Origin: a virus
Taxonomy: Duplodnaviria > Heunggongvirae > Uroviricota > Caudoviricetes
Length of the DNA: 64,000 nt
Direction: 5' to 3' (one strand)
IMG/VR virus record: IMGVR_UViG_3300049846_001486
Coordinates: 1 to 64,000 of that record
Each line of letters opens with the position of its first letter. Positions within the stretch are counted from its first letter, which is position 1. Below the pieces are notes generated by a model. It had not been told where the DNA came from, did not search any database, and saw nothing but the letters and a program-made list of their open reading frames with translations. Both the position numbers and the translations under genes were made by a program. Below, piece after piece: positions 1 to 64,000 of this stretch.

Positions 1-95
1 ATGCTTTGAACGCCTTTTAATTCTACCTTAGCTCCATTTGGAAAATGGTAGGTGCGGTCTTGTAGTTTAACTTTCTTGAATACTGGTTTAGTCAT
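1..95 (-). CDS. hypothetical protein, N-terminal fragment (gene continues past the window start); N-terminus MTKPVFKKVKLQDRTYHFPNGAKVELKG
   Basis: Minus-strand ATG at 93-95 preceded by a strong RBS (AAGAGGAAAATAT). The frame stays open to position 1. Confidence 0.35.
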   Translation of the reverse strand, partial: MTKPVFKKVKLQDRTYHFPNGAKVELKGVQS

Positions 96-114
96 ATATT
101 TTCCTCTTAAAAGA

Positions 115-235
115 TGGTGGCCAAGGTGGGACTCGAACCCACAAGCCCATTACGGGCGGCAGATTTTATGATGTACACTTTTTTCAAAATGTACAGGGAA
201 AAGTCTGCTGCGTATACCAATTCCGCCACTTGGCC
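115..235 (-). tRNA. tRNA-like gene, type II (long variable arm) with a 39-nt insertion in the anticodon arm; identity unresolved
   Basis: The reverse complement gives a 7-bp acceptor stem GGCCAAG/CTTGGCC, discriminator A and CCA. D-arm is GCGG-AATTGGTAT-ACGC and T-arm is GTGGG-TTCGAGT-CCCAC. The variable-arm hairpin is GCCC-GTAAT-GGGC. Anticodon-stem halves GCAGA and TCTGC are separated by 39 nt instead of 7, and the insert contains a TGTACA...TGTACA hairpin. Confidence 0.45.
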
Positions 236-254
236 ATATTATTATTTATCTATC

Positions 255-830
255 CTATTCTGCCATGTCTCCGTGGTGGTCAACTTTGGATATCTCTTGC
301 TTATCCATATATCTCTTTATTTCTTCAAAAGAAATCGGCCTGTAAGGGGCATAACCTAGTACGAATGGAGCATCTACCCCAACATCAACAGATTTGCCCA
401 TAGGAGGCAGCGAGCCGTGGCTATGGCCGTGTAGCTGCCAAGACCCATGATGGCTCTTGTTCCACACTCGCATCCCGTAATGAAGAAGTACGAGCTTCTG
501 GCGGTCAACCGTCAGTTCTTTGTAATATTGTATAGAAGCGAACACCTTATCTGATATAAGGCGTTGTATGTTATTTTCGATAACCTTATCGTGGTTACCA
601 AGTATTAGATGCTTAATCCCATTTAGAGAATTCATATATCTAACAAGCTCTTCATATTTCATAAAAGCAACATCACCCAGCATCCAAACAATATCATATT
701 GCTGAACTACTGAGTTCCAATTATCTCTAAGAGTCCTATTCATTTCTTCAACATCAGTAAACGGTCTTTTCGAGTATCTTATTATATTTGCGTGACCTAT
801 ATGATTGTCACTAGTAAACCATAGATTCAT
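255..830 (-). CDS. calcineurin-like metallophosphoesterase / Ser-Thr protein phosphatase family
   Basis: Motifs present are SDNHIGH (DxH), LGDVAF (GD), GNHDK (GNHD/E) and GHSHG. RBS GGAGA is present, with TAAATG coupling to the upstream gene. The gene ends in a TAG stop. Confidence 0.8.
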   Translation of the reverse strand: MNLWFTSDNHIGHANIIRYSKRPFTDVEEMNRTLRDNWNSVVQQYDIVWMLGDVAFMKYEELVRYMNSLNGIKHLILGNHDKVIENNIQRLISDKVFASIQYYKELTVDRQKLVLLHYGMRVWNKSHHGSWQLHGHSHGSLPPMGKSVDVGVDAPFVLGYAPYRPISFEEIKRYMDKQEISKVDHHGDMAE

Positions 831-1028
831 TTATTTCTTATCTCCATAATATTCATCACATTCCTTTTTTTGTATACATGCCGCATTTTTAACCATCATG
901 GAATCCCATAAACTTGGGTAAATCATAGAAGACCCGCATTTGGGGCAAATTCCTGCTGATAGTACACTAAATTCTACGATGATTCTGGCCGGTGGCGGTG
1001 GCGGTGGGGCTGGTATATCTTTGTTCAT
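831..1028 (-). CDS. small zinc-ribbon protein with a PPPPPPP tract
   Basis: 65 aa with CPKCG...CIQKKEC Cys pairs, translationally coupled to the downstream phosphatase. Confidence 0.4.
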   Translation of the reverse strand: MNKDIPAPPPPPPARIIVEFSVLSAGICPKCGSSMIYPSLWDSMMVKNAACIQKKECDEYYGDKK

Positions 1029-1042
1029 ATATTTTCTCTATC

Positions 1043-1118
1043 TGGTCCTTCCGGTGGGACTCGAACCCACACACAGTATTTTAGAGACACCTGCTCTAAC
1101 CAATTGAGCTACGGAAGG
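1043..1118 (-). tRNA. tRNA with a CUA anticodon (putative amber/UAG suppressor tRNA)
   Basis: A 76-nt cloverleaf. Acceptor is CCTTCCG/CGGAAGG with A73 and CCA. D-arm is GCTC-AATTGGTTA-GAGC. Anticodon stem is GGTGT/ATACT with two G.U pairs, and the loop is C-U-CUA-A-A, so positions 34-36 read CUA. Variable loop is GTGT. T-arm GTGGG-TTCGAGT-CCCAC is identical to the neighbouring tRNA-like gene. Confidence 0.6.
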
Positions 1119-1215
1119 TTCATTTATATAGGTATGTTAGCATATGTATAATTTCTTGTCAACAAAAGAAAAAGGGGCGTTTAAGCCCCTTTTCTTGAAT
1201 TAGGTATTACTACCA

Positions 1216-2664
1216 TTATTCGTCTTTTGCCGGATTTCCTTTGTTGTCAACCTTGGTATTAACCTGTAGGTCTTTAGCCAACATTAGCGTCATGACATTC
1301 ATCAAGTTTGCCATATCAGCCTGATTACCAGTTGGTACGCCAGCAGCGGATGCGCCACCACCCATGATTGTTACAGACTGTGGTACTGGACGAGTTGCCG
1401 AAGCAGCGGCCCATGTCTGGTGAATCTTGACAGCGGCCTCTAACTTAGTAGCCAAACCGTCGTCGGCCTTGATGCTCTTCTGCTTCTGATAAGCTTCGGC
1501 ATCGGCTCTAACCTTGATAGCCTGAGCATCAAGATTTGCGACTCTGACCTTAATAGCAGCAGCGCGTTCGTCAATCTTAGCCTGTTCTTCGGCTCTGCTG
1601 GCTTCAATCAAAGCCAATGCCTTTGCGGTTTCAGCAGCAGTAGTCTTAGCAATCTGCTCTTTCAAGTTTTCCTGCTGTGCTTCGGCCTGAGCGCGTTCAC
1701 CAGCAGCGATTACATACTGCTTCTGTTCTTCTTCCTGAATCTTCTTTTCACGGGCCTGTTGTCTGGCAGCGGAAGCTTCCTGAATTGATTGCAAACGCTT
1801 TCTGAACTGTGGGTTCGGTTCGAAGTCGGTCACGATGGCCGTTTCTACTGTGATGCCAAACTTCTCGAAAGTGTGGTGCAACTTCAAAGGCTGTCCGTTC
1901 TTATCCAAGATTTTGCTTACGCGGAAAATTACCTTGTATTCGTCCGCTTTAGCACCATAATCCTCTTGGTCTTTACGACGAGCAGAGTCGGCTGTAGCTC
2001 TCTGTTTAGAAGTTTCAAGGATTGGAACCTGAACTTCCTCACGCTGAACCTGATAGATACCAGTTCTCATTTGTTCATCGAAATCCGCAGCGAAAGTAGG
2101 GACGCCGCCGTTGAAGTAATCTTCGGCGCTCATTAACTGTGCTGTGGTTTTCATGGTTCTATCAATAGCCGGAATCAATTCCGTGTGTAGCAAGTTTTCA
2201 GGAGTGCGGTATTCCTGTGCCATCTTTAGGAAGGTAGCCGGGTCGTCTGAAATTCTGAAACGAACAGAAGTTTCCAACTTACCGTCAACCTTGTCTAACA
2301 TGGTTACATTAAGACCTTCTCTCTTGAAAGAGCCATCATCTGAGGTCTGTGTGTTTGATGTAATGACCGATGCGGCCTTTTTCCACGGGGTATAAGTACC
2401 AAACAAATGCATTTTCCAGCCAACGGTCGTTGATACCGATTCGTGACCTAAAATGTTTCTGATATGGTAATTGTAGCCGGGGTCTGCATAGAACCAAACA
2501 TTGCTGATGAATGTGACAGCGATGGCAAGGCCACCAACTCCCAAACTCAAAGCTTTAACCAAACCTTTAGTCCTACCGTAACGAGTTTCGTCCATTCCTT
2601 GGGAGAATTTATACCCAACGAATGTGGCTAAACTCAACAAAACTAACATAAAAATAGCGCCCAT
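1216..2664 (-). CDS. SPFH/band-7 (stomatin/prohibitin-like) membrane protein with a long C-terminal coiled coil
   Basis: N-terminal TM helix, then a roughly 200-aa globular domain, then about 200 aa of Ala/Glu/Lys/Gln-rich coiled coil. Strong RBS AGGAGAAAATAT. The SPFH fold is inferred from architecture only. Confidence 0.45.
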   Translation of the reverse strand: MGAIFMLVLLSLATFVGYKFSQGMDETRYGRTKGLVKALSLGVGGLAIAVTFISNVWFYADPGYNYHIRNILGHESVSTTVGWKMHLFGTYTPWKKAASVITSNTQTSDDGSFKREGLNVTMLDKVDGKLETSVRFRISDDPATFLKMAQEYRTPENLLHTELIPAIDRTMKTTAQLMSAEDYFNGGVPTFAADFDEQMRTGIYQVQREEVQVPILETSKQRATADSARRKDQEDYGAKADEYKVIFRVSKILDKNGQPLKLHHTFEKFGITVETAIVTDFEPNPQFRKRLQSIQEASAARQQAREKKIQEEEQKQYVIAAGERAQAEAQQENLKEQIAKTTAAETAKALALIEASRAEEQAKIDERAAAIKVRVANLDAQAIKVRADAEAYQKQKSIKADDGLATKLEAAVKIHQTWAAASATRPVPQSVTIMGGGASAAGVPTGNQADMANLMNVMTLMLAKDLQVNTKVDNKGNPAKDE

Positions 2665-2726
2665 ATATTTTCTCCTATGCTGGGATTGTGAATTGTACAG
2701 ATAACATTTCCAAAAGTCAACACTTG

Positions 2727-3371
2727 TTATCTTTTTATTTTTCTTCTTGCCATATCCAATTTTAACTTAGAAACTTTTGAAGTAAATACTACACCATGTA
2801 AGTGTTCGTATTCATGTAAGAATGCTCTAGCCCATATTCCTTCAAACTCTACGATATGTTCTTTACCATTTAAATCGAAGAATTTTCCTTTGACATTATA
2901 AGGTCTTGGTATTTTCAAAAACAATCCCGGAAAACTTAAACATCCTTCCATGATGGTTTCTGTTCTGTCCGATATTGAAAGAATTTCTGGATTGATACAC
3001 ACCCAATATCCGAAAGTTTTTTGTCCAATTACGAACATATTCAAATCTAAATTTACCTGTGGTGCGGCGAGACCTATACCCTGATTCTGAATCATAACTG
3101 CCAGCATGTTCAATGCCGTATCAGTCAAGTCTTCCGCCTTTCCAGTATAAGGAGGTATTTCTTTTTTCAATACATCATCATATTGGTCAACTAAGGTTAA
3201 TGTATCAAATATTTTCCCATGTAATTTTTGTCTCAATTCACCGGGAGTGAAGGTTGTATGAAAAGTTGTTCTATAATGGTCAATAATAGCAGGAGCTATA
3301 TCAGCCATACTCAAATTCCCCAATTGGTCGGAATTAATATCCAAGCCTACTCTGGTTAGCGTTTCATCCAT
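2727..3371 (-). CDS. def: peptide deformylase with an 85-aa N-terminal extension
   Basis: All three PDF motifs are present in order: GIGLAAPQ, EGCLSFPG and HEYEHLHG. RBS GGAGA lies 8 nt upstream of the ATG at 3371. Confidence 0.85.
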   Translation of the reverse strand: MDETLTRVGLDINSDQLGNLSMADIAPAIIDHYRTTFHTTFTPGELRQKLHGKIFDTLTLVDQYDDVLKKEIPPYTGKAEDLTDTALNMLAVMIQNQGIGLAAPQVNLDLNMFVIGQKTFGYWVCINPEILSISDRTETIMEGCLSFPGLFLKIPRPYNVKGKFFDLNGKEHIVEFEGIWARAFLHEYEHLHGVVFTSKVSKLKLDMARRKIKR

Positions 3372-3919
3372 TCTAATGTCTCCATTATGTTCTTATGGTC
3401 TTTCAAATCTGCCAAATTATATACAGGAACCTTATGAGCTATAGCAATTCTTATGGCCTGTCCTGTTCCTCCGGTATCTATAGTAGTCTGATGTTTAGCA
3501 CCATCAGGAGTCCAACATATAACAAAATCTACCGGGGAGTCCAATGTCTTATCTAACACTTGATATGTATTTCTAGCCATCAGGCGTTTAGCTATGGAGG
3601 AAAGTCTATTCCAAACAGGATGATGTTTCTTTGCTATATCATATGCGTAATCGTCTATTTCGGAAATGTACGCTTCGCCGTCACCAGATTTATTTTGAAA
3701 TTCATCGTGAGGCAAAAATATGGTCATATATTCTCTAAGAGGCTTATTGTGTTCTGAACAATAAGCCTTACATCCCTTTTCGAAGGCCGAGTCCGCTCCT
3801 GCGGCACCCCCACTTAAAAGACGATAAGATTTTTTGGCAGCATAGTATCCAAACTCTTCCATTATCTCTAATATGAGAGAAGGAGTCTGCCTCGAACCTA
3901 TTCCGCAATATTTCTTCAT
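3356..3919 (-). CDS. DprA/Smf-like Rossmann-fold (SLOG superfamily) protein
   Basis: Contains GIGSR...LSGGAAGADSAFEKG and GGTGQAIRIA, which resemble the DprA/LOG nucleotide-binding motifs. Its ATG overlaps the PTH2 stop (ATAATG). Confidence 0.45.
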   Translation of the reverse strand: MKKYCGIGSRQTPSLILEIMEEFGYYAAKKSYRLLSGGAAGADSAFEKGCKAYCSEHNKPLREYMTIFLPHDEFQNKSGDGEAYISEIDDYAYDIAKKHHPVWNRLSSIAKRLMARNTYQVLDKTLDSPVDFVICWTPDGAKHQTTIDTGGTGQAIRIAIAHKVPVYNLADLKDHKNIMETLEWMKR

Positions 3920-4344
3920 TATAGTAATGGTAGATTTCCCGTTATGGGTTCTAGTTGGTCGGGGTATGCCGGTCCCACAGCAACAGCCGTATAGGTAGGA
4001 ACTCCGTGGAATTCGGTATTACCCTTGTCTTGAATCAAGGCACAAAGCAAATTGCTGTCCTTGGCCTTCTGATAAAGGTCCAAAAGTTCTTGCTCAGAAT
4101 TGACATATACAACTATTTTGGTGAAAGCTCCGTTAAGCCATTCATCTAAGGCTTTATGGTCTTTATATTTCAATACTTTAATTGGATAATATATAGACGA
4201 GTCTTCCCCATCATCGTATGGAATTTCATTATTTTCCATCAAATCTAGTATGACCTTCATGGAGGCGTGGCTTGCTTGGGCAGCAATTTTACCCTTCCTC
4301 ATATTAAGGTCTTTTCTTATAATTATAATCTGTTTAGGCAACAT
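3919..4344 (-). CDS. peptidyl-tRNA hydrolase, PTH2 family
   Basis: MLPKQIIIIRKDLNMRKGKIAAQASHAS matches the PTH2 signature (GKGKIAAQCSHA in archaeal/eukaryotic Pth2). The start is placed at the internal Met at 4344, which has RBS GGAGA. The 25 upstream codons of the six-frame ORF lack an RBS. Confidence 0.8.
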   Translation of the reverse strand: MLPKQIIIIRKDLNMRKGKIAAQASHASMKVILDLMENNEIPYDDGEDSSIYYPIKVLKYKDHKALDEWLNGAFTKIVVYVNSEQELLDLYQKAKDSNLLCALIQDKGNTEFHGVPTYTAVAVGPAYPDQLEPITGNLPLL

Positions 4345-4437
4345 AAAAATATCTCCATCCTTGATTATATGATATTTGCAATTTTTAATCAAGTGTCGTA
4401 CAATAAATAATAAATACAAGATTAATGGAGATTAATT

Positions 4438-4956
4438 ATGAAAATTGGTGAAATCTTAAAGTCCACTTTATCCGAAGCTTTCGATGATTTAGAAGTAGAT
4501 ATTGATGATTTGGGGGTAGATGATGGTTCTCCAATTGAACCTGTATTAAAGCCTATTGGTGGGGAAAATTCAGCCACCGCCGATGAATTAACTCCTATTC
4601 AGAAAATTATATTGGCCAAAATAGCTAAAGGTACCTTAACCATTGATAGCGCAACGGATAAGCAGTTGGTTGTCATGGATGAATTAATGGATGTTGGTTT
4701 ACTTGACGCTCAGTACGAAATCACCCCAGAAGGGTCTACTGCCGCTGATATGGTTATCAACAAGAATACCCAAGACCAGATAGTTGCCCAGAAGATTGCC
4801 CAAAAGAACGGTGCTGATAAATTCGTCAAAGATAGACGAGTAAGAGACGCTTATAAGGGCGAATTAGATGACGAAGTTGCTGGCGACGATGAGGGTGTAT
4901 CTGCGCGTGACCGCGTTGGTTTTGACCCTGAATTCTATACTGGCGACAGAAGTTAA
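4438..4956 (+). CDS. acidic hypothetical protein
   Basis: 172-aa ORF rich in Asp/Glu. An ATAAATAATAAATAC late-promoter-like motif lies about 25 nt upstream. Confidence 0.4.
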   Translation: MKIGEILKSTLSEAFDDLEVDIDDLGVDDGSPIEPVLKPIGGENSATADELTPIQKIILAKIAKGTLTIDSATDKQLVVMDELMDVGLLDAQYEITPEGSTAADMVINKNTQDQIVAQKIAQKNGADKFVKDRRVRDAYKGELDDEVAGDDEGVSARDRVGFDPEFYTGDRS

Positions 4957-7163
4957 TTTCCGCTAACTACTCTAGAGAATCCTTTATCTAGTTCTATTTC
5001 GATTTTATCATCGAACATAGTAGCTATTTCGTCTCTATGACTGATTACCAACATTGACAGTTTGTTGTCCGAAGCTATCTGTTTAATCATCTTACAAGCT
5101 AACTGTACTCCGACATTACTCAATCCACGGTCTAAGCATTCGTCTAATACACATAGATTTATGATGCCGTGTCTTGCCTGTAGAACATCTCTGAAGCTGA
5201 ACATCAACGCAAGATTCAATCTAGCTTTCTGTCCAGACGATAGCAGCTTATAACCGATTGGCGTCTTAAACTGGGTAATCTTTACAGTCATATCTTGCTG
5301 GAATTCTACCTTATGAGGTAAGCCAGTTTTGTTAAGGTAATATTTCAATTTGGAATTTAACAAAGGTAGTCCCTTGTTCAATAACGCCTTTCTTATGAAA
5401 CTGTCTTTCTTAGTAAGCAGCTTGACCAAGAATTCTTTATGGAATATGGAGTCTTCCAAATCTGCCAACATTTGACTTCTATCTTCACCAAGCTCAAGCT
5501 CGGCTTTATCCAAATCTTCAAGCATCGAATCGAACGGGTTGACAGATTCAATCGCTTTCTTTAGAGCTTCTTTGTAAGTCTTGACCTTCTGTTGCGAGAC
5601 CGCAAGTTCCGATTCTGATTTAAACTTGAGTTTCTTGGCAATAGCTTCGATATCTGTTTTAACGGAACTGACTTTATCTTTAGCTTCGGTTAATTGCTCA
5701 CTAGCCGTAGATATTTTGAATTCCAAATCATCAACGAACATATCATATAATCCGTTGACATGAGGATTTTTAGTTTCAGTCAATAGTCTTAGTTTACTGG
5801 TAAGTTTATCCTTAGATGCCTCGTAGTCAAAAATTTGTTTCAAGGTTTTGAAGGTGCTGGTTGCCTCTACCTCGGCCTTTGCTTTGGTATATTTTTTGGA
5901 ATTCTTATCCAATGTAGCAAGCCCGGTTTCTATATCAGCCAACTCCGTTTCTATTTCAGAAAGTCTTGAGTTAGTGTGTTGTAATTTCTCTGCTGCATCT
6001 TTGAACTGTTGCGAACAGAACGGGCACTTGTTGTCTTGAAGTGAAGTCTGGTCCTTCAGATATTTGGCTTGTTCCTTTTGAATTGTAGATTTTTTAGTCT
6101 CTAGAACGCTCTTTTCGGTTTGGATTTCTTTGAGTTTGACCGAGATATCTTCCAGTAGACTGATGTTTTCTTTTTCTACCTCAACATCAACCTCTGGTAT
6201 GGCTTCTATTTGTTCTCTTACGCTCTTAATTTCTTTTAGATTGTTGGCTTCCCACTCTACTGCCTTTGTTTTGAGTAAGGTGTTTTGTTTTATAGAAGTG
6301 TCAAGCTCTTTAACAGCAGCTTCAGCATTTGCTAAATCTGTAGAAGATGCAGCTAACCAAACGAAAAGTTCCTCTTGTTCATTAAAGTCTATACCAGCTA
6401 ATGCCTCAAGTTGTGTTTCTATAGTTTGGATTTCAGTCTGCTTTTCAGTCTCCCAATTATCCCTTTTGGTTATGAGGTTTTGTTTTTGAACCAAGAAAGC
6501 ATTCTTAGCCTTTTTGGTCTGTTCGTTCAATTCCAAATAATGGTCAAAGTCCTTTTTATTGTTGGTTATTTCTTTCTTGAGTAATTCTGCTTTAAGACTC
6601 AATTCCGTGAAGCCGAAAAGTTCTTCTATAACCTCTCGTTGGTCGCCTAATTCCATGTTCAAGAACGGTTCGTAGTTAGCGTCGAATACTACTATTCTAA
6701 CGAAGATTTCAAATGGAATGCCTATGATTCTGGAGATTTCCTCATTGATATTCGAAACTCCGGCTGGGGTTATATCATCGTCTTCGGTAAATTTGGTATC
6801 GGAAGTTCGCTTGAACAGCTTAACTCCATCTCCACCCTTAGCCTTGTTCTTCCTGTAGCGTTCCACTTTGTAATACGCATCTTTCTTTTGGAAGATGATG
6901 TAGACTTCTAGATTCTCTTCATTTATGTTGTTTATGACTTCAGTTTTTGATATTCCGGAAATGGTCTTATCGTACAACACATAACATAGAGCGTTCAAGA
7001 TACTGGACTTACCTGCTCCGTTGCCGTCAACTTGCCCATCAACTGCGGAATCCAAGTTTCTTCCTATAATCAGCTTGGGCTTACCGAAGTCCAAACTAAT
7101 CTTAGTCATGTTGTTTCCATACGACTGGAAGTTTCTAAACCCGAGTTCCAATGCCTTAAACAT
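4953..7163 (-). CDS. 46: recombination ATPase, Rad50/SbcC family (T4 gp46-like)
   Basis: Walker A GNGAGKSSIL, central coiled coil with a CPFC zinc hook, ABC signature LSSGQKARL, Walker B VLDECLD and H-loop ISHRDE. It overlaps the upstream gp47-like gene as in T4. Confidence 0.9.
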   Translation of the reverse strand: MFKALELGFRNFQSYGNNMTKISLDFGKPKLIIGRNLDSAVDGQVDGNGAGKSSILNALCYVLYDKTISGISKTEVINNINEENLEVYIIFQKKDAYYKVERYRKNKAKGGDGVKLFKRTSDTKFTEDDDITPAGVSNINEEISRIIGIPFEIFVRIVVFDANYEPFLNMELGDQREVIEELFGFTELSLKAELLKKEITNNKKDFDHYLELNEQTKKAKNAFLVQKQNLITKRDNWETEKQTEIQTIETQLEALAGIDFNEQEELFVWLAASSTDLANAEAAVKELDTSIKQNTLLKTKAVEWEANNLKEIKSVREQIEAIPEVDVEVEKENISLLEDISVKLKEIQTEKSVLETKKSTIQKEQAKYLKDQTSLQDNKCPFCSQQFKDAAEKLQHTNSRLSEIETELADIETGLATLDKNSKKYTKAKAEVEATSTFKTLKQIFDYEASKDKLTSKLRLLTETKNPHVNGLYDMFVDDLEFKISTASEQLTEAKDKVSSVKTDIEAIAKKLKFKSESELAVSQQKVKTYKEALKKAIESVNPFDSMLEDLDKAELELGEDRSQMLADLEDSIFHKEFLVKLLTKKDSFIRKALLNKGLPLLNSKLKYYLNKTGLPHKVEFQQDMTVKITQFKTPIGYKLLSSGQKARLNLALMFSFRDVLQARHGIINLCVLDECLDRGLSNVGVQLACKMIKQIASDNKLSMLVISHRDEIATMFDDKIEIELDKGFSRVVSGN

Positions 7164-8232
7164 CGCCTAAATCCTTATATACTTTAATCAATTTCTGGTT
7201 ATCTATCTTAGGTTCTTTGATACGCCCTAGCAATTCTACCACAATGTTGGTAGTAGTTTCCAGTTCCATTCCTTCCAAATCCATATCCGTGTCAGTCAAC
7301 GCTTCATCGGTTGACATTTCCTCAAAGGTCAATTCTCTAAGCCCATATTTTTTCATGAGAGTATCACGAAGTTCGTTACTATCTTCTAGAGTCAAGTCTA
7401 TGTCGGCTAGGCATCTTACCCTTGCGTTCTTCTTAAGGTGGGTGTCCGGGTCTTCTATAATCTCGCTTAAGTTGGCTTTAACATAAGTAGGCATACCGAA
7501 GTCTGCTCCCCAGTTATAGAATGATGATGCGTCATCGTCGTAAGAATATAAAAAGGCTCCGCGTTCAGCGTCATTAGCATCGCTGAAGTCTGCCGGAAAT
7601 GCGTTGCCGATGTAACAGACATTATCCTTACATTGGCGCTTATGGAAGTGTCCAGAGAATATATGCTTTACGGCTTTGTATGGCTTGTGGTCCGGACCAT
7701 GTTCCAACACTCTAGTATCACCAGTTATAACGAATCCGGAGAACTCGAAATGTCCCCACCATATCGGCATGTTCGTGTATTGTAACAGTTCTGGATACTC
7801 TTCCGGCATCAAATACGGACTAACCAAAGCTCCCTTATCTCCCAACATAGGGAATATCTTCGGGGAATCATAAACTAGAGTTATGTTTTCAAACGGAGCG
7901 AATATTTCAGTAGTGTATACATCTCTCTTATCACGGTAATACATATCGTGGTTACCGACGCACATGATTACCGGAATCCCAAGCTGGTTTAATAGTTCCG
8001 CTCCCATATGAGAGTATTTGAGAGTTAAGCCATTGATAGCAGCGCGATGTTCGTGCCAGTCCCCCAAGAACATTATATGGTCTACCTTTTTCTTTTTTGC
8101 CAACTCACAGAACCATTTAATGAAATTGATACAATCTTGGTTATGAGTTTCACTATTGTTCTTTCGTCCAAAGTGTATGTCAGTAAAAACTAAAGCTTTC
8201 TTTAGTTTGACCGATTCATCTAGTTTTGACAT
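7156..8232 (-). CDS. 47: recombination nuclease, Mre11/SbcD family (T4 gp47-like)
   Basis: Phosphoesterase motifs FTDIHFG, FLGDWHE and GNHDM are present. It sits in the T4 47-46 arrangement next to gp55. Confidence 0.85.
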   Translation of the reverse strand: MSKLDESVKLKKALVFTDIHFGRKNNSETHNQDCINFIKWFCELAKKKKVDHIMFLGDWHEHRAAINGLTLKYSHMGAELLNQLGIPVIMCVGNHDMYYRDKRDVYTTEIFAPFENITLVYDSPKIFPMLGDKGALVSPYLMPEEYPELLQYTNMPIWWGHFEFSGFVITGDTRVLEHGPDHKPYKAVKHIFSGHFHKRQCKDNVCYIGNAFPADFSDANDAERGAFLYSYDDDASSFYNWGADFGMPTYVKANLSEIIEDPDTHLKKNARVRCLADIDLTLEDSNELRDTLMKKYGLRELTFEEMSTDEALTDTDMDLEGMELETTTNIVVELLGRIKEPKIDNQKLIKVYKDLGDV

Positions 8233-8235
8233 ATG

Positions 8236-8832
8236 TTACTCTTCCGGGTTAAGTTCGTCCGGGATATTTTCCGAATCTACTACTGGGTCTACGACTATTG
8301 GTTCCGATTTCTTAGCTTTTATGGAAGGAGTCGCATTGACCTCTTCGGTAACATCTCTGGGTTCTGGATTGAATGGATTGAATACACCAGAATTACCATA
8401 ATCTAGTTCGTCCGAGGTTGTGCCTCTGGAATGCTCATCGTCGTATCTTTCGGTGAAGCCATAGGACGGGTTATCTCCTTGCTCCATCAGCAATCTGTCT
8501 CTTATATCGCGTTCATCGCGTTCGATATTTAGGTACTGGTAGAATGCGTGTTTTATGGTTTGGGTATAATAAGCAAAGGGATTTTTACTTTTTTGAGGAT
8601 TGAAAGATTTCCAAGATTTACATAAGGTCATTAGAGCGAAGGCTTGCATATCTTCATTGTAGGTATAATTAACATATGTTCCTTTCTGGGCATACTTGGC
8701 ACATAATAACATGAACATTTTTGCCAATTCGTTAGTCATCTTCCCCTGTGCTAAACTTTTTTCTACTTCTGCTAAGAGCGATTTATTGTTTAAATAATTC
8801 TTCTTTGGTTTTTCCGCAACATCTTTTGTCAT
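8236..8832 (-). CDS. 55: late-transcription sigma factor (T4 gp55-like)
   Basis: N-terminus MTKDVAEKPKKNYLNNKSLLAEV resembles T4 gp55 (KPKYNYVNNKELL). It is about 198 aa and adjacent to 47/46 as in T4. TATAAATA-type motifs recur upstream of structural genes in this window. Confidence 0.7.
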   Translation of the reverse strand: MTKDVAEKPKKNYLNNKSLLAEVEKSLAQGKMTNELAKMFMLLCAKYAQKGTYVNYTYNEDMQAFALMTLCKSWKSFNPQKSKNPFAYYTQTIKHAFYQYLNIERDERDIRDRLLMEQGDNPSYGFTERYDDEHSRGTTSDELDYGNSGVFNPFNPEPRDVTEEVNATPSIKAKKSEPIVVDPVVDSENIPDELNPEE

Positions 8833-8908
8833 GATTTAAATACCCTTTATAGTTATAATTATCAGTATTTGTAGATATATTAGCACATTAAGAACTTTAT
8901 GTCAAATT

Positions 8909-8932
8909 AATTGTTGTTTTTTTGCAACAATT
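8909..8932. promoter_or_regulatory. inverted repeat AATTGTTG-N8-CAACAATT in the divergent gp55 / 8987 intergenic region (putative operator)
   Basis: Perfect 8-bp arms with the spacer TTTTTTTG, located between divergently transcribed genes. Confidence 0.3.
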
Positions 8933-8986
8933 TTCAATTCGATTATTTTCGATAAATATTATAGCAGTTTAATAGGTAAATTATAA

Positions 8987-11722
8987 ATGGCCGCTAAGAC
9001 CCCAGAAGAACAACAAGCACAAGAAGCTTTTGCTAGCCTTATCAAATCTTTAAAAGAAACAGAAATTTCTATGAAGGATTATAGAAAGGAAGTAGAAAAG
9101 ACATATCCAGCGTTTAAAAACCTAACTACAATCCTAAAAGGTGCATCAGGGTTGACTACCTTAATGGATGAGTTTAAAGATGAACTTAAAGACTTACAGG
9201 AAGACTTTGAACAAACTGCTGGAGAAAATAAAGAATTAGCTGATAGAATGAAAAAAGCATCTGACAGCGTTTCTCAATTTACAAGAATCAATCATAAAAA
9301 TGTTGACAAACTAAAAAGTTTCAAAAAATCTATCGAAAGCGTCTCATCTGCTACCAAGGCTTTAAAATCCGTTCAAGATTTATCGGCAGAATCGTTAGAA
9401 GCATTATCTAAGAAAACTAAAGTACATAACGATATGTTAGCTCAAATGAAAGTTGAGGGAGCTTCCCTTAATGTTTCCATCTTGCAACAATTGAAGGAAC
9501 AGCAAGACCTTAAAGAAAAGGAAATGAGAAGCATAGAAAAATTCAATAAACGAATTTCCGAAATCTCAGAAAAATTGAAAAATGGAAGTTTGTCTGAAGA
9601 TGCTGAAAAATACAATAAAGAGTTGTTACAAGTATTGACTTCTAAGCGAGATGAAAAAAATAAATCAATCTCAGATATTAATAAAAAGTTAACACAACAT
9701 CTTAATGCTATGCACGAAAATACAGCAATGCTTGGTGCAACCGCTAAAACTTTTGATAAGACTTTAAAATTCAATAAAGAGGCTATGGGCGAATTTCGTT
9801 CTGCTATAGTTCAAGTTGGCGAATCTTTAGCCAAAGTAGTAAAGGGCATAACACAAAATGCTATAGGAAATGCTAAATCCAGAGCGCAAACGACTCAATC
9901 TACAAGCATTCTTGAAGGGTTGATTACCGCAGGTAAGGGCGGTGTATCTCAAGGACAATTGTTTGATTATTACAATGCTAGTAAAGGTAATTTAACATAT
10001 GCAGCCGGAAATCAAGATACTAAAGAGTTTGCAAAAGGTCGCTTTGATAAATTTGAAAGCGCAACAGAAAACTTGGGATTAGTTGGGGAAGAAGCCATTG
10101 CCTATTTACAACAAATGGATTCTAGAGCAGTAGAAGGCGGTTATGCTTCTAAATTAGATTCTGCCACTACCTTCGAGTTAAACAATTTTAGAAAATTAAA
10201 AGACACTTTAAGTTTGACTATGGAAGATACTATAGACTTATATGCAGAATTAGCAAAAAATCAAGAACTTCTATTAAAGGCTACTGACCCAAAAACTGGA
10301 AAAGTCAATCAAGCGTTGCTAATGCGTCATGTAAGAACTCTTGCGATGGAAAATAAGCTAAGAGGCATAACAAATGATAAACTTAAAGAAACTATAAAAC
10401 AACAGTTACAGACTCAGACCAATAATCGTTATTCTAATAATATCGGAGATGTTTACAGAAAAGCTATAGGGCAAAGATTATTAGCCCAACAATCCGGGGT
10501 TCAACTTAGTGAAAAAGAATTTCAGTTATTAATAAAAGCAGAAAGTGGTGGTGCATCCGCTGATGAAATGTCAACCGTATCCGACATTAAAAAGCGCATT
10601 GCTAGAGGCGGGCAGAAATCTATTTTGAAAGCTTCTCAAACTGGTGATTTGGGAACGAGAGAGGTGGGATTAAGATTTGCTCAAATTGGGGGTATTAGTC
10701 CTGAAGAAATGGAAGGTTCCATAGCCCAAGACCGCGTACAAGCTAACAGAGGTATGGCTGGTTACGAACATATAAAAAACAAAAAAGGCGAATATATTTT
10801 AGGTTACGATAAAGAAGGTAAAGAAATTCCATTTACGGAAGACCAAAAGGCTATATTATCACAAAATCAAATCGCATTAGATGCGTTTACTCCTGCTATA
10901 GATGATTCCACTAAAGCTTTGATATTTCTAAAAGAAGCAGCCGATGGCGTTAGCAAATCTGTATTTGGTGGGGTAGGCTCCGGAATTGCTGGGTTGTTTC
11001 AGGGTGCAACAAACGCCCTAGGAACAGGAGCAGCATTACATTTAGCAACAGGAGGTAAATCAACTTCTATGTTATCTAAGGCTCTGGGTATAGGGGGAGC
11101 AGCAACAGCCGGTTCAGCAACGGCTAGTGCTGTGGCCGGAGGCGCTGCCATAAGAGGAAGTGGTATGATTTTAGGTGGTAAGGCGGTTCCATTACCGGGA
11201 GCAGCACCTATGGGTACTATGGCTAAATTAGCGCGAGGCGGTCCTATAGTTGCTAGTGCGCTAGCAGTTGGTCAACAATTAACTACTTCTTTTGAAGAAA
11301 TGGAGCAAAATGTTGGAATCACAATTGGTGATAGCGCAAAGAAAGCTGCTGGAGTGTATTCAGCAAACTTCTTTAAAAATGTCGGTGATAATATGACATT
11401 AGGATATGCAGATAATATAGGAAAAGCTTTAGGCGGCATTGCTTACAATTTATTGGATGAGGAAGATGCGGATAATCTCACAGCTTTGAGTGATGTGTGG
11501 AATGAGTTAGTTCCGGTATTCATGGAAATTAAAGATAATACAAAGACTAGCGCAGAGAAAGCCGCAGAAGATTTGAAAAGACAAAAAGACAAGAACGCCA
11601 AAGACGAAGCTAAGGCGGCGGCAGATAAAAAGAAAGAAGAGCGTCAAACTGCATTAGATATGGCTATAGCATCTTCAGCACAAAACTTAAGAAATTCTGG
11701 ATTCGGCCCAAGAGGTATGTAA
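8987..11722 (+). CDS. large virion-associated hypothetical protein (911 aa) with N-terminal coiled coils and a Gly/Ala-rich hydrophobic C-terminal region; tape-measure or ejection-protein-like
   Basis: The first roughly 350 aa are heptad-rich. The C-terminal part carries segments such as GGVGSGIAGLFQGATNALGTGAALHLATGG and GIGGAATAGSATASAVAGGAA. The gene lies immediately upstream of portal. Confidence 0.35.
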   Translation: MAAKTPEEQQAQEAFASLIKSLKETEISMKDYRKEVEKTYPAFKNLTTILKGASGLTTLMDEFKDELKDLQEDFEQTAGENKELADRMKKASDSVSQFTRINHKNVDKLKSFKKSIESVSSATKALKSVQDLSAESLEALSKKTKVHNDMLAQMKVEGASLNVSILQQLKEQQDLKEKEMRSIEKFNKRISEISEKLKNGSLSEDAEKYNKELLQVLTSKRDEKNKSISDINKKLTQHLNAMHENTAMLGATAKTFDKTLKFNKEAMGEFRSAIVQVGESLAKVVKGITQNAIGNAKSRAQTTQSTSILEGLITAGKGGVSQGQLFDYYNASKGNLTYAAGNQDTKEFAKGRFDKFESATENLGLVGEEAIAYLQQMDSRAVEGGYASKLDSATTFELNNFRKLKDTLSLTMEDTIDLYAELAKNQELLLKATDPKTGKVNQALLMRHVRTLAMENKLRGITNDKLKETIKQQLQTQTNNRYSNNIGDVYRKAIGQRLLAQQSGVQLSEKEFQLLIKAESGGASADEMSTVSDIKKRIARGGQKSILKASQTGDLGTREVGLRFAQIGGISPEEMEGSIAQDRVQANRGMAGYEHIKNKKGEYILGYDKEGKEIPFTEDQKAILSQNQIALDAFTPAIDDSTKALIFLKEAADGVSKSVFGGVGSGIAGLFQGATNALGTGAALHLATGGKSTSMLSKALGIGGAATAGSATASAVAGGAAIRGSGMILGGKAVPLPGAAPMGTMAKLARGGPIVASALAVGQQLTTSFEEMEQNVGITIGDSAKKAAGVYSANFFKNVGDNMTLGYADNIGKALGGIAYNLLDEEDADNLTALSDVWNELVPVFMEIKDNTKTSAEKAAEDLKRQKDKNAKDEAKAAADKKKEERQTALDMAIASSAQNLRNSGFGPRGM

Positions 11723-11756
11723 TGTTCTATTATTTAAAGCATTGCAATAATTTGGC

Positions 11757-11764
11757 TATAAATA
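11757..11764 (+). promoter_or_regulatory. T4-type late promoter motif TATAAATA upstream of the portal gene
   Basis: Exact TATAAATA lies 20 nt upstream of the ATG at 11784. Confidence 0.45.
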
Positions 11765-11783
11765 GTTAAATAGGAAAAACTGT

Positions 11784-13520
11784 ATGTCGAAGTTAGCTAA
11801 GTTTTACAAGATAGTAACCCCAAAGAGCGCCGCTGCCGATGTTAGAGATAACATTGACATTACCGGCATGGGAGGCGGTGCCTACGGTAATTATACTTGG
11901 TATCATCGTTTAGTACAGGGTTCCCCCGCTCGTTTGACCAGATATCGTGAATACGACATTATGGATAACGATGTTGAAGTGGCCAGAGCTTTGGATATTA
12001 TAGCCGAAGAAATGACCGGAAATAACCCTAAATCTAACCTTCCACTAGAACTTCACATAACAGACACCAATGTACCTGCTCATATAGTCGCCACTTTAAA
12101 GGCGGCTTTGAATACATGGTGTAAATTACAAAACTGGGATAAACGCCTTTATGGTGTTGCCAGAACTACCATCAAATACGGAAATTGCTTTTTCTTAAGA
12201 GGAAAAGGTAATAATAAAGGGAAGAAGTGGAAATATGTAAATCCTAAAGCCGTGGTCGCAGCAGTAACCTCCGAAGACGATATTACGGATGTTCGCGGCT
12301 GGCATATTAAGGTTGATACAAAGCGTATTAATGGTCTTAACCAAGGTTATTCTTTGGGTTACAATTCCAATGCTAATCCGGGGGATTATAATGTTGAACA
12401 GTTCCCGGCTGATGATGTTATTACTTTCGCTCTAGAAGATGAATTTAGCGAAGATGCTCCTTTCGGTAAGTCGGTATTAAGTGCTGTTTATAGAACCTTC
12501 AAACAGAAAGAATTGTTGGAAGATTCGATAATAATTTACAGAATAGTAAGAGCGCCAGAAAAAAGAGTATTCTATATTGATACTGGTAAGATGCCTCCGC
12601 ACCAAGTCGCCACTCACTTAGAACAAATCAAAAACGAAATTAAACAAAAGAAGATTCCTACCTTCCAAGGCGGTCAATCTCAAGTTGAATCCGTCTATAA
12701 TCCTCAGTCTATGTCAGAAGATTTCTTCTTCTCCAAGAGAGCAGACGGTTCCGGGTCTTCGGTAGAAACCTTACCGGGCGGTCAAAACTTAGGCGAATTA
12801 ACTGATTTGAACTACTTCTACAGCAAATTGTGGAGGGGGTTAAGAATTCCTGCTTCCTATATGGATAGTGAAAAGGAAGGTTCTTATAACGATGGTAAGG
12901 TCGGAGTCGCTTATATCCAAGAAATCAAATTCTCTCAATATGCTGAACGCTTACAGAAAGACCTAGAAATTACTTTGGATAAGGAATTCAAGAGATTCTT
13001 ATACGAGACTGGCATCAGTATTGACCCAACTTGCTATAACATTCTATTACCCGCTCCTTCTAACTGGTCCAAGTCCAAGCAGCAAGACATTGATGCTAAC
13101 TTGCTTAATAACTTCAATACCGCCGTTGGTAATGAATTCTTATCAAGAAGATTCGTTCTTGAACGCTATTTACAATTGAGTAAGGAAGAAATTGCCACAA
13201 ACGAAAGAATGAGAGCCGAAGAATTAGGATTACCATTTGAAGGTGGTATGAATAATTTAGGAAAGATTTATTATCCTGAAGTGGCCGAGGCCGGTGGTTT
13301 TGATGGCGCTGCCAGCGGTGGCGGCGGTACTAGTGGTGGCGGAGGTGGCGGAATTCCATTAGGCCCAGATACAGAATTAGATGATATTGAAGGCGAAATG
13401 GGCGGTGATGAAACCGATTTAGGCGGTGAAGATACTGGCGAAGAAGCTGGTGGAGATAATGAGGCTCCAGATTTAGAAGCTCCTGAAAAGGGACTTCCTC
13501 AAGAAAAGCCACCTAAATAA
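11784..13520 (+). CDS. 20: portal vertex protein (T4 gp20-like)
   Basis: About 578 aa, directly upstream of the prohead protease. Internal sequence VYNPQSMSEDFFF resembles conserved gp20 segments. The C-terminal tail is Gly-rich and acidic. Confidence 0.7.
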   Translation: MSKLAKFYKIVTPKSAAADVRDNIDITGMGGGAYGNYTWYHRLVQGSPARLTRYREYDIMDNDVEVARALDIIAEEMTGNNPKSNLPLELHITDTNVPAHIVATLKAALNTWCKLQNWDKRLYGVARTTIKYGNCFFLRGKGNNKGKKWKYVNPKAVVAAVTSEDDITDVRGWHIKVDTKRINGLNQGYSLGYNSNANPGDYNVEQFPADDVITFALEDEFSEDAPFGKSVLSAVYRTFKQKELLEDSIIIYRIVRAPEKRVFYIDTGKMPPHQVATHLEQIKNEIKQKKIPTFQGGQSQVESVYNPQSMSEDFFFSKRADGSGSSVETLPGGQNLGELTDLNYFYSKLWRGLRIPASYMDSEKEGSYNDGKVGVAYIQEIKFSQYAERLQKDLEITLDKEFKRFLYETGISIDPTCYNILLPAPSNWSKSKQQDIDANLLNNFNTAVGNEFLSRRFVLERYLQLSKEEIATNERMRAEELGLPFEGGMNNLGKIYYPEVAEAGGFDGAASGGGGTSGGGGGGIPLGPDTELDDIEGEMGGDETDLGGEDTGEEAGGDNEAPDLEAPEKGLPQEKPPK

Positions 13521-13568
13521 GCTATAATTTATTTACTAACTTATTATCAACTCATAAATATAAAGACA

Positions 13569-13763
13569 TTGAGGATATTTACAATGAAAAATGAAATCTT
13601 TAACATGATTACTGCTATTTTAGCAAAAGACAAACCAAAGGCTGTCGAACTTTCTAAGACTATTTTTAACGCCAAATCCAAAAAGATTATGGAAGGTGAA
13701 GTAGAAGAAGTCGAACCTGAAGTTGAAACTACAGAAACCGCTTCTACCGAAGAAAAGGTTTAA
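13569..13763 (+). CDS. small acidic protein (possible gp67/68-like prohead core protein)
   Basis: 64 aa. CATAAATATAAAG late-type motif upstream at 13553-13565. Sits between portal and protease as the small core proteins do in T4. Confidence 0.35.
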   Translation: MRIFTMKNEIFNMITAILAKDKPKAVELSKTIFNAKSKKIMEGEVEEVEPEVETTETASTEEKV

Positions 13764-13765
13764 TA

Positions 13766-14002
13766 ATGAAGTTAGCCGACCTTTTTGGTAAAGGAACTGC
13801 TACCACCGTTGATGGTGGTAAACCTTTATCTAATGTATTTACAGATAAAAATGTAAATAAGAAAAAGAAGAAAATGCATAAAATTGCTAAAGGCGTTTAT
13901 GGTATTGGTCCCGGTTGTGGTGCAAATTGCAGCGGAGATTCTTTAGAAGGGGTTGGCGGTGATGCTGGCGGCGGAGACGGTGGCGGAGGCGGCGGTGAGT
14001 AA
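13766..14002 (+). CDS. small Gly-rich protein
   Basis: 78 aa with a KKKKK patch and a C-terminal poly-Gly/Asp tail. Confidence 0.3.
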   Translation: MKLADLFGKGTATTVDGGKPLSNVFTDKNVNKKKKKMHKIAKGVYGIGPGCGANCSGDSLEGVGGDAGGGDGGGGGGE

Positions 14003-14228
14003 GAAAACTTTTAAATCCTATTTGACCGAAAATACTCGCAAGTTCTATTACTTGGGGTGGAAACCTGTTGACGATAAAGACGAAGAAAAATCGGACTTTA
14101 AAAGAGACGAGGTTAAGAAAGCCTACGATAAAGAAATAGAGAAAAATGATAAAGAAAAGGGTGATGGCTCAATAAATAAGAGTAAGCTCACCGATTATTT
14201 ACGAATCGTTAATGCAGCCTCGGAGTAA
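13996..14228 (+). CDS. small Lys/Glu-rich protein (GTG start)
   Basis: GTG start overlapping the previous stop. About 77 aa of highly charged sequence. Confidence 0.3.
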
Positions 14229-14231
14229 CCT

Positions 14232-14705
14232 ATGGATAAGTTCACAATTTTAGACAAGTATATTGACGCGGTTGTTAATAAAGCCTCTCCAGAGACTTTA
14301 CATGAAATCTTTAAAGAGTTCATAACTGTAAAATCCAAAGAAGTATTATATCCGGAAACTATTAATGAGTTCGTAGGAAACGATAGCCCAGTTAAGCTTA
14401 AAGCTAATGAGGTTTTCGTAAATAATAAAAAGGTCGGTATGTTAAAGAACGACCCTAATGATATGGAAGGTGGTATCAACTTTACCACAATTGATGGTAA
14501 GTATTCCAAAGAATTCGACTCCATCCAACACCTATATCGTTTCTTAATCAAGAATTTCGCAAATTCCAAGACTCAACAGAAAGAGTTAGTTGATGAATCC
14601 GTTGATGAAAAGGATTGCGAAGATTGTAAATTAGATACATTAGAAAAAACAGGTTACGAAAAAGCAACTAAAAAGTTAAAAGATAAGAAAAAGGTTGAAA
14701 AATAA
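14232..14705 (+). CDS. hypothetical protein (possible prohead core/scaffold component)
   Basis: 157-aa ORF in the portal-protease interval. Confidence 0.35.
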   Translation: MDKFTILDKYIDAVVNKASPETLHEIFKEFITVKSKEVLYPETINEFVGNDSPVKLKANEVFVNNKKVGMLKNDPNDMEGGINFTTIDGKYSKEFDSIQHLYRFLIKNFANSKTQQKELVDESVDEKDCEDCKLDTLEKTGYEKATKKLKDKKKVEK

Positions 14706-14708
14706 TTT

Positions 14709-14891
14709 ATGAGTACAGAAGAAAGAAAAGCTTTATTGGGTCAGTTTATTGACCGCGTGATTAACAAAGATGATAAGGGTTCAGCAGAACTCTTTTCTCA
14801 AGTTATACATCTCAAGGGTAAGGCTATGGTTAACCCACCAGAACAGGTTGTTGCTCCTACTACACCAGATACTACAGGCGAAACAAAATAA
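14709..14891 (+). CDS. small hypothetical protein
   Basis: 60 aa. Its stop overlaps the protease start (TAATG). Confidence 0.3.
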   Translation: MSTEERKALLGQFIDRVINKDDKGSAELFSQVIHLKGKAMVNPPEQVVAPTTPDTTGETK

Positions 14892-15523
14892 TGAAGACAC
14901 AATTTCTTGTTGAACAGCTTACTGCAAACGAAGGTAACATTGTTACCGAAGCCATCAAAGAAGGTAACGAAGTTTACCTAAAGGGTATTATCATGCAAGC
15001 TGGCATCAAGAACCGTAATGGTAGAGAATATCCTTTACATGAAATGGTCGCTGCTGTAAACGCTGCCACTCAACAGATTAAGGAACATGGTGGTATCTTC
15101 GGAGAATTGGACCACCCTCAGACTATTTCTATCAACATGGACAGAATTTCCCATGTTATCACCGAAATGAAAATGGATGGTAACAATGTATTTGGTGTTA
15201 TCAGATTATTGAACACCCCAATGGGCCAGATTGCTAAGGAATTGGCTCGCTCTGGCGTTCGTTATGGTGTTTCCAGCCGTGCAACTGGTAATGTCAATGA
15301 AAGTGGCGTAGTTTCTAGTTTCCAGTTCTGCACCGTAGACTTGGTAGTTACCCCATCCGCTCCGGGCGCTATGCCTACTGCCGTATTCGAAGCTTTAGAG
15401 GCTTCCAAAACTGGTAGAAGCATTTTGACCTTAAGTGAGAGTTTGCAGCAGGATAAGGATGCTCAGAAATACTTCAAAGAGCAGATTTTGTCCTTCGTCA
15501 AAGAGCTTAACAGAAAAGCTTAA
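14891..15523 (+). CDS. 21: prohead core protease (T4 gp21-like)
   Basis: 210 aa, contains the GELDHPQ segment typical of gp21-family proteases, and follows portal. Confidence 0.7.
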   Translation: MKTQFLVEQLTANEGNIVTEAIKEGNEVYLKGIIMQAGIKNRNGREYPLHEMVAAVNAATQQIKEHGGIFGELDHPQTISINMDRISHVITEMKMDGNNVFGVIRLLNTPMGQIAKELARSGVRYGVSSRATGNVNESGVVSSFQFCTVDLVVTPSAPGAMPTAVFEALEASKTGRSILTLSESLQQDKDAQKYFKEQILSFVKELNRKA

Positions 15524-15960
15524 TCGGTTGTGATGCTTCCCGGTAGAGTACGATATAGGTACTTACCGAAGATAGTATTGACACCAAACATCATCATCCC
15601 ATTCTTTGTAACGCCGTCTGTGTAGTTCACAGACACATTAACTTTACACATCGTATAAACTACACCATCGTTATCCAATATGCGGACGGGCTTACCGGTA
15701 TCGTTGTTCATTACCGGGAATCCTTCTTTGACGGTAACAGATTCGACAAAATGTAATGGGGTTTGTGATAATCCAGTTTTTCTAATGGCAAGCAATGCGT
15801 TGTCCGCGATATTTTGCTGGCCACAATTACTGTTATCTTGATTGGATACAATAGAGATAGTGATAAAGACAGCAGTTGAAATCGCAACTGCGACAGCAGC
15901 CATGATTGCTTCATGCTTTCTCTTTTGAAATTGTTCGGTGAAAAATTGTTTAATGTTCAT
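15520..15960 (-). CDS. single-pass membrane protein, unknown function
   Basis: N-terminal TM helix AIMAAVAVAISTAVFITISIV. 146 aa. Confidence 0.4.
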   Translation of the reverse strand: MNIKQFFTEQFQKRKHEAIMAAVAVAISTAVFITISIVSNQDNSNCGQQNIADNALLAIRKTGLSQTPLHFVESVTVKEGFPVMNNDTGKPVRILDNDGVVYTMCKVNVSVNYTDGVTKNGMMMFGVNTIFGKYLYRTLPGSITTD

Positions 15961-16002
15961 ACCGTAATAGTATCAAAAAAATTATAGGAAGTCAATAGGT
16001 CT

Positions 16003-17661
16003 TTAAACTCTCTGTAATCCTTCTTTCCACCATTCAGGTATGTTGTATTTCATTTGAGCATACAAGCCGTCAAATGCTCCATCCAAGATGTAGGTATATC
16101 CCCAATCTTCTTCGTTACGGACCACACGACCACCGCCTTGAATCACTCCAATCATGGCCTGTCTGTTATACCATTCTTTTGATAATTCCATTCTACGCTT
16201 AATCCAAGCGTCCCCTAGATATGGGTACGGAACCTTTACGAAAATAGCGAACCTACCAATATCTCCCTTAAGGTCTAAACCTTCGGTGATGCTTGGAGAA
16301 ATCAATAAGGTAGGAATTTCTCCTTTGTTAGCCATGAATTCATCAATTACCTGTCCTCTATCTAAACCGGACTCAGGCAGATGATGAATGATTTGGTGCG
16401 GTACTACACCTTCAAGTTCTTTGACCAACCAATCGGCAACTTGGAAGCTTGCCGTGTGGATAATTCCGGACTGGTCAGCGTGAGATTCGCAAATTTCTTT
16501 AATACGAAGCAACATATCTTTTCTTGATTCGCGCTTATCGTCTTTATTCCATCCGTAACTCATTTTCATTTCAGGAATGTATATGACAGGGCGGTTCTCG
16601 ATTTCGAATTCGGAATGTAATGAAATGAATGCGGCTTCATTTGGATTAATGCCTAAATCTCTACAGAATGCTTCTTTATTCAAGATGGTAGATGACATGA
16701 ATAGGAATTTATCTGCTCTAGGCTTAACCATTCCGTGGAAAATCTTCTTACCATAGATTTCTTTGAATTTGAAGAATGTCTTTTCAGAAATAAGAACATA
16801 TTCGTCTTCCAATACTGGAACTCCTTGACTCATGATGTTTTCGATTTCCATAATATGGTCGGATAGCTCTTTGAATTCCCTTACCATATTAACTTCAGCA
16901 GGGGATAACCCTCTCGGGTCCATACTGATTTCGTTTTCCAGTTCTTGTACTTGTTTGTGGATTTCGTTTACTTTCTTGGATGCGGCAGCATGATATGTCG
17001 TCTCCAAAAAGCCGTAGGCTTCCTTTAGAGATTTGGGTTGAAAGAACTTGATGCCGAATTTCTTACATCTGAATTCACTTATCGTCAATGTAGAAAATTC
17101 GACTAGGTGATGTTCCAAAGTATGGCATTCATCGAATACCATCAATTTTCTAGGTGGCATCTTCTTTGTATCCATAAACGAGAAATACAATAGAGCCAAC
17201 TTGTAATTCATTACCATATTAGGCGAAGCCAACGCAAGATTCAAAGCTGATTTAGCTGGGCATTCAGCGCAAGGCGGTTTTAAATCGCTTCCGATATCAC
17301 AATTGGTCTTCTTTCCTTCACAGGTGTAGTTGACCTTACCATAGATGGTACCGATGTATTTTTCATCAAATGAATCTTCGTATTGCTTTTGTAGGATTTT
17401 TTGTGGAGTTAAAACGAAAGAGTTACCCAACGATTGTGATAACCATCCACTAAGAGTAAGTGCTAATGGCGATTTACCACCACCTACTGGTATTTCACAT
17501 AGGATATATCTAACATTTTCGGGTAATTGCTCAATCCATTTTAAAGTTTGGATTTGTGATTTTCTTGGTTTATATTGAGGCATTGGCCAAAAGTCCATAA
17601 TGCCTTTCTTTTCCTTTGGAGAAGTCACTATGTCAAAGTTTGGTAATTCTTGGGAACTCAT
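16003..17661 (-). CDS. DinG/Rad3/XPD-family Fe-S DNA helicase
   Basis: Walker A PVGGGKS, DECH box VFDECH and a four-Cys cluster CEGKKTNC...CAECP between them. Start placed at MSSQ (17661), which has an RBS and an extended -10 TGTGGTATAAT upstream. Confidence 0.7.
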   Translation of the reverse strand: MSSQELPNFDIVTSPKEKKGIMDFWPMPQYKPRKSQIQTLKWIEQLPENVRYILCEIPVGGGKSPLALTLSGWLSQSLGNSFVLTPQKILQKQYEDSFDEKYIGTIYGKVNYTCEGKKTNCDIGSDLKPPCAECPAKSALNLALASPNMVMNYKLALLYFSFMDTKKMPPRKLMVFDECHTLEHHLVEFSTLTISEFRCKKFGIKFFQPKSLKEAYGFLETTYHAAASKKVNEIHKQVQELENEISMDPRGLSPAEVNMVREFKELSDHIMEIENIMSQGVPVLEDEYVLISEKTFFKFKEIYGKKIFHGMVKPRADKFLFMSSTILNKEAFCRDLGINPNEAAFISLHSEFEIENRPVIYIPEMKMSYGWNKDDKRESRKDMLLRIKEICESHADQSGIIHTASFQVADWLVKELEGVVPHQIIHHLPESGLDRGQVIDEFMANKGEIPTLLISPSITEGLDLKGDIGRFAIFVKVPYPYLGDAWIKRRMELSKEWYNRQAMIGVIQGGGRVVRNEEDWGYTYILDGAFDGLYAQMKYNIPEWWKEGLQRV

Positions 17662-17874
17662 TATTTTTTCCATTCGTAATAGATGATTATACCACACAAA
17701 TATCTGAAAAACAAGGGATTTGGGCAACTAGGAAGCTCTGCTTTCTGGTTGCCCTTCGAGTGAGGTACGAACGAGACATGCATTCCGTTTTTTCAAAATC
17801 CAATGTTCAAATTCTCACTTCGTTCGAATTTGAACACTAGATTGTTCTGTATTCCATTTGGTTTCAATTATATA

Positions 17875-18108
17875 TTATCTCCCTCCCCCATTTTTTATTT
17901 CATGTGAAAAGAGAGAAATTGCCCAACCAAACTCAACGGATTTATCCCAGACCGCTCTAGGGATTGGCATATCAGCAAAAATGTTTCTAAAAACTCTTAT
18001 GTTTTCTTCAAAATTCTTGGAAACTTTCTTGGTTATTTCTTGTAAGATAGGAATTGATATGCTCGGCTGTCTTTCCGCTTTCATCCAGAAAGCGTTCCGA
18101 CTCAACAA
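17875..18108 (-). CDS. possible small protein (TTG start) inside a 650-bp ORF-poor region
   Basis: 77-aa ORF with protein-like composition. An antisense 85-aa ORF on the plus strand is hydrophobic and looks spurious. Confidence 0.2.
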   Translation of the reverse strand: MLSRNAFWMKAERQPSISIPILQEITKKVSKNFEENIRVFRNIFADMPIPRAVWDKSVEFGWAISLFSHEIKNGGGR

Positions 18109-18382
18109 ATCATGAGGATGATTTGTAGGGTTTTAGTAAGTCCAAATCACAAATTCAGATTAATTCCGAAATCTATAGAATTTTGTGATTCCTTACACAG
18201 ACCTTTAAGTGGGGAATGTTCCATGTGGAACATTTTAAACATTCGTACTCAAAACGCTTAACACTTATCCGACCTTGGTTAATAAACCTTAGTGCAGCCT
18301 GTTCAGAATTATTGTATTGTTACAAGTCCTTTTAATCTATCTTGTGGACATAATGTAACACTAACTGCCCATCATGTCAAGA

Positions 18383-19525
18383 CTATATATCAGTCAATTT
18401 TTTGACTGTCGCGCCTCTAGTGATAGCTTTCTTGTTTGCACGGTCTGCTTTTATTTTTGGTGAGTTATAATTCTTGATTGCTTCGACCGCTTGAGCAATC
18501 AAGTTTTGTGGAACTTTCTTACCTTTTAATCTCTGGTAAAGAGCGACAACTTTTCTTCCTACATCAGTAAGATTACCGCTGTCATATAAATCATTTTGTT
18601 TTAAGGCTTGTTTAAAGGCATCATCATTTCTGCCGCCAACAGAACCGACAATTTCATTATACAAACGAATTGCTGTACCTTCTTGAGTTGCTTCTGAATC
18701 CATAGCTCTTAAAACATTATTCTTTTGTAGAGCAGCATCATGGGTAATTTTCTTGAACGCATAAAGAGCATCTTTACCCAAATTAGACATTAATCTTGGA
18801 GCAGATAAACTAGAAATGAATTCGCTGAATGAAGCGACCGCTGCGGGGTCTATTTTTGCGTTTTTAATCAAACCCATATTAATCAAAGCTTCTGGAGGTA
18901 ATGACCCATCGTTTAAATAATCGTTAAGGGTCATGAGATATTCTCTTTTGGCCTTCTGCAAGTCTATCACTCTTTTCAACTTTGTCCAGCCTTCTGCGGA
19001 AAGTTCTTTTGCGCCATCAATGAAAGCTTTGTGTTGAGGTGAAAGAGATTGATACCATTCTTGATTTTCAGCATAGTTGGCATCTCTGAGTTCGCCTTTT
19101 TGTTGGGTTTTATCTAAAGCTGAGAATGGCTTGGCTTGCGTATCGTGAATTGGTCTAGCTAGGAAAGCTTTCAAACCACTTACTACTTCTGGGGAGGAAA
19201 CTTTGAAAAGACCGTTTTCTTTTTTGGTAACATATCCCATATCAACCAAAGCATCTCTTACAGCTATACGATTAGATATATCAGCTTTACGAGCCTTCGC
19301 TTGTTCATTATCGGGATTGGCAGTAATGAAATTTGTCAAGTCTTTCAAACGCTTATCGTATTGGTCGAACTCATGTAACTGGCTTAATATTCCCAAAACA
19401 AACTTTTGGGTTACATTAGCATCAGTTTTATAATTTACATAGGTTTTAATGTCCGAAAAAAGTTCAGAAAAATCTACACGATTTTCTCTTAAGTAAACTA
19501 AAGCTTCGATAAGTGGTCTTTTCAT
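18383..19525 (-). CDS. hypothetical protein (380 aa)
   Basis: Long ORF with an acceptable RBS and no recognised motif. Ends in a TAG stop. Confidence 0.4.
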   Translation of the reverse strand: MKRPLIEALVYLRENRVDFSELFSDIKTYVNYKTDANVTQKFVLGILSQLHEFDQYDKRLKDLTNFITANPDNEQAKARKADISNRIAVRDALVDMGYVTKKENGLFKVSSPEVVSGLKAFLARPIHDTQAKPFSALDKTQQKGELRDANYAENQEWYQSLSPQHKAFIDGAKELSAEGWTKLKRVIDLQKAKREYLMTLNDYLNDGSLPPEALINMGLIKNAKIDPAAVASFSEFISSLSAPRLMSNLGKDALYAFKKITHDAALQKNNVLRAMDSEATQEGTAIRLYNEIVGSVGGRNDDAFKQALKQNDLYDSGNLTDVGRKVVALYQRLKGKKVPQNLIAQAVEAIKNYNSPKIKADRANKKAITRGATVKKLTDI

Positions 19526-19540
19526 TTTAAATTCTCTAGT

Positions 19541-20254
19541 TTAATATTTATTAGCCAAGGCCACTTCATACATAAGTTTGGCATCATTTATATCTTCGAA
19601 CGGCTTTGGGATGTGTTTCATGGCCAATAACTCTTCTGAGTGTTCTTTCAACAGGGATATCCATTTGCCCTTCAATGAGTCGTTTTCAATCAAACTCTTT
19701 AGCATTTCGTGTTTGGTGAACTTTCCTCCGGCCACTCCTTCGAAGTTTCTATATTCGTACTTCTTCACTTTTTTACCCTTTTCAATAGCAGGATAAGTAA
19801 GTTTTGCGGCAGCAGATTTTAAGCTCATTGGAGATACTACTGTTATATTCGAGGATATTTCTAGAAGTTTATGTCTCAATAGAGTACCGAAGGTCACCAA
19901 ATCTATTAGAGGACCAGCTTGAGAACTATAGCTATATCCTTCTATGAAAATCTTAGTATCCCCTTCTGGTAAAATGGCTTTGATATTAAAAACTATCGTA
20001 TCAATCGTGTGTTGATACGCTACTAATTTTGCGATTTCGGAAGTGCTATAATTATCTTCAACAGTTCTTTCACTAAGGACAAAAATAGAAGCAACCTCGT
20101 CGGCCAGTTCGAACCATTTATTAAACTTGTGATTTTTGTTCCAGCATAAATGAGGTGAAGCAAATACCAAAACATTATCGTTTACTACGACGGCGGTACA
20201 AGTCAATGATGGGTCTATGGTAATTATGTTTGGCATAAATATATTTATACACAT
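19541..20254 (-). CDS. putative RuvC-like Holliday junction resolvase
   Basis: IITIDPSLTCTAVVV resembles the RuvC N-terminal motif (IIGIDPGxxxxGxAV). The true start may be the Met at 20236. Confidence 0.4.
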   Translation of the reverse strand: MCINIFMPNIITIDPSLTCTAVVVNDNVLVFASPHLCWNKNHKFNKWFELADEVASIFVLSERTVEDNYSTSEIAKLVAYQHTIDTIVFNIKAILPEGDTKIFIEGYSYSSQAGPLIDLVTFGTLLRHKLLEISSNITVVSPMSLKSAAAKLTYPAIEKGKKVKKYEYRNFEGVAGGKFTKHEMLKSLIENDSLKGKWISLLKEHSEELLAMKHIPKPFEDINDAKLMYEVALANKY

Positions 20255-20270
20255 AAATTACAAGAGAATA

Positions 20271-20708
20271 ATGAATATAATCAATTTAATAGAATCGTCC
20301 CGCCAATACTTGTATCATGGTACATCCCTGAACGCAATTATAAGCATTCTACACGACGATGTTCTAAAGCCTACCACCAAGCATGTCATCAATGGGAAGC
20401 CAGTATACGGCATCTCAACGACCCGCAACAAGCGATTTGCTGAGACTTGGGGCGAAGTGGTAATAGTTTTAGATACAGAAAGAATAGGCCATCATAATAA
20501 GATGGTTCCTGTTGACTTTAAACATAACAATCCTCACTATAACATAAATTATAGAGATAATTCAGAGGATTTTATTGTTGGTGAGATTGATAATGTAAAG
20601 TATAAAATCAAACAAATCATCTTAACCAAAAAGGTAAGACCTGAAGTAGCGTTTGAGATAGAATCGAAGATGGAGCGTTTAGGTATTCCAGTTAGTAAAT
20701 TGGATTAG
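20271..20708 (+). CDS. small ADP-ribosyltransferase-fold (H-Y-E clade; PARP/Tpt1/DarT-like) protein
   Basis: LYHGTSLNAIISILHDDVL resembles the H-G-S/T NAD-binding motif of PARP/Tpt1/DarT. A downstream Tyr (KPVYGIST) and an acidic residue are present. Ends in a TAG stop. Confidence 0.3.
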   Translation: MNIINLIESSRQYLYHGTSLNAIISILHDDVLKPTTKHVINGKPVYGISTTRNKRFAETWGEVVIVLDTERIGHHNKMVPVDFKHNNPHYNINYRDNSEDFIVGEIDNVKYKIKQIILTKKVRPEVAFEIESKMERLGIPVSKLD

Positions 20709-20885
20709 GCTTCTTAGATTCGATTTTTAATCTTTTGTTGATGAAGTCTGCCATAATTTCTCTTTCCATCGGAGTGGATTCCAATATCTGCTCATATTGG
20801 ACTGAACCGCGCATGAAATAAGCCAGTTCTACCGCATTCAGCAATAGATTTTTAGCTTGCCCCTGCAAGTCATTAAATAACTTAG

Positions 20886-21785
20886 TTATTTTTTGCTTTT
20901 CTTTTGACTTGAGGGTAGAGTAAAAAAATAAAGCGGGTTTAGCACCGTTCGAATTTCAAGGTCTTGCTTGCAATCCTTACATTTAGTTTTATATACGGTA
21001 TCTGTACCAAAAGAAGTAACTTCAACTATATGTTGTTCTAATTCTCCCTTAAGTTCCAACGGAAGAACAGCTAACCATTCCATAATCATACTTCTGTCTC
21101 TAACTCTGTCAACATTATCTATCAACATAGCGAAACTTTCATTTATTCTGTTTGCAGATTCTTCTGGAGTCAAAGCATCATCATTGTTTTGTGAAAATCC
21201 AACAAAGTCTTCAAATGTTACCGGTTTTAACTCTACACTCTGGCCGTTACTAAGAGAAACCATATAATTTTTAGTAGATTCAATATCCATGTTTTTAGTA
21301 TTCTTGATGAAATAATCTAATGATATTGAATAATTTTGAGCTTTAATATCAATTTTCGCAAGGTCTTCTTCGGTAGTGGCTTTAGCCAATGCTAATTCAA
21401 CACAATGTTGGCATTTGGTCTCTACTTCAACTATATTACCGTAAGTTACCTTTCTTAAGCATATTAACAAGAAATCAACATCTTTTGCTAATAATTTCTT
21501 AGGTTCTAAAACAGAAGGTATACAACGCTTGAATACTCGCTCGATGGCTTCTCCGGTAAATAACAAATCCGGACTTTTCATGATAACTTCATCTAAAGTT
21601 GTCATAGGTAGAACTTCTACTTCTCCCTCTGCTACTTCAGGGCTTAATTCGTTGTTTTTATAGAACAATCCTAAAGACGGCAATCTGAAATGTTGGCCGG
21701 GTATCTTGTTCATACGCTTCAACAGCGGATTTTCGCGTTTTTGGGTTTCGCCTTCGACTTGTGGAATAGGGTCTTTGTCTGTCAT
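20886..21785 (-). CDS. hypothetical protein, possibly a baseplate hub-associated protein (gp26/gp51-like?)
   Basis: 299 aa with RBS GAGGA. Lies at the edge of the baseplate cluster and has no diagnostic motif. Confidence 0.3.
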   Translation of the reverse strand: MTDKDPIPQVEGETQKRENPLLKRMNKIPGQHFRLPSLGLFYKNNELSPEVAEGEVEVLPMTTLDEVIMKSPDLLFTGEAIERVFKRCIPSVLEPKKLLAKDVDFLLICLRKVTYGNIVEVETKCQHCVELALAKATTEEDLAKIDIKAQNYSISLDYFIKNTKNMDIESTKNYMVSLSNGQSVELKPVTFEDFVGFSQNNDDALTPEESANRINESFAMLIDNVDRVRDRSMIMEWLAVLPLELKGELEQHIVEVTSFGTDTVYKTKCKDCKQDLEIRTVLNPLYFFTLPSSQKKSKK

Positions 21786-21849
21786 AATTTATGTCCTCTG
21801 GTCTATTTATCATATTGAAAAACAAGAGATTTTCGAGGTATTAAATGTG

Positions 21850-21857
21850 TATAAATA
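21850..21857 (+). promoter_or_regulatory. T4-type late promoter motif TATAAATA
   Basis: Exact TATAAATA lies 23 nt upstream of the ATG at 21880. Confidence 0.45.
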
Positions 21858-21879
21858 TAAAGATAATAGGAATAATTAA

Positions 21880-22662
21880 ATGGCAGTAGAAACCGGAACA
21901 ATCGAGAAAGTAAAAGTATCTGCACCTAAACCGGCCACCCAAAGTGGAGGTGCAGGTAGTGGTAAAGCATCAGCAAAATCTAATTGGGTAGATGAGCCTA
22001 TAAAAGAAAATGAAGAACTTTCCGGCATAGACAGAGTATTGGACAAAAGGACCAAAAATGGACCATTACTTACTATGGATAAGTTATTCACAACGGACGC
22101 GAATGGCCAGCAATCTCCAATATCATTCTCTAAAGAAATATTCTATAAAGTGACTTTATTTGGAGATTCTAAAGACGATGCTGTACAATTTGAAGTAAGC
22201 CCGGAAATAACAGAATCTAGACAAATTATTCTTAATGAAATTGCAGACATAATGCAGCCCGGAAGCTTTAATATTTGGATGGGGTCACCGAACAGAACAT
22301 TTTCGTTGGAAGCAAAATTTGTTAGTAGAACTCAATTAGAAGCTGAACAAAATTTCAGATATCTGCAACTTCTTAAATCATGGACTCTTCCTCCTGACGG
22401 AACGCCAGATACAGATGTTGTTATTAATGGTCCGAAAGCTCTAAGATTGATAGGATACGGAGAACACTTCAAGTTTATTCCCGTGGTACTCCAGAGCATA
22501 AATCACTCATATCCGACTGATGTAGATTATATCAGTTGCAGTAGAGGACCGATGCCAATAATCATGTCGGTATCGTTGTCGCTGAAAGAAATTAGAGACT
22601 TTAACGAATTGCAAAGATTTAAAATAAAAGATTTTCGTGAAGGGAAATTGGTAGGTTGGTAA
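21880..22662 (+). CDS. baseplate-module protein (possibly gp48/gp54/gp53-region homolog)
   Basis: 260-aa ORF heading the +strand baseplate operon, assigned by position only. Confidence 0.3.
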   Translation: MAVETGTIEKVKVSAPKPATQSGGAGSGKASAKSNWVDEPIKENEELSGIDRVLDKRTKNGPLLTMDKLFTTDANGQQSPISFSKEIFYKVTLFGDSKDDAVQFEVSPEITESRQIILNEIADIMQPGSFNIWMGSPNRTFSLEAKFVSRTQLEAEQNFRYLQLLKSWTLPPDGTPDTDVVINGPKALRLIGYGEHFKFIPVVLQSINHSYPTDVDYISCSRGPMPIIMSVSLSLKEIRDFNELQRFKIKDFREGKLVGW

Positions 22663-23012
22663 TGTTCAAATTATATTCAGGAAAAAATTCGTTATTGAAA
22701 AGAGGCTCAAGATTGTTACAGGGTGGCGAGACTTCTATAGATGGTAACAAATTGGGTTGGTGGGAAAAGAAGTTTTTCCCAGATGACACCACCGATGGCA
22801 CATTCATTATAACAAAAAACTACGAATATAAACCGGCATATTTGGCTGAAATAGTTTATGGTAGAAGCGATTTAGAATGGGTCATCTTGCAATATAACGG
22901 AATCGTTGATGTTGCGGAAGAATTTAAACAGGGTCTATTAATAAAATTACCATCACCCCAGAGGATATTTGCCGAATTTTTAAACACGCCTTTAAGAAAC
23001 GCAAATAAATAA
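22656..23012 (+). CDS. baseplate wedge protein with a LysM-like fold (T4 gp53-like)
   Basis: PAYLAEIVYGRSDLEWVILQYNGI resembles a LysM-like segment. It precedes the gp5-like gene as gp53 does in T4. Confidence 0.4.
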   Translation: MVMFKLYSGKNSLLKRGSRLLQGGETSIDGNKLGWWEKKFFPDDTTDGTFIITKNYEYKPAYLAEIVYGRSDLEWVILQYNGIVDVAEEFKQGLLIKLPSPQRIFAEFLNTPLRNANK

Positions 23013-23015
23013 TGT

Positions 23016-24836
23016 ATGGAAATAGTTCAAACACCTAATCCGTTAGATGAATATACTAACATTGTAATCAAACATACATTGATAGCGTTTCAATATTCAG
23101 AAGACGCATGTAAATATAAACTCAAAGGTAATGAAGGCTTGCCGGGACAAGTGTTTTCCGCAGGATGCGGGAACGCTGTGGTCATTGTTAATGAACCGGA
23201 AACTTCCGAATTTGACATAATAAACTACAAAATAGTAACGGACTATTATGGCCCTACCGCTTTATCAACTTCTTTTCAAGGGGCAGAAATAACTGTAGCT
23301 TCTAGTAGATTTTTAAGCTTCATTGATTTTTTAAATGACAAGATTGCTCCAATACTAGGAGTATCCGTCTCGCATATGTCTTTCGTTTTAAGAACTCAAT
23401 TCCATTGCTCTAGTGTCGGAGGCGAGTCTCAAATTATACAAGGCAACCCATTTATTTTCAATATCTATCACACCTCGCAAGTTTCCAATACTGATGTTGG
23501 TGATGTTACCGTATTGTACTGTTTGAGCCAAGCCACTACCTCGGCTCAATTAGATAATTTCTCTAAGTTATATCAAGTGACTCTAACCCACAAAGACGGA
23601 AACTTACACGGACAAGTGCCGAAACCTGATGCGGAACCCGGAAATCTTTTACAGTCTACTAGAGATGAAGACAAGCAAAAGCTTACCAAGCGTAAGGCTA
23701 GACAAGATAAAAGCAAGCCTATGAAAACTTTGAAAGATGTTTTCGATGCGCTAGAAGATGAATTGAATAAACAAAAACACACGCATAAAAGACAGTTACA
23801 AGAATGGCTCGGGTTCATAAGGGATGATTTCTCCAAAAAGATAGAAGTTCCTATAGCACAGAAGGAAATTCCAGTAGATTACAAAATAGACTTAGACCCG
23901 GCATTTCAGAATTACAAAATTGACAATAGAAATATGTATTTTGAACAACCTGAACTCAATCAAGACAAAGAAGGCATCAGAGCATATTCGATGGTATCTG
24001 GCGAAGATATAGGAACGGCAGTTGAACGCATCATGTTATTGTCAACTCAAGTGGCTGAAGATGCCAATAAAGATAAACCGGAAACTTTTAAAACAACAAT
24101 CACTCTATTACGAAAGTGTGATGGAAAGTATCAAGTCAACATCAAGATAAGAAAAGCAGAAATTCCTGTAAACTTCAGAGGAAAATTAGATACTGGTCCG
24201 GGTAAAGGAGTAGTCGGAAATCCATTAACCTTTGTGTATACAGCTAAAAATTTGGAAAGCTCGCATATCATATCCTTGTCTGGCGCATACTCCCCAGAGG
24301 CTTCTGCCGAAGTATTAGAAAAAAATATACCCAATGAAAACAATAAGGTTACTCTTGGTGACAGAGAGAACATAACGGTGGAGAGGGGTAACTACATAAG
24401 TAAGGATTTCTTCAAGTCCGGATTTAGTGGACTTAGAGCCAATTCTGGACTTTTCGAAGCCAATAGTTTGGAGAACCCACAGGCCGCTGTAGATATTTTG
24501 AACAGCTTACAGGGGAACTTAAAACCACAAAGCACGGCTATAACTATGACCGTCAGAGGAAATCCGTTTATATTGTTCGATACATTAAGAAATCCATTAG
24601 ACATAATCGCTGATAAAACAGGAGAAGCACATCTGTTTAAAAAATGTGAATATCTTCCAATATATTGTAAGTTATTTTCTGATTTCAGAGTACAGTCTTT
24701 AGCTGTAGACAATGAAAACCCTAACCCGCCGTTTTATTATCTTGGATATTATCATGTTCATAAAATAGTTACTGTATTCAGCGGAGTGGGATTGATACAT
24801 AGTATAGTCATGCTTAGAACGGAAGATAGGTATTAA
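23016..24836 (+). CDS. baseplate hub protein candidate (gp27-like position, immediately upstream of the gp5-like spike)
   Basis: 606 aa with a central charged coiled coil, assigned by synteny only. Confidence 0.3.
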   Translation: MEIVQTPNPLDEYTNIVIKHTLIAFQYSEDACKYKLKGNEGLPGQVFSAGCGNAVVIVNEPETSEFDIINYKIVTDYYGPTALSTSFQGAEITVASSRFLSFIDFLNDKIAPILGVSVSHMSFVLRTQFHCSSVGGESQIIQGNPFIFNIYHTSQVSNTDVGDVTVLYCLSQATTSAQLDNFSKLYQVTLTHKDGNLHGQVPKPDAEPGNLLQSTRDEDKQKLTKRKARQDKSKPMKTLKDVFDALEDELNKQKHTHKRQLQEWLGFIRDDFSKKIEVPIAQKEIPVDYKIDLDPAFQNYKIDNRNMYFEQPELNQDKEGIRAYSMVSGEDIGTAVERIMLLSTQVAEDANKDKPETFKTTITLLRKCDGKYQVNIKIRKAEIPVNFRGKLDTGPGKGVVGNPLTFVYTAKNLESSHIISLSGAYSPEASAEVLEKNIPNENNKVTLGDRENITVERGNYISKDFFKSGFSGLRANSGLFEANSLENPQAAVDILNSLQGNLKPQSTAITMTVRGNPFILFDTLRNPLDIIADKTGEAHLFKKCEYLPIYCKLFSDFRVQSLAVDNENPNPPFYYLGYYHVHKIVTVFSGVGLIHSIVMLRTEDRY

Positions 24837-24839
24837 AAA

Positions 24840-26537
24840 ATGTCTGATATATTTGACAAGATAAAGATAAGACAACAAGTAGAATTAGACAAAAAGCCAG
24901 ACTTCATAGCTAATTCGGCTCTTACTGTCGGTACTGTAGTTGATACGGATGACCCGTTACAGATGGGTCGTCTTCGTGTTTATTGTTCTTCGTTAAATGA
25001 TGACCCTGAAAAACTACATCATCTTCCTTGGGCAATTTATGTATCCCCTATCGGCGGAACAGTCAACAATTCTAAATTTACCAGAGGACATATATCTGGG
25101 CAAGAAACTACCGAAGGTTCCGTAGCTTACGGATGGTGGGGCATTCCTGAACAGGGAGCTAAGGTTCTTGTAGGATGTATTGATGGTGATATAAGAAAGA
25201 GATTCTGGGTTGGATGTGTTTATGACCAACAGGAAACACACACTCTTCTAAACGGAAGATTCGTTTGGGATAACGGCGAAGTTGACGGACCACTATCTTC
25301 AGAAAAGGAACCCATACAACCAACTTACGACAACATGACCAAAGCATTCGGAGATAGAAAATCTCCAGAATGGAAGACTAGAGGCGCTGAATATCAGGCT
25401 ACCTCTAATCGTGAAGACGAGAACCAGATACCTAATAGTGATAAGAGGAATCATGTTGACCAAATAAACGAATCTATAGTTGATAATGAAGATTTAGATT
25501 GGGTAAAATCGAAGTTAGGCGCACATGGTTACGATTGGACCAGCTTTAAGAGCTTAGGTTCGTTTCTAGCATCTAAGGTATTCGGCTTCGTATCTCCCGG
25601 ATTTCATTCAATATCGTTTGACGACAGACCGTTTAACTCTAGAGTAAAACTCAGAACGGCTGCCGGAAACCAGATAATCCTCGATGATACAAATGAGAGA
25701 ATTTACATAAGTACAGCAGAAGGTAATAGCTGGGCAGAAATGGACAAGAGCGGAAACATTGACCTATATGGTAAGAGAAGAATCTCCGTTCATGGCGAAA
25801 AGGATGTTAACATAACCTCCGACGAGACCGTAAGAATCCAAGGTAAGAAGGGAGTTAGTATATACGCAGGTAACACTACAGGTCAAACGCCACTAGGAGC
25901 AACCCCAGCAGATGGTCAGATAAGACTGCATTCCGCACATGACACTCATTTCTTTGTTGAAGGAGATTTAAAACATAGAGTTTTGGGAGATTTAAATCAC
26001 CAAGTAGATGGAAACTATTATATCTCCGCCGACCAGTTCGTTTTAGAAGCAAATAATATAAAGCAGTATGCTGATGATATCTTAATCAAAACGGATGGCG
26101 CTTTCTGGGAAGCAAACTCCGGTGGGGTGGATATCGGAGGAACTGCTGTTGAAATGTACGGAAATACGGTACAGGTTACGGGAAATACGACGCTAACATT
26201 ACAAGCCGTCACTTCGGTACAGTTGAAATCTTTGAGCATATCTTCTTCGGAGCCGTCTGTAGTCAGCCCTAAGAGTCTCACCTCACCTAGCGTATCTGCT
26301 CCAGATTCAAATGCCGAAATAGCTCCGTGGCCGAATAGAGTTCCAGACCATGAACCGTGGCCTAGAGTTTTGAAACAGGACTCAGGAGATGCCCAGAATA
26401 CTCAAAATACCGGATACTTAGATAATGTTGATTCTATAGACCAATTTGATAATACAACTAATCCTACTGGAATAAAACCGATAGGCGTGGTCGAAGGCGA
26501 CGAAACTATAGAACGCAATGATTATTGGAGAAGGTAA
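24840..26537 (+). CDS. 5: baseplate central spike protein (T4 gp5-like; no obvious lysozyme domain)
   Basis: N-terminal OB-fold motif VGTVVDTDDPLQMGRLRVY (G.V...DP...GR..V). C-terminal region has repetitive beta-helix-like segments. Sits in the gp53-gp5-gp25-gp6 order. Confidence 0.55.
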   Translation: MSDIFDKIKIRQQVELDKKPDFIANSALTVGTVVDTDDPLQMGRLRVYCSSLNDDPEKLHHLPWAIYVSPIGGTVNNSKFTRGHISGQETTEGSVAYGWWGIPEQGAKVLVGCIDGDIRKRFWVGCVYDQQETHTLLNGRFVWDNGEVDGPLSSEKEPIQPTYDNMTKAFGDRKSPEWKTRGAEYQATSNREDENQIPNSDKRNHVDQINESIVDNEDLDWVKSKLGAHGYDWTSFKSLGSFLASKVFGFVSPGFHSISFDDRPFNSRVKLRTAAGNQIILDDTNERIYISTAEGNSWAEMDKSGNIDLYGKRRISVHGEKDVNITSDETVRIQGKKGVSIYAGNTTGQTPLGATPADGQIRLHSAHDTHFFVEGDLKHRVLGDLNHQVDGNYYISADQFVLEANNIKQYADDILIKTDGAFWEANSGGVDIGGTAVEMYGNTVQVTGNTTLTLQAVTSVQLKSLSISSSEPSVVSPKSLTSPSVSAPDSNAEIAPWPNRVPDHEPWPRVLKQDSGDAQNTQNTGYLDNVDSIDQFDNTTNPTGIKPIGVVEGDETIERNDYWRR

Positions 26538-26543
26538 TTAAAA

Positions 26544-26551
26544 ATAAATAC
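26544..26551 (+). promoter_or_regulatory. late-promoter-like motif ATAAATAC
   Basis: Lies 17 nt upstream of the gp25-like start. Confidence 0.3.
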
Positions 26552-26567
26552 TTCAAGGTTAATAATC

Positions 26568-26936
26568 ATGGCACTATATAAAGGGTACTCTACTTATAAT
26601 TATGAGAAAAATAAGTCATTAGGATTGACCGATGTTGAATTGGTCAAACAGGACATATTGAACCATTTTTATACGAGATATGGCGAAAGATTAAAGATGG
26701 CCAGATTTGGTTGTATCGTGCCGGATATGGTATTCGAGCCTATGGAAGCCCAGAATTTGGCTGCTATAGAACTGGATATTTCTAAAGTTATGAATTACGA
26801 CCCTAGAATAAGAGTAAATTCTATAGTTTCTTCGCCTGATTATGATAATAGCACACTCACGGTTGAAGTAAATATAACTTATATAGAGTTGGATTTGAAT
26901 GACCTTTTACACCTTAACATTGAATTTGAAGGATAA
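26568..26936 (+). CDS. 25: baseplate wedge protein (gp25 / GPW family)
   Basis: 122 aa. ARFGCIVPDMVFEPMEAQNLAAIELDISKVMNYDPRIRV matches the conserved gp25/GPW core (FG..L..FEP....I......P.R..V). Confidence 0.7.
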   Translation: MALYKGYSTYNYEKNKSLGLTDVELVKQDILNHFYTRYGERLKMARFGCIVPDMVFEPMEAQNLAAIELDISKVMNYDPRIRVNSIVSSPDYDNSTLTVEVNITYIELDLNDLLHLNIEFEG

Positions 26937-26941
26937 TTGAA

Positions 26942-29842
26942 ATGAGAAGTACGAATAAAGCAGAAAGTTGGAAGAAAGTATACGAAGCGTTCCAACAAGT
27001 TAATTTCGCTGCTTGGGATTTCGAAACAGTAAAACAGTCATTACTTGACTATTTAAAACTTTACTTCCCAGAAGACTTCAACGACTTCATAGAATCAAGC
27101 GAATTGATTATGAATTTGGAAATGTTCGCCTATTCGGTAGAGTTGATAGCCTACCGCTTGGACATGAACGCCCATGAAAACTTCATTTCTACAGCAGAAA
27201 GAAAAGAATCAATTTTAAGACTTGCCAAGCTCCTATCGTATAATCCGTCTAGAAACATCCCGGCCAGAGGATTGGTAAAGATAACTTCTATATCTTCTAC
27301 GGAAAGAATTTTCGACTCTCGCGGCGTTGACTTATCCAACAAAATTATCGTATGGAACGACCCAAATAACAGCAACTGGAAAGAACAGTTTTTGATTGTG
27401 TTGGGTAGAGTATTAGAGCAACCATTCGGTTCCGTTGCCCCAGATGATAGAATCCAAGTACAGGATGTTTTGTTCGAATTGTATGGCCTAAACAATAACC
27501 CATTAGCTTCGCAGACCCTAAAATATTCAGTCTCTGTTTCTGATGTTACCTATCCTATGGAATTGGTCAGCGTAGAACTAAATGATTTTGGCCCTATCGA
27601 AAAGAGACCAGAAAAGAACCAAAAAATTAACATCCTTTATCTAAACGATGGTCTTGGCGATTCTTCAGAAAATACAGGATTTTTCTTTTACACTAAGCAG
27701 GGTGAATTACAAAAAATTACCCAAGAGTATGATGGTGTTACCGCCAACCAATACACGGACATATTAGTTGATAACATCAACGAAACTGATGTATGGTTGA
27801 ATAATGTTGATTCTGTTACCGGAGAAATCATAACTGGCGACGATGTTAGAGTCAATTTTAGACAAGGTGAATGGGAGAGAGTGGATGTTGCCAATGCCAA
27901 AAACATCATATTCAACACTAACAAGAACAGAAACAAATATGAAATCGAGACTTTAGCGAATGATAATATGCGTGTTATTTTCGGTGATGGTAAGTTTGCT
28001 AATATCCCATCCGGCACATTCGACTTATGGTTTAGAGTTTCCGCAAACCAAGATTTAGTTATACCAGTAAGTGCGATTCAGAACACAAATACCGCGTTAA
28101 ATTACTACGACGCTAACAATAAAGAACAAACCTTATCTCTATCCTTCAGCTTGACCAATTCTATACAAAATGCAGCCCCATCTGAAGACGGCAATCACAT
28201 TAGACGAGTAGCCCCATCTGTTTACTATACTCAAGACAGAATGGTAAACGGCAAAGACTATAATGAATTCTTGCTACAAGACAATACCATTTTGAAGATA
28301 AACGCTATAAACAGAACCTTTGCTGGAGATTCCAAATATATCGCATGGCACGACCCTGAAGAGTATTACGATAATGTGAAGGTTTTCGGTGATGATTTGG
28401 TCATGTATTACCAAACCAAAGATATAACCACATCTGCCGCAGCGTCGGATGTTCCTAATGAAGACGGCGGAGCAAATGTTGCGTTAATTGATGCTATAGT
28501 TGATAACTATATAACTCCAATTTTAGAAACTGAACAGATGTATTTGAGATTCATCATATCAGGAGTTGACCCTACTCTTGTAAGAAAACAATTTACCAAT
28601 GGTGAACGCACTTTATTGGAAATCTTGTTGTTAGCTTTGATTACCAACAAACCGGGCAGCTTCTATATGACTTATACTCAAGCTACAGATGCTTGGACAT
28701 TCGATAGCACAGAACCGGCAGATTGGTGGATTACTGTAACTATGAATGCTGATGGAAGTTGGGATTTCTTGAATAGAGGCAAAACTCTTATCGCTCATAG
28801 TGACGCTACGGATTTCTGGGTATCCAACAAAAACCAAACAATAAACTACGATACATCCATCGTAGGCTTTGATGAAATAGTCATCTTGAAGGCTAACTTG
28901 GATGTTAACGATGCCGTGCTTACTGAAAACAAACGCTTCGTAGCGTATAAGCAAGATACAGTAGTAGCCGGTCCTGATGCTGGAACAGAAAGCAAAAGTG
29001 ATTTAGTCGTATTGCCTATTGACGAGAATTCTGACGGAATTCCGGATGATGTGTCGTTGTCGTATTTGATAGACCCATTAACCGATTTCGTATATTTCCA
29101 GAGAGAATTGTATGATACTGGCGATTATGGGCCGTGGGAATTCAGAGAGGCCACGACAGAAAATGTAGCAGCCTATACCCAAGATGCGGCAGATGAAACG
29201 GGACTGTGGAAGAGAGAAGTAGGCAGAGAAGGATTGAATTTCTTGTGGTTGCATAAAACACCAAGATATCATCTGGTTGACCCGGCATCTTCTAACTTGA
29301 TTGATATATTCCTAATCACTAGAGGATATTACAATAACATTAGATTGTGGTTGGCCGATAAGTTGGACGGTGAACCGGAACGCCCATCTGCTTTCGATTT
29401 GAGAGAGTCTTATAATTATTTGTTGGATAATAAGATGATTTCCGACTCTGTTATATTACATACTGGAAAAATAAAGATAATTATAGGAAAACACGCGCCG
29501 GAAGCCTATAGAGCTAAATTAAAGATAATTAAATCTTCGTATTCAACATTGACGAATAACCAAATCAAGTCAATAATCGTGGACGCTTTTAGAGAATTCT
29601 TTGACATAAATTATTGGGAATTCGGAGAAACTTTCTATTTTACTGAATTGTCAACATTTATTCAGTCTAAACTCCCAGCAGACATTGATTCTATCGTAAT
29701 TGTTCCTACAAGCACCGGAAGTATATTCGGTAACTTGTTCGAAATCAAAGCGGCAGCGGATGAGATTATACAAGGCAGCATCGCTCCTACCGATATTGAA
29801 ATCATTCAAGCTCTAGATTCCGACACACTAAAAGTTGGTTAA
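26942..29842 (+). CDS. 6: baseplate wedge protein (gp6 / baseplate-J-like), 966 aa
   Basis: Assigned by conserved order directly after gp25 and by large size. No motif verified. Confidence 0.45.
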   Translation: MRSTNKAESWKKVYEAFQQVNFAAWDFETVKQSLLDYLKLYFPEDFNDFIESSELIMNLEMFAYSVELIAYRLDMNAHENFISTAERKESILRLAKLLSYNPSRNIPARGLVKITSISSTERIFDSRGVDLSNKIIVWNDPNNSNWKEQFLIVLGRVLEQPFGSVAPDDRIQVQDVLFELYGLNNNPLASQTLKYSVSVSDVTYPMELVSVELNDFGPIEKRPEKNQKINILYLNDGLGDSSENTGFFFYTKQGELQKITQEYDGVTANQYTDILVDNINETDVWLNNVDSVTGEIITGDDVRVNFRQGEWERVDVANAKNIIFNTNKNRNKYEIETLANDNMRVIFGDGKFANIPSGTFDLWFRVSANQDLVIPVSAIQNTNTALNYYDANNKEQTLSLSFSLTNSIQNAAPSEDGNHIRRVAPSVYYTQDRMVNGKDYNEFLLQDNTILKINAINRTFAGDSKYIAWHDPEEYYDNVKVFGDDLVMYYQTKDITTSAAASDVPNEDGGANVALIDAIVDNYITPILETEQMYLRFIISGVDPTLVRKQFTNGERTLLEILLLALITNKPGSFYMTYTQATDAWTFDSTEPADWWITVTMNADGSWDFLNRGKTLIAHSDATDFWVSNKNQTINYDTSIVGFDEIVILKANLDVNDAVLTENKRFVAYKQDTVVAGPDAGTESKSDLVVLPIDENSDGIPDDVSLSYLIDPLTDFVYFQRELYDTGDYGPWEFREATTENVAAYTQDAADETGLWKREVGREGLNFLWLHKTPRYHLVDPASSNLIDIFLITRGYYNNIRLWLADKLDGEPERPSAFDLRESYNYLLDNKMISDSVILHTGKIKIIIGKHAPEAYRAKLKIIKSSYSTLTNNQIKSIIVDAFREFFDINYWEFGETFYFTELSTFIQSKLPADIDSIVIVPTSTGSIFGNLFEIKAAADEIIQGSIAPTDIEIIQALDSDTLKVG

Positions 29843-29872
29843 AATCACGAATTTATCAAGTTTCCAATACTA

Positions 29873-29880
29873 ATAAATAC
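29873..29880 (+). promoter_or_regulatory. late-promoter-like motif ATAAATAC upstream of the giant ORF
   Basis: Lies 22 nt upstream of the GTG start at 29903. Confidence 0.3.
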
Positions 29881-29902
29881 TTTACATTAGTGGAAGCGAC
29901 TT

Positions 29903-32900
29903 GTGAGCAAATCTGATTATACCAAAAAGAGTTTCAATTTTAATGACTACTTACCGGGCAACCTAAGAACTGCCATCGCTAATAGTCTTAACGATAACCT
30001 ATATAATCGTTTTTATAGCAAAGACGAGTATCAGCATGTAATCGGCGTCATAGGTACTCCAAACCCAACAGATGCCTCCCAGCGTCAAATTATAGAAGCA
30101 ACTGAATATCGTCAGAATAATCAATTACAGCCCGTAATAACCGCCCAAATTGGTGCAACTAAGTACCATATGACTTTTGAGGATATGCTCAATAAGTTGG
30201 AAACATTAGGGGTGGATATTTCTCAATACCCACAATGGGGAAACTCTCTACACTTTAATTGGGTTCCGCCTATTGATTTAGACAAACTAATCAATTATCA
30301 GAACTATTTCTGGGTAACAGATGATACCCAAGATAAACCACAATACATCACTATAAAGAATCATTGTAATTGGGTCTTGGCTAGATTGCGCCAAATTAAG
30401 AAATCTGTAGCAGGAATTTATGAAAACTTTACTATAGATTCTATGGATTTAGGCACCAATGAAATAATCATCCTCGGCAATAAGCTTTCTAAATTTAGTG
30501 TTGGTGAATTTTTAGTATTGTGGAACACAGAAAAGACCTATGAAGTTTTCGAAATAACTGGAACTTCCTATAATTCTGCAACAGAAGAAACTAGAATACA
30601 ATTCAATACCGCTCTTCCAGCAGATGTTACCTTTACCTCCGCCGCTAAAACGCAACAGGACATAAAGACCACCGACGCATTCAATAACTATTTCGTGTTA
30701 GACGGTGACGCTACAGCGTTGTTCAAACAAGGGTATGTTTTCATAACACAGGGCAGCGACTTATTGCCCAGCACATATTGGAAAGTAGATAAATCCGAAT
30801 ACATCGCTCAGGGTGAAACCACTCGCATTTATCCAACCTTAGATATTCCAGCCAACGCAGACTGGACCATTATAAATTCCCTACCATTAATTGTTATGGC
30901 CGAGGCCGAGTACAAAGTAGCTTGTGAAGACTCTAGTTTAGACTACATACAAAACTGGGCAGACTTCAGAGTTGGAGACATAATCTGGCACAAATATTAC
31001 ACGGTCATAGGGCAACAGACTACGGGACAAACCACATTAGGCTCTAATGTGTTTACTGACCCTACCACAAATTTCACGGATATGGGAGTCGTTGCCGGGA
31101 ATATTTTGAGAATCACTTCGGGACATAAAGTTGGAGATTTTCCAATCGTTGATGTTTTGGATTATGATTTAACATTGTCGGATGCTGATGTATTCTTTAC
31201 TCAAACTGGCGTAACTTACGAAATAGTAAAAGAATTAGCTATTGATGATTTTAGGTCTGAAGAAGAACCAACTTCTCCGGCAGTATACGACTATTGGTTC
31301 GATACGATTAACGATAATTTAAATCAATGGAACGGATTAAGTTGGGTAACCAGACAGGGCAATTTCAGTTTAATTTTGGATTTGACAAACGACAGACATA
31401 CCTTAGATATCCTTCAAACGGATGATTGGTCTACCCAGAATAAGTGGATACACAGAAACGATGTTGGAGCCGTGTCGGGTAAAACTAGAGCGCAGCTACC
31501 AATCATAGAGTTCAACCCTTTCTTAGAAATGGCAACTACTTCCTATGTTAAGAAAGCTTGGAGATATAGAAAAACTGCATCTGCCGGGTACGCCTCGGTT
31601 GATGAACAACCAACATTGATGGAATTGATTCTTGTTGATGATTTTTCTTTCTTGGATGCTTCAACAATAATTTTCCACGAAAAATACGGTAACCTCACTT
31701 CCGATATAGTTGCTGGAGTTAAGCTAAAAATAGTAAACTCTTCTTTGGGTGAAAATAACGGAGAATACGAAGTAGCATCTTCTGAATATGTGCAGTTATT
31801 TCCTACAGAAAGATATGTCAGTAAAGTAACTTTAACTACCACAGTTCCTAATCCTCTAAACAGTACGGGAAACATAATTCCATCTAAAACTGCGGTCGGA
31901 GATTTGTTCTTGGGTATAGACCAACAACAATGGATGTTTGACGGTATAGAAGAAATCGTCCCATCCAGTAAAAAACCAACAGCAAATCCCATGTTATCCA
32001 TATTCGTTTCGTCTGATACTGACGGAACTTTAGATACTTTGTTGGGTATGGTTTGGCAGGAATTTAAATACAATACTACTACCGAAGAAGTAGGTCCAAC
32101 ATTTACTTTAGATGATTCATTACATGATTTGTGTCTTTTTGAAGATTACCAAGAAGGTGATTTGCGTGTCTATATAAATGGTGTAAGACAGTATGGTAAT
32201 TTTACAGAAGCTCGTTCCGGATTGAATCAGGAATATGTAGGTTCTATAACCTTCAATGATACGGTAACCATAACAGACAGCGATGTTGTTAGAATTGAAT
32301 TAGGGGAAGCATATTCTCTGGATATAGGCAGAAGAAGTGTACAAATAAACACTCCTACTACATTCGATGAAAAGTTCAACTTGGTAAATTACAAAAAGAC
32401 TGAACAGATAAAATTGGATACTAATGAATATCCATATTTCTGTATTTTTGATATATTCGGAACGGCTTTGGATTTCGCTTCCAAAATTTTTAGCTTCAAG
32501 GAAAATTCAGAAAATGAAATCAATCCTCATGTATCTAGAAGATTAGACTACAACGAAACTACCAGAGATTATACATTCGTACAAGGATTGTTGGGTGAGT
32601 CCCAAGAATTATACCAATATAAAGATTATCAAAAGATTGCTAACGAATTACAGTCTGTGTGGAAGGCTGGAGAAAATCTAGAACAGTTCGTGCCTTACAA
32701 AGAAAACGATGCTTGGGTAATCCCACAACAGCTATATTACAATGTTAAACACGAAAACAGAGAAGAAGTAAAATTAACTGAAATCTTCACCCATTTCAGA
32801 AACATAATAGAAAATCAGACCGCTCCATCAATATACAGTCTGACCGGAAACCTATATTACATTGATGATAATGTCAATTACGGTATAGGCGGCACTATTA

Positions 32901-35900
32901 AAGAATACAACGACAATTTCTCCACATTAGTTTCTTCGCTATTTGTGAATAATGTAAACCCGATTTCCGTAATACAGTTTGCACATAATCAGTATTTGAG
33001 TAATCTCGAATACATTAAGAATACATTAAGAACCAATATATCTTCGTTATTGTTGAATACTGAAGCTGAAGATTTAACAGAATTGACTAATTACATAATA
33101 GTCTCAGTAAAGGAACAATTTGAGGGTAATGACAGATTGGATTTGTGGTTCGGGGATAGCACAACTTATAACGAGCTTACCAAAACCGGTATTAAAAACT
33201 GGATAGCCACATTGCCTTATTTCGGATTAGTACCGAAAGTAGCTCCGTATTACATAAAAGACTCAGTTCTCGGAATTTCCGAAATGGTTCACCATGACGG
33301 TCACAGAACCCAGTTGGCTTATGATATAGCAATCAAAGAATTGATAATTAAGAACATAATAGACAATTCTAACAATGAACAGCAGATTGTAACTTCAGAT
33401 TCTGAACCATTACCAGTATTGATTAATGGCAATACTGCTAAAGACAATGATTATGTAATCAGAACAAACACTACTACTAAGACCAGAAAAGTCTATCGTT
33501 ATAGCGTAGCTAATTCTTGGGAATTAGTAGATTTCGATGATATATTGTTGAAGACTATATTGTTCATAGAACAGAAGCTTTATGAGAATTGCCCGACCAG
33601 AGTATTCTTAAATTTCAACATGGATTCGGTGAGATTGAATACTGCTTATCAAGATTTGGTAAAACAGCAGTTCTCCACATATTTGAAGAACAATCAAATA
33701 AAAACGCCTTATGACAACAAAGAATATAAGACTAACGACCCATTTACATGGAACTACGGATATACAACTATATCCACTCATCCGATGACCGGGTTGCCAT
33801 CGTCAGATGTTAAAGCAACATGGCAAGCATTATACGAAAAGGTATATGGAACTCCATACCCACATTTAGAGCCTTGGGTATTGCAGGGATATAGAATCAA
33901 ACCAGATTGGTGGGATTCTTATTATTTGAATACTAATCCATTGGTTGATAGACTATGGAAATCAACGATGTGGAACAATATATTCAATGGTATCGTACCT
34001 TTAAACAAAGATACACCTACTGGTGCCGCAGGTACAGGCGCTGCCGGTCAATTGACCGAAGTGTTCGATTTCGTATCTGTCAATGTTGATGATACTCCTA
34101 CATTAGACGGAATCAAACCCGATGGTTTGTTACCACCGTATTGGAATACCAACAATACTACCGACCCTAGAGTAAGGTCGCTATATGACGCTTCCATTCA
34201 AGAATACATAACTAATCCACAAACTGGTTATGAATTTACGCAGAGAGGCCCAAGTGAATGGAAATGGGAAGTGTCTGCCCAGCGTCTTTACGATGATGCC
34301 ATAATCGCTTTCAAACTTCAACCAATGCGCTTCATGAACCAATTATTCGGCAACTCTTTCCAAAATGTTGCCGCATTGCAAGTGGAGACGACAAACCAAA
34401 GAGTCTTCACCCCGGAATTAACCATATTCCACGGTGATTTGATTGGTGACACAAATGTAGTTTACAAAACCAATGGATTGAACCAATGGTATGTTCACTA
34501 TAACCGTTATAACGGATTCGATGGACTGTCTTCGGAATTCAGAACCTTATGGAAGAATTGGGATGTTAAATTGGGTTATGCGGTCGGCGGATTTATTGAT
34601 ACCTCAAGTTTGAGTATTTTCAACAACACTTTCGACTTAAGCACTAAAGATTACACCGTTGATATTAAGAAAACTCATGGAATATCTAACAAATGGTTGG
34701 ATTCCTTGACTTTGACCTCGTTGAGCGTACCATCCAAAACAGCAAAATATAGAGATTCTGGATTGGGATGGACAGTAGAAATTGACACCAATTCTATTTA
34801 CGGAAAGCCTGTAGAATACTATCAACCTCAGAAATACCAATTTAAGGTATTGGACGATAATGAAACTTTCAGAAGCTTTGCTTACGATATAAGCGGAGCA
34901 GACATTTCCCAAGTCCAAGGGTATCAATTAGTCAATTATAATCAGTCTTCTTACAATCAATTAGAAACAGATTTGGATAATACATTCTTCTTGTATTATG
35001 CCGATGTTTTGGTTGATAATACCACAACAATAAATTTGGCCATATATGGTGCAAATGCTCAGACCTTCGCAGAAGCTATAACAGAAATCAACGCCCAATT
35101 GGGTGACTATGCTATAGCTTATATTCAAGAAGGTAATATCATAATCAAGAGCAAGACTATAGGCATAACCTCGGCTATAGAAATAACTGATGCGGGATTG
35201 TTCGCATCGTTAGATACAGAAAAATTCTCTGGATTGGACGCTCCACAACAAACGCAGTTGAAGTTCAACGGACGCTTTTATGTTGATGGAAACATCATGT
35301 CTGTGATGGAAGCCGGGAACGAAATTACAGTTTCTGATTCTACCAATTTGAACGGAACTTACACCATCAGAGATGTGTATTTCGACATAGTAACAGGAAA
35401 GACAATAATCAGCATATCTGAAGATATAGTCATTTCCGATTCTACGATAGATGGTGAAATTTATTTGGTAGGAGAAACTACCTTAAATTCTTTCCCAGAT
35501 GAATGGGTTGACGGAACTCAAGTTACTCTAACTACGACCCAAGTAGCGCCATCCGGAATGACGGAAGATGCAGTATACTACTTCAAGAAATTAACCAATA
35601 CGGATTTCGCATTGTATACTGATTCTAGCTTAACTAACCAAGTAACAGTAAACAGTTCTGGCTCAGGCCAGCACAGTATTGGGGTTGTTGTAGGAACCTT
35701 CAAAGCTCTCAATGGAAGCGCCACTCAAACATCGTGGAAGAAATATAAGTTCGATAAGAGACAGACTAATAAAATATATCCGCCAATTTATGTATCTACC
35801 ATACAGAGTATAATTGATTTGATTTTGGGATACGGAGAATATGCTACTGATATCGGATTCTTATTAAAGACAGAAGGCCGTAACAATATTGATGAACAGA

Positions 35901-38900
35901 CCGGAAGATATAACTCATGGCAGTTAGAAACAGAAAAGGTAATAAACTGGTTATACAATTTAAGAAAGACAAACCAGCAATACATGCCTTCATATGAAGC
36001 TACCGTAAATGTTGCCACAAGCTCATTTGTAATGACAGACGCGGTTACTACTACATGGAAATCTGGAACCAAAGTTAAATTACTAACAGACGGTGGTACA
36101 TTACCAGAGCCGTTCGACAACCCATTGAAGGGGTATGTCCCATATTACATAATAAAGACCGCTGACCCGAAGATTGTACAGTTGGCGGCAACTAAAGAAG
36201 ACGCCAAGAATGGTGTTGCTATAACTGTATTGACTCCGGGAGAAGGCAATGTAATCCTACAATTATTGTCAGATACCCAGCCGGTCTATGATTACGAAAT
36301 CAACCCTTTCAAAAATTACATTTGGGTAACAAATGAATATGGCGTTTTGGCTGATGTATTCTCTGGAGTGTCTAAACTAGATACGCCTACATATCAGATA
36401 ATATATGACAATAACGGAAATGAATTAAACAACAACAATCTTATAATCTTAAGACATGATAAAGAAAGCAGATTAAGCTTGACCTTAAATCAGCAAGAGA
36501 GAAACAAGCAGATAAGTTCCGGTACCCAAAAAGGTACAGTCAGTTATATGTCCGGTATGCATCTATTCTATGATGGCTATGAGCATATAGTGTTGTTCAA
36601 TGATTATTCCATTTCTGACACACTCATCTACGATTCATTCTTAGGATTGAACACTCCGCGCTTCTTCGTGGAATTCAACAGACAAAAGAATTTCACTTTA
36701 AGACCAAATGTTGGAGGATATGTAATATCTGATGATGAGCTTGTCCAGAATATAGAATCTTCCGTTGACGATATGAGAAATTACTACGATACCGAGAGAA
36801 CCATAGAAGGTAAACAGACCACACAATTGGTAAGAAAGACCTTGGGCTATGATGGTCCTAAACAGTATATGGACGACTTAAACATAAGTGACAAATCTCA
36901 GTTCAAATTCTGGAAAGGAATGATACAAAAGAAAGGTACGAACTTTGCAATATCTGCCTTTACAAACCAAGATGTTTATGATGATGCCAACATTGACGAA
37001 TTCTGGGCATATAAGCTTGCCGAATTCGGCACTTCCAAAGCTAAAGATTATTTCGAAATGAAGGTATCTCCTAATGATTCTACAAGAAAAGAATTGAGAT
37101 TGGAGTTCGTAGCAACCGATAGTTCTCCTACCGACCCATCATGTCAAGCTGTAGAATTGACGGATTTGAGCCGTTGGGAAAATCAACCGGATGCATTAGC
37201 AGCTATGAACCCTTACAAGTCCTTCTTCTTTAACTACAAAGTCGTAGAACTTATAGATAATGCCGAGAGTGAAATAACAACAGTAAATGGTAGATATGTA
37301 TTAGAACTTTCTGAAGTTAACGATGGTGTAATAATCACTTACTACGATACCGGCGATGATTTAAGAAAGACATTGGTTAAGGGTATAGATTTTGAATTAC
37401 TTTCTCACAAAGTAGTACACTTTACTACGCCATATAACCCTTCTACCCTTCAGGCTATTAAAGTCTACGGCGTTTCTTATGATTATGAAGGACATACTCC
37501 TGTAAAATTAATAGATAAGAAGACCAAATCAACGGTATTGAATCTTCCAGTATGGAACCCGCTAAAACAAGAATACTACGCTAATGCTTATGCTGTAGTT
37601 GATATTAGAGCAGCCCAAGACCCTGCTGATTATACTAATTATCCAACTAGCGCCACTCCGGTTACCAACAATTCTTACTGGACAGAAAAGCAAGTAGGCA
37701 AAGTGTGGTTCGATTCTTCGATTGAGGGATATATGCCTTACAACGACACTTCCATATATCCTAAGTTAAATGACAGAATGTTGCTATGGGGTAAATTGGC
37801 AGAATGGGCCGATATCAACTTATATACTTGGGTAGAATCAGAAGTCCCTCCATCTGAATGGGATGCTGCTGCCGCTTCACAAGACGGAGACTATACAGTA
37901 GATTCTAAGTTCAAGAAATCCGGTACGGTAAAGAAGCGTCTTTATGAGAATACCGGGTCTCCATCTGTTCCTGTATGGCAAGAAATACAAGACCAACACG
38001 AAGAATTTGTTGCAGGTTTGGTGACTTTGAGTAACACAACGGCGTTCACAGGAAATGTTGAATACTACATTAATGGTGAGTATACGCAGACCGCCGCAAT
38101 TACAGGAGCTTCCTTCGTAACATATGCTGCCGGATTGGACCCTCAGACCATAATACATCTTGTTAAAAAGGCCGTAGTTCCTACCCAGCAACAAATAGAC
38201 GATTTAGAATACAAATACGACACCCCGTACACTTCGTTAACCAAGATTAACAAAGAAAGTGGACTACCATATCAAGTGTATTATTTCTGGGTCAATGGGT
38301 ACGACTTCGACAAGGCTACCACAGAAAAGAAAATAAATGTTCTTCATGCTGAGAAACTTTTCAAGAATATGTCCGACCCATATTGCGTAATACAGAATTT
38401 AACATCTTCTGATATCGGATATGGATTAGTGTTTGGTAATAACTTTGATGACGAGGGCGATTCTTCGTTGCCTTGGAGATACACACAATGCATCATTAAA
38501 GGTCTAGAAGGTAAAATTAAAGATAAGGATAGATATGTTCTTAAGTTCTTAAGAGACTTTTCTTTGAGGACCAACTTAGCTTCTACTGACCTTACATATA
38601 AAAACAAGCATACCGAATGGAAGTTGTTCAGAGAAAAACAGACTTCTAAGATTGATGAAGCGTTATGGAACAAAATAGTAGAGGGTATGGCAGAATATGC
38701 TGTAGTCAACAGAGTAGTTGATACTACCACACCTGCCCCGGACTATAACAGAAAACTGTTCGATGATTTATATGATTCAGATACCAGTTTTGGTATACAG
38801 GACGGTATGGTTCTAGTTGATAAACAGACCGGTCTAAACACTATAAATAAATTGTTGAACAGCACCGAGAAACAATATTCTCAAAATATAACTGATTTCT

Positions 38901-41900
38901 TGGAACAATATGATTTCGAATCCCCGGAAAATATTGTAGAAGCCATGTATCAGATTTATGATACTTTCAGTATAGATGATGTAAATTATATATTCTTTAA
39001 CATGCTTATGGACTATTTTAGTTTGAAGAAAGAGAGCAAAGACATATTCAAGACTTCTTGGGTAGCGTTGCAAGTTTCTCAAAATATAAAACCGTATACG
39101 GATTCTCAAACAGACACTATTAAATTGGAAGCTGGCGGTAAAGCCTTCTTCGGTGAATTGTCTTCTGCGGAAGCAATAGATGTTCTTCCAATTACGGACT
39201 ATCTATTGTATTTGTTGAGCGACGGAACAATCGTATATTCACTACACGACGGTTTCACGGAAACTATTGTATTAGCCCAGAACCCGCCAAGAATAGCAGG
39301 TAGCGGAGCAAGAACCGATGTATGGACAGACGGAACCTACATTTATACCACAAGTATCAACGGTGGTTTGGATGTGTACTACTATAATGGTACAAATTTC
39401 ATATTGATTGGTGGCAATACAACTCCGGGTAACCACTATGGCGTAGTAGGATTTAACCCAATCTTGGTAGTATCCGATACCGGAGAAGGCTTGATTGCTT
39501 ATGAATTTGACGGTATAGAATTAGTCAAAATAGCAACCTGTGGAGATGTTACGACCAATGTTAAAGCAGTATGCATTCATAATGGATACATAGCAACTTG
39601 TGGATATGATAGGGTTGATATTTGGCAATATACCGGATACTCATTACACCATGTAACTTTCTTACAGGGTCTGACTGGCGGTGCGGATGTTATATCCATC
39701 GCATCTGACGGCGAATATCTGTACACGGGAAGCAACAATACAACAAAGGTGCAGGTATTCTCATTTGATGGCAGCATAATCCAACAAGTGTATACTGACC
39801 CTACCATAAATTCTTCTCCGGCAATAGCCGCTGGTGGCGGTAATGTATTCTATGGTGGTATAGGTTTGAAGGTGTATAGATTTAATGGCTCGTCTTTGGT
39901 ATTACAAGATTCTATTGATGGGGTAGTTATTGACGGGTCGTTGATGTATTCTCATGATTCCAAGAGACTATATTCTTCAGATTTAGGAGTTTTTAATTTC
40001 ACTACTGGCCGCTTAGAACAGATAACAGATGTTCCTGTTCCAGTATCTCAGTTAAATTCTGGTGATGTAAGTTTGGCTGGAGCTATAAATTTACCTAAAC
40101 CAAGTCCAACTCCAACTAGAACAGTAACACCTACTATTACCGTATCTCCGACAGTTACCCCAACGAATACCCCAACTAATACAGTAACTCCTACCAATAC
40201 TAGAACAGCTAGCACAACCCCTACACCAACTAATACGACGACCCCAACGACTACCCCGACCCCAACGGTTACCCAAACAGCATCCGTGACACCAACTCCA
40301 TCAATAACCCCAACATCTACACCAACGGCAACTGTAACTCCAACTAACACGCCGACTAATACTCAAACCGCAACTCCAACGAATACGGTAACCCCAACGA
40401 ATACTCCAACGGCTACTTCAACAGTAACTCCAACGAATACGGTAACCCCAACTTACACAGTAACTCCAACGAATACACCAACCGCGTCTGTTACCCCAAC
40501 AATAACTCCAACCAACACGGTTACCCCAACTAATACTGTAACTCCTACTAATACTGTAACCCCGACAGTCACTTCTACAGCCACAGTAACCCCCACGACA
40601 GCCGCAAGCCCTACTGTTACCCCAACTAATACACCGACTGCATCGGTTACTCCTACTGTTACCCCAACTAATACACCGACTGCATCGGTTACTCCTACTT
40701 CAACAGTAACTCCAACGAATACGGTTACTCCGTCGAATACTGTAACCCCAACGAATACCCCAACGGTTACCCCTACTTCAACTGTTACCCCAACTAACAC
40801 AGTTACCCCAACAAATACCGTTACACCAACGAATACCCCAACAAACACGGTTACCCCAACGAATACTGTTACTCCAACGAATACCCCAACAAACACGGTT
40901 ACCCCAACGAATACTGTTACTCCAACTAACACCGTTACTCCAACGAATACGATAACCCCAACCAATACTCCAACGAATACAGTAACTCCAACTAACACCG
41001 TTACTCCAACGAATACCCCAACATCAAGTGTAACTCCGACTGTAACCCCTACAAGTACGGTTACCCCAACGAATACTGTTACTCCAACGAATACCGTTAC
41101 ACCAACCAATACTCCAACAAGTTCATTAACCCCTACGGTCACTCCAACGAATACCGTTACTCCAACGAATACGGCTACTCCGACTTATACTCCTACTTCA
41201 ACCGTCACTCCAACAAACACGGTTACCCCAACAAATACACCGACAGCATCAGTTACCCCAACGAATACTGTAACTCCAACGAATACCGTTACTCCAACAA
41301 ACACGGTTACCCCAACGAATACGGCAACGGCATCAGTTACGCCGACTAATACTCCAACTAATACAGTAACTCCTACTAACACAGGAACGCCCGGAGCCAC
41401 ACCGACTGTAACGCCGACAAACACCCCAACCGTTACCCCAACAAATACTATTACTCCAACTTATACTATTACCCCAACAAATACCCCAACCCCAACGAAT
41501 ACCCCAACGAATACTGTAACTCCAACTAATACAGTTACCCCAACAAATACACCGACAGCATCAGTTACCCCAACGAATACCCCAACAAATACCGTTACCC
41601 CAACGAACACAGTTACCCCAACAAATACACCGACAGCATCAGTTACCCCAACGAATACCCCAACAAATACTGTAACTCCAACTAATACCGCAACACCAAC
41701 GAATACAGCCACATCTACAGTAACCCCAACGGCATCTGTTACTCCTTCGGTAACTCCAACAAATACAGTAACTCCAACAAATACCGTTACCCCAACGAAT
41801 ACGGCTACACCAACTATAACACCTACAGTAACCCCAACTAACACAGTTACCCCGACTTATACGGTTACCCCAACGAATACAGTAACTTCGTCCATTACTC

Positions 41901-43276
41901 CAACGGCAACGGTCACCCCTACGGTAACCCCAACTAACACAGTTACCCCGACTTATACGGTCACCCCAACGAATACTGTTACTCCAACAGTTACTCCTAC
42001 ACCTTCTGTAACCCCAACAGAAACACCAACGAATACACCAACTCCGACGAATACTGTTACCCCAACAAATACTCCAACGGCTTCGTTGACTCCAACTAAT
42101 ACTCCAACCAACACGGTTACCCCAACTAATACTGTAACCCCAACGAATACCGCAACCGCATCTGTTACCCCAACGAATACCCCAACCAATACCTTTACTC
42201 CAACAAATACGGTAACACCAACTTATACAGTAACACCTACCTTTACGCCTACTGCTTCTGAAACACCAACGAATACACCAACGAATACTGTTACTCCGAC
42301 GAATACATTAACTCCTACTGTAACACCAACCCCTTCGGTTACTCCAACAGAAAGTCCTACTAATACTGTTACCCCAACTAATACGGTAACACCGACTTAT
42401 ACAGTTACTCCAACGAATACTCCTACTTCAACAGTAACTCCAACTAACACCGTTACCCCGACGAATACTGAGACCCCAACGGTAACTCCGACCGTTACAC
42501 CAACGAATACGCCAACAGTAACACCTACAAGCACGATAACTCCAACGAATACTCCAACAACAACGCCAACAAATACATTAACTCCGACGAATACAGCAAC
42601 CCCAACGATAACTCCGACGAGGACACCAACTACTACTAGAACTCCAACTAGAACTCCAACTATAACTCCAACAAATACAGCGACCCCAACGGTTACACCA
42701 ACCTTTACACCAACAAACACCGTTACGCCAACAATCACACCAACAGTCACACCAACAAGTACGGTTACACCAACCTTTACACCAACAAACACCGTTACGC
42801 CAACAATCACACCAACAGTCACACCAACAAGTACGGTTACACCAACAGTCACACCAACAGTCACACCAACGAATACGGCAACTCCAACCGTAACCCCAAC
42901 CGTTACTCCAACGAATACGGTAACTCCAACCCGTACAGTAACTCCGTCTCCAGCACCTCTAACTGTGTCTGTTGCCGATGCCGGAAATGATGCTTATACT
43001 TCATGTTCGACAGCCGTATGTGGCGGTTCATGTACTTCGAGCGACACAATAACTGCAACTCCTTCTGGGGGAACAGCGCCATATTCTTATTCTTGGACTA
43101 AAACTGCTGGTGTTGGTGCTATAACTTCTGGTTCAACATCAGCTACTTGTACGGTGTCTAGAACTGCCGGTGCTTCTATATTAACTGGTACATTTAAATG
43201 TACGGTTACGGATAATGTTGGCGGTTCGGCAAATGCAAGCATAGTAATGACCTTTGAACACGCTGACGGATGTTAA
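29903..43276 (+). CDS. giant baseplate-associated structural/adhesin protein (4457 aa): large N-terminal body (gp7 position), beta-propeller-like repeats, a roughly 950-aa Thr/Pro hexapeptide-repeat mucin-like domain, and a C-terminal Cys-containing Ig/SprB-repeat-like domain
   Basis: A single uninterrupted frame of 13.4 kb with a GTG start and GGAAG RBS, sitting where gp7 sits in T4 (after gp6). Residues about 3400-4350 are TPTNTV-type repeats. The final roughly 105 aa contain four Cys and a [10 protein letters not shown]-type motif. Confidence 0.7.
40100..42950 (+). repeat. coding tandem repeat of about 2.85 kb with an 18-nt period encoding (T-P-T-N-T-V)n and variants
   Basis: Roughly 150 imperfect copies of ACnCCAACGAATACnGTn. 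The reverse strand therefore yields artefactual VGVTV ORFs in the six-frame track. Confidence 0.9.
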
Positions 43277-43298
43277 TAAATAATAAAAGAGATTCAAA

Positions 43299-44081
43299 AT
43301 GGCCGAGTTCAGTAACAAAAATTTAAAGAATTATTTCTACATGGAACAATTCAGAAAAGCCATAGTACAGACTATGGCTGTATTTTCTGGATTAAAGGTT
43401 GCTATTGGAAAAAACGATAACGATACTGGCGATATAAACTATATTAATGTTCCAATTAAATACGGTTCAGCCGATAGAGTTGTAGCAGCAATTAAAGCGG
43501 AGAATACCCAAAATGCCGCCATTCGAGTCCCAATGTTGGCATTAAAGGTGACTAATATAGATTTGGCCGAAGGCGAAAGAAAGGGCACCAATCAAAAAAT
43601 AAAGACAAAATACCTTCCGTTTGGTGGAAAGATGCCTGATGATTTAGTAATAGCAGAAATGCTAGTACCATACCCATATAGAATGGTTTGCGAACTTGCT
43701 ATATTGGCCTCTAATACTCACCAACATTTTCAAATGTTGGAACAAATATTAATGTTATTTGACCCGACCCTACAAATACAAACTTCAGACGACCCATTAG
43801 ACCATACGAAAATTAAGAATTTGAAATTGGAATCTATAGGATTTGATGAAAATTATCCATCCGGCACGGAAAGAAGATTAATAGTTACCAATATAACAAT
43901 AGAGGTTATAATTTATCTGACAGCCCCGGTTCAATTTAGAAAAGATTACATCAAATCCGTAGTTTTAAGAATGAATTCTATTAGTGATTCAGGGACAGCT
44001 TATGAAGCGGTTTCGGCTCTCAATAACGAAACTGGCGAAAAAATAATAGATATTGAAGATTTGGATATACCCGAATCTTAA
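43299..44081 (+). CDS. tail completion / sheath stabiliser candidate (gp15-like position)
   Basis: 260-aa ORF immediately upstream of the tail sheath gene, with an ATAAATAA motif upstream. Assigned by position. Confidence 0.3.
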   Translation: MAEFSNKNLKNYFYMEQFRKAIVQTMAVFSGLKVAIGKNDNDTGDINYINVPIKYGSADRVVAAIKAENTQNAAIRVPMLALKVTNIDLAEGERKGTNQKIKTKYLPFGGKMPDDLVIAEMLVPYPYRMVCELAILASNTHQHFQMLEQILMLFDPTLQIQTSDDPLDHTKIKNLKLESIGFDENYPSGTERRLIVTNITIEVIIYLTAPVQFRKDYIKSVVLRMNSISDSGTAYEAVSALNNETGEKIIDIEDLDIPES

Positions 44082-44146
44082 AAATCTACAGTAAATAGTA
44101 CAAAGATAATAAATATTTGAGAATAACCTTTTAAGGAGTTTAGGCA

Positions 44147-46282
44147 ATGACCACATTAGTTAGCGCAGGAGTAGATGTTCCACTTATAGACCAGAGTTTT
44201 TATATTCCGGCTGGAGCAGGGACAGTACCATTAATTATAATCGCCACGGCTGCTGAAAAAACGCAAGCTGACGGCACCACGGCAGCATTAGGAACCTATG
44301 AATCTGGCGTAGTCAGAACCGTAACCTCTGGCAAACAGGCAGCAGAATTGTATGGTGTTCCAAAGTTCTATACAGATGCTTCCGGCAATCCTTTACACGG
44401 TGATGTTAGAAACGAATACGGTCTAGATGCTTTAGCTAAATTCCTTGAACTTTCAAATAGAGCATATGTACTAAGAGCAAACATCAACCTTAATGATGAC
44501 TTGGAAGACATTAAAGCTTTGTGGACCTCTAAGATTTCCGAAGCAGCAGACTATTTGAACACCTTAGTAACAGCTTATATCACAGAATATAACGACACTA
44601 ACGGTTTAGTCCCAACAGACACCGGCTATAAAGAATCAGTAACCACCGCAGAATTGAAGACCTTAGTTGATGAAGCTATGGTTGATGTTTTTGCTTTCTA
44701 TTCTTTCAACAGCACAGCATTCTCTGAAGCTTTCATTCAGGACCACACAGTTGCTTATCCGGGCTATCAGGATGTATTGTTTGAAACCACAGCAGGTTAC
44801 ATTATCGGCACCGACGCTACAGGTTTGCAGAATGATACAACTGCCTATGGATTTGAAGCTGATGTAGTAAGCACGGGCGGTACAGACTCTATTCAGATTT
44901 CTGTTCAGGGTCAGAATGCTCAAACATTCACAGCATTGATTACAGCATTGAATACCGCAGTACAGGCTGCTACCTCTTCGTCCACAACGGTCGAGTTGGT
45001 ACAGGGAAAAATCAGAATCACTTCTGACTTGACTGGTGCTACATCTTCTGTAGAAATCACAAGCGACGGTTACGGTGGAACCACAGCATTGTTCTCAAGC
45101 TTGAACTTGTTCGATTCTATTGATACCCCAGTAGCAGGTAAGGGCGTACAAACATTGTCCGTCTATAACGATGACTACACAACGGTTGTTGATTCTTACG
45201 AAGGTATGGATTCTTTGATTGACGCATGGACCTCCGGTTCTATCATTTCTACAGAGTTCACTCCTTCTGAAGCTGAAGGTCTATTATTGACAGCAGCCGC
45301 AGAATTCGACAATACAAAGGAATTCAAAAACGAAACTTCATTAGGCGCAAATGACGCTGCTAAGAGAGCAGAAGTTGTCAAACAGTTGACAGCAATCATC
45401 AAAGACCCTAATGTGGCTATCCGCACAGAAGCTATTGAGTATTCATTAGTCGTATGTCCGGGTTTCCCTGAAGTAACAAATGAGTTGAATGACCTTTCCA
45501 CAGACTTGAAGGAAGAAGTATTCGTAATCGGTGAAACACCATTCGATAAGGCTCCGACTGGTCCTAACGGTTTGGTTGAATGGGCACAAAGTCCATCCTT
45601 GGTAAATTCGGCAAATGTCGCTTACTACTATCCTCACGGTTTGTCTTCAAACATTGACGGTGCTACAATCTTAACGACAGCAGCTTCCACAATGTTGAGA
45701 GTATACGCTTACTCTGACGACAAGGGCGAGCAATGGTATGCCCCAGCCGGTCCTACCCGTGGCGTAATCACAAACTTGGATGCAATCGGTTATGTTTCCG
45801 GTACATTGGGTACAGCAACCGAATTCGTAGAGAACATGATTGACGAAGGTACAAGAGACGAGTTAACCAGCAATAAGATTAACCCAATCTCTTTCATCAA
45901 CGGTAGAGGCATTATCGTAATGGGTCAGAAGACCACTTACGGCTTATCCTCTGCATTAGATAGAGTCAATGTATCTCGTTTGACCAAGTACATTAAGAGA
46001 AGCTTGCGTAAGAACTTGTTCGCATACTTGTTCGAACCAAACGACGAAATTACCAGAAAGAATGCAAAGGCAACCGCCGACAGCTTCTTGGCTGATTTGA
46101 TGGGAAGAAGAGGGTTGTACGACTTCGCCACATTATGTGACGAATCTAACAACTACGGTGAGCGTATTGACAGAAACGAACTTTGGATTGATGTTGCAAT
46201 CAAACCAGTAAAAGCTGTCGAGTTCATCTATGTCCCAGTAACAATCGCAAGAACCGATGCAAACTTGGGTACAGGCAGATAA
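44147..46282 (+). CDS. 18: tail sheath protein (T4 gp18-like)
   Basis: 711 aa with a strong RBS (AAGGAG). It is followed by a strong intrinsic terminator and precedes the tube gene. Confidence 0.65.
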   Translation: MTTLVSAGVDVPLIDQSFYIPAGAGTVPLIIIATAAEKTQADGTTAALGTYESGVVRTVTSGKQAAELYGVPKFYTDASGNPLHGDVRNEYGLDALAKFLELSNRAYVLRANINLNDDLEDIKALWTSKISEAADYLNTLVTAYITEYNDTNGLVPTDTGYKESVTTAELKTLVDEAMVDVFAFYSFNSTAFSEAFIQDHTVAYPGYQDVLFETTAGYIIGTDATGLQNDTTAYGFEADVVSTGGTDSIQISVQGQNAQTFTALITALNTAVQAATSSSTTVELVQGKIRITSDLTGATSSVEITSDGYGGTTALFSSLNLFDSIDTPVAGKGVQTLSVYNDDYTTVVDSYEGMDSLIDAWTSGSIISTEFTPSEAEGLLLTAAAEFDNTKEFKNETSLGANDAAKRAEVVKQLTAIIKDPNVAIRTEAIEYSLVVCPGFPEVTNELNDLSTDLKEEVFVIGETPFDKAPTGPNGLVEWAQSPSLVNSANVAYYYPHGLSSNIDGATILTTAASTMLRVYAYSDDKGEQWYAPAGPTRGVITNLDAIGYVSGTLGTATEFVENMIDEGTRDELTSNKINPISFINGRGIIVMGQKTTYGLSSALDRVNVSRLTKYIKRSLRKNLFAYLFEPNDEITRKNAKATADSFLADLMGRRGLYDFATLCDESNNYGERIDRNELWIDVAIKPVKAVEFIYVPVTIARTDANLGTGR

Positions 46283-46304
46283 TCTAACTTAAGTTAGAAG
46301 CAAT

Positions 46305-46334
46305 AAAAAAGGCCAGAGTAATCTGGCCTTTTTG
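46305..46334. terminator. bidirectional rho-independent terminator
   Basis: AAAAAGGCCAGA-GTAA-TCTGGCCTTTTT, a 7-bp GC-rich stem flanked by A and T tracts, between convergent genes. Confidence 0.65.
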
Positions 46335-46351
46335 CTTATGGGATATAGACT

Positions 46352-47101
46352 TTATAGAGTCTTGATTTTTGCGTCGAAGAAGTGTTCGACTCTGGATTCA
46401 AACTTCTTTCTGAACTCACCTTCCATGTGCTTGTAATAACCGTCCAATTCTTGCGACTTGGCTAATACATTATTGAGCAATTCTTTGTGGCTCTTACCAA
46501 ATACGGTGTCCTTAAGATTTTCAAGGGCCATATCCAATACATGCTTTCTTCCTTCATCATTGGTGGATTCTTTTTGTTTTTCCAATTCAGCTTTTTGGTT
46601 TTGATAATTCTGCAAAGCTCTTGAAGCCATTGTAGCGAAAATACCATAAGCCTTTTCAAACGAATCCTTATTATTTACATGCTGTTTCTTCTCAACATCG
46701 GTTTTGTTGGAGAATTCCGTTTCACCATCTTTAGCCATATGTCTGATTAAATATTTGGAAAATGCCTTTCTGAAACCTGCCAAAACTTCCTTATTTTCCG
46801 AGAACATAGAATCAATTTCTGTTCTTTCTGGGAAGGTAGGAACATCAACAACTATTGCTAAATTATTAGCAGCATCGGCACCTAAACGAACATCAAATTT
46901 ATCGCCCTTACGGACTACTAAGTTCAAATCAGAATAGTTGCTATTCTTGATTAAACTTCCGATATTTAAGGAGGCTTTGCCCTTGGCTTGGTCATAATCA
47001 ACATGGCCATAATCCAAATTTCCCAAAATATGATGGAACACGATATCAGCCTCATTTCTGTGGGAATTAGCCTTTTCTAGTAAATACTGCTTGAAGTTCA
47101 T
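46352..47101 (-). CDS. hypothetical protein (249 aa) encoded antisense between the sheath and tube genes
   Basis: RBS GAGGC and no recognised motifs. Confidence 0.4.
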   Translation of the reverse strand: MNFKQYLLEKANSHRNEADIVFHHILGNLDYGHVDYDQAKGKASLNIGSLIKNSNYSDLNLVVRKGDKFDVRLGADAANNLAIVVDVPTFPERTEIDSMFSENKEVLAGFRKAFSKYLIRHMAKDGETEFSNKTDVEKKQHVNNKDSFEKAYGIFATMASRALQNYQNQKAELEKQKESTNDEGRKHVLDMALENLKDTVFGKSHKELLNNVLAKSQELDGYYKHMEGEFRKKFESRVEHFFDAKIKTL

Positions 47102-47177
47102 ATATATTATGCCTCTTATTGTAGCTATAGTATTTATTAGGGTGTGGGTAAATTTTAGTAATTTTTAGTCCACTTTA

Positions 47178-47186
47178 CATAAATAC
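47178..47186 (+). promoter_or_regulatory. late-promoter-like motif CATAAATAC upstream of the tail tube gene
   Basis: About 38 nt upstream of the ATG at 47224, followed by RBS GAAGGAG. Confidence 0.35.
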
Positions 47187-47223
47187 ATTTAACTTAAATC
47201 ACTATTTTGAAGGAGATAAGCTA

Positions 47224-47811
47224 ATGGCAATAATTACAGATTTGGGCGTTGATGCTGGTGGTATTTTACAGCCCAAGCTAAAGAATCGTTGGAGAGTAAC
47301 CTTTTTGGGTCTTGTGGAAGACGCAGAACCATTAAGAGTTCAGGCTATTACAGCCGACCGTCCAAAGATTAACTTCGAGCAAATTCAGCTAGACCGTTAT
47401 AACTCAAGAGCATACATTGCAGGTAAGTATACATTCGAACCTGTAAACATTACATTTGAAGACGACATTGGTGGTGGTGTAACCGCTGCTATTCAGTCGC
47501 AGATTGAGCGTCAGCAGAAGTTAATAGGTCTAGCACCGGCTCCAAGATTGCCAGCCGCTGTTTCCGGTTCTAGATATAAGTTTACTCTTTCTATGGAAAT
47601 GTTAGATGGTGATGATAATGTTTTCGAAGAGTGGATTCTTCAGGGTGCTTACTTTGAAGGCATTGACTATACCGACTTGGATTACAATGCTTCCGAAACA
47701 GTAAAGATTACCGTTACTGTCAGATACGACCACGCTTCTCAGCGCATCTCCGGATTGAATGAGAAGGCAACTGGCGGCGCTTTGGCAGCTATCGGTGCAG
47801 CTTTAACCTAA
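47224..47811 (+). CDS. 19: tail tube protein (T4 gp19-like)
   Basis: 195 aa. The N-terminal KNRWRVTFLG is a tube/Hcp-like segment. Strong RBS, with its own terminator downstream. Confidence 0.6.
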   Translation: MAIITDLGVDAGGILQPKLKNRWRVTFLGLVEDAEPLRVQAITADRPKINFEQIQLDRYNSRAYIAGKYTFEPVNITFEDDIGGGVTAAIQSQIERQQKLIGLAPAPRLPAAVSGSRYKFTLSMEMLDGDDNVFEEWILQGAYFEGIDYTDLDYNASETVKITVTVRYDHASQRISGLNEKATGGALAAIGAALT

Positions 47812-47835
47812 GAATAATCAAGAAAATTATAGAAC

Positions 47836-47866
47836 AATGGCCCATCTTTTGGGCCATTTTCTTTTC
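47836..47866 (+). terminator. rho-independent terminator after the tail tube gene
   Basis: ATGGCCC-ATCTTTT-GGGCCAT followed by TTTTCTTTTC. Confidence 0.6.
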
Positions 47867-47896
47867 TGATAAATACTTTAAATAATAGGATTACCA

Positions 47897-49042
47897 ATGG
47901 CAAATTTTCAAATATTACCCCGTCCAAATGTACAGGAAGTCATTGACGAATTTATTGGTAAGAAATTCGGAAAGCTTAAAGAACGCAAATTTGACTCGGC
48001 TTGGCAATTAACAAAAACTCCAGATGGTAAAGAGGATTATAGAGTTAGTGATGACTTCGGCGGATTAGAAGCCCCGAAACTTAAATTCTTATTCACTATA
48101 GAATTTGAATTGAACGAACAATATAAAATTGATGCTATAAAAAACTACATAAATGAATCTAATGCTGATAGTTTGAAAGATTGTATGTTTGCCCTTAAAT
48201 CAGCATCTAGACCTAACGCCACAATAGAATATCAGGATGTTAACTATTACAACTATAGAACTAAAGTTGCTACTAAAATGGACTTTGGTAAAATAACTAT
48301 TTCCTTTTACGATGATTCAAGTAATAAAGCTCAGAGATTGATGGCATTATATACCAATGCTGTAAGCCCAATTTCCAACGCATATCAAGCAATTGGAGCG
48401 GCTGTAGAAGCCTCTAATGCGGCTGGAGCAGCTTTAAATCCGATTTCCCAAAGTACCACTATACCTGCCGCTTCCAACGATATAGATACTTATCATCCAA
48501 ACTTAAGAGCAACAATAGGTCCATTACTTAATAGATTTGGAGTATTTAAGCGTATAAGAATTTCTCAATGGTTTTTAACAAATTCCTTGTCTTTGGGAAA
48601 CGATGTGGCTACAGCCAATGAACCTGCCCTTACAGAATTAACCACCAATTCTGAATCCGCGCCAACTATAGATTTAACGCAACCTCTTACGACAAATTCA
48701 GCAGCAATTACAACTTCTGATAAACCAACATCTACTCAAGTTTATGCTAGAATAAATTATGATTTCATAAACCCAAAAATAGAAAACTATGAATTTGATG
48801 AATTGGATATGGCCGCTTCAGAAGTTAGCATGATTAACGCCACTTTTAATTGTGATGTATTTACTATGAGTTATGACAAAGTTACTGATATACAATATGA
48901 CCCGACAAGCAAAAAGAAGAAAAAATCAACTTTTGAAAAAATAATCGAAGATGAATTGTTAGCTTTCAAGAATATACCACAACAAGTATTGGATGTTGGT
49001 TTAGAAAAGGGGATTAATAAGGTTTTGAAAGGATTCCCATAA
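47897..49042 (+). CDS. tail tube-associated protein candidate (gp48/gp54-like?)
   Basis: 381 aa, immediately after the tube gene. GATAAATAC motif upstream. No diagnostic motif. Confidence 0.3.
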   Translation: MANFQILPRPNVQEVIDEFIGKKFGKLKERKFDSAWQLTKTPDGKEDYRVSDDFGGLEAPKLKFLFTIEFELNEQYKIDAIKNYINESNADSLKDCMFALKSASRPNATIEYQDVNYYNYRTKVATKMDFGKITISFYDDSSNKAQRLMALYTNAVSPISNAYQAIGAAVEASNAAGAALNPISQSTTIPAASNDIDTYHPNLRATIGPLLNRFGVFKRIRISQWFLTNSLSLGNDVATANEPALTELTTNSESAPTIDLTQPLTTNSAAITTSDKPTSTQVYARINYDFINPKIENYEFDELDMAASEVSMINATFNCDVFTMSYDKVTDIQYDPTSKKKKKSTFEKIIEDELLAFKNIPQQVLDVGLEKGINKVLKGFP

Positions 49043-49512
49043 TGTCAAAGATAAGAAGAGATAAAAGATGGAAGCAAGGGTTATACACACCCCGATATCC
49101 TGAAAAATATCTTGGAAATGTTAATGAGATATTTTACAGGTCTTCGTGGGAATTGAATGCTTTTAAGATGCTTGACGGTAACCCCAATGTGATTGGGTGG
49201 GCTTCTGAAGAAATAGCCATACCTTACGCCAAGCCTATGGTTAAAGGTAACCATTTGTACTATATAAATTCCATTTATTATCCGGATTTATATGTGGAAT
49301 ATAATGATGCCGAAGGAAACTTTGTTAGAGAATTAATAGAAATTAAGCCACATAAACAGACTAAACCATCCAGAGCCAGAAATTATAGTAAGAAATTGAA
49401 TGAAAACTATACATTTCAAGTGAATAAACATAAATGGGAAGCTGCTGTAGCGTGGTGCGAAAAGAGAAACATTAAGTTTAGCGTGGCTACCGAAAAAAGC
49501 ATCTTTAAGTAG
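49042..49512 (+). CDS. PD-(D/E)XK-fold protein, possibly a gp4-like head completion protein
   Basis: YYPDLYVEY...ELIEIKP gives a D...E-x-K nuclease-fold signature. 156 aa. Ends in a TAG stop. Confidence 0.4.
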   Translation: MSKIRRDKRWKQGLYTPRYPEKYLGNVNEIFYRSSWELNAFKMLDGNPNVIGWASEEIAIPYAKPMVKGNHLYYINSIYYPDLYVEYNDAEGNFVRELIEIKPHKQTKPSRARNYSKKLNENYTFQVNKHKWEAAVAWCEKRNIKFSVATEKSIFK

Positions 49513-49555
49513 AAAAAGTGCTAAATATATTAGTAATTTATGCCGAGGAATAATT

Positions 49556-50926
49556 ATGAAAGATAAAGAGAAGTTAGACGAGACCGCCACAGGCGGGGCT
49601 ATAGGAGGCGGCGGAATCGCAGCTAACCCAACCCCACTATTCGGGGGAAATGCGTCTAAAACAAGTTTTAAGAGATTCTTGGTCACATTTAAGCAAGAGG
49701 TCAAGAACCGCTTCCAAATGAAGCCGGTAGTTGCTTTCCACACCATTACAGAATCGGTAAATTATAATGATGCTCTTTCTAAACTTAAGGGTTTAGAAAT
49801 GCGTAACTTTGATGTTAATGATTCCACTTCTTACGGCATAGAAGATGACGATGGTAACATCATGAAAGTCACGGTCAAGAAAGAACAGGCTGAAGAATTT
49901 GAAGAGTTCTTAGCTCAGACATTGGCTGATAAAGAAAAGTTCAACATGGACGGCTATTCCGGTAAAGATATCAGCATGGCTGAATTACTTTATATGTTGA
50001 AGAGCAAATTTGAATTGGTTGATGTTAAGTTCCCTAAGATTCCAGATAACGCAATTTACAACGCTGACAAAATTTCTTACAATGAGCCTAATGATTTGAG
50101 CGCCGGTAATGAAATGAACCCTGATATGGGCGGCGAAGATATGGGAGACATGGGCGAAGAAGGAATGCCTTTGGGTGAATTACCAGAAGAAGGCGAAGAA
50201 GGTATGGGCGGCGAAGGCGAAGAAATTGATATGAAAGATTTAGCCGATGCCGAAGCCGGTGAAGAAGGTCTTTCCGACGATGAATCCGTAGAAGATTTCG
50301 AAGAAATGGGAGAAGAAGATAATTCCCCAGAATCGTTATTGAAGTCTGTAATGTCAATGCTTAAGGCCGATGCCGAAGCTAAGAAAGCACAGGCTGAAGC
50401 TGAAGCTGAAAAGGCAAGAGCAAAACAAGCCGAGTATACCGCACTAGCAACAAAGCATACCATTTCTCAACAGGAGCAGTTGATGCGTTTGAAAGCAGAA
50501 ACCGAAGCTCAAAAGAAGAGAGAAAAGGAAGCAAAAGAAATCGCTGACTTGGCTAAAACTAAAGCCTATTCCAGTTATGGTTTAGGTGAAAGTTTCGAAA
50601 GTCCATTATCTCAAGTCATCCTAGAGTTGGATGAATATGAAACCGAAGGTACAATCAGAAAGCAGATAGCTTTATTGCGCCAGAAGTATGCTCCAAATCC
50701 TAATGACCCACCAGAAGTTAAGGACTACAAAAGAAAAATGATTGGTCAGAGTATGCGCGAATTACAAGCCAAGCTCCAACAGGCAAGAACCAGAATGCAA
50801 TATTACACGAAGGTCAAGAACAGAGAAAGAGAAATGGCTAAACAAAATCAGCAACAGAATCCTAACGACCAACAGAACGCAGAACAACCTATGGGACGCG
50901 ACCAGAGATTGCCTAACGCAAGGTAA
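49556..50926 (+). CDS. highly acidic coiled-coil protein (scaffold-like?)
   Basis: 456 aa. A central run of EEG/DMG acidic repeats is followed by a Lys/Glu/Ala coiled coil. Confidence 0.35.
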   Translation: MKDKEKLDETATGGAIGGGGIAANPTPLFGGNASKTSFKRFLVTFKQEVKNRFQMKPVVAFHTITESVNYNDALSKLKGLEMRNFDVNDSTSYGIEDDDGNIMKVTVKKEQAEEFEEFLAQTLADKEKFNMDGYSGKDISMAELLYMLKSKFELVDVKFPKIPDNAIYNADKISYNEPNDLSAGNEMNPDMGGEDMGDMGEEGMPLGELPEEGEEGMGGEGEEIDMKDLADAEAGEEGLSDDESVEDFEEMGEEDNSPESLLKSVMSMLKADAEAKKAQAEAEAEKARAKQAEYTALATKHTISQQEQLMRLKAETEAQKKREKEAKEIADLAKTKAYSSYGLGESFESPLSQVILELDEYETEGTIRKQIALLRQKYAPNPNDPPEVKDYKRKMIGQSMRELQAKLQQARTRMQYYTKVKNREREMAKQNQQQNPNDQQNAEQPMGRDQRLPNAR

Positions 50927-50931
50927 TTGAT

Positions 50932-51258
50932 ATGAAAATTTACGAGTTGCTATATGATTGTGAAGAGTGTATCATGGAAGATGAAACCATCGAGGAACGC
51001 TCTGTAGAAAGACAATTCAGAAGATATGGCAATAACCTAAAGCGCCAATACAGATGTTTGTCCGGTCCAAAGAAAGGATTGATGGTTACACAACCATTGA
51101 AGTGCGGAATAAGAAAAAATCCTAAGAGAGTCATCATAGGCAAGAAGGCCGCTAGAAGTAAAATGGGGCAAAGAATTCGCCACACTCAATTTACAAAGAG
51201 AAAAACGGCCCACAAGCAGTTGGTTAGATTGAACAAAGTATTAAGGAATGAAGAGTAA
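50932..51258 (+). CDS. small basic protein with a CxxC...C Zn-finger-like N-terminus
   Basis: 108 aa, Lys/Arg-rich, with YDCEEC...RCLSGPKKGLMVTQPLKCG. Confidence 0.35.
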   Translation: MKIYELLYDCEECIMEDETIEERSVERQFRRYGNNLKRQYRCLSGPKKGLMVTQPLKCGIRKNPKRVIIGKKAARSKMGQRIRHTQFTKRKTAHKQLVRLNKVLRNEE

Positions 51259-51710
51259 TGAAATTTAGCACTAAGACAGAATTGCTGGAATATGTAATGG
51301 GGTTGGCCGATGCTAACTCTAAGTCTTTGTCCGATTTGGATTTGGATATTAAAGTTCTAGGTTCAGAAGCTCCAAAAACTGCTATAACCGAATACAAAGA
51401 AATCGGTATCCTTTCTATGTCCAATGCTCCGAGAGTAAAAGCTAAAGTTACTAATGGTGAACAGAATGTCCTGTTCGTTGAATCTTTTGATGTTATCCCA
51501 AATTCTTGTGGCACCGGAAAGATAGTATTCGCTGATAGAACAATGTGGATGAATATGTGTGAAATGGAAGGTGAATGTCATATTTCTTTAAACCTTGACA
51601 TTGACGGCAAAAGTTTGTATAATAAACCGTTTTTAGTTAAAACAAAGACCTTGAATGAGTCTGTTGAAGAATCATACGATATGATTCTATCTGATTCGTT
51701 ATTAAACTAA
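51258..51710 (+). CDS. hypothetical protein
   Basis: 150-aa ORF, translationally coupled to the upstream gene. Confidence 0.35.
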   Translation: MKFSTKTELLEYVMGLADANSKSLSDLDLDIKVLGSEAPKTAITEYKEIGILSMSNAPRVKAKVTNGEQNVLFVESFDVIPNSCGTGKIVFADRTMWMNMCEMEGECHISLNLDIDGKSLYNKPFLVKTKTLNESVEESYDMILSDSLLN

Positions 51711-51722
51711 ACTCGGAGAGTT

Positions 51723-52334
51723 ATGCATAAAAGTCCATTTTTCGTGGTGAAGCAATTCATCTCACCGCTAGCCTGTGAAGATATAATCAACAGATTAAAT
51801 CACACCTTTCCTGATGAAAATAGGCACGGGCAACCTATAAAAACAATCAAACACAATAAACTTTCTGAAATCAGAATATTACCGCATATCGAGGATTTGG
51901 TTCCAAAACTCGAAGAGTATTATGGATTTGAATTAGAAGGAATCTTACCTTTTAATTTTGAATGGCTAGTTGAAGGATGCGAACTTCAAAAACCAATCTG
52001 CGAAAATTCTGCCATGATAGATGGGGAATGGCGTAAAATAAATGACTATGATTTTACCGGAATAATCTTCTTGAATGATTACCAAAGTGTGGTACCATTT
52101 GATAATCGTTTCGAAGTCAAAGGTGGTAAGTTGCAGTTCCTTAATCATAATTTTGCTTTCAATCCACAAAGAGGGACGCTTGTTATATTCCCGAGCGGAC
52201 CAAATTTCATAAACCACACAACAGAAGTTGTAGCTGGTGAGCTTAATCAAATAAGATTCCATATGGTTGCTACGACTCCATACCAGTACGATATGCGTAA
52301 GTTCCCCGGAACTCACAAAGATTGGTTCAAATAA
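51723..52334 (+). CDS. prolyl-4-hydroxylase-like 2OG-Fe(II) oxygenase superfamily protein (non-canonical first metal motif)
   Basis: IIFLNDY (the YLND region), GGKLQF and GTLVIFPSGPNFINHTTEVVAGELNQIR match the P4H-like DSBH pattern (YLN...GGeL.F...lvlFpS..H......R). The upstream HxD is not evident. Confidence 0.4.
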   Translation: MHKSPFFVVKQFISPLACEDIINRLNHTFPDENRHGQPIKTIKHNKLSEIRILPHIEDLVPKLEEYYGFELEGILPFNFEWLVEGCELQKPICENSAMIDGEWRKINDYDFTGIIFLNDYQSVVPFDNRFEVKGGKLQFLNHNFAFNPQRGTLVIFPSGPNFINHTTEVVAGELNQIRFHMVATTPYQYDMRKFPGTHKDWFK

Positions 52335-52360
52335 TGACACTTTAATCAAAGGAGAAAAAA

Positions 52361-52639
52361 ATGTCAGATAAAGAAGTAGATTTTACAGTCCCATCGGACC
52401 CAGCAGTTAGAAAGAAAATCAGAGATGCCATCCATGAAGCATCAGGTGCCTTACAATTTATTGCCGATAAGCGTGAATTTATGAAGGACATTGCTGCTGG
52501 AGTTGAAGAAGAATACGGAGTTCCGAAGAAAGTATTCAACAAGATGGTCAAGACCTTCCACAAACAGTCGTATGCCGTTGTTGTGCAGGAAGATACCCAG
52601 TTCCAGTTGTTCTATGAGAACATCGTAGACGCCAAATAA
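52361..52639 (+). CDS. small hypothetical protein (92 aa)
   Basis: Strong RBS AAAGGAGAAAAAA. Confidence 0.35.
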   Translation: MSDKEVDFTVPSDPAVRKKIRDAIHEASGALQFIADKREFMKDIAAGVEEEYGVPKKVFNKMVKTFHKQSYAVVVQEDTQFQLFYENIVDAK

Positions 52640-52673
52640 TTTTGCTATATAGTCCATCACCAATGAGGGATTC

Positions 52674-55322
52674 ATGAGTTATATTTCGGCAATGTTATCG
52701 GAAGATAGAAAGAATGTAGTAGTCTGGGAAAGGACTGAGGACAACAGGCGCGTCAAGAGAATATATGACGCGCCTTATTATTTTTACAGTCCAGACCCTG
52801 ACGGCGATTATTCAGATATCTATGGTAGAAAGTTGTCCAAGTTGGAATTCAATAATAGCAAAGTCATGTGGGATGCCAAACAGGAATTTCATGGACAGGG
52901 AATTAAATTATACGAATCGGACATAAGCCCGGTTTATAAAGTTTTATCCCAACACTATTACAACAAACCAATTCATAAATTGAATGTAACATTCCTAGAT
53001 ATCGAAGCCGACTACTCTAGAGAGGTCGGCTTCCCTAGCGTAGAAAATCCATATGCTGCTATAAGCTCGTTGGCTATGTATCACCAACATACAGACCGTA
53101 TGGTTGTGTACTGTGTGCCGAGTAGCACTACTGACCCAGCAGGTTATCGCATTTCTGAAGAAACTAAGAAATTGGCCGAAGTGGTGGTATGCCAATCTGA
53201 AAGTGAATTGCTGAAACATTTCTTAGATGAAATAGAAGATTCTGATATTCTTAGTGGTTGGAACTCGGACTATTTCGACATACCGTATATTTACTTGCGA
53301 CTAAAAGCCAACTTCGGGGAAGCTACAGCCAATAGAATGAGTTTCCCTTCGGCCTTGGCTCCTAAGTTTAGAGAGGTAGAACGCAAATTCGGTGGTGTTG
53401 CTCAGACATTGGATTTGTTTGGGCGAGTATCATTGGACTCCTTGGAAGTATTCAAGAAATTCGAACAATCTATGTACCCATCGTATGCGTTGGAATCTAT
53501 CGCTGAAACTTTATTCCCGTATATGCCTAAACTCGAATTCGAAGGAAGTCTATACACTTTGTATAGAAATGATTTCGATAAATTCGTACAATATAACATC
53601 CGAGATGTGGAAATCCTTAGAGAAATAGAAAGAACTAGAAAGTATATAAAACTAGCCATTGATATGTCGCATTTGTCCACAGGTTTGATTCCAAATGTAA
53701 CAGGAACTATCAAATTGGCTGAATTGGCTATCATCAACTTCTGTCATTACCAGATGAACACCATCGTTCCGGATTCTAATGTAGATGAAAGTACCGAGGG
53801 TGGTAAATTCGCGGGCGCTTTGGTTCTACAACCACAAACAGGAATGCACGAATGGCTTAGTGCGATAGATGTGTCCTCACTATATCCATCAGCCATCAGA
53901 GCCTTGAATATGAGTCCTGAAACTGTTATAGGTCAATTCAATGCTTATCATGCGGCTTATGCCGTATTTAATGGTGATGGTAATGAAGAACTTACTCTAG
54001 TATTTGATAACAACAAAGAATATGACCTTAATAAGACCTTGAAGAGCGAAACCCGACCAGTATCAGAATGGAAGCAAATTTTCATAGACAATCAATGGGC
54101 TATCTCTGGGTACGGTACTGTATTTTCTCTCAAGAAACAAGGATTCATTCCGGCTATTTTGGAATCGTGGTATATGGATAGAAAAGCTTTCCAGAAACGC
54201 CTCGCGGAACTTGAAGCCAAGAAAGCCCAGATTAAAGCTAAGGGTACCTTAACCGAAGAGGACGAAAAGCAACTAAAGGAAATTACCGAAGAAGCCGGGT
54301 ACTGCGACAGAATCCAATACATTAAGAAAATCCAATTAAACTCGATGTACGGTGCATTAGGCAATCGCTTCTTTAAATTTTTCGATGTGAGACTTGCAGA
54401 ATCTACAACTAGAACAGGGCGTGAAGTATTATTGCATATGTGCAAGAAGACAGCCGAATTATTGGACGGAGAATACACGCTACCTTCAGAATCAGTAATC
54501 TATGGAGATACTGACTCATGCTATTTCAAGACACACGCTCCGGACAGAGAAACCGCACAAAAGATTACCAAAATTGTGGAAAAGAAAGTAAATGAATCGT
54601 TCCCTCAATTCTTGAGAGAGAATTTCTTAACCATAAAGGGATATGACCATTTAGTTGAATGTGGATATGAATTTATCTCCGACCGTGGAATTTTCGTAAA
54701 GCCTAAACACTACATTTTGCACTTGGTAGAAAAGAAGAACCGTGAAGCTGATGATATGAAGGTTATGGGAGTCCAATTAAAGAAAACTACTATACCTAAA
54801 CCAATCAGTAAACAGTTGACCAAATATATCGAAAGTTTGCTAAAGGGTAAACCTTGGAAAGAAATTGGCAAAGACTTGGTTGACTACAAAGATGTACTTT
54901 TGAAGACTGAAAACATAATGAACATCGGTTTGCCGAAGGGCGTCAATAACATGGAAGATTATGTTGCAAAATACGAGGCTAATGAACCGGACCTAAAGAT
55001 TCCGGGGCATGTGTCGGCGGCAATATTCTGGAATTCATGCTTAGATGATTTCAAAGATAAAGAAAGCATTAAAATAACCTCCGGTACAAAAATAAAAGTC
55101 TTTTATTTGAAGACGAAGTATGGTAGATTCAAGAGTATTGCCGTCCCTACGGATACTAGAGAACTGCCGGGATGGTTTAAGAAGCACTTCGAAAAGGATA
55201 TTGATAGAGAAGCGCAAGTTAAAAGACTGATAGACCAGACATTAAAGAACATAGTCGGAGCTATCGGAGAAACGATACCGACCAAAAAATCATTATTGGT
55301 TGACGAATTATTCGAATATTAA
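52674..55322 (+). CDS. 43: DNA polymerase, family B (T4 gp43-like)
   Basis: Exo I motif FLDIEAD, polymerase motif A DVSSLYPS, motif B QLNSMYGALG and motif C YGDTDS. 882 aa. Confidence 0.95.
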   Translation: MSYISAMLSEDRKNVVVWERTEDNRRVKRIYDAPYYFYSPDPDGDYSDIYGRKLSKLEFNNSKVMWDAKQEFHGQGIKLYESDISPVYKVLSQHYYNKPIHKLNVTFLDIEADYSREVGFPSVENPYAAISSLAMYHQHTDRMVVYCVPSSTTDPAGYRISEETKKLAEVVVCQSESELLKHFLDEIEDSDILSGWNSDYFDIPYIYLRLKANFGEATANRMSFPSALAPKFREVERKFGGVAQTLDLFGRVSLDSLEVFKKFEQSMYPSYALESIAETLFPYMPKLEFEGSLYTLYRNDFDKFVQYNIRDVEILREIERTRKYIKLAIDMSHLSTGLIPNVTGTIKLAELAIINFCHYQMNTIVPDSNVDESTEGGKFAGALVLQPQTGMHEWLSAIDVSSLYPSAIRALNMSPETVIGQFNAYHAAYAVFNGDGNEELTLVFDNNKEYDLNKTLKSETRPVSEWKQIFIDNQWAISGYGTVFSLKKQGFIPAILESWYMDRKAFQKRLAELEAKKAQIKAKGTLTEEDEKQLKEITEEAGYCDRIQYIKKIQLNSMYGALGNRFFKFFDVRLAESTTRTGREVLLHMCKKTAELLDGEYTLPSESVIYGDTDSCYFKTHAPDRETAQKITKIVEKKVNESFPQFLRENFLTIKGYDHLVECGYEFISDRGIFVKPKHYILHLVEKKNREADDMKVMGVQLKKTTIPKPISKQLTKYIESLLKGKPWKEIGKDLVDYKDVLLKTENIMNIGLPKGVNNMEDYVAKYEANEPDLKIPGHVSAAIFWNSCLDDFKDKESIKITSGTKIKVFYLKTKYGRFKSIAVPTDTRELPGWFKKHFEKDIDREAQVKRLIDQTLKNIVGAIGETIPTKKSLLVDELFEY

Positions 55323-55333
55323 TTGAGGAATTT

Positions 55334-56062
55334 ATGATAACACTTTCAGAAGCTACAATAGACCTAATCGAAACTTCGGCAAAAACTGCCAAACTGTTAG
55401 ATATAGAAGAGATATTCATTGACAAAGAATCCGTAAGAGGAATGAAGAAAGAAGACGGGTTCTTGATTGTTACCCCTAGAGACAATTCTGCTTTAGAATT
55501 CGATGAGATATTAATCAATCGCGTCTCTGTATTCTTATCGCGTTTCAATGCTTTGGAAACAATTGATGAAATCGCAGCAACGGTGAAAAATAGAGCAGCC
55601 GGTAACAATTTCGTAACCAGCCTTGATATAGTCGGGGGCAGGACTAGTCTAGAATACAAATGTGGGGACTACGCTCAAATGCGCGATAAGATGCCAAAGA
55701 GAGTTGCCGACCCAACCTTCTATCGTTTCGATATTCAGCAAGACACAATAAAGTTGATTACCAAAGCTCTCGGGGCGATGGGGTCAACCACCATCACTTT
55801 AATGAATAGCGATAAGGGTGATGTGTTTATGAAAATGAGTTCTGAACAAGGGGAAGTCCTAAACCACCTTATTACTGACGAATTGGCCATGACCGGCGAG
55901 TGCGATAAGGACCGCTTTTCGTCAACCTTTAAGATTAAGCCCATCATGGCTTTGATTAAAGAGTGCGCTAAGGGAGAATTTTTATCAGTAAATATAACTA
56001 GGAGAGGCGCATTGAATCTTGAGTTTAACGGACTCAATATATTCGTGATGCCAGAAACATAA
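55334..56062 (+). CDS. 45: sliding clamp (T4 gp45-like)
   Basis: 242 aa (about the size of gp45). N-terminus MITLSEATIDLIETSAKTAKLL parallels gp45 MKLSKDTTALLKNFATINSGI. It lies directly after the polymerase. Confidence 0.5.
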   Translation: MITLSEATIDLIETSAKTAKLLDIEEIFIDKESVRGMKKEDGFLIVTPRDNSALEFDEILINRVSVFLSRFNALETIDEIAATVKNRAAGNNFVTSLDIVGGRTSLEYKCGDYAQMRDKMPKRVADPTFYRFDIQQDTIKLITKALGAMGSTTITLMNSDKGDVFMKMSSEQGEVLNHLITDELAMTGECDKDRFSSTFKIKPIMALIKECAKGEFLSVNITRRGALNLEFNGLNIFVMPET

Positions 56063-56073
56063 TAAGGTGCCCC

Positions 56074-56529
56074 ATGATGAAGTTTATTAAAGACATATTT
56101 AAAACTCAAGCAGAAATAGACGCTGAAAATGAAGCGGCTCAAGCTAAAGTTGAACAGGAAAGGCTTGCTAGAGAAAAGGAATTAGACGAATATTTCACTA
56201 AACGCATAGCTGCCGAGAAAGCTGCCGCCGAAGCTGAAGCTAAAAGAATAGCCGAAGAAGAAGAACATAAGAGACTCAAGAACGAAGAGGCTATGGCAAT
56301 TTATAGAGAAGAAATGAAGAAGAGTTCTGAACCGTGGGTAGAAGTTGTCAGCGGCGATGTAGACCCAACCAACGGAATCCAAATCAAATTGGATTGGAAT
56401 GATGCGTTTATCACTTACCTCCGCCAAAACGGAATAACTGGAGAAAACGAAGATATCATGGTTCAGAAATGGTTGGTTGGCCTTAATATGTCAATCGTTG
56501 ATGGTAAAGTAGAAGAGAAGTTCGAATAA
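56074..56529 (+). CDS. coiled-coil hypothetical protein
   Basis: 151 aa, with an AEKAAAEAEAKRIAEEEEHKRLK segment. Confidence 0.35.
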   Translation: MMKFIKDIFKTQAEIDAENEAAQAKVEQERLAREKELDEYFTKRIAAEKAAAEAEAKRIAEEEEHKRLKNEEAMAIYREEMKKSSEPWVEVVSGDVDPTNGIQIKLDWNDAFITYLRQNGITGENEDIMVQKWLVGLNMSIVDGKVEEKFE

Positions 56530-57512
56530 TGACCAAAACACATCTCATATTAGACACAAGCAACATTCTGTATAGAAGCTTCTTTGCAAAACTACAAGAA
56601 GATGAAGATATCAGCTTGGGTCTAGCTTTGCATTCCGCATTCTTTTCTATCAACAGATATTACAGAAAATATAAAGCTCATGATATAGTATTGGCTTTTG
56701 ATTATCCAAATTCTTGGAGAAAGATATACACCAAACAATCCCCGGATTGTGTAACTCATAAGATTTACAAAGGAACCCGCCGTCAGAAGATGACAGAAAA
56801 AGATAAAGCTAAAATGGCGGAGTTCGATACGCATATACAAGAATTTTGCGATTTGTTAAAAACCAAATCAGGAGTTATTGTTTTACAGGAAAAATACCTA
56901 GAAGCCGATGATTTGATAGCTGGATACATACAGAAATTCCCAGAAGATAAGCACATCTTAATCAGCGCCGACAAAGACTTTATGCAATTACTCAATAAGG
57001 GTGATGTTACTTTAGTCGAACCCAACGAAGATAAGGAAAGAAATTTGGATGAATGGGAAGGTAATCCTGATTTGTTCATTTTCGAAAAATGTATCAGAGG
57101 CGATGCCGGGGATAATGTTCAATCCAGTTATCCAAGACTTCGTAAAACAAAAATAGTCCAAGCATTTACCGACCCGGTTGCAAGAGTAAACATAATGAAC
57201 AACGAATTTGATGTTGAAGAACTTGGACCAGATGGCCAGTTAGTTACACATCATTACAAAACCCAAGAGCTTTTTGAAGAAAATGAATTGCTCATGGATT
57301 TAACTAAACAACCGGATTATATCAGAGAGTTGATTTTCAAATCAATTGATAAATCCATAAACAACAGAGGGAAGTTCGATTACTTCCATTTCTTGAAATT
57401 CTTAGGTAAACACGAATTGAATAACATAATAAACGATTATGAACAGTTTGTCCCGCTGCTATCCGGTAAGGGAGTTTACCATAAGAATACAGAGTCTCTC
57501 CAGACCGCCTAA
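56529..57512 (+). CDS. rnh: RNase H / 5'-3' flap exonuclease (T4 rnh-like, FEN family)
   Basis: LEADDLIAGYIQKF...ILISADKDFMQLL matches the T4 RNase H segment EADDHIAVLV...ILIISSDGDFTQL. 327 aa. Confidence 0.75.
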   Translation: MTKTHLILDTSNILYRSFFAKLQEDEDISLGLALHSAFFSINRYYRKYKAHDIVLAFDYPNSWRKIYTKQSPDCVTHKIYKGTRRQKMTEKDKAKMAEFDTHIQEFCDLLKTKSGVIVLQEKYLEADDLIAGYIQKFPEDKHILISADKDFMQLLNKGDVTLVEPNEDKERNLDEWEGNPDLFIFEKCIRGDAGDNVQSSYPRLRKTKIVQAFTDPVARVNIMNNEFDVEELGPDGQLVTHHYKTQELFEENELLMDLTKQPDYIRELIFKSIDKSINNRGKFDYFHFLKFLGKHELNNIINDYEQFVPLLSGKGVYHKNTESLQTA

Positions 57513-57624
57513 AACCGCCTGATAGGATACTATAAACTGCACCCCCGCCCATCAGATTGGTCCGGGAGCGTAGGCTATTAAGTCATTTTAGGCAGGATAA
57601 ATATACATAATCGAAGGCTATAAA

Positions 57625-58344
57625 ATGACCGGCAAGAAAGGGAAAAGCGGAAGAAAAAGAAAGTCTTATTCGTTTGAAGAAGCCAAAACAAGGGTTCAGA
57701 ACGAAGGAATAAGCTCGGTCGTAGAATACGCTCAATGGTGGGAATTGAATAAACCCGCTAGGATGCCTAAACGCCCAGACAGAGCCTACAAACAACAGTT
57801 TACTACTTGGAACGACTTTTTAGGTTTAAACAATGTTTTCCCCTTCCATCCAAGAAATTACATACCATACAAACAAGCTAAAGCTTTTGCTCATACTTTA
57901 AATTTAAAATCTAGAGACGAATGGTTGGAGTATTGTAAGAAGGGAACCAAACCAGATAATATACCGATAAGACCAGATGTTAAGTATAGGAAAACCGGAG
58001 AATGGTTTTCTTGGAAAGATTTCTTAGGGTATTCTTTGGAAGATAAACTTGAATTTGCAAAAACAATTACTGATATTCTTTATATTTTTAAATCCAATGG
58101 CGGGCCGAGGAATCTTTATAGAATAGGGAAAATAAAGAATACAAAAGAATATGTAATAGATTACGCCTTGAAAAACGATGAAACTATAATTGCTATATTT
58201 AATTATGATTCTGCCGTAAATGTCAAATCAATAGTTATGAAATATGGTTCCGAATATGCGTTTAAGAGTACAGGCGATGAATACTTGATAAACAATATTC
58301 ATGGATTGCTGTTCGATTTGGACAGCGTGATGGTTAAGATATAA
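57625..58344 (+). CDS. hypothetical protein with tandem W-x2-W-(D/N)DFLG repeats
   Basis: Two copies of a P..Y...W..W.DFLG-like motif (YKQQFTTWNDFLG and GEWFSWKDFLG). GATAAATATAC motif upstream. Confidence 0.4.
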   Translation: MTGKKGKSGRKRKSYSFEEAKTRVQNEGISSVVEYAQWWELNKPARMPKRPDRAYKQQFTTWNDFLGLNNVFPFHPRNYIPYKQAKAFAHTLNLKSRDEWLEYCKKGTKPDNIPIRPDVKYRKTGEWFSWKDFLGYSLEDKLEFAKTITDILYIFKSNGGPRNLYRIGKIKNTKEYVIDYALKNDETIIAIFNYDSAVNVKSIVMKYGSEYAFKSTGDEYLINNIHGLLFDLDSVMVKI

Positions 58345-58759
58345 TCGAATATTTTGTTTGCAGATATTTATTAAAAGCCGGTATAATACAGCGTTGTATA
58401 TCTCTGCCGTGGTCCATAAATTCTTCAGGAGTCATCCAGCAAATATCCCCAGTTTCAAAATGATACGGAATCAAAGCATCTGGATTTATAACTTCACAAG
58501 TGTAATAAAAGGTGTTGCCGGTATAAGTTCCTAAGAATTGAATATTCTTCATATTGGTTGGGATTATACCAAGTTCTTCCGTGGCCTCTCGCACAGCAGC
58601 TTCTTCATTAGTCTCACCGGGGTCTATAATTCCCTTAGCGAATTGAAAATCCGGCCCACCGTACTTCGGGTCAGAAGGTTTCATGGTCAAGATTTTAAGA
58701 CCATCTTGGAACACATAGTAGGGAATCATCCCTGCTCTTTTCTTTTTGTTATTGCTCAT
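58334..58759 (-). CDS. NUDIX hydrolase
   Basis: Perfect Nudix box GIIDPGETNEEAAVREATEELGI. Confidence 0.8.
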   Translation of the reverse strand: MSNNKKKRAGMIPYYVFQDGLKILTMKPSDPKYGGPDFQFAKGIIDPGETNEEAAVREATEELGIIPTNMKNIQFLGTYTGNTFYYTCEVINPDALIPYHFETGDICWMTPEEFMDHGRDIQRCIIPAFNKYLQTKYSIIS

Positions 58760-58791
58760 AAATTATTGCTAAGACACTCTTTTTTTAGACT

Positions 58792-58799
58792 TATAAATA
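58792..58799 (+). promoter_or_regulatory. T4-type late promoter motif TATAAATA
   Basis: Exact match upstream of the ATG at 58863. Confidence 0.4.
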
Positions 58800-58862
58800 T
58801 ATTTGAAAGGAATTTAAAAGATTCTAACATGATTATCAGTTAAACGCAACAGGAGAATTATC

Positions 58863-59291
58863 ATGCAGCTTCCACATTATGTATTAGTAGACTTATATGA
58901 TAACGGTATCGGACACGAAGTTATCGTTATGAAACAGGATAAATCCAACGGCGACTTTTATTACATCAAAGTCGAATCGTTAGACGATGTTGACAGAAAG
59001 AGATTGCAGACCATTTTGAGTCGCCGTGAGGCTCCAAATATGGAATTGTGGGATTTAATGAGCAACATTACATTGGGTAACGGTGTTAATGCTCTTGAAT
59101 ACTTCCACCAGCTTGTCAAAATTAAGACAAGAAGCGGCAAGCACATCAGCCCATCGTCCGGTAGAAGGGGTATGGCAGTAGCAATTGCTCCAGAAAAGAG
59201 TCAGTTTGCTGAAACTCCTGCTCCACAGGCAGAAGCCGCGCCAGCAGCTAAGGCTAAGAAAGTCAAAGCTGCTCCAGAAGCACAAGGCTAA
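58863..59291 (+). CDS. hypothetical protein with an Ala/Lys-rich C-terminal tail
   Basis: Strong RBS AGGAGAA. C-terminus AAPAAKAKKVKAAPEAQG. Confidence 0.35.
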   Translation: MQLPHYVLVDLYDNGIGHEVIVMKQDKSNGDFYYIKVESLDDVDRKRLQTILSRREAPNMELWDLMSNITLGNGVNALEYFHQLVKIKTRSGKHISPSSGRRGMAVAIAPEKSQFAETPAPQAEAAPAAKAKKVKAAPEAQG

Positions 59292-59307
59292 TAGTAGCGA
59301 TATATAG

Positions 59308-59345
59308 GGACAGGGGGTGAGACTCGCCCCCTTGTCTATTTTCAA
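59308..59345 (+). terminator. rho-independent terminator
   Basis: GACAGGGGG-TGAGACTCG-CCCCCTTGTC followed by TATTTTC, a GC-rich hairpin in an AT-rich genome. Confidence 0.45.
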
Positions 59346-59367
59346 GAGTCTTTATGTGAGGTAATTT

Positions 59368-60747
59368 ATGAAAGCTGACACTATTTTTGTGCAGGTTGCG
59401 AGCTACCGTGACCCACAATTGATTCCGACTTTAGTTGACATGATTGACAATGCGGCCAAGCCACAAAATCTACATATAACCGTATGTTGGCAGCGCGGCC
59501 CAGAAGAAACCGAAGAAATGTTTTTCGAGAAAGGTTTCAAATTTATCAATAGACTTCCAAATTCAAAAGTTGAAGGTGAAGTAGTCACCTTAGAACGCAA
59601 CAAAGCGCAGATAAAATTAATTGATATTCATTTCCACAAGACCAAGGGCGCTTGTTGGGCAAGAAACCAAATACAGCAATTGTATGATGGTGAAAAATAT
59701 ACCCTACAGTTAGATTCCCACCACAGATTTGCCCCAAACTTTGATTCCGAATTAATCAAAATGATTAAAGGTTTACAGAAAGACGGGGTTAAGAAACCAT
59801 TATTGACGGGCTATATTCCTTCTTTTGACCCGGAAAGAGACCCGGAGGCCAGAGTACAAGAACCTTGGAAGATGGATTTTGACAGATTCATCCCTGAAGG
59901 CGCAGTATTCTTCTTACCATCTACTATGGAAGGGTGGAGAGAGATGACCAAACCTTTCCCTTCTAGATTCTATTCCGCTCACTTCTGTTTCACATTAGGA
60001 CAGTTCTGTGAAGAAGTACAACATGACCCAGAATATTTCTTCCACGGGGAAGAAATTGCAATCGCTGTTAGAGCATTCACGCATGGTTATGATTTGTTCC
60101 ACCCGCACCTACCATTAGTGTGGCACGAATATACCCGTAAAGGTAGAGTCAAGGTATGGGATGACCATACTACAGGCCAAAAGAATAAGGGTAGAGTCGA
60201 ATTGGATTGGGTAGAACGCAACAACATCTGCCATAGAAGAAATAGAATTCTTTTCGGCATGGATGGCGAAGACCCAAATACCATAGATTTTGGTAAGTAT
60301 GGATTCGGTAAAGAAAGAACATTAAGACAGTACGAAGAATATGCCGGTATCAGCTTCCAGTACAGAGGCGTACAGCAGAAGACCTTAGACCGTCTTCCTC
60401 CGCCGAATAATGTACCATACAATACCGAAGAAGAATGGAAGAATACTTTTAGTATGTCTAACGATATACGAATCTTATTACACAGGTCTGAACTGTTTAA
60501 TGAAGAAGGTAAATTGGAAGATGATTATGATTTCTTCTATGTTGGCGCTCATGATATTGACGGTAAAGAACTTCACAGAAAGGACTTGACTGAAGTTGAT
60601 ATTAAAGAAAAATTAATGCACGAATGGATAGATTATAGATTCATATTCATTTCAGTAAATACACCAGTAACTTACACAATTTGGCCTCATAGCAAATCTA
60701 AAGGCTGGTTAAAAAAGATAGATAAGAAGATAGTAGAAGGGACTTAA
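59368..60747 (+). CDS. GT-A fold glycosyltransferase with a DxH motif, resembling polypeptide O-GlcNAc/GalNAc-transferases (GT60/GT27-like)
   Basis: N-terminal TIFVQVASYRDP and the catalytic-region YTLQLDSHHRF (a TxLDxH DxH motif as in ppGalNAc-T FLDSHCE). 459 aa, strong RBS. Confidence 0.5.
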   Translation: MKADTIFVQVASYRDPQLIPTLVDMIDNAAKPQNLHITVCWQRGPEETEEMFFEKGFKFINRLPNSKVEGEVVTLERNKAQIKLIDIHFHKTKGACWARNQIQQLYDGEKYTLQLDSHHRFAPNFDSELIKMIKGLQKDGVKKPLLTGYIPSFDPERDPEARVQEPWKMDFDRFIPEGAVFFLPSTMEGWREMTKPFPSRFYSAHFCFTLGQFCEEVQHDPEYFFHGEEIAIAVRAFTHGYDLFHPHLPLVWHEYTRKGRVKVWDDHTTGQKNKGRVELDWVERNNICHRRNRILFGMDGEDPNTIDFGKYGFGKERTLRQYEEYAGISFQYRGVQQKTLDRLPPPNNVPYNTEEEWKNTFSMSNDIRILLHRSELFNEEGKLEDDYDFFYVGAHDIDGKELHRKDLTEVDIKEKLMHEWIDYRFIFISVNTPVTYTIWPHSKSKGWLKKIDKKIVEGT

Positions 60748-60750
60748 TAA

Positions 60751-63120
60751 ATGAAAGATAAGTTAATTCTTTCGGCTTACGGCTCACATAACGCAGCAAT
60801 AGCCATGTATTACAAAGGCCAGTATCATGTAGTAGAAGTAGAGCGTTGGCTAAACTACAAAAATATCGGTCTTAGCAACTATATGCCAGTTCGCAATATG
60901 CAATTGGTATTCGACCAAATAACCGAATGGTTATTGAATAAGACTGATAGAAGCGATGTTGATGTATTCTTGACCGACTATCTACCTCACATAGTTCCTA
61001 AGTTTAATTACAAGGAAAAAATCGGTTTCGAGCATCATATGGGTCATGCCGCCACCGCTTTCTATCAGTCTCCATATCAAAAATCCTTAGTCTTCACCTT
61101 CGATGGTGGCGGCGATGGTGCCTATTTCAATGTATATCTAGCTGATAGACATAAGGGAATAGAGTTGATTGACAAGTTCAATCAAGATTTAGGATTCCCA
61201 TACATGATTCTTTCGGATTATCTAAAGGATATCAAGAAAGAATCATTGACCATAGCTAACTTGGTCTATGCCGGTAAACTTATGGGATTATGCTCATACG
61301 GTAAAGTACAGGAAGAATGGCTACCCCACTTCGATGCTTTCTATGATAAGTTCAATTATTTCGGTAATGCCTATATCGGTGGGGCCGAAGCTAGATATTC
61401 TGCCATCACAGAATTGATGACAGCTATTGGTGTTGAAGATTTCGACTTTGAAGATACTAGATTGGAAGGGCAGATTGCTTGGGATATAGCAGCAACTACC
61501 CAAGCCGCTTTCGAGAGGCAGTTCTTCAAGTATGCTCAAAAGTTCTTAGATATGTACCCAGACCTTCCGGTATGTTTGGCTGGCGGTTGCGCTTTGAATG
61601 TTCTTTTGAACACTAAGATTTTACAGCAAAGAGGCGGTAATGTATTCATTCCACCAAACTCAAATGACTGTGGTATAGCAGTAGGCGGATTGTTGTGGTA
61701 TCAAAAGCCCCAGCATCAAGTTGATTTAACTTATTCAGGCTTGCCGATAATGGACGAGACTGAATTGGGAATCTATTTAGAAGACCACAAATTTGATGTT
61801 GTGGAAAATGTTTCATTGAAAGAACTGGCAGCATTCTTAGCCAAGAATTACATTGTAGGATTCATACAAGGCAACTCTGAACACGGAGCTAGAGCCTTGG
61901 GTAACAGAAGTATATTGTGTAATCCTGTCGGGAACATGAAAGATGTTATAAACGATAAAGTGAAACATAGAGAATGGTACAGACCATTCGCCCCTATGGT
62001 GCGTCTGGAAGATGTGGATAAGTATTTCGATGGTTTCATCGGAGAATCCAGACACATGACCTTCGTTGCTACGGTACGCGAAGAATGGAGAGATAAGTTA
62101 CCAGCTATTACTCACGAAGATAATACTGGTAGAATCCAAACCTTGACCAGAACCCAAAACGAAAAAATTTATGACTTGATTACAGAGTTTGAAACTTTCT
62201 CTGGGCACGGAGTCTTGTTGAACACTTCGTTCAACATAAACGGCAAGCCTATATTGACAAGATACGCAGATGCCTTGAGCTTGTTAGAAAGCTCGCAGAT
62301 GGATGCAGTATACTTTGCTGATAGAAAGATTCTAGTATTCAAGAGAAACGAATCCAAATCCTTTACGAAATCTTTAGAGAAAACTGATGGTATGGCTCCA
62401 TTGCTCTTGGAAACTACCGTAAATGTGATGGTATTCCCGGAAACAGCCGAAGAACTAACGGACAAATATATAAATGATTTGGTTAAAGTTTCCAAGTCGG
62501 TCCCGTATTTGACCATAGTTACTACTGAAGAATATGCTCAAATTATCAACAGAAGCATAACAGGAAACAATGTTAGATATCATTATATCGGTGATAACAG
62601 ACTGTACTATTCTCATGTTATAGAGAAAGCAAAGAGTCTGTATCCTTCGTATAAGACCAATAAAATACATTATTTCTCTAAATTCATAACAATCTTATGG
62701 GCTAAAGAGGTTCTCAGAGATAATGTATTCGGAACTAAATATCATGTATTCATAGACCCATCACAGTTTACGGAAAATTTCTCATATAATTTCGTAAGAG
62801 ATGTTTCTATACTAGCTTTGGCTGCAAAGATTGACGAGTTCAAGATATTAGTATCTGCAACTAAGAAACCTATAGATAGTTCCATACCAGAAGAATATCT
62901 TACTAAGAAGTACGAGAAAATGCCAGATATGGCTCCGCTACCTGCCATTATTGCTGGTAATGTCGAGTCTATAGAATGGTTAAGCTCCAATTTTGAGGGT
63001 ATGATATTGTGGCACGGGCAGCAGCGCCTAGTAACAAAGGCTGCTGATTTCATGTTAGCTTCTGCCGCAGAATATGAACATATGTACAAATATTTACCGG
63101 TGGAAAATAACGATGATTAA
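60751..63120 (+). CDS. NodU/CmcH/TobZ-family O-carbamoyltransferase with a roughly 250-aa C-terminal extension
   Basis: N-terminal Kae1/YgjD-like domain (LSAYGSHNAAIAMY, GFEHHMGHAATAF) and the C-terminal carbamoyltransferase motif GNSEHGARALGNRSILCNP. Confidence 0.8.
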   Translation: MKDKLILSAYGSHNAAIAMYYKGQYHVVEVERWLNYKNIGLSNYMPVRNMQLVFDQITEWLLNKTDRSDVDVFLTDYLPHIVPKFNYKEKIGFEHHMGHAATAFYQSPYQKSLVFTFDGGGDGAYFNVYLADRHKGIELIDKFNQDLGFPYMILSDYLKDIKKESLTIANLVYAGKLMGLCSYGKVQEEWLPHFDAFYDKFNYFGNAYIGGAEARYSAITELMTAIGVEDFDFEDTRLEGQIAWDIAATTQAAFERQFFKYAQKFLDMYPDLPVCLAGGCALNVLLNTKILQQRGGNVFIPPNSNDCGIAVGGLLWYQKPQHQVDLTYSGLPIMDETELGIYLEDHKFDVVENVSLKELAAFLAKNYIVGFIQGNSEHGARALGNRSILCNPVGNMKDVINDKVKHREWYRPFAPMVRLEDVDKYFDGFIGESRHMTFVATVREEWRDKLPAITHEDNTGRIQTLTRTQNEKIYDLITEFETFSGHGVLLNTSFNINGKPILTRYADALSLLESSQMDAVYFADRKILVFKRNESKSFTKSLEKTDGMAPLLLETTVNVMVFPETAEELTDKYINDLVKVSKSVPYLTIVTTEEYAQIINRSITGNNVRYHYIGDNRLYYSHVIEKAKSLYPSYKTNKIHYFSKFITILWAKEVLRDNVFGTKYHVFIDPSQFTENFSYNFVRDVSILALAAKIDEFKILVSATKKPIDSSIPEEYLTKKYEKMPDMAPLPAIIAGNVESIEWLSSNFEGMILWHGQQRLVTKAADFMLASAAEYEHMYKYLPVENNDD

Positions 63121-64000
63121 ATTTGTAACGGGTCTTTATAACTGGATGCATAATACAAAAATGAACGGAAGGAACGGTAGAGAATTCTACTATATGTTCT
63201 CTCTTCGTTCATTAGCTAATATGAAAAGTGAAATCATATGCTATACGACCAACAAAGAAATTGAATTCATGGGAGACTTCTTAGAACAACAGAAGGATGC
63301 CATGACTAATGTTATATTCGTTGATAGACCGTTGACGAATTATCGTCATCATAATAGAGTTATGGAAATTAAGGATGAGAACCCATTTTACTATACTGAA
63401 CCTTCTTGGATGGATAGAAATATAGAAATCATGTGGGGTAAATTTGATTGGATGGAAGAACAAATGCAATCAATGGGCGATGACGATTATATGTTCTGGG
63501 TTGATGTTGGAATATCGCACGGTGGCATTTTCCCAAATCGTTTGAATCCATACTTCGACAATCCAGACTTCTTCATCAAGAGGCCGGAATTAGGTGATGT
63601 AGTTAATGACAATAGCATTCACAGTAAATTCCAATATAAGTTCAGATTCGAGAGAATTTTCAACGAGAATTTCCCAAAGAAATTACAGGAATATGCCGGA
63701 GATAAATTAGTCCTAGTTGCAGGAAATCACCCACAGCACAATGATGCTTGGCCTTTGGAGTTCAATATAAAGGTACATTTGTACCCAATCGGCGGTATCT
63801 TCGGTGGTAAGAAGAAAGTCTTGATGCCATTTATTCGTGAATTCAGAAAAATATCCGAATACTTGTTGAACGAGGGATATCTCGTTAAAGAAGAACAGAT
63901 AATGCACTATTTGATTAATGTTGATGAAGATTTTGATAAGTACAAAATCTTCAATTTCCAAACATGGTACCATGATGATTGGGGTGATGAATGGAAGACT
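63113..64000 (+). CDS. hypothetical protein, N-terminal 296 aa (continues beyond the window); possibly another glycan-modifying enzyme
   Basis: ATG overlaps the carbamoyltransferase stop (ATGATTAA). The frame stays open to the window end. Confidence 0.4.
   Translation, partial: MIKFVTGLYNWMHNTKMNGRNGREFYYMFSLRSLANMKSEIICYTTNKEIEFMGDFLEQQKDAMTNVIFVDRPLTNYRHHNRVMEIKDENPFYYTEPSWMDRNIEIMWGKFDWMEEQMQSMGDDDYMFWVDVGISHGGIFPNRLNPYFDNPDFFIKRPELGDVVNDNSIHSKFQYKFRFERIFNENFPKKLQEYAGDKLVLVAGNHPQHNDAWPLEFNIKVHLYPIGGIFGGKKKVLMPFIREFRKISEYLLNEGYLVKEEQIMHYLINVDEDFDKYKIFNFQTWYHDDWGDEWKT

Follow-up and report, generated by a model that had tools for sequence, protein, structure and literature searches.

A putative hairpin mini-intron between positions 34 and 35 of a tRNA-Leu(UAA) gene from a tailed phage, and its relatives in viral and metagenome contigs

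The tRNA-like gene close to the start of a 64,000-nucleotide stretch of tailed-phage DNA (hereafter the window) is probably a functional phage tRNA-Leu(UAA) gene, split between U34 and A35 by a 33-nt hairpin mini-intron that would be removed by splicing. The initial annotation had left three readings side by side: a small non-canonical intron, a tRNA with an elongated anticodon arm, and a tRNA-derived regulatory RNA. The comparative data favour the intron because the exon flanks rebuild cognate anticodon loops, because the same site is interrupted in tRNA-Tyr and CAU tRNAs, and because the interrupted gene usually holds the slot of the sole Leu(UAA) gene in phage tRNA arrays that are broad in other respects. 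They argue against a working elongated anticodon arm, since the apical loops of the hairpins are variable and not anticodon-like. Judged by sequence comparison, the body of the tRNA is intact, and structural selection acts on it.

The gene occupies 115..235, as had been proposed, and we assign it to the minus strand, with the 5' end at 235, the discriminator A at 118 and an encoded CCA at 117-115. From 235 to 115, the 121-nt pre-tRNA reads GGCCAAG UG GCGG AAUUGGUAU ACGC A GCAGA CUU in the 5' half, UUCCC UGUACAUUUU GAAA AAAGUGUACA UCAU in the insert, and AAAA UCUGC C GCCCGUAAUGGGC UU GUGGG UUCGAGU CCCAC CUUGGCC A CCA in the 3' half. The D arm is GCGG-AATTGGTAT-ACGC. The anticodon stem pairs GCAGA (positions 27-31; 204..208, minus strand) with TCTGC (positions 39-43; 159..163, minus strand), as indicated by the sequence, the fold and the covariation in the family described below, where four of its five pairs show double changes. 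The sequence and fold give a type II long variable arm, GCCC-GTAAT-GGGC (145..157, minus strand), which is identical in the related locus L164, and the sequence and the Rfam match give the T arm, GTGGG-TTCGAGT-CCCAC (126..142, minus strand). The latter is indeed the same as the T arm of the CUA tRNA at 1118..1043. Read from the sequence, the 5' exon ends in C32-U33-U34 (CTT, 201..203, minus strand) and the 3' exon starts with A35-A36-A37-A38 (AAAA, 164..167, minus strand); joined, they form the loop CUUAAAA with the anticodon UAA.

The stem halves GCAGA and TCTGC had been recognised correctly, whereas the enclosed segment is 40 nt long rather than 39, and the insert is 33 nt because seven of these 40 nucleotides belong to the anticodon loop. 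The putative intron (168..200, minus strand), delimited by the ARAGORN intron call and the fold, consists of a 5' linker TTCCC (200-196), the hairpin 5' strand TGTACATTTT (195-186), an apical loop GAAA (185-182), the hairpin 3' strand AAAGTGTACA (181-172) and a 3' linker TCAT (171-168), all on the minus strand. The extended rod seen earlier is thereby retained, whereas its upper helix is not just TGTACA/TGTACA: it comprises 10 bp, UGUACAUUUU/AAAGUGUACA, capped by GAAA. The geometry of the whole arm above the anticodon stem is thus 8 nt, 10 bp plus 4 nt, and 8 nt.

Several lines of evidence support the identity of the gene. The Rfam tRNA model RF00005 aligns with the gene over its full length (positions 1-71 of the model; 47.1 bits, gathering score 29, E = 3e-8) and leaves a 36-nt block unaligned in the anticodon loop. 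Default ARAGORN missed the gene and reported the neighbouring CUA tRNA alone; an intron search (ARAGORN -i), which had been named at the outset as a check, returned a tRNA-Leu(UAA) with a 33-nt intron, written as 'gactt-intron-aaaat'. In the minimum-energy fold (-48 kcal/mol, z = -4.8), which 0 of 200 shuffles equalled, the cloverleaf carries its anticodon arm as a rod, so that the canonical arms described at first sight are borne out by both the Rfam match and the fold. The type II variable arm, A73 and the D arm are traits of leucine tRNAs, and each half of the gene matches annotated phage tRNA-Leu genes.

The UAA anticodon appears only once the insert is removed. Excising 33 contiguous nucleotides can yield only three loops, CUUAAAA (UAA, Leu), CUUUAAA (UUA, ochre suppressor) and CUUUUAA (UUU, Lys), and excision between U34 and A35 gives the canonical tRNA-Leu(UAA) loop CUUAAAA. 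In the family as a whole, a Leu anticodon results for every member only from a cut at 34|35. The predicted spliced junction can be written GCAGACUU|AAAAUCUGC or CAGCAGACUU|AAAAUCUGCCG, against GACUU|UUCCCUG and ACAUCAU|AAAAUC in the unspliced RNA. These exact boundaries are placed without an intronless allele as anchor: none was found in IMG/VR, where the exact anticodon arm of the window had no match either, and the nearest of 47 distinct tRNA-Leu(UAA) genes in the collected loci was no closer than 84%. We also considered a repeat or a transcription terminator and rejected both; the hairpin occurs once in the window (0 expected by chance), no T-run follows it on either strand, and a terminator scan of window positions 1-1400 placed no site there.

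The window gene belongs to a family. A pattern scan that combined a Leu D arm with GACTT, a spacer of 25-45 nt, AAAATC and a final T arm matched 17 loci in IMG/VR and 57 in JGI metagenomes, which came down to about 40 distinct genes after removal of duplicates and tandem-tRNA artefacts. A scan with the hairpin motif added the tRNA-Leu members L399 and L411, raising the family to at least 44 distinct sequences from viral and metagenome contigs. The tRNA pattern of the first scan found no true member in GTDB (185,579 bacterial and archaeal species, one genome each), where its three matches were each a truncated tRNA half followed by a full tRNA. We defined the family by an intact tRNA body carrying an insert between 34 and 35 whose excision leaves a cognate 7-nt loop, the insert being a helix of about 10 bp closed by a small apical loop and flanked by a 5' linker of 3-5 nt and a 3' linker of 3-4 nt. 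From 14 members we built a covariance model (R1), which sets 42 interrupted genes, at 73-126 bits, apart from ordinary tRNA-Leu, at no more than 68 bits, and the window gene, at 110.5 bits, falls within the family by score and by definition.

All 38 full-length members from the pattern scan have seven of seven acceptor pairs and A73, and most encode the CCA. Their anticodon arms fold alike: a 5-bp stem leads through about 8 nt into a helix of about 10 bp that ends in a small loop, and about 7 nt lead back to the stem. The 3' side of the internal loop is 7 nt long in 39 of 42 members, inserts are most often 32 nt long and range from 29 to 42 nt apart from one outlier of 61 nt, and the 5' linker loosely follows Y-U-N-C-R. 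In the alignment of 42 members (A4), 98.1% of cells are paired against 65.9% in shuffles, counts that are inflated because A4 was fitted to model R1; the covariation score is 0.846 against 0.219 in shuffles (0 of 500 as high), and pairing falls to 32-46% in slid registers. Every helix covaries, the insert hairpin included, in which nine of ten pairs show double changes and 95% of cells are paired, with a U.G pair at the eighth position in 28 of the 42.

This covariation bears on the idea that the gene is a pseudogene, its tRNA inactivated when a palindromic or mobile hairpin element inserted itself into the anticodon loop. Phage tRNA clusters are rich in genes for mobile endonucleases, and family loci repeatedly contain ORFs resembling GIY-YIG and HNH endonucleases (by sequence motifs only). 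Nevertheless, the 42 diverged members keep every helix with intact acceptor stems, and the hairpin is found only once in the window. The matches listed for the hairpin motif beyond tRNAs were mostly due to chance; among them, the full hairpin occurred only in four distinct GC-rich coding sequences (six loci) and there, too, looked like chance. We consider the pseudogene reading extremely unlikely and, as judged from these alignments, largely refuted by the covariation.

The closest relatives of the window point in the same direction. A Logan contig (L163) has an identical interrupted gene, and the more distant locus L164 keeps the gene order of the window, with the CUA tRNA, a phosphoesterase gene (85% protein and 77.8% DNA identity) and the interrupted tRNA. 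Between the window and L164, 15 of 88 exon positions differ, and 12 of these make up six compensated base pairs, of which three belong to the acceptor stem and one apiece to the D, anticodon and T stems. Within the insert, 3 of 33 positions have changed: two lie in the apical loop and the third lies in the 3' linker, with no change in the 20 stem nucleotides or the 5' linker; these counts are too small to call the insert significantly more conserved than the exons. The tRNA helices have therefore changed in a compensatory manner with the insert already in place, so that the tRNA is kept as a structure together with an insert that is not decaying. The initial annotation had suggested comparison with homologous tRNAs in related phages, where a degraded pseudo-tRNA would have spoken against it; in L164 the tRNA body is instead intact and compensated.

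The exon bases on both sides of the insert favour excision. CTT precedes it in 42 of 42 aligned members, with CUU|AAAA in 41 and CUU|AGAA in one, and all rebuild a cognate 7-nt loop, although the conservation of CTT and AAAA is partly built in because most members came from patterns demanding both. Support free of this bias comes, at the level of sequence, from genes with other anticodons and from six members found without reference to the flanks. The covariance model recovered a second interrupted gene in L150, a tRNA-Leu(UAG) with CUU|..|AGAA. In L157, a tRNA-Tyr(GUA) has CUG|..|UAAA around a hairpin, AGAGUGUCUGC-UAAA-GCGGGUAUUCU, that is clearly homologous to the Leu hairpins, and in L215 a tRNA(CAU) has CUC|..|AUAA with the same layout of linker, hairpin and linker. 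The flanks thus differ among Leu(UAG), Tyr(GUA) and CAU tRNAs at one and the same insertion site, and it is therefore the position that is constant and the exon bases that vary. A flank-neutral scan, which used only the D arm, T arm, A73, CCA and excess spacing, gave six clean anticodon-stem cases that belong to the 34|35 hairpin family. The remaining clean cases form a second insert class at 31/32 or 32/33, which restores Leu(UAA), Leu(GAG), Leu(UAG) or Tyr(GUA) loops. In another inserted Leu-like phage tRNA (L311), simple excision leaves no cognate anticodon. Further inserts lie after N34 in tRNA-Thr(UGU) and tRNA-Gly(UCC) genes, and many phage tRNA-Leu-like scaffolds have a middle that is not an anticodon arm.

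Two other placements of the anticodon were rejected across the family. An anticodon on the apical loop of an elongated arm does not fit loops of 3-14 nt in all but one member that are variable and lack any U33-like pattern. A canonical 37/38 intron, which ARAGORN offered for some members, was discarded because the Leu bodies would then bear anticodons for Arg, Lys, Glu or Phe that disagree from one member to the next.

Of 12 arrays that comprise 11 tRNAs or more, 10 have the interrupted gene as their sole Leu(UAA) gene, next to intact Leu(UAG/CAA/AAG/GAG) genes. Among 45 ORFs of the window, TTA and TTG account for 32.6% and 36.1% of leucine codons (69% together), which implies a heavy demand for tRNA-Leu(UAA). 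These observations need to be set against the main rival of splicing, namely that the transcript is never spliced and is a tRNA-Leu-shaped RNA with a non-decoding job. It might serve as a decoy or inhibitor for an anticodon nuclease or a tRNA-binding defence protein, as a leucyl donor in a non-ribosomal reaction, or as a regulatory precursor. Bacterial LeuRS does not read the anticodon. Such an RNA would accord with the other phage tRNA-Leu-like scaffolds that have non-anticodon middles, with an insert that, when the window is compared with L164, is conserved no less than the exons, and with the lack of recognised splicing machinery among the large ORFs of the window. It would, however, have no need for flanks that rebuild cognate loops in Leu(UAA), Leu(UAG), Tyr(GUA) and CAU tRNAs, and there would be no reason to expect it as the lone Leu(UAA) gene of most large arrays. 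We therefore regard a non-decoding RNA as unlikely, while giving it more weight than any other alternative.

In the preferred reading, a protein endonuclease would cut the transcript on both sides of the internal loop. Since the site is constant relative to the anticodon stem and the hairpin while the exon bases vary, the enzyme would be one that reads shape or distance (3 nt past the anticodon stem and 3 nt past the hairpin) rather than exon sequence. The tRNA body would hold both halves paired, and an RNA ligase would then seal them; halves paired through the tRNA body are the situation that anticodon-loop RNA ligases handle. Ends with 3'-OH and 5'-P, as left for instance by host RNase III, would make a phage ATP-dependent ligase of the Rnl type the candidate, and ends with 2',3'-cyclic-P and 5'-OH, left by a metal-independent nuclease, would point to RtcB. 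Host RNase III is a candidate for the endonuclease because the arm presumably resembles a processing signal made of a lower stem, an internal loop and an upper stem. The spliced tRNA, of roughly 88 nt, would decode UUA and UUG. As to the benefit, we can only speculate that maturation of the tRNA is coupled to phage-controlled enzymes or that the precursor is kept out of reach of anticodon nucleases.

The rod, with its lower stem, internal loop, 10-bp upper stem and small loop, presumably resembles phage RNase III processing sites, which also counts in favour of another fate. In the intervening sequences (IVS) of bacterial 23S and 16S rRNA, a helical insert takes the place of a loop, and the host RNase III cuts it out of the transcript. 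If the hairpin were excised in the same way and the ends left unjoined, the product would be a nicked or split tRNA, or functional halves, and the constant length of the upper stem might suggest a ruler for such a cut. The rRNA IVS and the present insert are both helical, but rRNA fragments stay unjoined, whereas a tRNA cut in its anticodon must be rejoined to decode. A break inside the anticodon would abolish decoding, yet the gene fills the Leu(UAA) slot; the conserved exon flanks and the presence of RNA ligase genes in some family loci also argue against excision without joining, which we judge improbable.

For the splicing reading, the repair genes of family loci are of interest. L215 encodes an Rnl5-type RNA ligase (PF21189 and PF09414) 2 kb from its interrupted tRNA(CAU) and 9 kb from an interrupted tRNA-Leu, PNK-like kinases occur in L202 and L154, and Thg1-like genes occur in L153, L194 and L202. 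RNA-repair ligases are common in tRNA-rich phages, and repair genes cluster with phage tRNAs (PMC7824862). The genes beside the family tRNAs fit this known clustering, and a ligase as the joining enzyme is plausible on such gene content. Searches with Pfam and PHROGs recognised no RNA ligase, RtcB or PNK among the large ORFs of the 64-kb window and no splicing endonuclease of the EndA/TSEN type among those scanned, and no splicing endonuclease candidate emerged among the genes co-occurring in 66 family loci. The recurrent gene clusters in these 66 loci are homing-endonuclease-like (GIY-YIG, HNH and PD-(D/E)XK-like, as judged by motifs) and are not adjacent to the tRNA.

The insertion point itself is familiar. 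The group I intron in tRNA-Leu(UAA) of cyanobacteria, plastids and some other bacteria interrupts the same gene at the same point between U34 and A35 (PMC13011429), but those introns self-splice with a P1-P9 core and a terminal G, whereas the insert of the window is a 33-nt hairpin that ends in U. The insert might be imagined as a degenerate remnant of that intron, either self-splicing or processed in trans by a ribozyme, for instance a group I core encoded elsewhere. The shared insertion site speaks for this (PMC13011429), as does a phage tRNA-Leu(UAA) in L003 with a long insert at the same site that looks group-I-like by eye. Against it, family inserts of 29-42 nt compare with 184-894 nt for group I introns in bacterial tRNAs (PMC13011429), the structure is a plain hairpin, and the last intron base is U here and varies in the family rather than being G. 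No Rfam intron family matched window positions 1-3000 at E values up to 10. A ribozyme acting on this insert is, on this balance, very unlikely. Group I introns are recognised by a P3-P9 core, a length of about 180 nt or more, a terminal G, and a U.G pair at the 5' splice site in P1. The insert as a group I intron proper was rejected for its 33 nt, single hairpin, missing core and terminal U. A group II intron, a six-domain ribozyme of several hundred nucleotides that often carries a reverse transcriptase ORF, is excluded by size alone.

Archaeal and eukaryal introns with a bulge-helix-bulge (BHB) motif, processed by EndA/TSEN and RtcB or Trl1, are closer in kind: they are short, structured and not self-splicing, their halves are held by the tRNA body, and they, like the present insert, are presumably recognised by shape or distance rather than by sequence. 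Their canonical site is 37/38, whereas the window insert lies at 34/35, in a bacterial host, and a BHB helix is unsupported. In the 34/35 register, the arm is predicted to have two helices separated by an internal loop of about 8 x 7-8 nt instead of two 3-nt bulges that contain the splice sites, and the 4-bp helix that intron nucleotides 1-4 would form with A35-A38 reaches two of four pairs here (UUCC) and one of four in the commonest CUACG subtype (CUAC). The 33/34 register needs U as the last intron base, which most members do not have. We therefore rejected a BHB intron in both registers. The repair pathway of phage T4 (cleavage by PrrC, then Pnkp and Rnl1) likewise involves a break and re-ligation beside the wobble base, and phage RNA ligases are specialised for anticodon-loop repair (PMC7824862), but T4 mends damaged host tRNA and removes no encoded insert, and its genes were not recognised among the large ORFs of the window.

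That a short insert of this kind is unusual for a phage tRNA holds: the only precedent we found is the report by Devoto et al. (2019) of 'enigmatic introns' in tRNAs of Lak megaphages, where phage tRNA introns were described as previously unreported (PMC6784885). The Lak introns are likewise short non-group-I inserts in phage tRNA genes, with highly conserved sequence and an unexplained mechanism, but the tRNAs that they interrupt in gut megaphages are Phe(GAA), Gly(UCC), Thr(UGU) and Tyr(GUA), and one apparently contains a tRNA (PMC6784885). A full-text literature search returned no description of a 34|35 hairpin family and no later explanation of the Lak introns; the hairpin family is hinted at in the literature and is not yet defined or explained.

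To our knowledge, the tRNA introns described in bacteria and their viruses are only self-splicing group I and, rarely, group II introns, and tRNA introns spliced by proteins count as a hallmark of archaea and eukaryotes. We tentatively propose, as a possibility that falls somewhat short of our confidence in the window gene itself, that tailed phages carry tRNA introns of a class not described before, hairpins about 32 nt long at 34|35 in Leu-UAA, Leu-UAG, Tyr-GUA and CAU tRNAs, which might be removed by protein-based cutting and ligation guided by structure and not by sequence. If so, the bacterial world would have its own counterpart of archaeal and eukaryal tRNA splicing, phage RNA ligases would gain a role in routine tRNA maturation, and UUR decoding would depend on phage-controlled processing. 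A dedicated splicing pathway in bacteria or phages, if shown, would be categorically new. In any case, a conserved and covarying hairpin insert of 30-40 nt that occupies one anticodon position in many phage tRNAs points either to a splicing activity that has gone unrecognised in infected bacteria or to a use of tRNA-shaped RNAs that has escaped notice. It might also give the RNA ligases and end-healing enzymes encoded in clusters with phage tRNA genes a function that can be tested. Because standard bacterial tRNA finders miss such genes, phage tRNA inventories and codon-supply analyses are biased.

The window is part of a T4-like myovirus genome that exceeds its 64 kb, with genes for portal, SbcCD, helicase, baseplate, gp15-like, sheath and tube proteins and a family B DNA polymerase, and a Gp23-type capsid gene just past the window start. 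A megablast search of 8 kb against 50,697 phage records found no close cultured phage, and the subtype-A pre-tRNA was likewise without a match in the search for cultured relatives. Dozens of uncultured phages carry the same kind of insert; complete contigs with family members include IMGVR_UViG_3300023235_000008 (230 kb), Ga0222649_1000002 (208 kb), 3300024978_000004 (135 kb) and 3300003332_000015 (146 kb), and related DNA is present in the runs SRR35532381 and SRR23086391. The CUA tRNA (1043..1118, minus strand; ARAGORN, Rfam 65.4 bits), of amber-suppressor type and with an encoded CCA, is conserved in L164 and lies outside the insert as part of its context. The interrupted tRNA starts 19 nt downstream of the metallophosphoesterase gene (255-830, minus strand) and precedes the next minus-strand gene. 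We rejected this neighbour as an RNA end-healing enzyme, its sole PDB relative being an uncharacterised protein; the synteny of tRNA and phosphoesterase is lost in relatives of about 60% identity, and, on this comparison of loci, their adjacency is treated as incidental. A plus-strand ORF at 114-359 that overlaps the tRNA is an artefact of mechanical ORF listing.

Inserts in the anticodon arm of phage tRNA genes took several forms besides the 33-nt hairpin found between U34 and A35 of the interrupted tRNA-Leu(UAA) of the window. Further inserted phage tRNAs were located on comparison contigs L200 (6137-6303, 8055-8210 and 7794-7893), L184 (177-326) and L224 (10218-10335). In a tRNA-Thr(UGU), a 75-nt insert with three hairpins follows U34, and a tRNA-Cys and a tRNA-Asp carry hairpin inserts close to 37/38. 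One 230-kb phage has UUAUG followed by a homologous insert of ~80 nt in two different tRNAs. At L003 (~11840-12000, read on the minus strand), a long structured sequence at 34/35 of a phage tRNA-Leu(UAA) precedes the 3' half and resembles a group I intron of the classical type; the related contig L007 has an uninterrupted tRNA-Leu(UAA) gene.

Other phage type II tRNAs carry short inserts of a second class, 23-49 nt long, where the anticodon loop begins on its 5' side (31/32 or 32/33). This class comprises loci L242 (1324-1459), L317 (8247-8360), L226 (4432-4541), L310 (2288-2416), L258, L289, L304 and L324. Several of these inserts start with GCCTTA, and excising the inserts restores the loops of Leu(UAA), Leu(GAG), Leu(UAG) or Tyr(GUA).

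Structured sequence also takes the place of whole tRNA arms in a very large class of tRNA-Leu-like scaffolds, with more than 100 contigs among the IMG/VR matches listed (L028-L147, e.g. L033, L112, L251). In these scaffolds, which typically read AGTCAGG-TG-GCGGAAT(T)GGTAGACGC ... ACAGGTTCGAATCCTGT-CCTGACT-A, a structured stretch of 60-85 nt, highly variable in sequence, stands in place of the anticodon and variable arms. AGYCGRAA forms an 8-nt loop in some subtypes, which also show a pseudoknot. The matches of the scaffolds to tRNA in Rfam were only weak. The type II tRNAs of L047, L097 and L107 have the loop CUGUUUA (anticodon GUU, U37), an unusually long variable arm of ~38 nt and the 3' end GCCA. 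A tandem arrangement in MAGs of Alphaproteobacteria and in soil metagenomes (L165-L167, L176, L178, L179, L197, L199, L201 and L223) combines a truncated tRNA-Leu 5' half, which stops exactly in the anticodon loop (CTTAAAA), with a complete tRNA-Leu(UAA) that starts within ~5-10 nt after it. This arrangement resembles the scar that an integration or recombination event at the anticodon loop would leave.

The 25-kb contig L215 carries two interrupted tRNAs, which are flanked by an RNA ligase gene of the Rnl5/NgrRnl type (437-1450; PF21189 and PF09414) and by a second ORF of 183 aa with ligase-like motifs (11372-11920), for which a Pfam match was not found. The neighbor of the interrupted tRNA-Leu in the window is a tRNA with the anticodon CUA (amber-suppressor type) and an encoded CCA (1043-1118, minus strand), which has a sigma-70-like promoter at 1162-1134 (TTGACA-17-TAACAT). 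A terminator lies just upstream, at 1194-1169. The CUA tRNA is kept in the related phage L164, and CUA tRNAs are present alongside interrupted tRNA-Leu genes at L148, L156 and L192.

No in-frame TAG recoding was seen in the window. Among its 45 ORFs of at least 100 aa, 41 end with TAA, four with TAG and none with TGA, and readthrough past TAG in the four clearest TAG-terminated genes would add only 2-10 codons. TGA seems to be only avoided rather than recoded, because the coding density reaches 92% under the standard code. A single ORF of 4457 aa (29903-43276, plus strand) coincides with a strong local GC-skew anomaly, with -0.41 in the 40-44 kb region of the window.

What the first reader, a model, noticed from the sequence alone, without database searches (positions are those of the whole stretch)
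115..4344. Accessory early block dedicated to translation and peptide processing
In 4.3 kb on one strand lie a metallophosphatase, a Zn-ribbon protein, two tRNAs including one with a CUA anticodon, an SPFH scaffold, peptide deformylase, a DprA/SLOG nucleotide-binding protein and a eukaryotic/archaeal-type PTH2 peptidyl-tRNA hydrolase. PDF is known from cyanophages. PTH2 together with a suppressor tRNA is an unusual pairing, because PTH2 recycles dropped-off peptidyl-tRNAs and could mitigate the cost of readthrough or ribosome stalling. The block may reprogram host translation.
Basis: partly seen in the sequence, partly recalled or inferred. Interest (0 to 1): 0.6.

Follow-up and report, generated by a model that had tools for sequence, protein, structure and literature searches.

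The report
Mosaic tRNA-care arm of jumbo phage
The listed genes are really there, in a giant T4-like phage related to Xanthomonas phage XacN1, but they are a patchwork of known accessory genes rather than one dedicated translation machine. The oddest item is a leucine tRNA gene interrupted by a conserved 33-base hairpin.

Summary
Observation confirmed. On the minus strand of 115-4344 lie PTH2, a SLOG/DprA-like protein, peptide deformylase, an SPFH protein, a tRNA with anticodon CUA, a 65-aa Cys-rich ORF, a metallophosphoesterase and a tRNA-Leu(UAA). PTH2 and PDF pass curated equivalog cut-offs and keep their catalytic residues.

Interpretation partly supported. The phage is a XacN1-like jumbo myovirus using the standard code.
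- In XacN1-clade relatives PTH2 travels with the phosphoesterase, a Zn-ribbon protein and SLOG/NADAR/Nudix genes. It does not travel with PDF, SPFH or tRNAs.
- Across 65 distinct viral PTH2 loci, 38 have tRNAs within 10 kb, all co-oriented. PDF is nearby in 1 of the 80 loci fetched.
- One close relative (L395) keeps PDF > promoter > tRNA(CUA) > phosphoesterase > tRNA-Leu.
- PTH2 together with CUA suppressors was already reported for XacN1 and Atu_ph07.
- Phage genes are insulated from amber suppression: 48 of 54 stops are TAA, and every TAG is backed by a second stop 2-4 codons downstream.
- "Early" is unproven.

Unexpected: the tRNA-Leu gene carries a 33-nt hairpin insertion at the classical group-I intron site. 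L395 retains it while its exons changed with compensation. Similar 27-49-nt insertions occur sporadically in other huge-phage tRNAs. The nearest precedent is the "enigmatic" Lak-phage tRNA introns.

The parts
3919..4344 (-). PTH2-type peptidyl-tRNA hydrolase, 141 aa. The true start is the ATG at 4344; the TTG-extended ORF reaching 4419 is not supported by the profile match.
   Evidence: Pfam PF01981 E=4.6e-32. TIGR00283 101.2 bits > 82. PDB 2zv3 E=1.5e-24 and 1xty. The Lys of GKGK and the Asp and Thr of D-x-G-x-T align with S. solfataricus K18, D86 and T90. About 20 aa are inserted relative to the archaeal enzymes.
3356..3919 (-). SLOG/DprA-like Rossmann-type protein, 187 aa, with a GGAAGAD motif
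   Evidence: PHROG 768 E=1.2e-57. Pfam DNA_processg_A and LDcluster4 hits are only sub-threshold. Homologs of 35-44% identity lie near PTH2 in XacN1, Xoo-sp13, RAS14, L001-3 and L011.
2727..3371 (-). Peptide deformylase, 214 aa, with a ~57-aa N-terminal extension
   Evidence: Pfam E=9e-38. TIGR00079 113.5 bits > 103.95. Motifs GIGLAAPQ, EGCLS and HEYEH are read from the translation. Best phage relatives are 40-43% identical.
1216..2664 (-). SPFH/Band-7 protein, 482 aa, with a hydrophobic N-terminus and an Ala/Glu/Gln-rich C-terminal half
   Evidence: Pfam Band_7 34.6 bits > 23.6. PHROG 11908 E=6.5e-69. Absent from the close relative L395.
1169..1194 (-). Terminator-like hairpin after SPFH
   Evidence: 10-bp stem followed by a T run. 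A consensus match only.
1134..1162 (-). Sigma-70-like promoter (TTGACA-17-TAACAT) upstream of tRNA(CUA)
   Evidence: The equivalent TTGACA-17-TACTAT sits at the same place in L395.
1043..1118 (-). tRNA with anticodon CUA (reads UAG), CCA encoded, C1-G72, A73. The amino-acid identity is undetermined.
   Evidence: Rfam 65.4 bits; ARAGORN. 72 of 76 nt are identical in L395. The body most resembles phage tRNA-Lys, tRNA-Arg and tRNA-Trp at 77-80% identity.
831..1028 (-). 65-aa Pro- and Cys-rich ORF (CxxC-x19-C-x6-C); a possible Zn-binding protein
   Evidence: ORF. No hit in Pfam, PHROGs or NCBIfam. Absent in L395.
255..830 (-). Small calcineurin-type metallophosphoesterase, 191 aa
   Evidence: Pfam 25.4 bits > 21.5. 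PHROG 547 E=1.2e-55. All metal-binding motifs are invariant in a 24-member alignment. The closest solved structure is the uncharacterised Aquifex aq_1665, PDB 1xm7, profile E=2e-23. 54% identical to XacN1 ORF293.
115..235 (-). tRNA-Leu(UAA) gene, type II, A73, CCA encoded, interrupted by a 33-nt insertion
   Evidence: Rfam 47.1 bits with a 36-nt insert. ARAGORN -i. Cloverleaf fold of -48 kcal/mol, z=-4.8.
168..200 (-). 33-nt insertion UUCCC-UGUACAUUUU-GAAA-AAAGUGUACA-UCAU in the anticodon loop. It contains a 10-bp hairpin. The exact junction is ambiguous by 1-3 nt.
   Evidence: Retained at 30 of 33 positions in L395, while the exons differ at 15 of 88 positions with compensated stems.
2692..2720 (-). 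Sigma-70-like promoter match (TTGACT-17-TACAAT) upstream of SPFH
   Evidence: A consensus match only; the total count in the region is no higher than in shuffles.
4364..4392 (-). Sigma-70-like promoter match (TTGATT-17-TATAAT) upstream of PTH2
   Evidence: A consensus match only.
4438..4956 (+). Divergent acidic 172-aa ORF, a conserved neighbour of PTH2 in the XacN1 clade
   Evidence: tblastn 34-38% to the divergent ORF beside PTH2 in RAS14 and Xoo-sp13. No family hit.
1..94 (-). Start of the next co-oriented ORF (68 aa in the full contig). The arm continues to the capsid gene.
   Evidence: L396 is identical to the window over 7,425 nt. It continues orf68 - Nuc_deoxyri_tr2 - Zn_ribbon_8 - orf168 - DUF4326 - orf291 - Gp23.

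Best explanation
The region is part of a mosaic accessory arm of a XacN1-like, T4-related jumbo myovirus that uses the standard genetic code. The arm runs from PTH2 to the major capsid gene. It is not one co-inherited translation operon. It is made of at least two layers.

(1) An older layer is shared with the XacN1 clade. It comprises the divergent orf172 and PTH2, followed by the phosphoesterase, a Zn-ribbon protein and SLOG-type or other nucleotide- and ADP-ribose-related genes.

(2) A younger layer is seen only in this phage and one close relative. It comprises PDF, then a sigma-70-type promoter driving tRNA(CUA), the phosphoesterase and an insertion-bearing tRNA-Leu(UAA). SPFH and the 65-aa ORF are further, variable inserts.

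Inferred functions:
- PTH2 hydrolyses peptidyl-tRNA (and N-acylated aminoacyl-tRNA) that has left the ribosome. This keeps the tRNA pool, including phage tRNAs, usable during a translation burst or under tRNA-directed host defence.
- PDF adds deformylation capacity for nascent phage proteins.
- tRNA-Leu(UAA) serves UUA/UUG, which make up 69% of the phage's Leu codons.
- tRNA(CUA) reads UAG. The phage's own genes are shielded from it, so it acts mainly on host messages or is a pre-adaptation to TAG recoding.

Shown: gene identities, active-site conservation, synteny patterns and stop-codon statistics. Inferred: all activities, expression timing and any cooperation between the parts.
For: Identities.

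Phage type:
- gp46, gp47, gp55, portal, prohead protease, baseplate, sheath, tube and DNA polymerase are all present.
- The portal is 57% identical to that of XacN1.

Older layer:
- XacN1, Xoo-sp13 and RAS14 have the orf172 homolog beside PTH2, with the phosphoesterase (40-54% identity), an FmdB Zn-ribbon, NADAR, Nudix and SLOG within 5 kb. None has PDF, SPFH or a tRNA there.
- The same arm ends at the capsid gene here too.

Younger layer:
- L395 (phosphoesterase 85% identical) has PDF > TTGACA-17-TACTAT > tRNA(CUA) > phosphoesterase > tRNA-Leu with the insertion. It lacks SPFH and the 65-aa ORF.

PTH2-tRNA association:
- 16 of 65 loci have a tRNA within 0.5 kb, 26 of 65 within 2 kb and 38 of 65 within 10 kb. 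All 387 tRNAs are co-oriented with PTH2.
- In Ralstonia phage RsoM2USA, PTH2 follows a 16-tRNA array by about 400 bp.

Insulation from amber suppression:
- Stops are TAA 48, TAG 5, TGA 1. Each TAG is followed by another stop 2-4 codons downstream.
- There are no in-frame TAGs in real genes.

Codon match: UUA+UUG are 69% of Leu codons.

Literature:
- PTH2 is found across group 2/3 jumbo phages and was proposed to act in ribosome rescue after tRNA cleavage (PMC7824862).
- XacN1 has two CUA suppressors plus PTH, and no readthrough targets were found (PMC5852040).
Against: - No expression or activity data exist.
- The close-relative evidence rests on one 1.4-kb contig.
- The PTH2-tRNA statistic has no formal genome-wide null. 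In the reverse direction, 0 of 120 tRNA-Leu-centred viral loci contain PTH2, so PTH2 is a rare passenger of tRNA regions, not a standard part of them.
- PDF, a CUA tRNA and PTH2 all within 3.3 kb could still reflect selection for co-expression.
- The tRNA-Leu may be non-functional for decoding unless its insertion is removed.
Confidence: 0.6

Rival explanations
1. The block is a coordinated module that reprograms host translation: the CUA tRNA causes UAG readthrough, PTH2 recycles the resulting dropped-off peptidyl-tRNAs, and PDF processes the products.
For: - All three lie within 3.3 kb on one strand.
- PDF-tRNA(CUA) adjacency is kept in L395.
- CUA tRNAs lie within 10 kb of PTH2 in about 5 other lineages: L009, L017/19, L041, L048/51 and L055.
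- One PTH2 locus (L065) carries a phage tmRNA, another ribosome-rescue element.
Against: - In XacN1 the CUA tRNAs and PTH2 are more than 100 kb apart.
- Most PTH2 loci have no CUA tRNA nearby.
- PDF is near PTH2 in 1 of 80 loci, and that locus has no tRNA.
- A terminator and promoter split the block.
- From established knowledge, Pth enzymes act off the ribosome and readthrough does not by itself produce drop-off.
Confidence: 0.15
2. A counter-defence, tRNA-damage-response island. PTH2, the metallophosphoesterase and the SLOG, nucleoside-deoxyribosyltransferase-like and DUF4326 proteins act against host systems that cleave or modify tRNAs, or that signal through NAD+/nucleotide derivatives. 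The tRNAs replace damaged host tRNAs.
For: - PTH2 neighbours are NADAR, Nudix and SLOG in XacN1.
- They are HD_4, PRPP synthetase, Macro and NAMPT in L005.
- They are Nuc_deoxyri_tr2 and DUF4326 downstream in this phage.
- Homologs of the phosphoesterase occur in 18 of 120 tRNA-Leu-centred viral loci, and many of these lie within 90 nt or less of a tRNA gene.
- Iyer et al. propose PTH2 for rescue after tRNA cleavage and discuss these domains as counter-signalling enzymes (PMC7824862).
Against: - No substrate is known for this phosphoesterase family. The closest structure, 1xm7, is uncharacterised.
- Its ~60%-identical homologs sit in unrelated replication contexts.
- No RNA ligase or kinase was found in the 64-kb window.
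- PDF and SPFH do not fit the model.
Confidence: 0.3
3. The CUA tRNA is an evolutionary intermediate towards TAG recoding, or a relic of it. It is not a working partner of PTH2 or PDF.
For: - GC is 35-46% along the window.
- TAG and TGA stops are depleted to 5 and 1 of 54. This matches the route proposed by Borges et al.: low GC, then loss of TAG/TGA stops, then acquisition of a suppressor tRNA by standard-code relatives (bioRxiv 10.1101/2021.08.26.457843).
Against: - There are no in-frame TAG codons in any credible gene of the 64-kb window.
- No release factor or aminoacyl-tRNA synthetase was seen in the window.
- The rest of the genome was not examined.
Confidence: 0.3
4. Neutral accretion. 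The region is simply a hyperplastic zone where unrelated morons and tRNAs accumulate, with no functional relation among neighbours.
For: - Content differs between this phage, L395 and the XacN1 clade: SPFH, the 65-aa ORF, PDF and the tRNAs come and go.
- PTH2 neighbourhoods are very heterogeneous.
Against: - The co-orientation of all 387 tRNAs with PTH2 and the frequent distances under 0.5 kb argue for co-transcription.
- The PTH2-phosphoesterase and PTH2-orf172 linkages persist across phages with only 57% portal identity.
Confidence: 0.2

Closest known systems
PTH2 region of Xanthomonas phage XacN1 and relatives (Xoo-sp13, Stenotrophomonas RAS14/CM1, Ralstonia RsoM2USA)
   Same: - T4-like jumbo myoviruses (portal 41-57% identical).
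- PTH2 is 46-50% identical, with a divergent orf172 homolog beside it.
- Phosphoesterase (40-54% identical), Zn-ribbon and SLOG proteins lie nearby, and the arm ends at the capsid gene.
- XacN1 also carries CUA suppressor tRNAs.
- In RsoM2USA, PTH2 abuts a tRNA array.
   Different: - There is no PDF, SPFH or tRNA inside the XacN1 arm. XacN1's tRNAs lie in the terminal repeats, more than 100 kb away.
- NADAR and Nudix are present there but were not seen here.
- The arm sits between the prohead protease and the capsid gene in XacN1. Here it lies next to gp46.
PTH2 of jumbo phages as described by Iyer, Anantharaman, Krishnan, Burroughs and Aravind 2021 (PMC7824862)
   Same: An archaeo-eukaryotic-type Pth2 in group 2/3 jumbo phages, discussed together with tRNA repair and ribosome rescue.
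   Different: That survey does not report linkage to PDF, to suppressor tRNAs or to tRNA arrays. The linkage to tRNA arrays is quantified here.
Phage peptide deformylases (cyanophage and other marine-phage PDFs)
   Same: A single-domain type-1 PDF with all three catalytic motifs. 157 phage records carry a homolog, mostly Synechococcus and Vibrio phages.
   Different: - This one has a ~57-aa N-terminal extension.
- It is at most 43% identical to any phage PDF.
- It sits beside an SPFH gene and tRNAs. In Sinorhizobium phage Phosso, PDF sits between a DnaJ-like and a Clp-family gene.
'Code-change module' of TGA-recoded Jade phages (Borges et al., bioRxiv 10.1101/2021.08.26.457843)
   Same: A suppressor tRNA encoded in a standard-code region of a low-GC phage genome.
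   Different: [quoted passage not shown]
- Here there is no synthetase, no release factor and no recoded gene in 64 kb.
'Enigmatic', highly conserved tRNA introns of Lak megaphages (Devoto et al. 2019, PMC6784885)
   Same: Insertions in the anticodon loops of phage tRNAs in a bacterial host. They are highly conserved between related phages and have no known splicing mechanism.
   Different: - Lak introns are longer (for example 93 nt in tRNA-Tyr) and occur in Phe, Gly, Thr and Tyr tRNAs of TAG-recoded Prevotella phages.
- Here the insertion is a 33-nt simple hairpin in tRNA-Leu(UAA) of a standard-code XacN1-like phage.
Group I intron of tRNA-Leu(UAA)
   Same: The insertion sits at the same place in the anticodon (after U34). 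A phage example with a 653-nt intron carrying an HNH ORF lies at exactly this site in L087.
   Different: - 33 nt cannot hold a group I catalytic core.
- There was no Rfam intron hit.
- The window's insertion does not end in G.

Membership tests
PTH2 peptidyl-tRNA hydrolase (PF01981 / TIGR00283) | Profile score above the curated cut-off | tested here: met
   Pfam 111.1 bits > 23. TIGR00283 101.2 bits > 82. NF003314 109.6 bits is below its cut-off of 126.
PTH2 peptidyl-tRNA hydrolase (PF01981 / TIGR00283) | Catalytic Lys, Asp and Thr (S. solfataricus K18, D86, T90; residue numbering recalled from the literature) | tested here: met
   In the alignment to 1xty and 2zv3, RKGK aligns with GKGK and QDKGNTE aligns with EDAGKTQ.
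PTH2 peptidyl-tRNA hydrolase (PF01981 / TIGR00283) | Hydrolysis of peptidyl-tRNA | not testable with these tools
   Needs complementation of E. coli pth(ts) or an enzyme assay.
Peptide deformylase (PF01327 / TIGR00079) | Profile score above the curated cut-off | tested here: met
   Pfam 129.8 bits > 22.8. TIGR00079 113.5 bits > 103.95.
Peptide deformylase (PF01327 / TIGR00079) | Three metal and catalytic motifs: G-x-G-x-A-A-x-Q, E-G-C-L-S, H-E-x-x-H | tested here: met
   GIGLAAPQ, EGCLS and HEYEH are present in the translation. The same motifs occur in the L395 homolog.
SPFH / Band 7 | Band_7 domain above gathering score | tested here: met
   34.6 bits > 23.6, residues 92-314.
SLOG superfamily / DprA | Match to DprA or a SLOG-family profile above threshold | tested here: inconclusive
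   Pfam DNA_processg_A 16.5 bits < 29.6 and LDcluster4 16.1 bits < 26.3, each covering only about 45 residues. PHROG 768 'DprA-like' gives E=1.2e-57. No PDB relative by sequence. No structure was predicted.
Calcineurin-like metallophosphoesterase | Profile above threshold and the DxH / GD / GNH / H / GHxH metal ligands | tested here: met
   Pfam 25.4 bits > 21.5. D8, H10, D53, N79, H80, H117, H136 and H138 are invariant in 24 homologs.
Zn-ribbon protein | Two CxxC knuckles or a match to a Zn-ribbon family | tested here: not met
   There is only one CxxC plus two single Cys. No hit in Pfam, PHROGs or NCBIfam. No tblastn match to the FmdB proteins of the XacN1 clade.
Amber suppressor tRNA | Canonical tRNA with anticodon CUA | tested here: met
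   Rfam 65.4 bits. ARAGORN gives anticodon cta at position 35.
Amber suppressor tRNA | Aminoacylation and UAG decoding | not testable with these tools
   The amino-acid identity could not be inferred. Nearest bodies are Lys, Arg and Trp tRNAs at 77-80% identity.
tRNA-Pyl (ARAGORN's label) | Atypical tRNA-Pyl architecture (short D loop lacking GG, 3-nt variable loop), features recalled from the literature | tested here: not met
   The sequence has a standard GG-containing D loop, a 5-nt variable loop and a TTCGA T loop. The label follows the anticodon only.
Stop-codon-recoded phage (genetic code 15) | In-frame TAG inside conserved genes | tested here: not met
   The standard code gives contiguous genes. 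The only TAGs flanked by 50 or more open codons on both sides lie antisense to, or overlapping, known genes.
Group I intron in tRNA-Leu(UAA) | Catalytic core (about 200 nt or more, P3-P9) and a terminal G | tested here: not met
   The insertion is 33 nt. No Intron_gpI hit in window 1-8000 at E<=1. It ends in U under every junction that yields a UAA anticodon.
Archaeal/eukaryal bulge-helix-bulge tRNA intron | Two 3-nt bulges separated by a 4-bp helix that carry the splice sites, with the intron at position 37/38 | tested here: not met
   The MFE folds show a 3-6-bp U:A helix and then a symmetric 4x4 internal loop or 1-2-nt bulges. The insertion lies within the anticodon, not at 37/38. This was judged by inspection only.

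The most novel reading that the evidence does not exclude
The 33-nt hairpin in tRNA-Leu(UAA) may be a genuine mini-intron. It would belong to a sparse, phage-specific class of 27-49-nt structured insertions in the anticodon loops of huge-phage tRNAs (Leu, Trp, Glu, and one tRNA whose identity is ambiguous between Gly and Pro). These would be removed in infected bacteria by a so far unknown pathway, presumably protein-dependent cutting and rejoining. The nearest precedent is the unexplained Lak-phage tRNA introns.

An alternative that is equally unexplored: the unspliced molecule is still leucylated, because (from established knowledge) LeuRS ignores the anticodon. It would then serve a non-decoding role.

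The junction ambiguity even allows a UUA (ochre-reading) anticodon.
Probability: 0.4. Interest if true: 0.8.

Novelty: new member of a known kind. Interest (0 to 1): 0.42.

Why it matters
- For the block itself, the value is mainly corrective. PTH2, PDF, suppressor tRNAs and tRNA genes in jumbo phages are known. The data here show which linkages are real (PTH2 with tRNA arrays, and with a small phosphoesterase) and which are local accidents (PTH2 with PDF).
- The stop-codon pattern gives a clean example of a standard-code phage that can afford an amber suppressor. It is nearly all TAA, and every TAG has a backup stop. This is relevant to models of how recoding starts.
- The interrupted tRNA-Leu matters more. 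Bacteria have no known machinery for removing short non-self-splicing tRNA introns. Yet this gene shows compensated exon evolution with the insertion retained.
- If the insertion is spliced, phage-infected bacteria host an undescribed RNA-processing pathway.
- If it is not spliced, phages make chargeable tRNAs that cannot decode.

Tried and rejected
- Scans of IMG/VR with the PDF and SPFH proteins found no relatives, because the patterns were too specific.
- An exact look-up of the PTH2 protein found nothing.
- L007 is the only PTH2 locus with PDF nearby. ARAGORN's 'tRNA(cta) with a 486-nt intron' there lies inside a 401-aa ORF and has no Rfam support, so it is a false positive.
- Several ARAGORN 'introns' did not appear as tRNA hits in the Rfam search and were dropped: L011 Ile, L034 Ala, L035 Leu, L064 Val and L065 His/Gln.
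- The T4 late-promoter motif TATAAATA is not enriched (5 found against 7.3 expected).
- The sigma-70-like count in 1-9000 equals the shuffle mean (24 against 23.8). Timing therefore could not be settled from sequence.
- The idea that the phosphoesterase is specifically a tRNA-array enzyme was weakened. Homologs of ~60% identity sit next to replication genes.
- The 33-nt insertion is not repeated elsewhere in the window. Its core was not found in IMG/VR. So there is no evidence that it is a mobile repeat.
- No cultured phage carries any of the insertion-bearing tRNA-Leu types.
- The test of whether the insertion is more conserved than the exons was not significant (3/33 against 15/88 differences, p=0.39).
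- The amino-acid identity of the CUA tRNA could not be assigned.
- No structure prediction was run for the SLOG protein.

Full report
**1. Observation**

All lie on the minus strand between 115 and 4344. In the direction of transcription the order is:
- PTH2 (4344-3919)
- a SLOG/DprA-like protein (3919-3356)
- peptide deformylase (3371-2727)
- an SPFH/Band-7 protein (2664-1216)
- a terminator-like hairpin (1194-1169) and a sigma-70-like promoter (1162-1134)
- a tRNA with anticodon CUA (1118-1043)
- a 65-aa Cys-rich ORF (1028-831)
- a small metallophosphoesterase (830-255)
- a tRNA-Leu(UAA) (235-115)

PTH2 passes TIGR00283 (101.2 bits against a cut-off of 82). It aligns with archaeal Pth2 structures, with the catalytic Lys, Asp and Thr in place. 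PDF passes TIGR00079 (113.5 against 103.95) and shows GIGLAAPQ, EGCLS and HEYEH.

The 'Zn-ribbon' has no family support. The SLOG assignment rests on PHROG 768 (E=1.2e-57), because the Pfam hits are sub-threshold. The second tRNA is not a plain tRNA. It carries a 33-nt insertion in its anticodon loop, which is why default ARAGORN misses it.

**2. What genome this is**

The window encodes gp46/gp47-like nuclease subunits, a gp55-type late sigma factor, portal, prohead protease, baseplate hub and wedge, gp25, gp15, sheath, tube and a family-B DNA polymerase. It is therefore a T4-related myovirus of a bacterium.

The portal is 57% identical to that of Xanthomonas jumbo phage XacN1. It is 55-56% identical to Stenotrophomonas RAS14/CM1 and Xanthomonas Xoo-sp13, and 41% identical to Ralstonia RsoM2USA.

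The standard code gives tightly packed genes. Of 54 non-overlapping ORFs, 48 end in TAA, 5 in TAG and 1 in TGA. No credible gene contains an in-frame TAG.

A Logan contig from another sample (L396) is identical to the window over 7,425 nt and extends past the window start. After tRNA-Leu come a 68-aa ORF, a nucleoside-deoxyribosyltransferase-like protein, an FmdB-type Zn ribbon, a 168-aa ORF, a DUF4326 protein, a 291-aa ORF and the Gp23 capsid gene, all co-oriented.

**3. Comparative test of the 'block'**

In XacN1, Xoo-sp13 and RAS14, PTH2 (46-47% identical) has the same divergent neighbour as here, an orf172 homolog. It is followed within 5 kb by:
- the phosphoesterase (40-54% identical)
- an FmdB Zn ribbon
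- NADAR and Nudix proteins (as annotated in XacN1 and Xoo-sp13)
- a SLOG homolog (35-36% identical)

Further on lies the capsid gene. No PDF, SPFH or tRNA is present in that arm.

Across IMG/VR, 217 stretches encode a PTH2 relative. The figures below come from the 80 best loci (65 distinct PTH2 sequences):

| Measure | Count |
|---|---|
| tRNA within 0.5 kb of PTH2 | 16 of 65 |
| tRNA within 2 kb | 26 of 65 |
| tRNA within 10 kb | 38 of 65 |
| tRNAs co-oriented with PTH2 | 387 of 387 |
| PDF within 10 kb | 1 of 80 |
| SLOG within 10 kb | 4 of 80 |
| SPFH within 10 kb | 3 of 80 |
| phosphoesterase within 10 kb | 7 of 80 |

RsoM2USA shows the same thing in a cultured phage. There, PTH2 follows an unannotated 16-tRNA array by about 400 bp. 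The converse does not hold: none of 120 tRNA-Leu-centred viral loci has PTH2.

At short range the picture differs. L395 is a 1.4-kb contig whose phosphoesterase is 85% identical. It reads PDF, then TTGACA-17-TACTAT, then tRNA(CUA), phosphoesterase and tRNA-Leu with the insertion. It has no SPFH and no 65-aa ORF.

So there are two layers. The older is a PTH2/phosphoesterase/nucleotide-enzyme arm. The younger is a PDF/tRNA addition, with SPFH and the small ORF as the most recent inserts.

**4. The suppressor tRNA**

The CUA tRNA is canonical (Rfam 65.4 bits), has C1-G72 and A73, and encodes its CCA. It is 72/76 identical in L395. It is not a tRNA-Pyl in architecture. Its amino-acid identity could not be inferred.

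Every TAG-terminated ORF in the window has a second stop 2-4 codons downstream, so readthrough would add only 1-3 residues. The phage is thus insulated from its own suppressor.

The XacN1 authors reported two CUA tRNAs plus a PTH. They found nothing by in-silico readthrough of 18 amber stops (PMC5852040). Atu_ph07 is similar. Hence the pairing is a known genome-level co-occurrence in this group, not a peculiarity of this window.

The low GC and the TAG/TGA depletion fit the pre-recoding stage proposed by Borges et al..

**5. The interrupted tRNA-Leu**

The 121-nt gene folds as a type-II cloverleaf with A73. Its anticodon arm is prolonged by a 3-bp U:A helix, a 4x4 internal loop and a 10-bp hairpin capped by GAAA (-48 kcal/mol, z=-4.8).

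The insertion lies after U34. This is exactly where the classical group I intron of tRNA-Leu(UAA) sits, and where a phage tRNA-Leu in L087 carries a 653-nt intron with an HNH ORF. But 33 nt cannot be a group I ribozyme. Nor does the fold show a bulge-helix-bulge motif.

In L395 the exons differ at 15 of 88 positions. The changes keep the acceptor, anticodon and T stems paired. The insertion differs at only 3 of 33 positions, all outside the hairpin stem. The gene is therefore under selection as a tRNA with its insertion in place.

A gapped-pattern scan of IMG/VR found three more independent types with 32-38-nt hairpin insertions at the same site, on five contigs:
- L101, on a 318-kb contig
- L115
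- L126/L135/L137

In a four-sequence alignment, all seven acceptor-stem pairs and several D- and T-stem pairs carry changes on both sides with pairing kept.

The intron-less form with the same anticodon stem is far commoner, with at least 120 loci.

Other isoacceptors show the same kind of insertion:
- L037 and L046 (Gly or Pro, ambiguous) carry 27- and 30-nt insertions, with a compensatory U-A to C-G change in the hairpin. Only L046 has a full-length Rfam tRNA hit (57.5 bits).
- L391 tRNA-Trp has 41 nt and L346 tRNA-Glu has 49 nt. Both are full-length Rfam tRNA hits.

The frequency is about 2 in 978 tRNAs. The only precedent I found is the 'enigmatic', 'highly conserved' introns of Lak megaphage tRNAs, for example 93 nt in tRNA-Tyr (PMC6784885).

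UUA+UUG make up 69% of Leu codons in the phage's genes. A working tRNA-Leu(UAA) would therefore be useful.

**6. Timing**

Good sigma-70-like hexamers lie directly upstream of PTH2, SPFH and tRNA(CUA). The last is conserved in L395. However, the total number of such matches equals the shuffle expectation. The T4 late motif is not informative. The arm is co-oriented with the capsid gene, and in XacN1 it lies inside the head-gene cluster. 'Early' is possible for the tRNA unit but is not established.

**7. Reading**

The best-supported view is a mosaic accessory arm in which individual genes plausibly sustain translation:
- PTH2 recycles tRNA.
- PDF matures N-termini.
- tRNA-Leu matches codon use.
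- The CUA tRNA acts on messages other than the phage's own.

There is no evidence that they form one machine. A counter-defence or tRNA-damage reading is a serious, partly overlapping rival. It rests on PTH2 neighbours such as NADAR, Nudix, Macro, NAMPT, HD, SLOG and DUF4326. It also rests on phosphoesterase homologs embedded in tRNA arrays.

**8. Novelty**

The gene kinds, PTH2 in jumbo phages, phage PDFs and CUA tRNAs in XacN1-like phages are all published. The local arrangement is a new member of that known kind. The short hairpin insertion in tRNA-Leu is the one feature a specialist would stop at. It is conserved, phage-specific as far as sampled, and unexplained.

Noticed in passing
window 115-235 (-), insertion about 168-200; also L395:1166-1285, L101:3348-3466, L115:8175-8290, L126:251-372, L046:6082-6187, L391:8387-8506, L346:5011-5134: Short (27-49 nt) hairpin insertions in the anticodon loops of huge-phage tRNAs. 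The window's tRNA-Leu(UAA) has a 33-nt one at the classical group-I intron site, and a relative with compensated exon changes retains it. They are too short for a group I intron, show no BHB motif, and no mechanism is known.
   Followed up: partly
L087:999-1736 (-): A phage tRNA-Leu(UAA) interrupted after U34 by a 653-nt group I intron (Rfam 30.9 bits, below gathering) that encodes an HNH-type ORF. L091 is the intron-less allele with the same upstream flank.
   Followed up: partly
L293, L316, L323, L326, L329, L344, L354, L382, L383 (coordinates): Distant homologs (25-29% identity) of the window's 191-aa metallophosphoesterase sit inside phage tRNA arrays, flanked by tRNA genes within about 20-150 nt. 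Homologs occur in 18 of 120 tRNA-Leu-centred loci. Closer homologs (~60% identity) occur in unrelated replication contexts.
   Followed up: partly
window 29891-43276 (+), repeats 40112-42945: A giant 4,461-aa ORF lies between the baseplate wedge and gp15 genes and has no Pfam match. Its last ~2.9 kb is a degenerate 18-nt (Thr-Pro-Thr-Asn-Thr-Val-like) repeat array, which explains the extreme GC skew (-0.53) at 40-44 kb.
   Followed up: partly
window 49021-49512 (+): A TnsA-like endonuclease N-terminal domain ORF (E=6.4e-22) is wedged after the tail-tube gene. It is one of the few ORFs ending in TAG.
   Followed up: no
window 58334-58762 (-), 59365-63120 (+): A Nudix hydrolase lies on the opposite strand, next to a glycosyltransferase (PHROG 24687) and a Nol-like carbamoyltransferase (PHROG 1601). 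These may be DNA- or surface-modification genes.
   Followed up: no
L065:5319-5936: A phage-encoded tmRNA (Rfam 66.6 bits > 47) lies about 4 kb upstream of PTH2 within a 24-tRNA region of a 164-kb viral contig. This is a ribosome-rescue RNA next to a peptidyl-tRNA hydrolase.
   Followed up: no
L346:3766-4364, 6700-6824, 6835-6897: A viral tRNA region also carries a ROOL RNA (296 bits), a RAGATH-33 RNA (125 bits) and a near-threshold twister-P1 ribozyme match (61.1 bits against 67.2).
   Followed up: no
L005:10001-18204: In a 175-kb viral contig PTH2 is followed by a denV-like glycosylase, three tRNAs including Leu(UAA), an SPFH protein, an HD_4 hydrolase, PRPP synthetase, a Macro domain protein and NAMPT. 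This is a second lineage with PTH2, tRNAs and SPFH together, embedded in NAD+/ADP-ribose genes.
   Followed up: partly
L273 (Ralstonia phage RsoM2USA, record 103605-115654): ARAGORN finds 16 tRNA genes here. The GenBank record annotates none of them, and some overlap 'hypothetical protein' CDSs.
   Followed up: no
L394 (Sinorhizobium phage Phosso, record 124031-127793): The closest phage PDF sits between a DnaJ-like chaperone gene and a Clp-family ATPase gene. This suggests PDF travels with protein-quality-control genes in some jumbo phages, as it sits next to SPFH here.
   Followed up: no

Follow-up and report, generated by a model that had tools for sequence, protein, structure and literature searches.

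The 64-kb stretch of viral DNA analysed (the window) begins with a run of co-oriented features on the minus strand, the positions of which are given in Table 1. In the direction of transcription these are a peptidyl-tRNA hydrolase (PTH2), a DprA/SLOG-like gene, a peptide deformylase, a Band_7 protein, a hairpin, a promoter-like site, a tRNA gene with the anticodon CUA, an ORF of 65 amino acids, a phosphoesterase and a second tRNA. The tRNA(CUA) is set in a translation-related module made up of PTH2, peptide deformylase, tRNA and phosphoesterase, and PTH2 also occurs beside the phosphoesterase in phages XacN1 and Xoo-sp13. The Band_7 gene is missing at the corresponding position in relatives as judged by tblastx. 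Used as a probe for synteny, the Band_7 protein retrieved no relatives from IMG/VR or metagenomes, and cultured phages gave distant matches only.

Table 1. Positions of the tRNA gene, its neighbours and marker genes of the phage in the 64-kb window.
Feature	Position	Strand	Evidence or detail
tRNA-Leu(UAA) body with 33-nt hairpin insert between U34 and A35	115..235	-	Rfam 47.1 bits; ARAGORN intron mode
Metallophosphoesterase	255..830	-	PHROG 547, E 1e-55
65-aa ORF, start 14 nt past tRNA CCA	831..1028	-	Gene prediction on the Logan contig of identical sequence
tRNA gene of 76 nt (CCA encoded), anticodon CUA for UAG, variable loop of 4 nt	1043..1118	-	ARAGORN, Rfam RF00005 and cloverleaf MFE
Candidate sigma-70-like promoter, TTGACA-17 nt-TAACAT, TG before -10	1134..1162	-	Consensus scan, 10/12 matches
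Intrinsic-terminator-like hairpin and T-run, end of upstream Band_7 gene	1169..1194	-	10 pairs, 5 G-C
SPFH/Band_7 protein, between peptide deformylase and tRNA	1216..2664	-	Pfam PF01145
Peptide deformylase	2727..3371	-	PHROG 2890, Pfam PF01327
Peptidyl-tRNA hydrolase (PTH2)	3919..4419	-	Pfam PF01981, E 5e-32
gp55-like late sigma factor	8236-8832		
Portal	11784-13520		
Sheath	44147-46282		

Positions 1043-1118 of the minus strand encode a genuine tRNA with a CUA anticodon. ARAGORN found one tRNA in the window, with exactly these limits and with the anticodon CTA at position 35. Infernal aligned Rfam family RF00005 to 1046-1118 of the same strand over model positions 1-71 of 71, yielding 65.4 bits where the gathering score is 29 (E = 5.7e-12 in a search of the entire 64-kb window with 4227 families), and the anticodon loop was placed by the Rfam model at C32 U33 C34 U35 A36 A37 A38 (CUCUAAA, 7 nt). 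Read as RNA, the gene is CCUUCCG UA GCUC AAUUGGUUA GAGC A GGUGU CUCUAAA AUACU GUGU GUGGG UUCGAGU CCCAC CGGAAGG A CCA, giving C1-G72, C2-G71, U3-A70, A73 and an encoded CCA. It bears the canonical T-loop UUCGAGU, G18G19, U8 and A14, and has the features of an elongator tRNA as described by RF00005. The cloverleaf is the minimum free energy fold. Its anticodon stem is weak, consisting of one G-C, two A-U and two G-U pairs, and is dropped in the centroid fold; the folding z-score of -1.42 is unremarkable by itself.

The initial annotation had described a 76-nt cloverleaf with an intact T-arm and CCA, and had placed CUA at positions 34-36 with U33 and A37. The former was borne out by ARAGORN, the full-length match to RF00005 and the cloverleaf fold, to which the minus strand can now be added. 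The latter was reproduced by two programs in agreement, ARAGORN having been run as suggested, and both set CUA at 34-36 within a 7-nt loop, as in the sequence of an amber suppressor. With the same register obtained from two independent programs (ARAGORN and Rfam), the shifted anticodon stem that had been named as a possible refutation does not apply.

The label 'tRNA-Pyl' attached by ARAGORN mirrors the anticodon alone, and on genes of this kind it is an annotation artefact. A tRNA-Pyl has a 6-bp anticodon stem, a 3-nt variable loop, a short D-loop without G18G19 and no canonical T-loop, and is accompanied by pylS/pylBCD. Pyl identity was rejected for the gene described here, which has a 5-bp anticodon stem, a 9-nt D-loop with GG and the T-loop UUCGAGU, and no pylS/pylBCD genes were found among the window ORFs scanned against PHROG and Pfam. 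The top database match to the consensus of the CUA-tRNA family, at approximately 79% identity, is likewise annotated as 'tRNA-Pyl(cta)' and belongs to the cultured Sinorhizobium jumbo phage Phosso (PV764938). There too a CUA tRNA is interspersed with small ORFs and other scattered tRNAs, in a jumbo phage with dense annotation; it differs in an acceptor stem with two mismatches, and no neighbouring genes in common were seen. An exact 26-mer of the window tRNA was absent from IMG/VR, its 3' 22-mer was absent from GTDB genomes, and none of the phage records held a sequence of more than 78% identity to it.

The hairpin at the end of the Band_7 gene is a candidate terminator that would separate the transcription unit of the tRNA from the preceding gene. 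The promoter candidate, upstream of the tRNA, stops 15 nt short of its 5' end and could drive the tRNA together with the downstream 65-aa ORF and phosphoesterase. Four such promoter-like sites were found in this AT-rich region against 3.7 expected by chance, so that the promoter is called by its position only. A T4-type late promoter for the tRNA was matched at 7/8 positions (TATAAATG). The 65-aa ORF gave no family match. It was rejected as a conserved partner of the tRNA, having no similarity to the equivalent ORF in locus L080 and not being kept in relatives. The phosphoesterase also follows the CUA tRNA in relatives as a conserved neighbour; in the window it stops at TAG followed by GAT AGA TAA. 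A conserved TAG stop on this gene was considered and rejected, its homologues ending in TAA or TGA. For the second tRNA of the cluster, the tRNA-Leu(UAA) with its insert, a fold z-score of -4.8 was obtained. ARAGORN intron mode, applied across all loci, mostly fuses adjacent tRNAs of arrays and is unusable for estimating the frequency of tRNA inserts.

The phage is a T4-like contractile-tailed jumbo phage related to Xanthomonas phage XacN1. PHROG and Pfam assignments in the window include a T4-type portal, prohead protease, baseplate hub and wedge, sheath, tube, family B DNA polymerase, SbcC/SbcD and DsbA. The view that the tRNA is phage-encoded is upheld by the T4-type portal, prohead protease, baseplate, sheath, tube, gp55-like sigma factor, SbcCD and family B DNA polymerase found alongside it. 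The best named relatives of the portal, at 53-56% identity, are those of jumbo phages XacN1, Xoo-sp13 and RAS14, and a JGI metagenomic contig of 76.8 kb encodes an identical portal protein. No close relative by DNA was found by megablast against 50,697 phage records. A Logan contig of 12.4 kb (L001) is 100% identical to window positions 1-7425 and reaches 5,023 nt past the window start, adding the gp23 capsid gene. The genome of the phage is probably 300 kb or more, of which 69 kb of sequence was examined.

It had been suggested at first that a UAG-reading tRNA could drive recoding of stop codons, and a search for in-frame TAG codons had been proposed. This search was run over 69 kb (the window and the L001 extension) and found none, the genes covered including gp23, portal, protease, baseplate, sheath, tube and a 4457-aa protein. 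With the standard code, 95% of the window falls within ORFs of 100 aa or longer, and the remaining gaps hold small standard ORFs or an ORF running off the window end. No genuine joining of genes across TAG was seen in the window, the sole ORF pairs so joined being antisense artefacts. Forty IMG/VR loci were fetched via the portal protein, most at 47-59% identity, and no in-frame TAG was present in their homologues of portal, protease, helicase, SbcCD and hub; nor was a genuine in-frame TAG found in the flanks of tRNA-bearing relatives. The suggestion of recoding thus found no support in the window with its 5-kb extension, in homologues from 40 related loci and in the flanks of relatives with the tRNA. 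The structural genes seen, which are of the class typically recoded by recoded phages (Borges et al.), are standard-coded here. With no in-frame TAG in any homologue examined, the inserted amino acid could not be read off from the residues that homologues have opposite such codons. Genes for RF2 and aminoacyl-tRNA synthetases, which are optional in known recoding systems, were not found among the window ORFs in PHROG and Pfam scans.

The stop codons of 45 long window genes comprised 41 TAA, 4 TAG and 0 TGA. All four TAG stops were followed by a second in-frame stop, at 1, 2, 2 and 3 codons, as against 14 of 41 TAA genes with one equally near (hypergeometric p of approximately 0.02, resting on four genes). 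In relatives with the tRNA, TAG stops are used normally and without nearby back-up stops, and the pattern in the window rests on four genes; the impression of a genome proofed against suppression is hence not general, and the back-up stops of the window may be a by-product of its extreme TAA bias. TAG is retained as a terminator in 4 of 45 window genes and in 10 of 78 genes of the tRNA-bearing relatives, which is not the pattern of code 15; in loci without the tRNA the count is 119 of 750. Avoidance of TGA as the mark of a host with reassigned TGA (cf. PMC10746230) was considered and rejected: TGA continues to serve as a stop, as it terminates one gene of the L001 extension at an ATGA overlap, and genes split by TGA were not found. 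Recoding of the phage is accordingly not supported, as far as the available 69 kb goes.

When IMG/VR was scanned for a pattern of the D arm and the CUCUAAA loop, at least 119 loci with similar CUA tRNAs were retrieved, many on contigs of 100-600 kb. Among the pattern matches listed, the flanks mostly look standard-coded and a few are clearly TAG-recoded. Because this set is biased by the pattern, a search by phosphoesterase was added with a profile of four sequences that is blind to the tRNA and replaced an earlier, too diverse profile. This retrieved 80 loci, of which the 14 closest have at least 47% identity. A CUA tRNA lies just upstream of the phosphoesterase in 8 of these 14 (L213 = L223, L214, L215 = L216 and L217 = L218), representing four distinct CUA tRNAs besides that of the window, in relatives of approximately 50% protein identity. 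Three of the 14 have no tRNA and three have a tRNA array, and L219 carries a tRNA-Trp(CCA) between PTH2 and deformylase. The order deformylase, tRNA(CUA), phosphoesterase was recovered by tblastx in L213/L223 and L217/L218. At the phosphoesterase locus of XacN1, Xoo-sp13 and L210-L212 the CUA tRNA is missing, from which it follows that the module can do without the tRNA.

The five distinct CUA tRNAs, including that of the window, share pairwise identities of just 62-78%. In an alignment of the five, U-CUCUAAA-A is invariant, and 98.8% of cells in the acceptor, anticodon and T stems are paired. Compensatory change on both sides was found at 11 of 17 stem pairs, a value reached by 0 of 500 shuffles and approached by no slid register; in a set of 12 sequences, compensatory changes affected 14 of 21 pairs. 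As the loop is kept while the stems diverge by compensatory changes, the UAG-reading anticodon appears to be under selection. On this comparative evidence the tRNA is taken to be kept functional, with selection acting on the anticodon itself. The original description of the gene as a putative amber suppressor is in keeping with this: a sound structure, and a UAG-complementary anticodon kept in diverged positional counterparts with co-varying stems, are as expected of a working suppressor.

The initial annotation had likened the acceptor stem to that of tRNA-Pro. The likeness is real as far as C1-G72 and A73 are concerned, which occur in 18 of 18 phage tRNA-Pro compared and recur in the counterpart L213/L223. 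It does not extend to the anticodon loop, where U35, A36 and A37 stand in place of G35, G36 and G37 (the compared tRNA-Pro are all xGG and most have G37). Moreover, where an identical 5' 25-mer, covering the acceptor strand and D arm, turned up in GTDB genomes and metagenomes, it belonged to tRNAs for Lys, Ile, Arg, Asn and His and never to tRNA-Pro. Because this 5' half is shared by Lys, Ile and Arg tRNAs, a Pro-like end of C1-G72/A73 has no diagnostic value, and the likeness at the acceptor end is too little to assign an identity.

Comparisons of overall similarity between isotypes conflicted. Over unpaired positions, the top neighbours among approximately 600 phage and metagenome tRNAs were tRNA-Lys (27/28), and phage tRNA-Lys with C1-G72/A73 exist. 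The nearest neighbours over the whole sequence were Arg, Met and Asn tRNAs, and the sole E. coli tRNA with a long BLAST match was tRNA-Trp; Ile, Arg, Met and Trp are nearly as similar as Lys. The anticodon loops of Trp(CCA), Lys(CUU; loop CUCUUAA) and Gln(CUG) tRNAs are each one substitution from CUCUAAA. In E. coli, LysRS recognises A73 and U35, and the identity set of GlnRS is U1-A72, G73, G2-C71 and G3-C70. A73 and U35 are both present in the window tRNA, its similarity to other isotypes being nearly as high as to tRNA-Lys. The glutamine set (U1-A72, G2-C71, G3-C70 and G73) is replaced by C1-G72, C2-G71, U3-A70 and A73, and the phage tRNA-Gln compared start with U and carry G73. Under E. 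coli identity rules, A73 and U35 would favour LysRS, and the lack of G73 and U1-A72 would disfavour GlnRS and TrpRS. By analogy with the same rules, the likeliest amino acids to be charged would be lysine or glutamine, with tryptophan or proline possible. The positional counterparts have either A73 or G73 and either C1-G72 or G1-C72, and with the discriminator and first pair varying in this way one common amino acid identity is not assured.

At unpaired positions the window tRNA resembles E. coli tRNA-Trp. The amber suppressor su7 (supU) of E. coli is a tRNA-Trp with C35 changed to U. The window tRNA shares U8 A9, the D-loop AAUUGGU-A, A26, CUC-AAA, the variable loop GUGU and the T-loop UUCGAGU, the exceptions being C35 to U, an extra D-loop U, one variable-loop base fewer and A73 for G73. 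The stems are another matter, in that tRNA-Trp has A1-U72 and G73 against C1-G72 and A73 here, and all acceptor pairs but one differ. The comparison of nearest neighbours over unpaired positions in phage and metagenome tRNAs likewise puts Lys ahead of Trp.

Suppressor tRNAs of other phages provide further points of comparison. XacN1 is the closest cultured relative and of the same lineage (portal 53%, phosphoesterase 54% identity). It encodes two CUA suppressor tRNAs per terminal repeat and 18 TAG stops, and no target emerged when read-through of these stops was simulated in silico (Yoshikawa et al. 2018, PMC5852040). Both phages combine a CUA anticodon with a standard-code genome in which TAG stops are rare, and XacN1 and Xoo-sp13 have a PTH2-X-phosphoesterase-Zn-ribbon module in common with the window, there without tRNA, deformylase and Band_7. 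The suppressors of XacN1 lie in a tRNA array of its 66-kb terminal repeats and no tRNA is annotated beside its phosphoesterase, whereas the copy in the window is solitary, beside peptide deformylase/Band_7 and phosphoesterase. The code-15 phages, namely crAss-like, Lak and other gut clades, similarly possess a canonical CUA tRNA, presumed to be charged by the host, in a standard-code host (Ivanova 2014, Yutin 2021, Borges 2022, Peters 2022). They differ in that their late genes contain numerous in-frame TAG codons, which are read as Gln, against none in 69 kb of the present phage, structural genes included. Suppressors without detectable reassignment are known in crAss-like and Agate phages and have been described as recent events in which, within a set of close relatives, one genome gained the suppressor through acquisition or a single point mutation (Yutin 2021, PMC7886860; Borges preprint). 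In the lineage described here, by contrast, the CUA anticodon is kept over 62-78% tRNA identity and approximately 50% identity of neighbouring proteins. Such suppressors have been regarded as pre-emergent steps towards recoding, and read-through of host genes has been put forward as an anti-defence idea (Yutin et al. PMC7886860; Borges et al.).

We consider it on balance probable that the gene is a functional, selectively maintained amber-suppressor tRNA of an XacN1-group T4-like jumbo phage that otherwise uses the standard code. The transcript would be trimmed by host RNase P and 3' nucleases and the tRNA charged by a host aminoacyl-tRNA synthetase. Once charged, it would compete with release factor 1, resulting in partial read-through of UAG in the infected cell. 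The phage's own genes in the 64 kb would be nearly insensitive, 41 of 45 ending in TAA and the four TAG stops being backed up 1-3 codons on. Given this near insensitivity of the genes seen, read-through may affect host mRNAs that terminate in UAG, or else a small number of phage genes beyond the available sequence. The initial annotation had also raised a protective role, in which the tRNA might guard against host strategies dependent on UAG termination. The tRNA is not the driver of a conversion of TAG to sense throughout the genome as in crAss or Lak phages. Counted against a functional suppressor are the weak anticodon stem, the z-score of -1.42, the loci without the tRNA and the possibility of in-frame TAG genes or a lysis cassette outside the 69 kb.

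A partial recoding of the code-15 type, in which the tRNA translates a limited number of genes with in-frame TAG (e.g. lysis or late genes) in the unseen part of the genome and serves as a timer as in recoded gut phages, is unlikely but has several points to recommend it. Phage suppressor tRNAs are strongly tied to TAG recoding, and the genes chiefly affected by it are those for structure and lysis (Borges et al. preprint; Yutin et al. PMC7886860); no lysis genes were identified within the window; the conserved anticodon indicates selection for UAG decoding; and in two tRNA-bearing relatives a TAG-ended gene runs in frame into the next gene. Set against these, the visible structural genes, of the class usually recoded, are without in-frame TAG, as are the portal neighbourhoods of 40 relatives and the flanks of the tRNA-bearing ones, TAG is still a genuine stop, and no read-through target was found when the complete XacN1 genome was checked (PMC5852040). 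Somewhat more doubtful is that the tRNA is a host-directed tool. The lineage would then keep a stand-alone suppressor in its PTH2/deformylase/phosphoesterase module, and partial read-through of UAG would corrupt proteins of the host or of competitor phages, including those of defence, with the phage's own genes guarded by TAA and tandem stops; in a variant of this, the recurrent C1-G72/A73 end (window, L213/L223) would mark an unusual identity, e.g. Pro or Lys rather than Gln at UAG.

Persistence without function deserves still less credence. By this account a Trp CCA, Lys CUU or Gln CUG tRNA mutated to CUA and has remained as a neutral passenger or 'pre-emergent' suppressor, perhaps poorly charged. 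Cases of pre-emergence are known in crAss-like phages (PMC7886860), a tRNA-Trp(CCA) occupies the same module in relative L219, the unpaired positions nearly match E. coli tRNA-Trp, the anticodon stem is weak, and the locus lacks the tRNA in XacN1, Xoo-sp13 and L210-212. A neutral gene would, however, have lost its anticodon or fold, and the five CUA tRNAs at 62-78% identity all keep CUCUAAA and the complementarity of their stems. It is most improbable that UAG is not read in vivo, whether through modification of C34 (e.g. lysidine-like) or with the tRNA acting as a decoy or replacement against host nucleases that target tRNAs. The countering of anticodon nucleases by phage tRNAs is an established theme, and the phosphoesterase and PTH2 lie in the neighbourhood; yet the loop context C32-U33-CUA-A37-A38 is the one found in efficient amber suppressors and in tRNAs for U-starting codons, no sequence feature hints at a C34-modifying enzyme or a nuclease target, and a decoy would be expected to retain a sense anticodon.

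CUA suppressor tRNAs in standard-code phages have already been described, XacN1 included. What is new here is a sequence-divergent member, together with evidence for CUA tRNAs maintained beside the phosphoesterase across a standard-code clade, and the addition is a modest one. Suppressor tRNAs of phages are usually explained as machinery for the recoding of stop codons. The present case joins XacN1 and many IMG/VR contigs in adding evidence that a UAG-reading tRNA can be selectively kept though the visible genes, the late structural ones included, are not recoded. Such tRNAs may have roles in host manipulation, in the timing of a few hidden genes or as a stepping stone to recoding, and the loci described here provide a small syntenic set suited to testing them.

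The stop codons of the 45 genes in the window show an extreme bias towards TAA, which terminates 41 of them, with TAG terminating four and TGA none; in 197 comparable phage loci of similar GC content the corresponding shares were 61%, 12% and 27%. TGA is plentiful off-frame in the window, indicating that the trinucleotide itself is not avoided. Furthermore, a gene on contig L001, which extends past the start of the window, ends in TGA, and this codon therefore still functions as a stop. The positions of this and other features are listed in the table.

Features of the window and of related sequences (window coordinates unless a locus, contig or phage is named)
Feature	Position	Strand	Remark
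T4 late-promoter motif TATAAATA	11757-11764, 21850-21857, 58792-58799	+	
7/8 variant of T4 late-promoter motif, TATAAATG	1121-1128	-	
tRNA-Leu(UAA) with insert	115-235	-	ARAGORN intron mode
tRNA-Leu, anticodon AAG	L001 11210-11294		ARAGORN
PTH2 / peptide deformylase / metallophosphoesterase module	3919-4419, 2727-3371, 255-830	-	
Counterparts of the module	L213-L219; XacN1 172.8-174.5 kb		
Single ORF of 4457 aa	29903-43276	+	Immediately behind baseplate wedge genes
TnsA-like endonuclease ORF	49042-49512	+	Pfam PF08722
GlcNAc-type glycosyltransferase and NodU/CmcH-type carbamoyltransferase	59368-63120	+	Neighbouring genes
TGA-terminated gene	L001 9026-9901		Just outside window
TAG-terminated gene, next gene in same frame	L213 246-962	+	
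TAG-terminated gene, next gene in same frame	L254 2294-3142	+	

Genes for PTH2 peptidyl-tRNA hydrolase, peptide deformylase and metallophosphoesterase form a recurrent module in this phage group, and in different members genes for tRNAs (CUA, Trp, Pro, Thr, Leu) are inserted at its junctions. The tRNA-Leu(UAA) of the window was not called by ARAGORN in default mode. Its body is that of a class II tRNA-Leu with a long variable arm, A73 and CCA, and the anticodon loop comprises 40 nt, with an insert of 33 nt placed between U34 and A35 in intron mode. This position is the insertion point of cyanobacterial group I introns, but 33 nt is far below the length of such an intron. The insert folds into a 10-bp hairpin; the complete RNA including the insert adopts a cloverleaf with an extended arm (z = -4.8). 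tRNA 'introns' have been mentioned for jumbo phages (PMC13037316).

The tRNA-Leu(AAG) lies beyond the left edge of the window at a distance of approximately 3.8 kb, right behind the gp23 capsid gene, and was not reported by Rfam at gathering score. A34, as in this anticodon, is unusual for bacteria. ARAGORN also called several 'tRNA-Leu' of approximately 75 nt with short variable loops in L004, L097, L140 and L152 (IMG/VR and metagenome loci); these are class I bodies bearing the Leu anticodons CAA, UAG and UAA, some with C1-G72.

The exact late-promoter motifs precede the portal gene, a gene for a virion protein and a further ORF by 21-65 nt. They are consistent with the presence of a gp55-like sigma factor (8236-8832), and the 7/8 match lies directly upstream of the CUA tRNA. 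The 4457-aa ORF, for which no Pfam match was found, presumably encodes a giant baseplate or fibre protein. The glycosyltransferase and carbamoyltransferase possibly represent a pair modifying DNA or the virion. Of the two paralogous tail-tube genes, the second is immediately followed by the TnsA-like ORF, one of the four TAG-terminated genes. This ORF probably encodes an endonuclease of the mobile or homing type.

Among relatives bearing the CUA tRNA, long in-frame continuations follow the TAG in three of ten TAG-ended ORFs. In two of these relatives, L213 and L254, the next gene starts 2-4 codons past the TAG in the same frame. With just three of ten ORFs affected, this arrangement may be due to chance; if UAG were read through, each of the two gene pairs would be expected to yield a fused product.

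What the first reader, a model, noticed from the sequence alone, without database searches (positions are those of the whole stretch)
29903..43276. 4457-aa giant ORF at the gp7 position of the baseplate module
A single 13.4 kb reading frame follows gp53/gp5/gp25/gp6-like genes in T4 order, which suggests a baseplate-wedge (gp7-like) protein fused to an enormous distal extension. The extension is a beta-propeller-like repeat region (about 39100-40090), then a roughly 950-aa Thr/Pro repeat linker, then a Cys-containing Ig-like cap. That is the architecture of a cell-surface adhesin or mucin, not of a typical T4 wedge protein. It is probably a host-recognition fibre anchored in the baseplate.
Basis: partly seen in the sequence, partly recalled or inferred. 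Interest (0 to 1): 0.85.

Follow-up and report, generated by a model that had tools for sequence, protein, structure and literature searches.

The report
Giant jumbo-phage baseplate-module protein with tethered adhesin
The 4457-residue gene is real and belongs to a widespread but uncharacterised family of roughly 3000-residue virion proteins encoded next to the baseplate wedge genes of jumbo phages; here it carries an unusually long, lineage-specific tail (a beta-propeller, a 950-residue Thr/Pro tether and an Ig-like tip) that most likely works as a surface-binding line, and it shows no detectable relationship to T4 gp7.

Summary
The ORF (29903-43276, +, GTG start, TAA stop, 4457 aa, 492 kDa) is confirmed, and so are the gp5-, gp25- and gp6-like genes upstream and the gp15, sheath and tube genes downstream. 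The window comes from an unsequenced jumbo myophage of the XacN1 clade.

Residues 1-3078 are not an extension. They are the conserved body of a large family: 404 clusters at 50% identity, mostly 2500-4300 aa. It includes XacN1 ORF325, CBB gp236, Atu_ph07 gp180 (4449 aa) and RsoM2USA ORF361. The gene lies next to, or one gene from, a gp6-like gene. Mass spectrometry found family proteins in CBB and RsoM2USA virions.

Similarity to T4 gp7 was tested by pairwise, profile and fold comparison (confident AF2 model of residues 1-1200) and was not found. "gp7-like" therefore holds only as a statement of gene position.

The last 1379 aa are lineage-specific:
- a 950-aa strictly alternating (Thr-x)n Thr/Pro linker;
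- a PKD/Ig-like tip.

Close relatives carry LamG, discoidin or other propeller modules on similar linkers at the same site.

Best reading: a baseplate-associated giant scaffold with a swappable, tethered binding module. It is a new variant of a known but uncharacterised kind, of moderate interest.

The parts
29903..43276 (+). Giant ORF: 4457 aa, 491.6 kDa, GTG start, TAA stop.
29903..39136 (+). Conserved family core, aa 1-3078. It is colinear with XacN1 ORF325 and matches phrog_10938 'virion structural protein'.
   Evidence: BLASTP gives 41.5% identity over 3109 columns. Four segments hit phrog_10938. 404 cluster representatives were found.
29903..30412 (+). N-terminal block, aa 1-170. It is highly conserved, yet residues 1-90 have low confidence in the monomer model. 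Inferred to be the docking segment that folds on a partner such as the gp6-like wedge protein.
   Evidence: Nearly invariant residues include G48, G51, E65, Q74, W112, P122, P123, Y135, W137 and Y148. pLDDT is 38-70 for residues 1-90. It is one of the few blocks still detected in distant members P0153 and P0154.
29903..33502 (+). Modelled region, aa 1-1200: mostly a string of small beta-barrel and beta-sandwich domains plus a helical segment at aa ~1006-1081.
39137..39307 (+). Low-confidence spacer between the end of the core and the propeller, aa 3079-3135.
   Evidence: pLDDT 25-38.
39308..40021 (+). Seven-bladed beta-propeller, aa ~3136-3373.
40094..42943 (+). Thr/Pro linker, aa 3398-4347 (950 aa). 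It alternates strictly as (Thr-x)n. Units: TPTNTV x44, TPTN x29, TPTV x20. It is almost uncharged.
   Evidence: GC skew of -0.53 in this region.
42944..43273 (+). C-terminal PKD/Ig-like domain with 6 Cys, aa 4348-4457.
   Evidence: Pfam K319L-like PKD 28.9 bits (cutoff 27) and SprB 27.7 bits (cutoff 28). Weak PHROG Hoc-like hits. phmmer matches PDB decoration-protein chains 8zvi_a and 5lxk_A at E 2.5e-4 to 4.4e-4.
26942..29842 (+). gp6-like baseplate wedge gene directly upstream (966 aa). Its homologue at the same position next to P0008 is recorded as Pfam DUF8360.
   Evidence: phrog_10646 at E 2.8e-292 and phrog_219. Same neighbour in L001, L003, L004 and L005.
26568..26936 (+). gp25-like baseplate wedge gene.
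   Evidence: phrog_261 at E 8e-19 and phrog_43.
24840..26537 (+). gp5-like hub/spike gene.
   Evidence: Pfam Phage_base_V 41 bits. phrog_13211 and phrog_430.
43299..44081 (+). gp15-like tail sheath stabiliser gene directly downstream.
   Evidence: Pfam T4-gp15_tss 125.6 bits.

Best explanation
The gene encodes this phage's copy of the conserved 'largest structural protein' of the Rak2 / Atu_ph07 / XacN1 supergroup of jumbo myophages.

Shown:
- Residues 1-3078 are a colinear family core. It is rich in small beta-barrel and beta-sandwich domains of the kind seen in phage tail, baseplate and tailspike proteins.
- The gene lies next to, or one gene from, the gp25-like and gp6-like wedge genes in every locus examined.
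- Family proteins are physical components of purified virions in two phages shown here to carry a homologue (CBB, RsoM2USA).

Inferred:
- The strongly conserved N-terminal ~170 residues are poorly ordered in a monomer model. They probably fold onto the wedge (the gp6-like and gp25-like proteins). That would place one copy per wedge, six per virion, in the slot that gp7 fills in T4.
- The 350-kDa body then builds the periphery of the large baseplate.

In the XacN1-like clade only, a variable C-terminal tail has been added to this body. Here the tail is a 7-bladed beta-propeller, then a 950-residue uncharged (Thr-x)n Thr/Pro linker, then a disulfide-capable PKD/Ig-like domain. From my own figure of about 0.31 nm per residue for a polyproline-II chain, the linker could reach up to ~300 nm when extended and would sit at tens of nm as a coil.

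The most likely mechanism is a tethered, low-affinity glycan or surface binder. It sweeps a large volume around the baseplate and makes the first reversible contact with the host envelope, or with a polysaccharide matrix. That contact raises the chance that the baseplate proper engages. The tail's module content is swapped between lineages as host surfaces change.
For: Family and colinearity.

Conserved position beside the gp25-like and gp6-like genes: the window, XacN1, the P0008 contig, CBB and Atu_ph07. In P0064 and P0154 the gene lies within one gene of the gp6-like gene.

Virion presence of homologues by mass spectrometry:
- CBB_236, 21 peptides (PMC5259590).
- RsoM2USA ORF361 (PMC8504454).
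- phAPEC6 gp245, 382 kDa, listed next to baseplate wedge protein gp244, 17 peptides (PMC7247149). Its homology to this family was not tested here; it is taken to be the equivalent protein from its size and position.

The tail is an add-on: 90 of 112 representatives end at the core boundary, and tails of 4-1211 aa occur only in the closest clade.

Module swapping on T/P/S linkers:
- P0008: the same propeller plus Laminin_G_3.
- P0017: F5/8 type C plus Laminin_G_3.
- P0127: a YVTN-like propeller.
- P0011 and P0018: linker only.

The propeller, linker and Ig-like domain were each verified.

The XacN1 paper reports no visible tail fibres and no tail-fibre homologues (PMC5852040). That leaves this protein as a candidate receptor binder in that clade.
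Against: - No member of the family has been located in a virion structure. The baseplate placement rests on gene neighbourhood alone.
- No similarity to gp7, TssG or any other wedge protein was found, by sequence or by fold, for residues 1-1200.
- In two distant relatives another gene sits between the gp6-like gene and the giant gene: gp15 in one, a 1026-aa repeat protein in the other.
- RsoM2USA has 70-nm tail fibres as well as a family member, so the protein does not generally replace fibres.
- Nothing shows what the propeller or the Ig-like domain binds.
- Residues 1201-3058 were not modelled.
Confidence: 0.5

Rival explanations
1. The protein is a virion component but not a baseplate wedge or arm subunit. 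Instead it forms, or anchors, flexible 'hairs' or whiskers elsewhere on the particle (sheath rings, collar or capsid), like those seen on CBB and phAPEC6. The Thr/Pro tail would be the hair.
For: CBB and phAPEC6 carry unassigned hairy fibres on the tail and capsid, and both have a giant protein of this kind in the virion. PHROGs files the family under 'head and packaging' / virion structural protein. The C-terminal Ig-like domain resembles capsid decoration proteins: Hoc-like PHROGs and PDB decoration-protein chains.
Against: CBB-type members end at the core boundary and have no Thr/Pro tail, so the hairs of those phages cannot be this tail. The gene is linked to the gp25-like and gp6-like genes across very distant lineages. 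The PHROG category is only an annotation label. In phAPEC6 the peptide count is modest for the size of the protein (17 peptides, 7.6% coverage). That hints at few copies per particle, but it is not a copy-number measurement.
Confidence: 0.17
2. The protein is a true, extremely diverged orthologue of T4 gp7 / TssG. Its N-terminus would form the (gp6)2-gp7 core bundle and trifurcation unit, and everything else would be an elaborated 'wing'.
For: It occupies the gene position after the gp6-like gene. No other gp7 candidate was recognised in the module. The N-terminal ~170 aa are conserved, contain helices at 24-38, 92-101, 106-112 and 154-172, and have low monomer confidence. Even T4 gp6 against this window's clear gp6 homologue scores only E 0.0055, so a gp7 signal could be beyond detection.
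Confidence: 0.2
3. The extreme length is partly an artefact. Misassembly or expansion within the Thr/Pro repeat, or a missed frameshift, has fused or inflated the ORF.
For: The repeat covers 2.85 kb of low-complexity DNA with strong skew. No identical protein is on record in the public collection that was queried.
Against: The frame is open throughout. The repeat units are degenerate and the longest exact repeat is 86 nt. The Ig-like domain after the repeat is in frame and intact. Relatives have the same design: P0008 has the propeller, a ~500-aa linker and LamG in 4309 aa, and Atu_ph07 gp180 has 4449 aa.
Confidence: 0.05
4. The protein is a tail tape-measure protein or an internal ejected protein, not an external structure.
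For: It is the largest gene of a myophage tail module. Tape-measure genes are often the largest tail genes (my own knowledge).
Against: The modelled 1200 aa are mostly beta-strand, not the long helices of tape measures. At about 0.15 nm per residue (my own knowledge of tape measures) the 3078-aa core alone would specify a tail of about 460 nm, whereas the RsoM2USA tail is 125 nm. The lectin-type and Ig-like end modules and the 950-aa linker do not fit a protein held inside the tube.
Confidence: 0.03

Closest known systems
Xanthomonas phage XacN1 ORF325 (BBA65473.1, 3313 aa, 'hypothetical protein'), with its homologues in Xoo-sp13, Stenotrophomonas phages CM1 and RAS14, and Ralstonia phage RsoM2USA ORF361
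   Same: It aligns colinearly over aa 4-3078 at 41.5% identity. It has the same gp25-like and gp6-like genes upstream. It has a short PT-linker tail after the same core boundary. RsoM2USA ORF361 was found in virions by mass spectrometry.
   Different: The XacN1 tail is ~235 aa. It consists of short PT linkers, Cys-bracketed acidic repeats and an unrelated end domain, with no Pfam hit. The window protein has a 1379-aa tail with a propeller, a 950-aa Thr/Pro linker and a PKD/Ig-like domain.
The 'largest structural protein' of Rak2-like and Atu_ph07-like jumbo phages: CBB gp236 (3340 aa) and Atu_ph07 gp180 (4449 aa), with phAPEC6 gp245 (382 kDa) as the likely equivalent
   Same: CBB and Atu_ph07 belong to the same family at low identity: 23-34% in the most conserved block. 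In both, the gene follows the gp6-like wedge gene. CBB_236 is a proven virion component. phAPEC6 gp245 is also a proven virion component listed next to baseplate wedge protein gp244, but its homology to this family was not tested here.
   Different: Most distant family representatives end at the core boundary without a Thr/Pro tail. Whether CBB gp236 does so was not checked individually. The extra length of Atu_ph07 gp180 was not dissected here.
T4 gp7 (baseplate wedge initiator, 1032 aa)
   Same: It has the same gene position after gene 6 and is part of the same module. It may be a functional analogue as the wedge subunit that reaches to the baseplate periphery; this is inference.
   Different: No sequence or fold similarity was detected. 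The window protein is 3-4 times larger. gp7 homologues are confined to Straboviridae.
Ig-like decoration and adherence domains of phages (T4 Hoc, T5 pb10), and cell-surface proteins that pair a YVTN propeller with PKD domains (archaeal S-layer protein, PDB 1l0q)
   Different: Here the Ig-like domain is not a capsid decoration. It sits at the end of a 950-aa tether on a protein encoded in the baseplate module.
Pro/Thr 'PT-box' linkers of bacterial cellulases, and mucin-like domains
   Same: The composition is Thr- and Pro-rich, nearly uncharged and repetitive. The linker joins globular binding modules, as in relatives that carry LamG or discoidin modules.
   Different: The linker is 950 aa long, against tens of residues in enzyme linkers (my own knowledge). 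It alternates strictly as Thr-x, with Asn and Val. Glycosylation is unknown.

Membership tests
T4 gp7 baseplate wedge protein family | Detectable sequence similarity to gp7 (pairwise, HMM or profile-profile). | tested here: not met
   BLASTP and phmmer found nothing better than E 0.9. No gp7-type PHROG, Pfam or NCBIfam hit was found. The family profile against T4 gp7 gave probability 0.2%. A five-sequence gp7 profile against the family profile gave probability 0.4%. Caveat: the gp6 control is itself weak, at E 0.0055.
T4 gp7 baseplate wedge protein family | Fold similarity to gp7, or to the gp7/TssG-type core-bundle and trifurcation region. | tested here: not met
T4 gp7 baseplate wedge protein family | Gene immediately downstream of the gp6 homologue in the baseplate module. 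| tested here: met
   True in the window, XacN1, the P0008 contig, CBB and Atu_ph07. One gene intervenes in each of two distant relatives.
T4 gp7 baseplate wedge protein family | Forms the (gp6)2-gp7 heterotrimer of the wedge. | not testable with these tools
   Needs multimer prediction or cryo-EM. Only single-chain prediction of window sequences was available.
Giant virion structural protein family of Rak2 / Atu_ph07 / XacN1-type jumbo phages (phrog_10938) | Colinear similarity over the ~3000-aa core. | tested here: met
   Four segments hit phrog_10938 in order, at E 1e-15 to 1e-26. The protein is 41.5% identical to XacN1 ORF325 over 3109 columns. 404 representatives were found, 222 of them at E < 1e-30. 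The family HMM aligns colinearly with P0064 and P0154.
Giant virion structural protein family of Rak2 / Atu_ph07 / XacN1-type jumbo phages (phrog_10938) | Encoded next to the gp25-like and gp6-like (DUF8360) wedge genes. | tested here: met
Giant virion structural protein family of Rak2 / Atu_ph07 / XacN1-type jumbo phages (phrog_10938) | Present in purified virions. | not testable with these tools
   Shown by mass spectrometry for CBB_236 and RsoM2USA ORF361, and for the likely equivalent phAPEC6 gp245. Not known for this phage.
Seven-bladed beta-propeller (WD40 / YVTN / YncE-like fold) | Propeller fold of ~40-45-residue four-stranded blades. | tested here: met
Seven-bladed beta-propeller (WD40 / YVTN / YncE-like fold) | Match to a curated Pfam propeller family above its threshold. 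| tested here: not met
   Only sub-threshold hits at E 0.02-0.07 to three propeller families. The fold is a propeller, but the domain belongs to no curated sequence family.
PKD / Ig-like domain | Pfam match above the gathering score. | tested here: met
   K319L-like_PKD scores 28.9 bits against a cutoff of 27. SprB scores 27.7 against 28, just below. phmmer matches Ig-like decoration-protein and CAR Ig chains in the PDB at E 2.5e-4 to 6e-3.
Mucin-like / PT-box linker | Long, Thr/Pro-dominated, low-charge repeat. | tested here: met
   950 aa with 47.7% Thr, 19.4% Pro and 11 charged residues.
Mucin-like / PT-box linker | Dense O-glycosylation. | not testable with these tools
   Needs glycoproteomics. 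A glycosyltransferase gene lies at 59368-60747, but no link to this protein has been shown.
Tail tape-measure protein | Predominantly long alpha-helical protein whose length scales with the tail. | tested here: not met
   The model of aa 1-1200 is mostly beta-strand. The implied tail length would be far greater than that of relatives.

The most novel reading that the evidence does not exclude
In the XacN1-like jumbo phages, where EM showed no tail fibres and no fibre genes were found in XacN1, this single ~0.5-MDa chain may be an all-in-one replacement for the T4 gp7-gp12 periphery plus the fibres. In that case six copies would build the outer baseplate. Each would cast a mucin-like line of up to ~0.3 um, possibly glycosylated by phage-encoded transferases, ending in an exchangeable lectin or Ig module. 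That module would be the primary receptor-binding device and its engagement would trigger contraction.
Probability: 0.2. Interest if true: 0.7.

Novelty: new variant of a known kind. Interest (0 to 1): 0.42.

Why it matters
The family is the largest gene of many jumbo phages and is a proven virion component, yet it has no assigned function or location. This analysis establishes several points:
- The family has a fixed ~3080-aa core.
- The gene is tightly linked to the gp25-like and gp6-like wedge genes across very distant lineages.
- The first 1200 residues show no fold relationship to T4 gp7.
- One clade has turned the C-terminus into a plug-in site for lectin-type, propeller and Ig modules on Thr/Pro tethers. 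This window holds the longest such tail seen among the 112 representatives examined.

Together these give concrete, testable targets for host-range determinants in a group of phages that includes biocontrol candidates against Xanthomonas, Ralstonia and Stenotrophomonas. They also bear on how the oversized baseplates of jumbo phages are built without recognisable gp7-gp12 homologues.

Tried and rejected
- Megablast of 7 kb against 50,697 phage records found no match, so the phage is not closely related to any sequenced isolate.
- The word-indexed protein search timed out on the 3398-aa query. With 1200 aa, with an alignment and with the propeller it returned only 4, 6 and 0 hits. The exhaustive HMMER search was what revealed the family.
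- phmmer and profile searches of the PDB sequences with the core found nothing.
- T4 gp6-gp14 were each compared with the giant and with its family profile, and a gp7 profile was compared with the family profile. No signal was found. The idea that the core is a concatenation of gp7-gp12 homologues therefore has no support.
- NCBIfam gave no hits.
- Exact-sequence look-ups of the giant and of the gp6-like protein in public assemblies found no record.
- The T4 late-promoter motif TATAAATA is not enriched: 5 matches against 7.3 expected.
- I tested whether the 1026-aa gene between the gp6-like gene and the giant gene in a distant relative (L011) corresponds to the giant's N-terminus, which would make the giant a fusion. 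It does not. It has no similarity to the window or to gp7 and looks like a secreted repeat protein.
- I tested for TAG recoding, prompted by a CUA-anticodon tRNA. There are no in-frame TAG codons inside long genes.


Full report
**1. The observation**

The window contains one uninterrupted frame from 29903 to 43276 on the + strand. It encodes 4457 codons, with a GTG start and a TAA stop, and the product has a calculated mass of 491.6 kDa. The start is credible because homologues begin at the same place with the same motif: XacN1 ORF325 also starts at GTG, and the family consensus is 'MxxSDYxK..LP'.

The gene neighbourhood is a T4-type tail module:
- a gp26-type hub gene (20886-21785, - strand);
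- a 118-aa 'baseplate wedge subunit' ORF (22656-23012);
- a 606-aa ORF of unknown function;
- a gp5-like gene (24840-26537);
- a gp25-like gene (26568-26936);
- a gp6-like gene (26942-29842);
- the giant ORF;
- then gp15-like, sheath and tube genes.

One qualification applies: the order is only approximately that of T4, where gene 25 lies elsewhere.

**2. What genome this is**

Megablast finds nothing among 50,697 phage records. At the protein level the closest isolates are Xanthomonas phages XacN1 and Xoo-sp13, Stenotrophomonas phages CM1 and RAS14, and Ralstonia phage RsoM2USA. Identity is about 38% for the giant's N-terminus and about 55% for the sheath. The window therefore comes from an undescribed jumbo myophage of the XacN1 clade.

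**3. The giant protein is a member of a large family with a fixed core**

Four consecutive segments hit PHROG 10938 in colinear order. That PHROG is labelled 'virion structural protein' and its profile has 3324 positions. XacN1 ORF325 (3313 aa) is annotated 'hypothetical protein' and lies directly after that phage's gp25-like and gp6-like genes. It aligns with residues 4-3078 at 41.5% identity in one block.

An exhaustive HMMER search with residues 1-1200 against 1.84 billion cluster representatives found 404 proteins at E <= 0.001 and 222 at E < 1e-30. Most are 2500-4300 aa long.

Among isolates the family also includes CBB gp236 (3340 aa), Atu_ph07 gp180 (4449 aa), and proteins of SCTP-2, Phosso, fHe-Yen9-04, XaC1 and EJP2. 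The size of the ORF is therefore not unprecedented.

The position next to the wedge genes is kept in the window, XacN1, the contig carrying P0008, CBB and Atu_ph07. Two distant relatives have one gene in between: gp15 in one and a 1026-aa repeat protein in the other.

Published mass spectrometry detected family proteins in purified virions: CBB_236 (21 peptides; PMC5259590) and RsoM2USA ORF361 (PMC8504454). phAPEC6 gp245 (382 kDa, listed next to baseplate wedge gp244, 17 peptides; PMC7247149) is probably the equivalent protein, judged by size and position. Its homology was not tested here. None of these papers assigns the protein a function or a location.

**4. Is it gp7-like?**

Only by position. 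The following tests found no similarity:
- BLASTP and phmmer against T4 gp53, gp5, gp6-gp15 and wac;
- hhalign of a 26-sequence family profile against each T4 protein;
- hhalign of a five-sequence gp7 profile against the family profile, best probability 0.4%;
- Pfam, PHROGs and NCBIfam scans;
- phmmer and hmmsearch against all PDB sequences.

The sequence tests are weak in this lineage. Even T4 gp6 against the window's unmistakable gp6 homologue reaches only E 0.0055.

I therefore modelled residues 1-1200 with a 41-sequence alignment, which gave mean pLDDT 86.6 and pTM 0.76. The model is mostly a string of small beta domains, with one helical segment at aa ~1006-1081.
- Foldseek against the PDB gave only loose matches to multi-domain beta proteins, including phage tail-tip proteins (TM < 0.1).
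- No gp7, TssG or other wedge chain is listed.

Membership in the gp7 family is therefore not supported for the part that was tested.

A gp7-like role remains possible. The first ~170 residues are among the most conserved of the protein and are still recognisable in the most distant members. Yet residues 1-90 have low confidence in the monomer model. That combination is what one expects of a segment that folds only on a partner. This step is inference.

**5. The extension**

I anchored 112 representatives on the last conserved block ('...FKTSWVA', window aa ~3078). In 90 of them the protein ends there. Only the closest clade has tails, of 4-1211 aa. The window's tail is 1379 aa (140.7 kDa), the longest in that set. 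It has four parts:
- A low-confidence spacer (aa 3079-3135).
- A 950-residue linker (aa 3398-4347): 47.7% Thr, 19.4% Pro, 11% Val and 10% Asn, with only 11 charged residues. It alternates strictly as Thr-x and is built from [10 protein letters not shown] and TPTV units in irregular order. The DNA repeat units are degenerate and the longest exact repeat is 86 nt. This argues against collapse or expansion artefacts but does not prove the copy number.
- A 110-residue end domain with six Cys. It passes the Pfam threshold for a PKD-type Ig-like domain (28.9 against 27 bits). It also matches phage decoration-protein chains and CAR Ig chains in the PDB at E 2.5e-4 to 6e-3.

**6. What the relatives' tails say**

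- P0008 (4309 aa, same synteny) has the same propeller (39% identity), a ~500-aa T/P/S linker, a Laminin_G_3 domain (79.5 bits) and a further module.
- P0007 has the same propeller.
- P0017 has F5/8 type C and Laminin_G_3 domains separated by PT linkers.
- P0127 has a different, YVTN-like propeller.
- P0011 and P0018 have a linker only.
- XacN1 has short PT linkers with Cys-bracketed acidic repeats and an unrelated end domain.

The C-terminus of the core in this clade is thus a site where ligand-binding modules typical of carbohydrate recognition and cell adhesion are exchanged on flexible tethers. That is the pattern expected of a host- or surface-recognition element. The XacN1 authors saw no tail fibres and found no fibre genes (PMC5852040). 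This makes the protein a candidate receptor binder there, although RsoM2USA has both fibres and a family member.

**7. Mechanism proposed**

Shown:
- The protein belongs to a giant virion-protein family.
- The gene is linked to the wedge genes.
- The domain anatomy of the tail is as described above.
- Modules are swapped in relatives.

Inferred:
- The N-terminus docks on the gp6-like and gp25-like wedge.
- There are six copies per baseplate.
- The 350-kDa body builds the baseplate periphery.
- The Thr/Pro segment acts as a long flexible tether. It would reach about 295 nm as a polyproline-II chain (using my own figure of 0.31 nm per residue) and far less as a coil.
- The tether presents the Ig-like tip, and nearer the baseplate the propeller, for first reversible contact with host surface glycans or a surrounding matrix.

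**8. Rivals**

- A hair or whisker elsewhere on the particle. This is unlikely because the hairy phages' family members lack the tail, and because of the synteny.
- A true but unrecognisable gp7 orthologue. This is compatible with the best explanation as to role, but all tests were negative.
- An assembly artefact, which is unlikely.
- A tape measure, which the beta-rich model and the protein's length exclude.

**9. Verdict**

The object is a new variant, through an exceptional C-terminal tether architecture, of a known but uncharacterised family. It is not a T4 gp7 with an appendage. Interest is moderate. The family is familiar to people who annotate jumbo phages, but its role is open. The fixed core with a plug-in tail found here gives a clear experimental handle on it.

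Noticed in passing
window 1043-1118 (-): A tRNA with anticodon CUA (ARAGORN calls it tRNA-Pyl), which would read the amber codon like a suppressor. No long ORF in the window has an in-frame TAG inside it, and only 4 of 39 ORFs end in TAG. Any recoding must therefore act elsewhere in the genome, or the tRNA has another role.
   Followed up: partly
window 49042-49512 (+): An ORF with a TnsA-like endonuclease N-terminal domain (Pfam 78 bits) sits between the tail tube gene and the DNA polymerase region. It looks like a selfish or homing-type insertion.
   Followed up: no
window 59368-63120 (+); L001 26176-26844 and 31407-32991: A glycosyltransferase and a Nol-like carbamoyltransferase lie side by side. 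XacN1 also encodes a GT9 glycosyltransferase and a carbamoyltransferase a few kb downstream of its giant gene. A link to modification of the Thr-rich tail is conceivable but untested.
   Followed up: no
window 40453-41142 (-) and 42397-42864 (-); composition 40001-44000: Two antisense 'ORFs' (229 and 155 aa) lie wholly inside the Thr/Pro repeat. They are by-products of its low complexity. The repeat also produces the strongest compositional anomaly of the window, with GC skew -0.53 and AT skew +0.31.
   Followed up: partly
L011 4817-7897: In a distant relative on a 233-kb contig, a 1026-aa protein sits between the gp6-like gene and the giant gene. It has a signal-peptide-like N-terminus and ~50-aa tandem repeats. 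It is followed after the giant gene by a 1668-aa protein with CBM_5_12, YHYH and Laminin_G_3 domains. It has no similarity to the window or to T4 gp7.
   Followed up: partly
L001 14986-24927 (XacN1 ORF325 C-terminus); P0014 C-terminus: The tails of XacN1 ORF325 and of P0014 contain a duplicated, Cys-bracketed, highly acidic motif ('...DDR(I/V)(L/T)EDGEGRITEDG(Q/E)CRIVEP') between PT linkers. It has no Pfam match and may be a small metal-binding or disulfide-loop module.
   Followed up: no
window 23016-24836 (+) and 8987-11722 (+): A 606-aa ORF lies directly upstream of the gp5-like gene. Its position suggests a gp27-type hub protein. A 911-aa ORF lies upstream of the portal gene. Neither has any Pfam or PHROG match; the 606-aa ORF also has no significant NCBIfam match (the 911-aa ORF was not scanned there).
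   Followed up: partly
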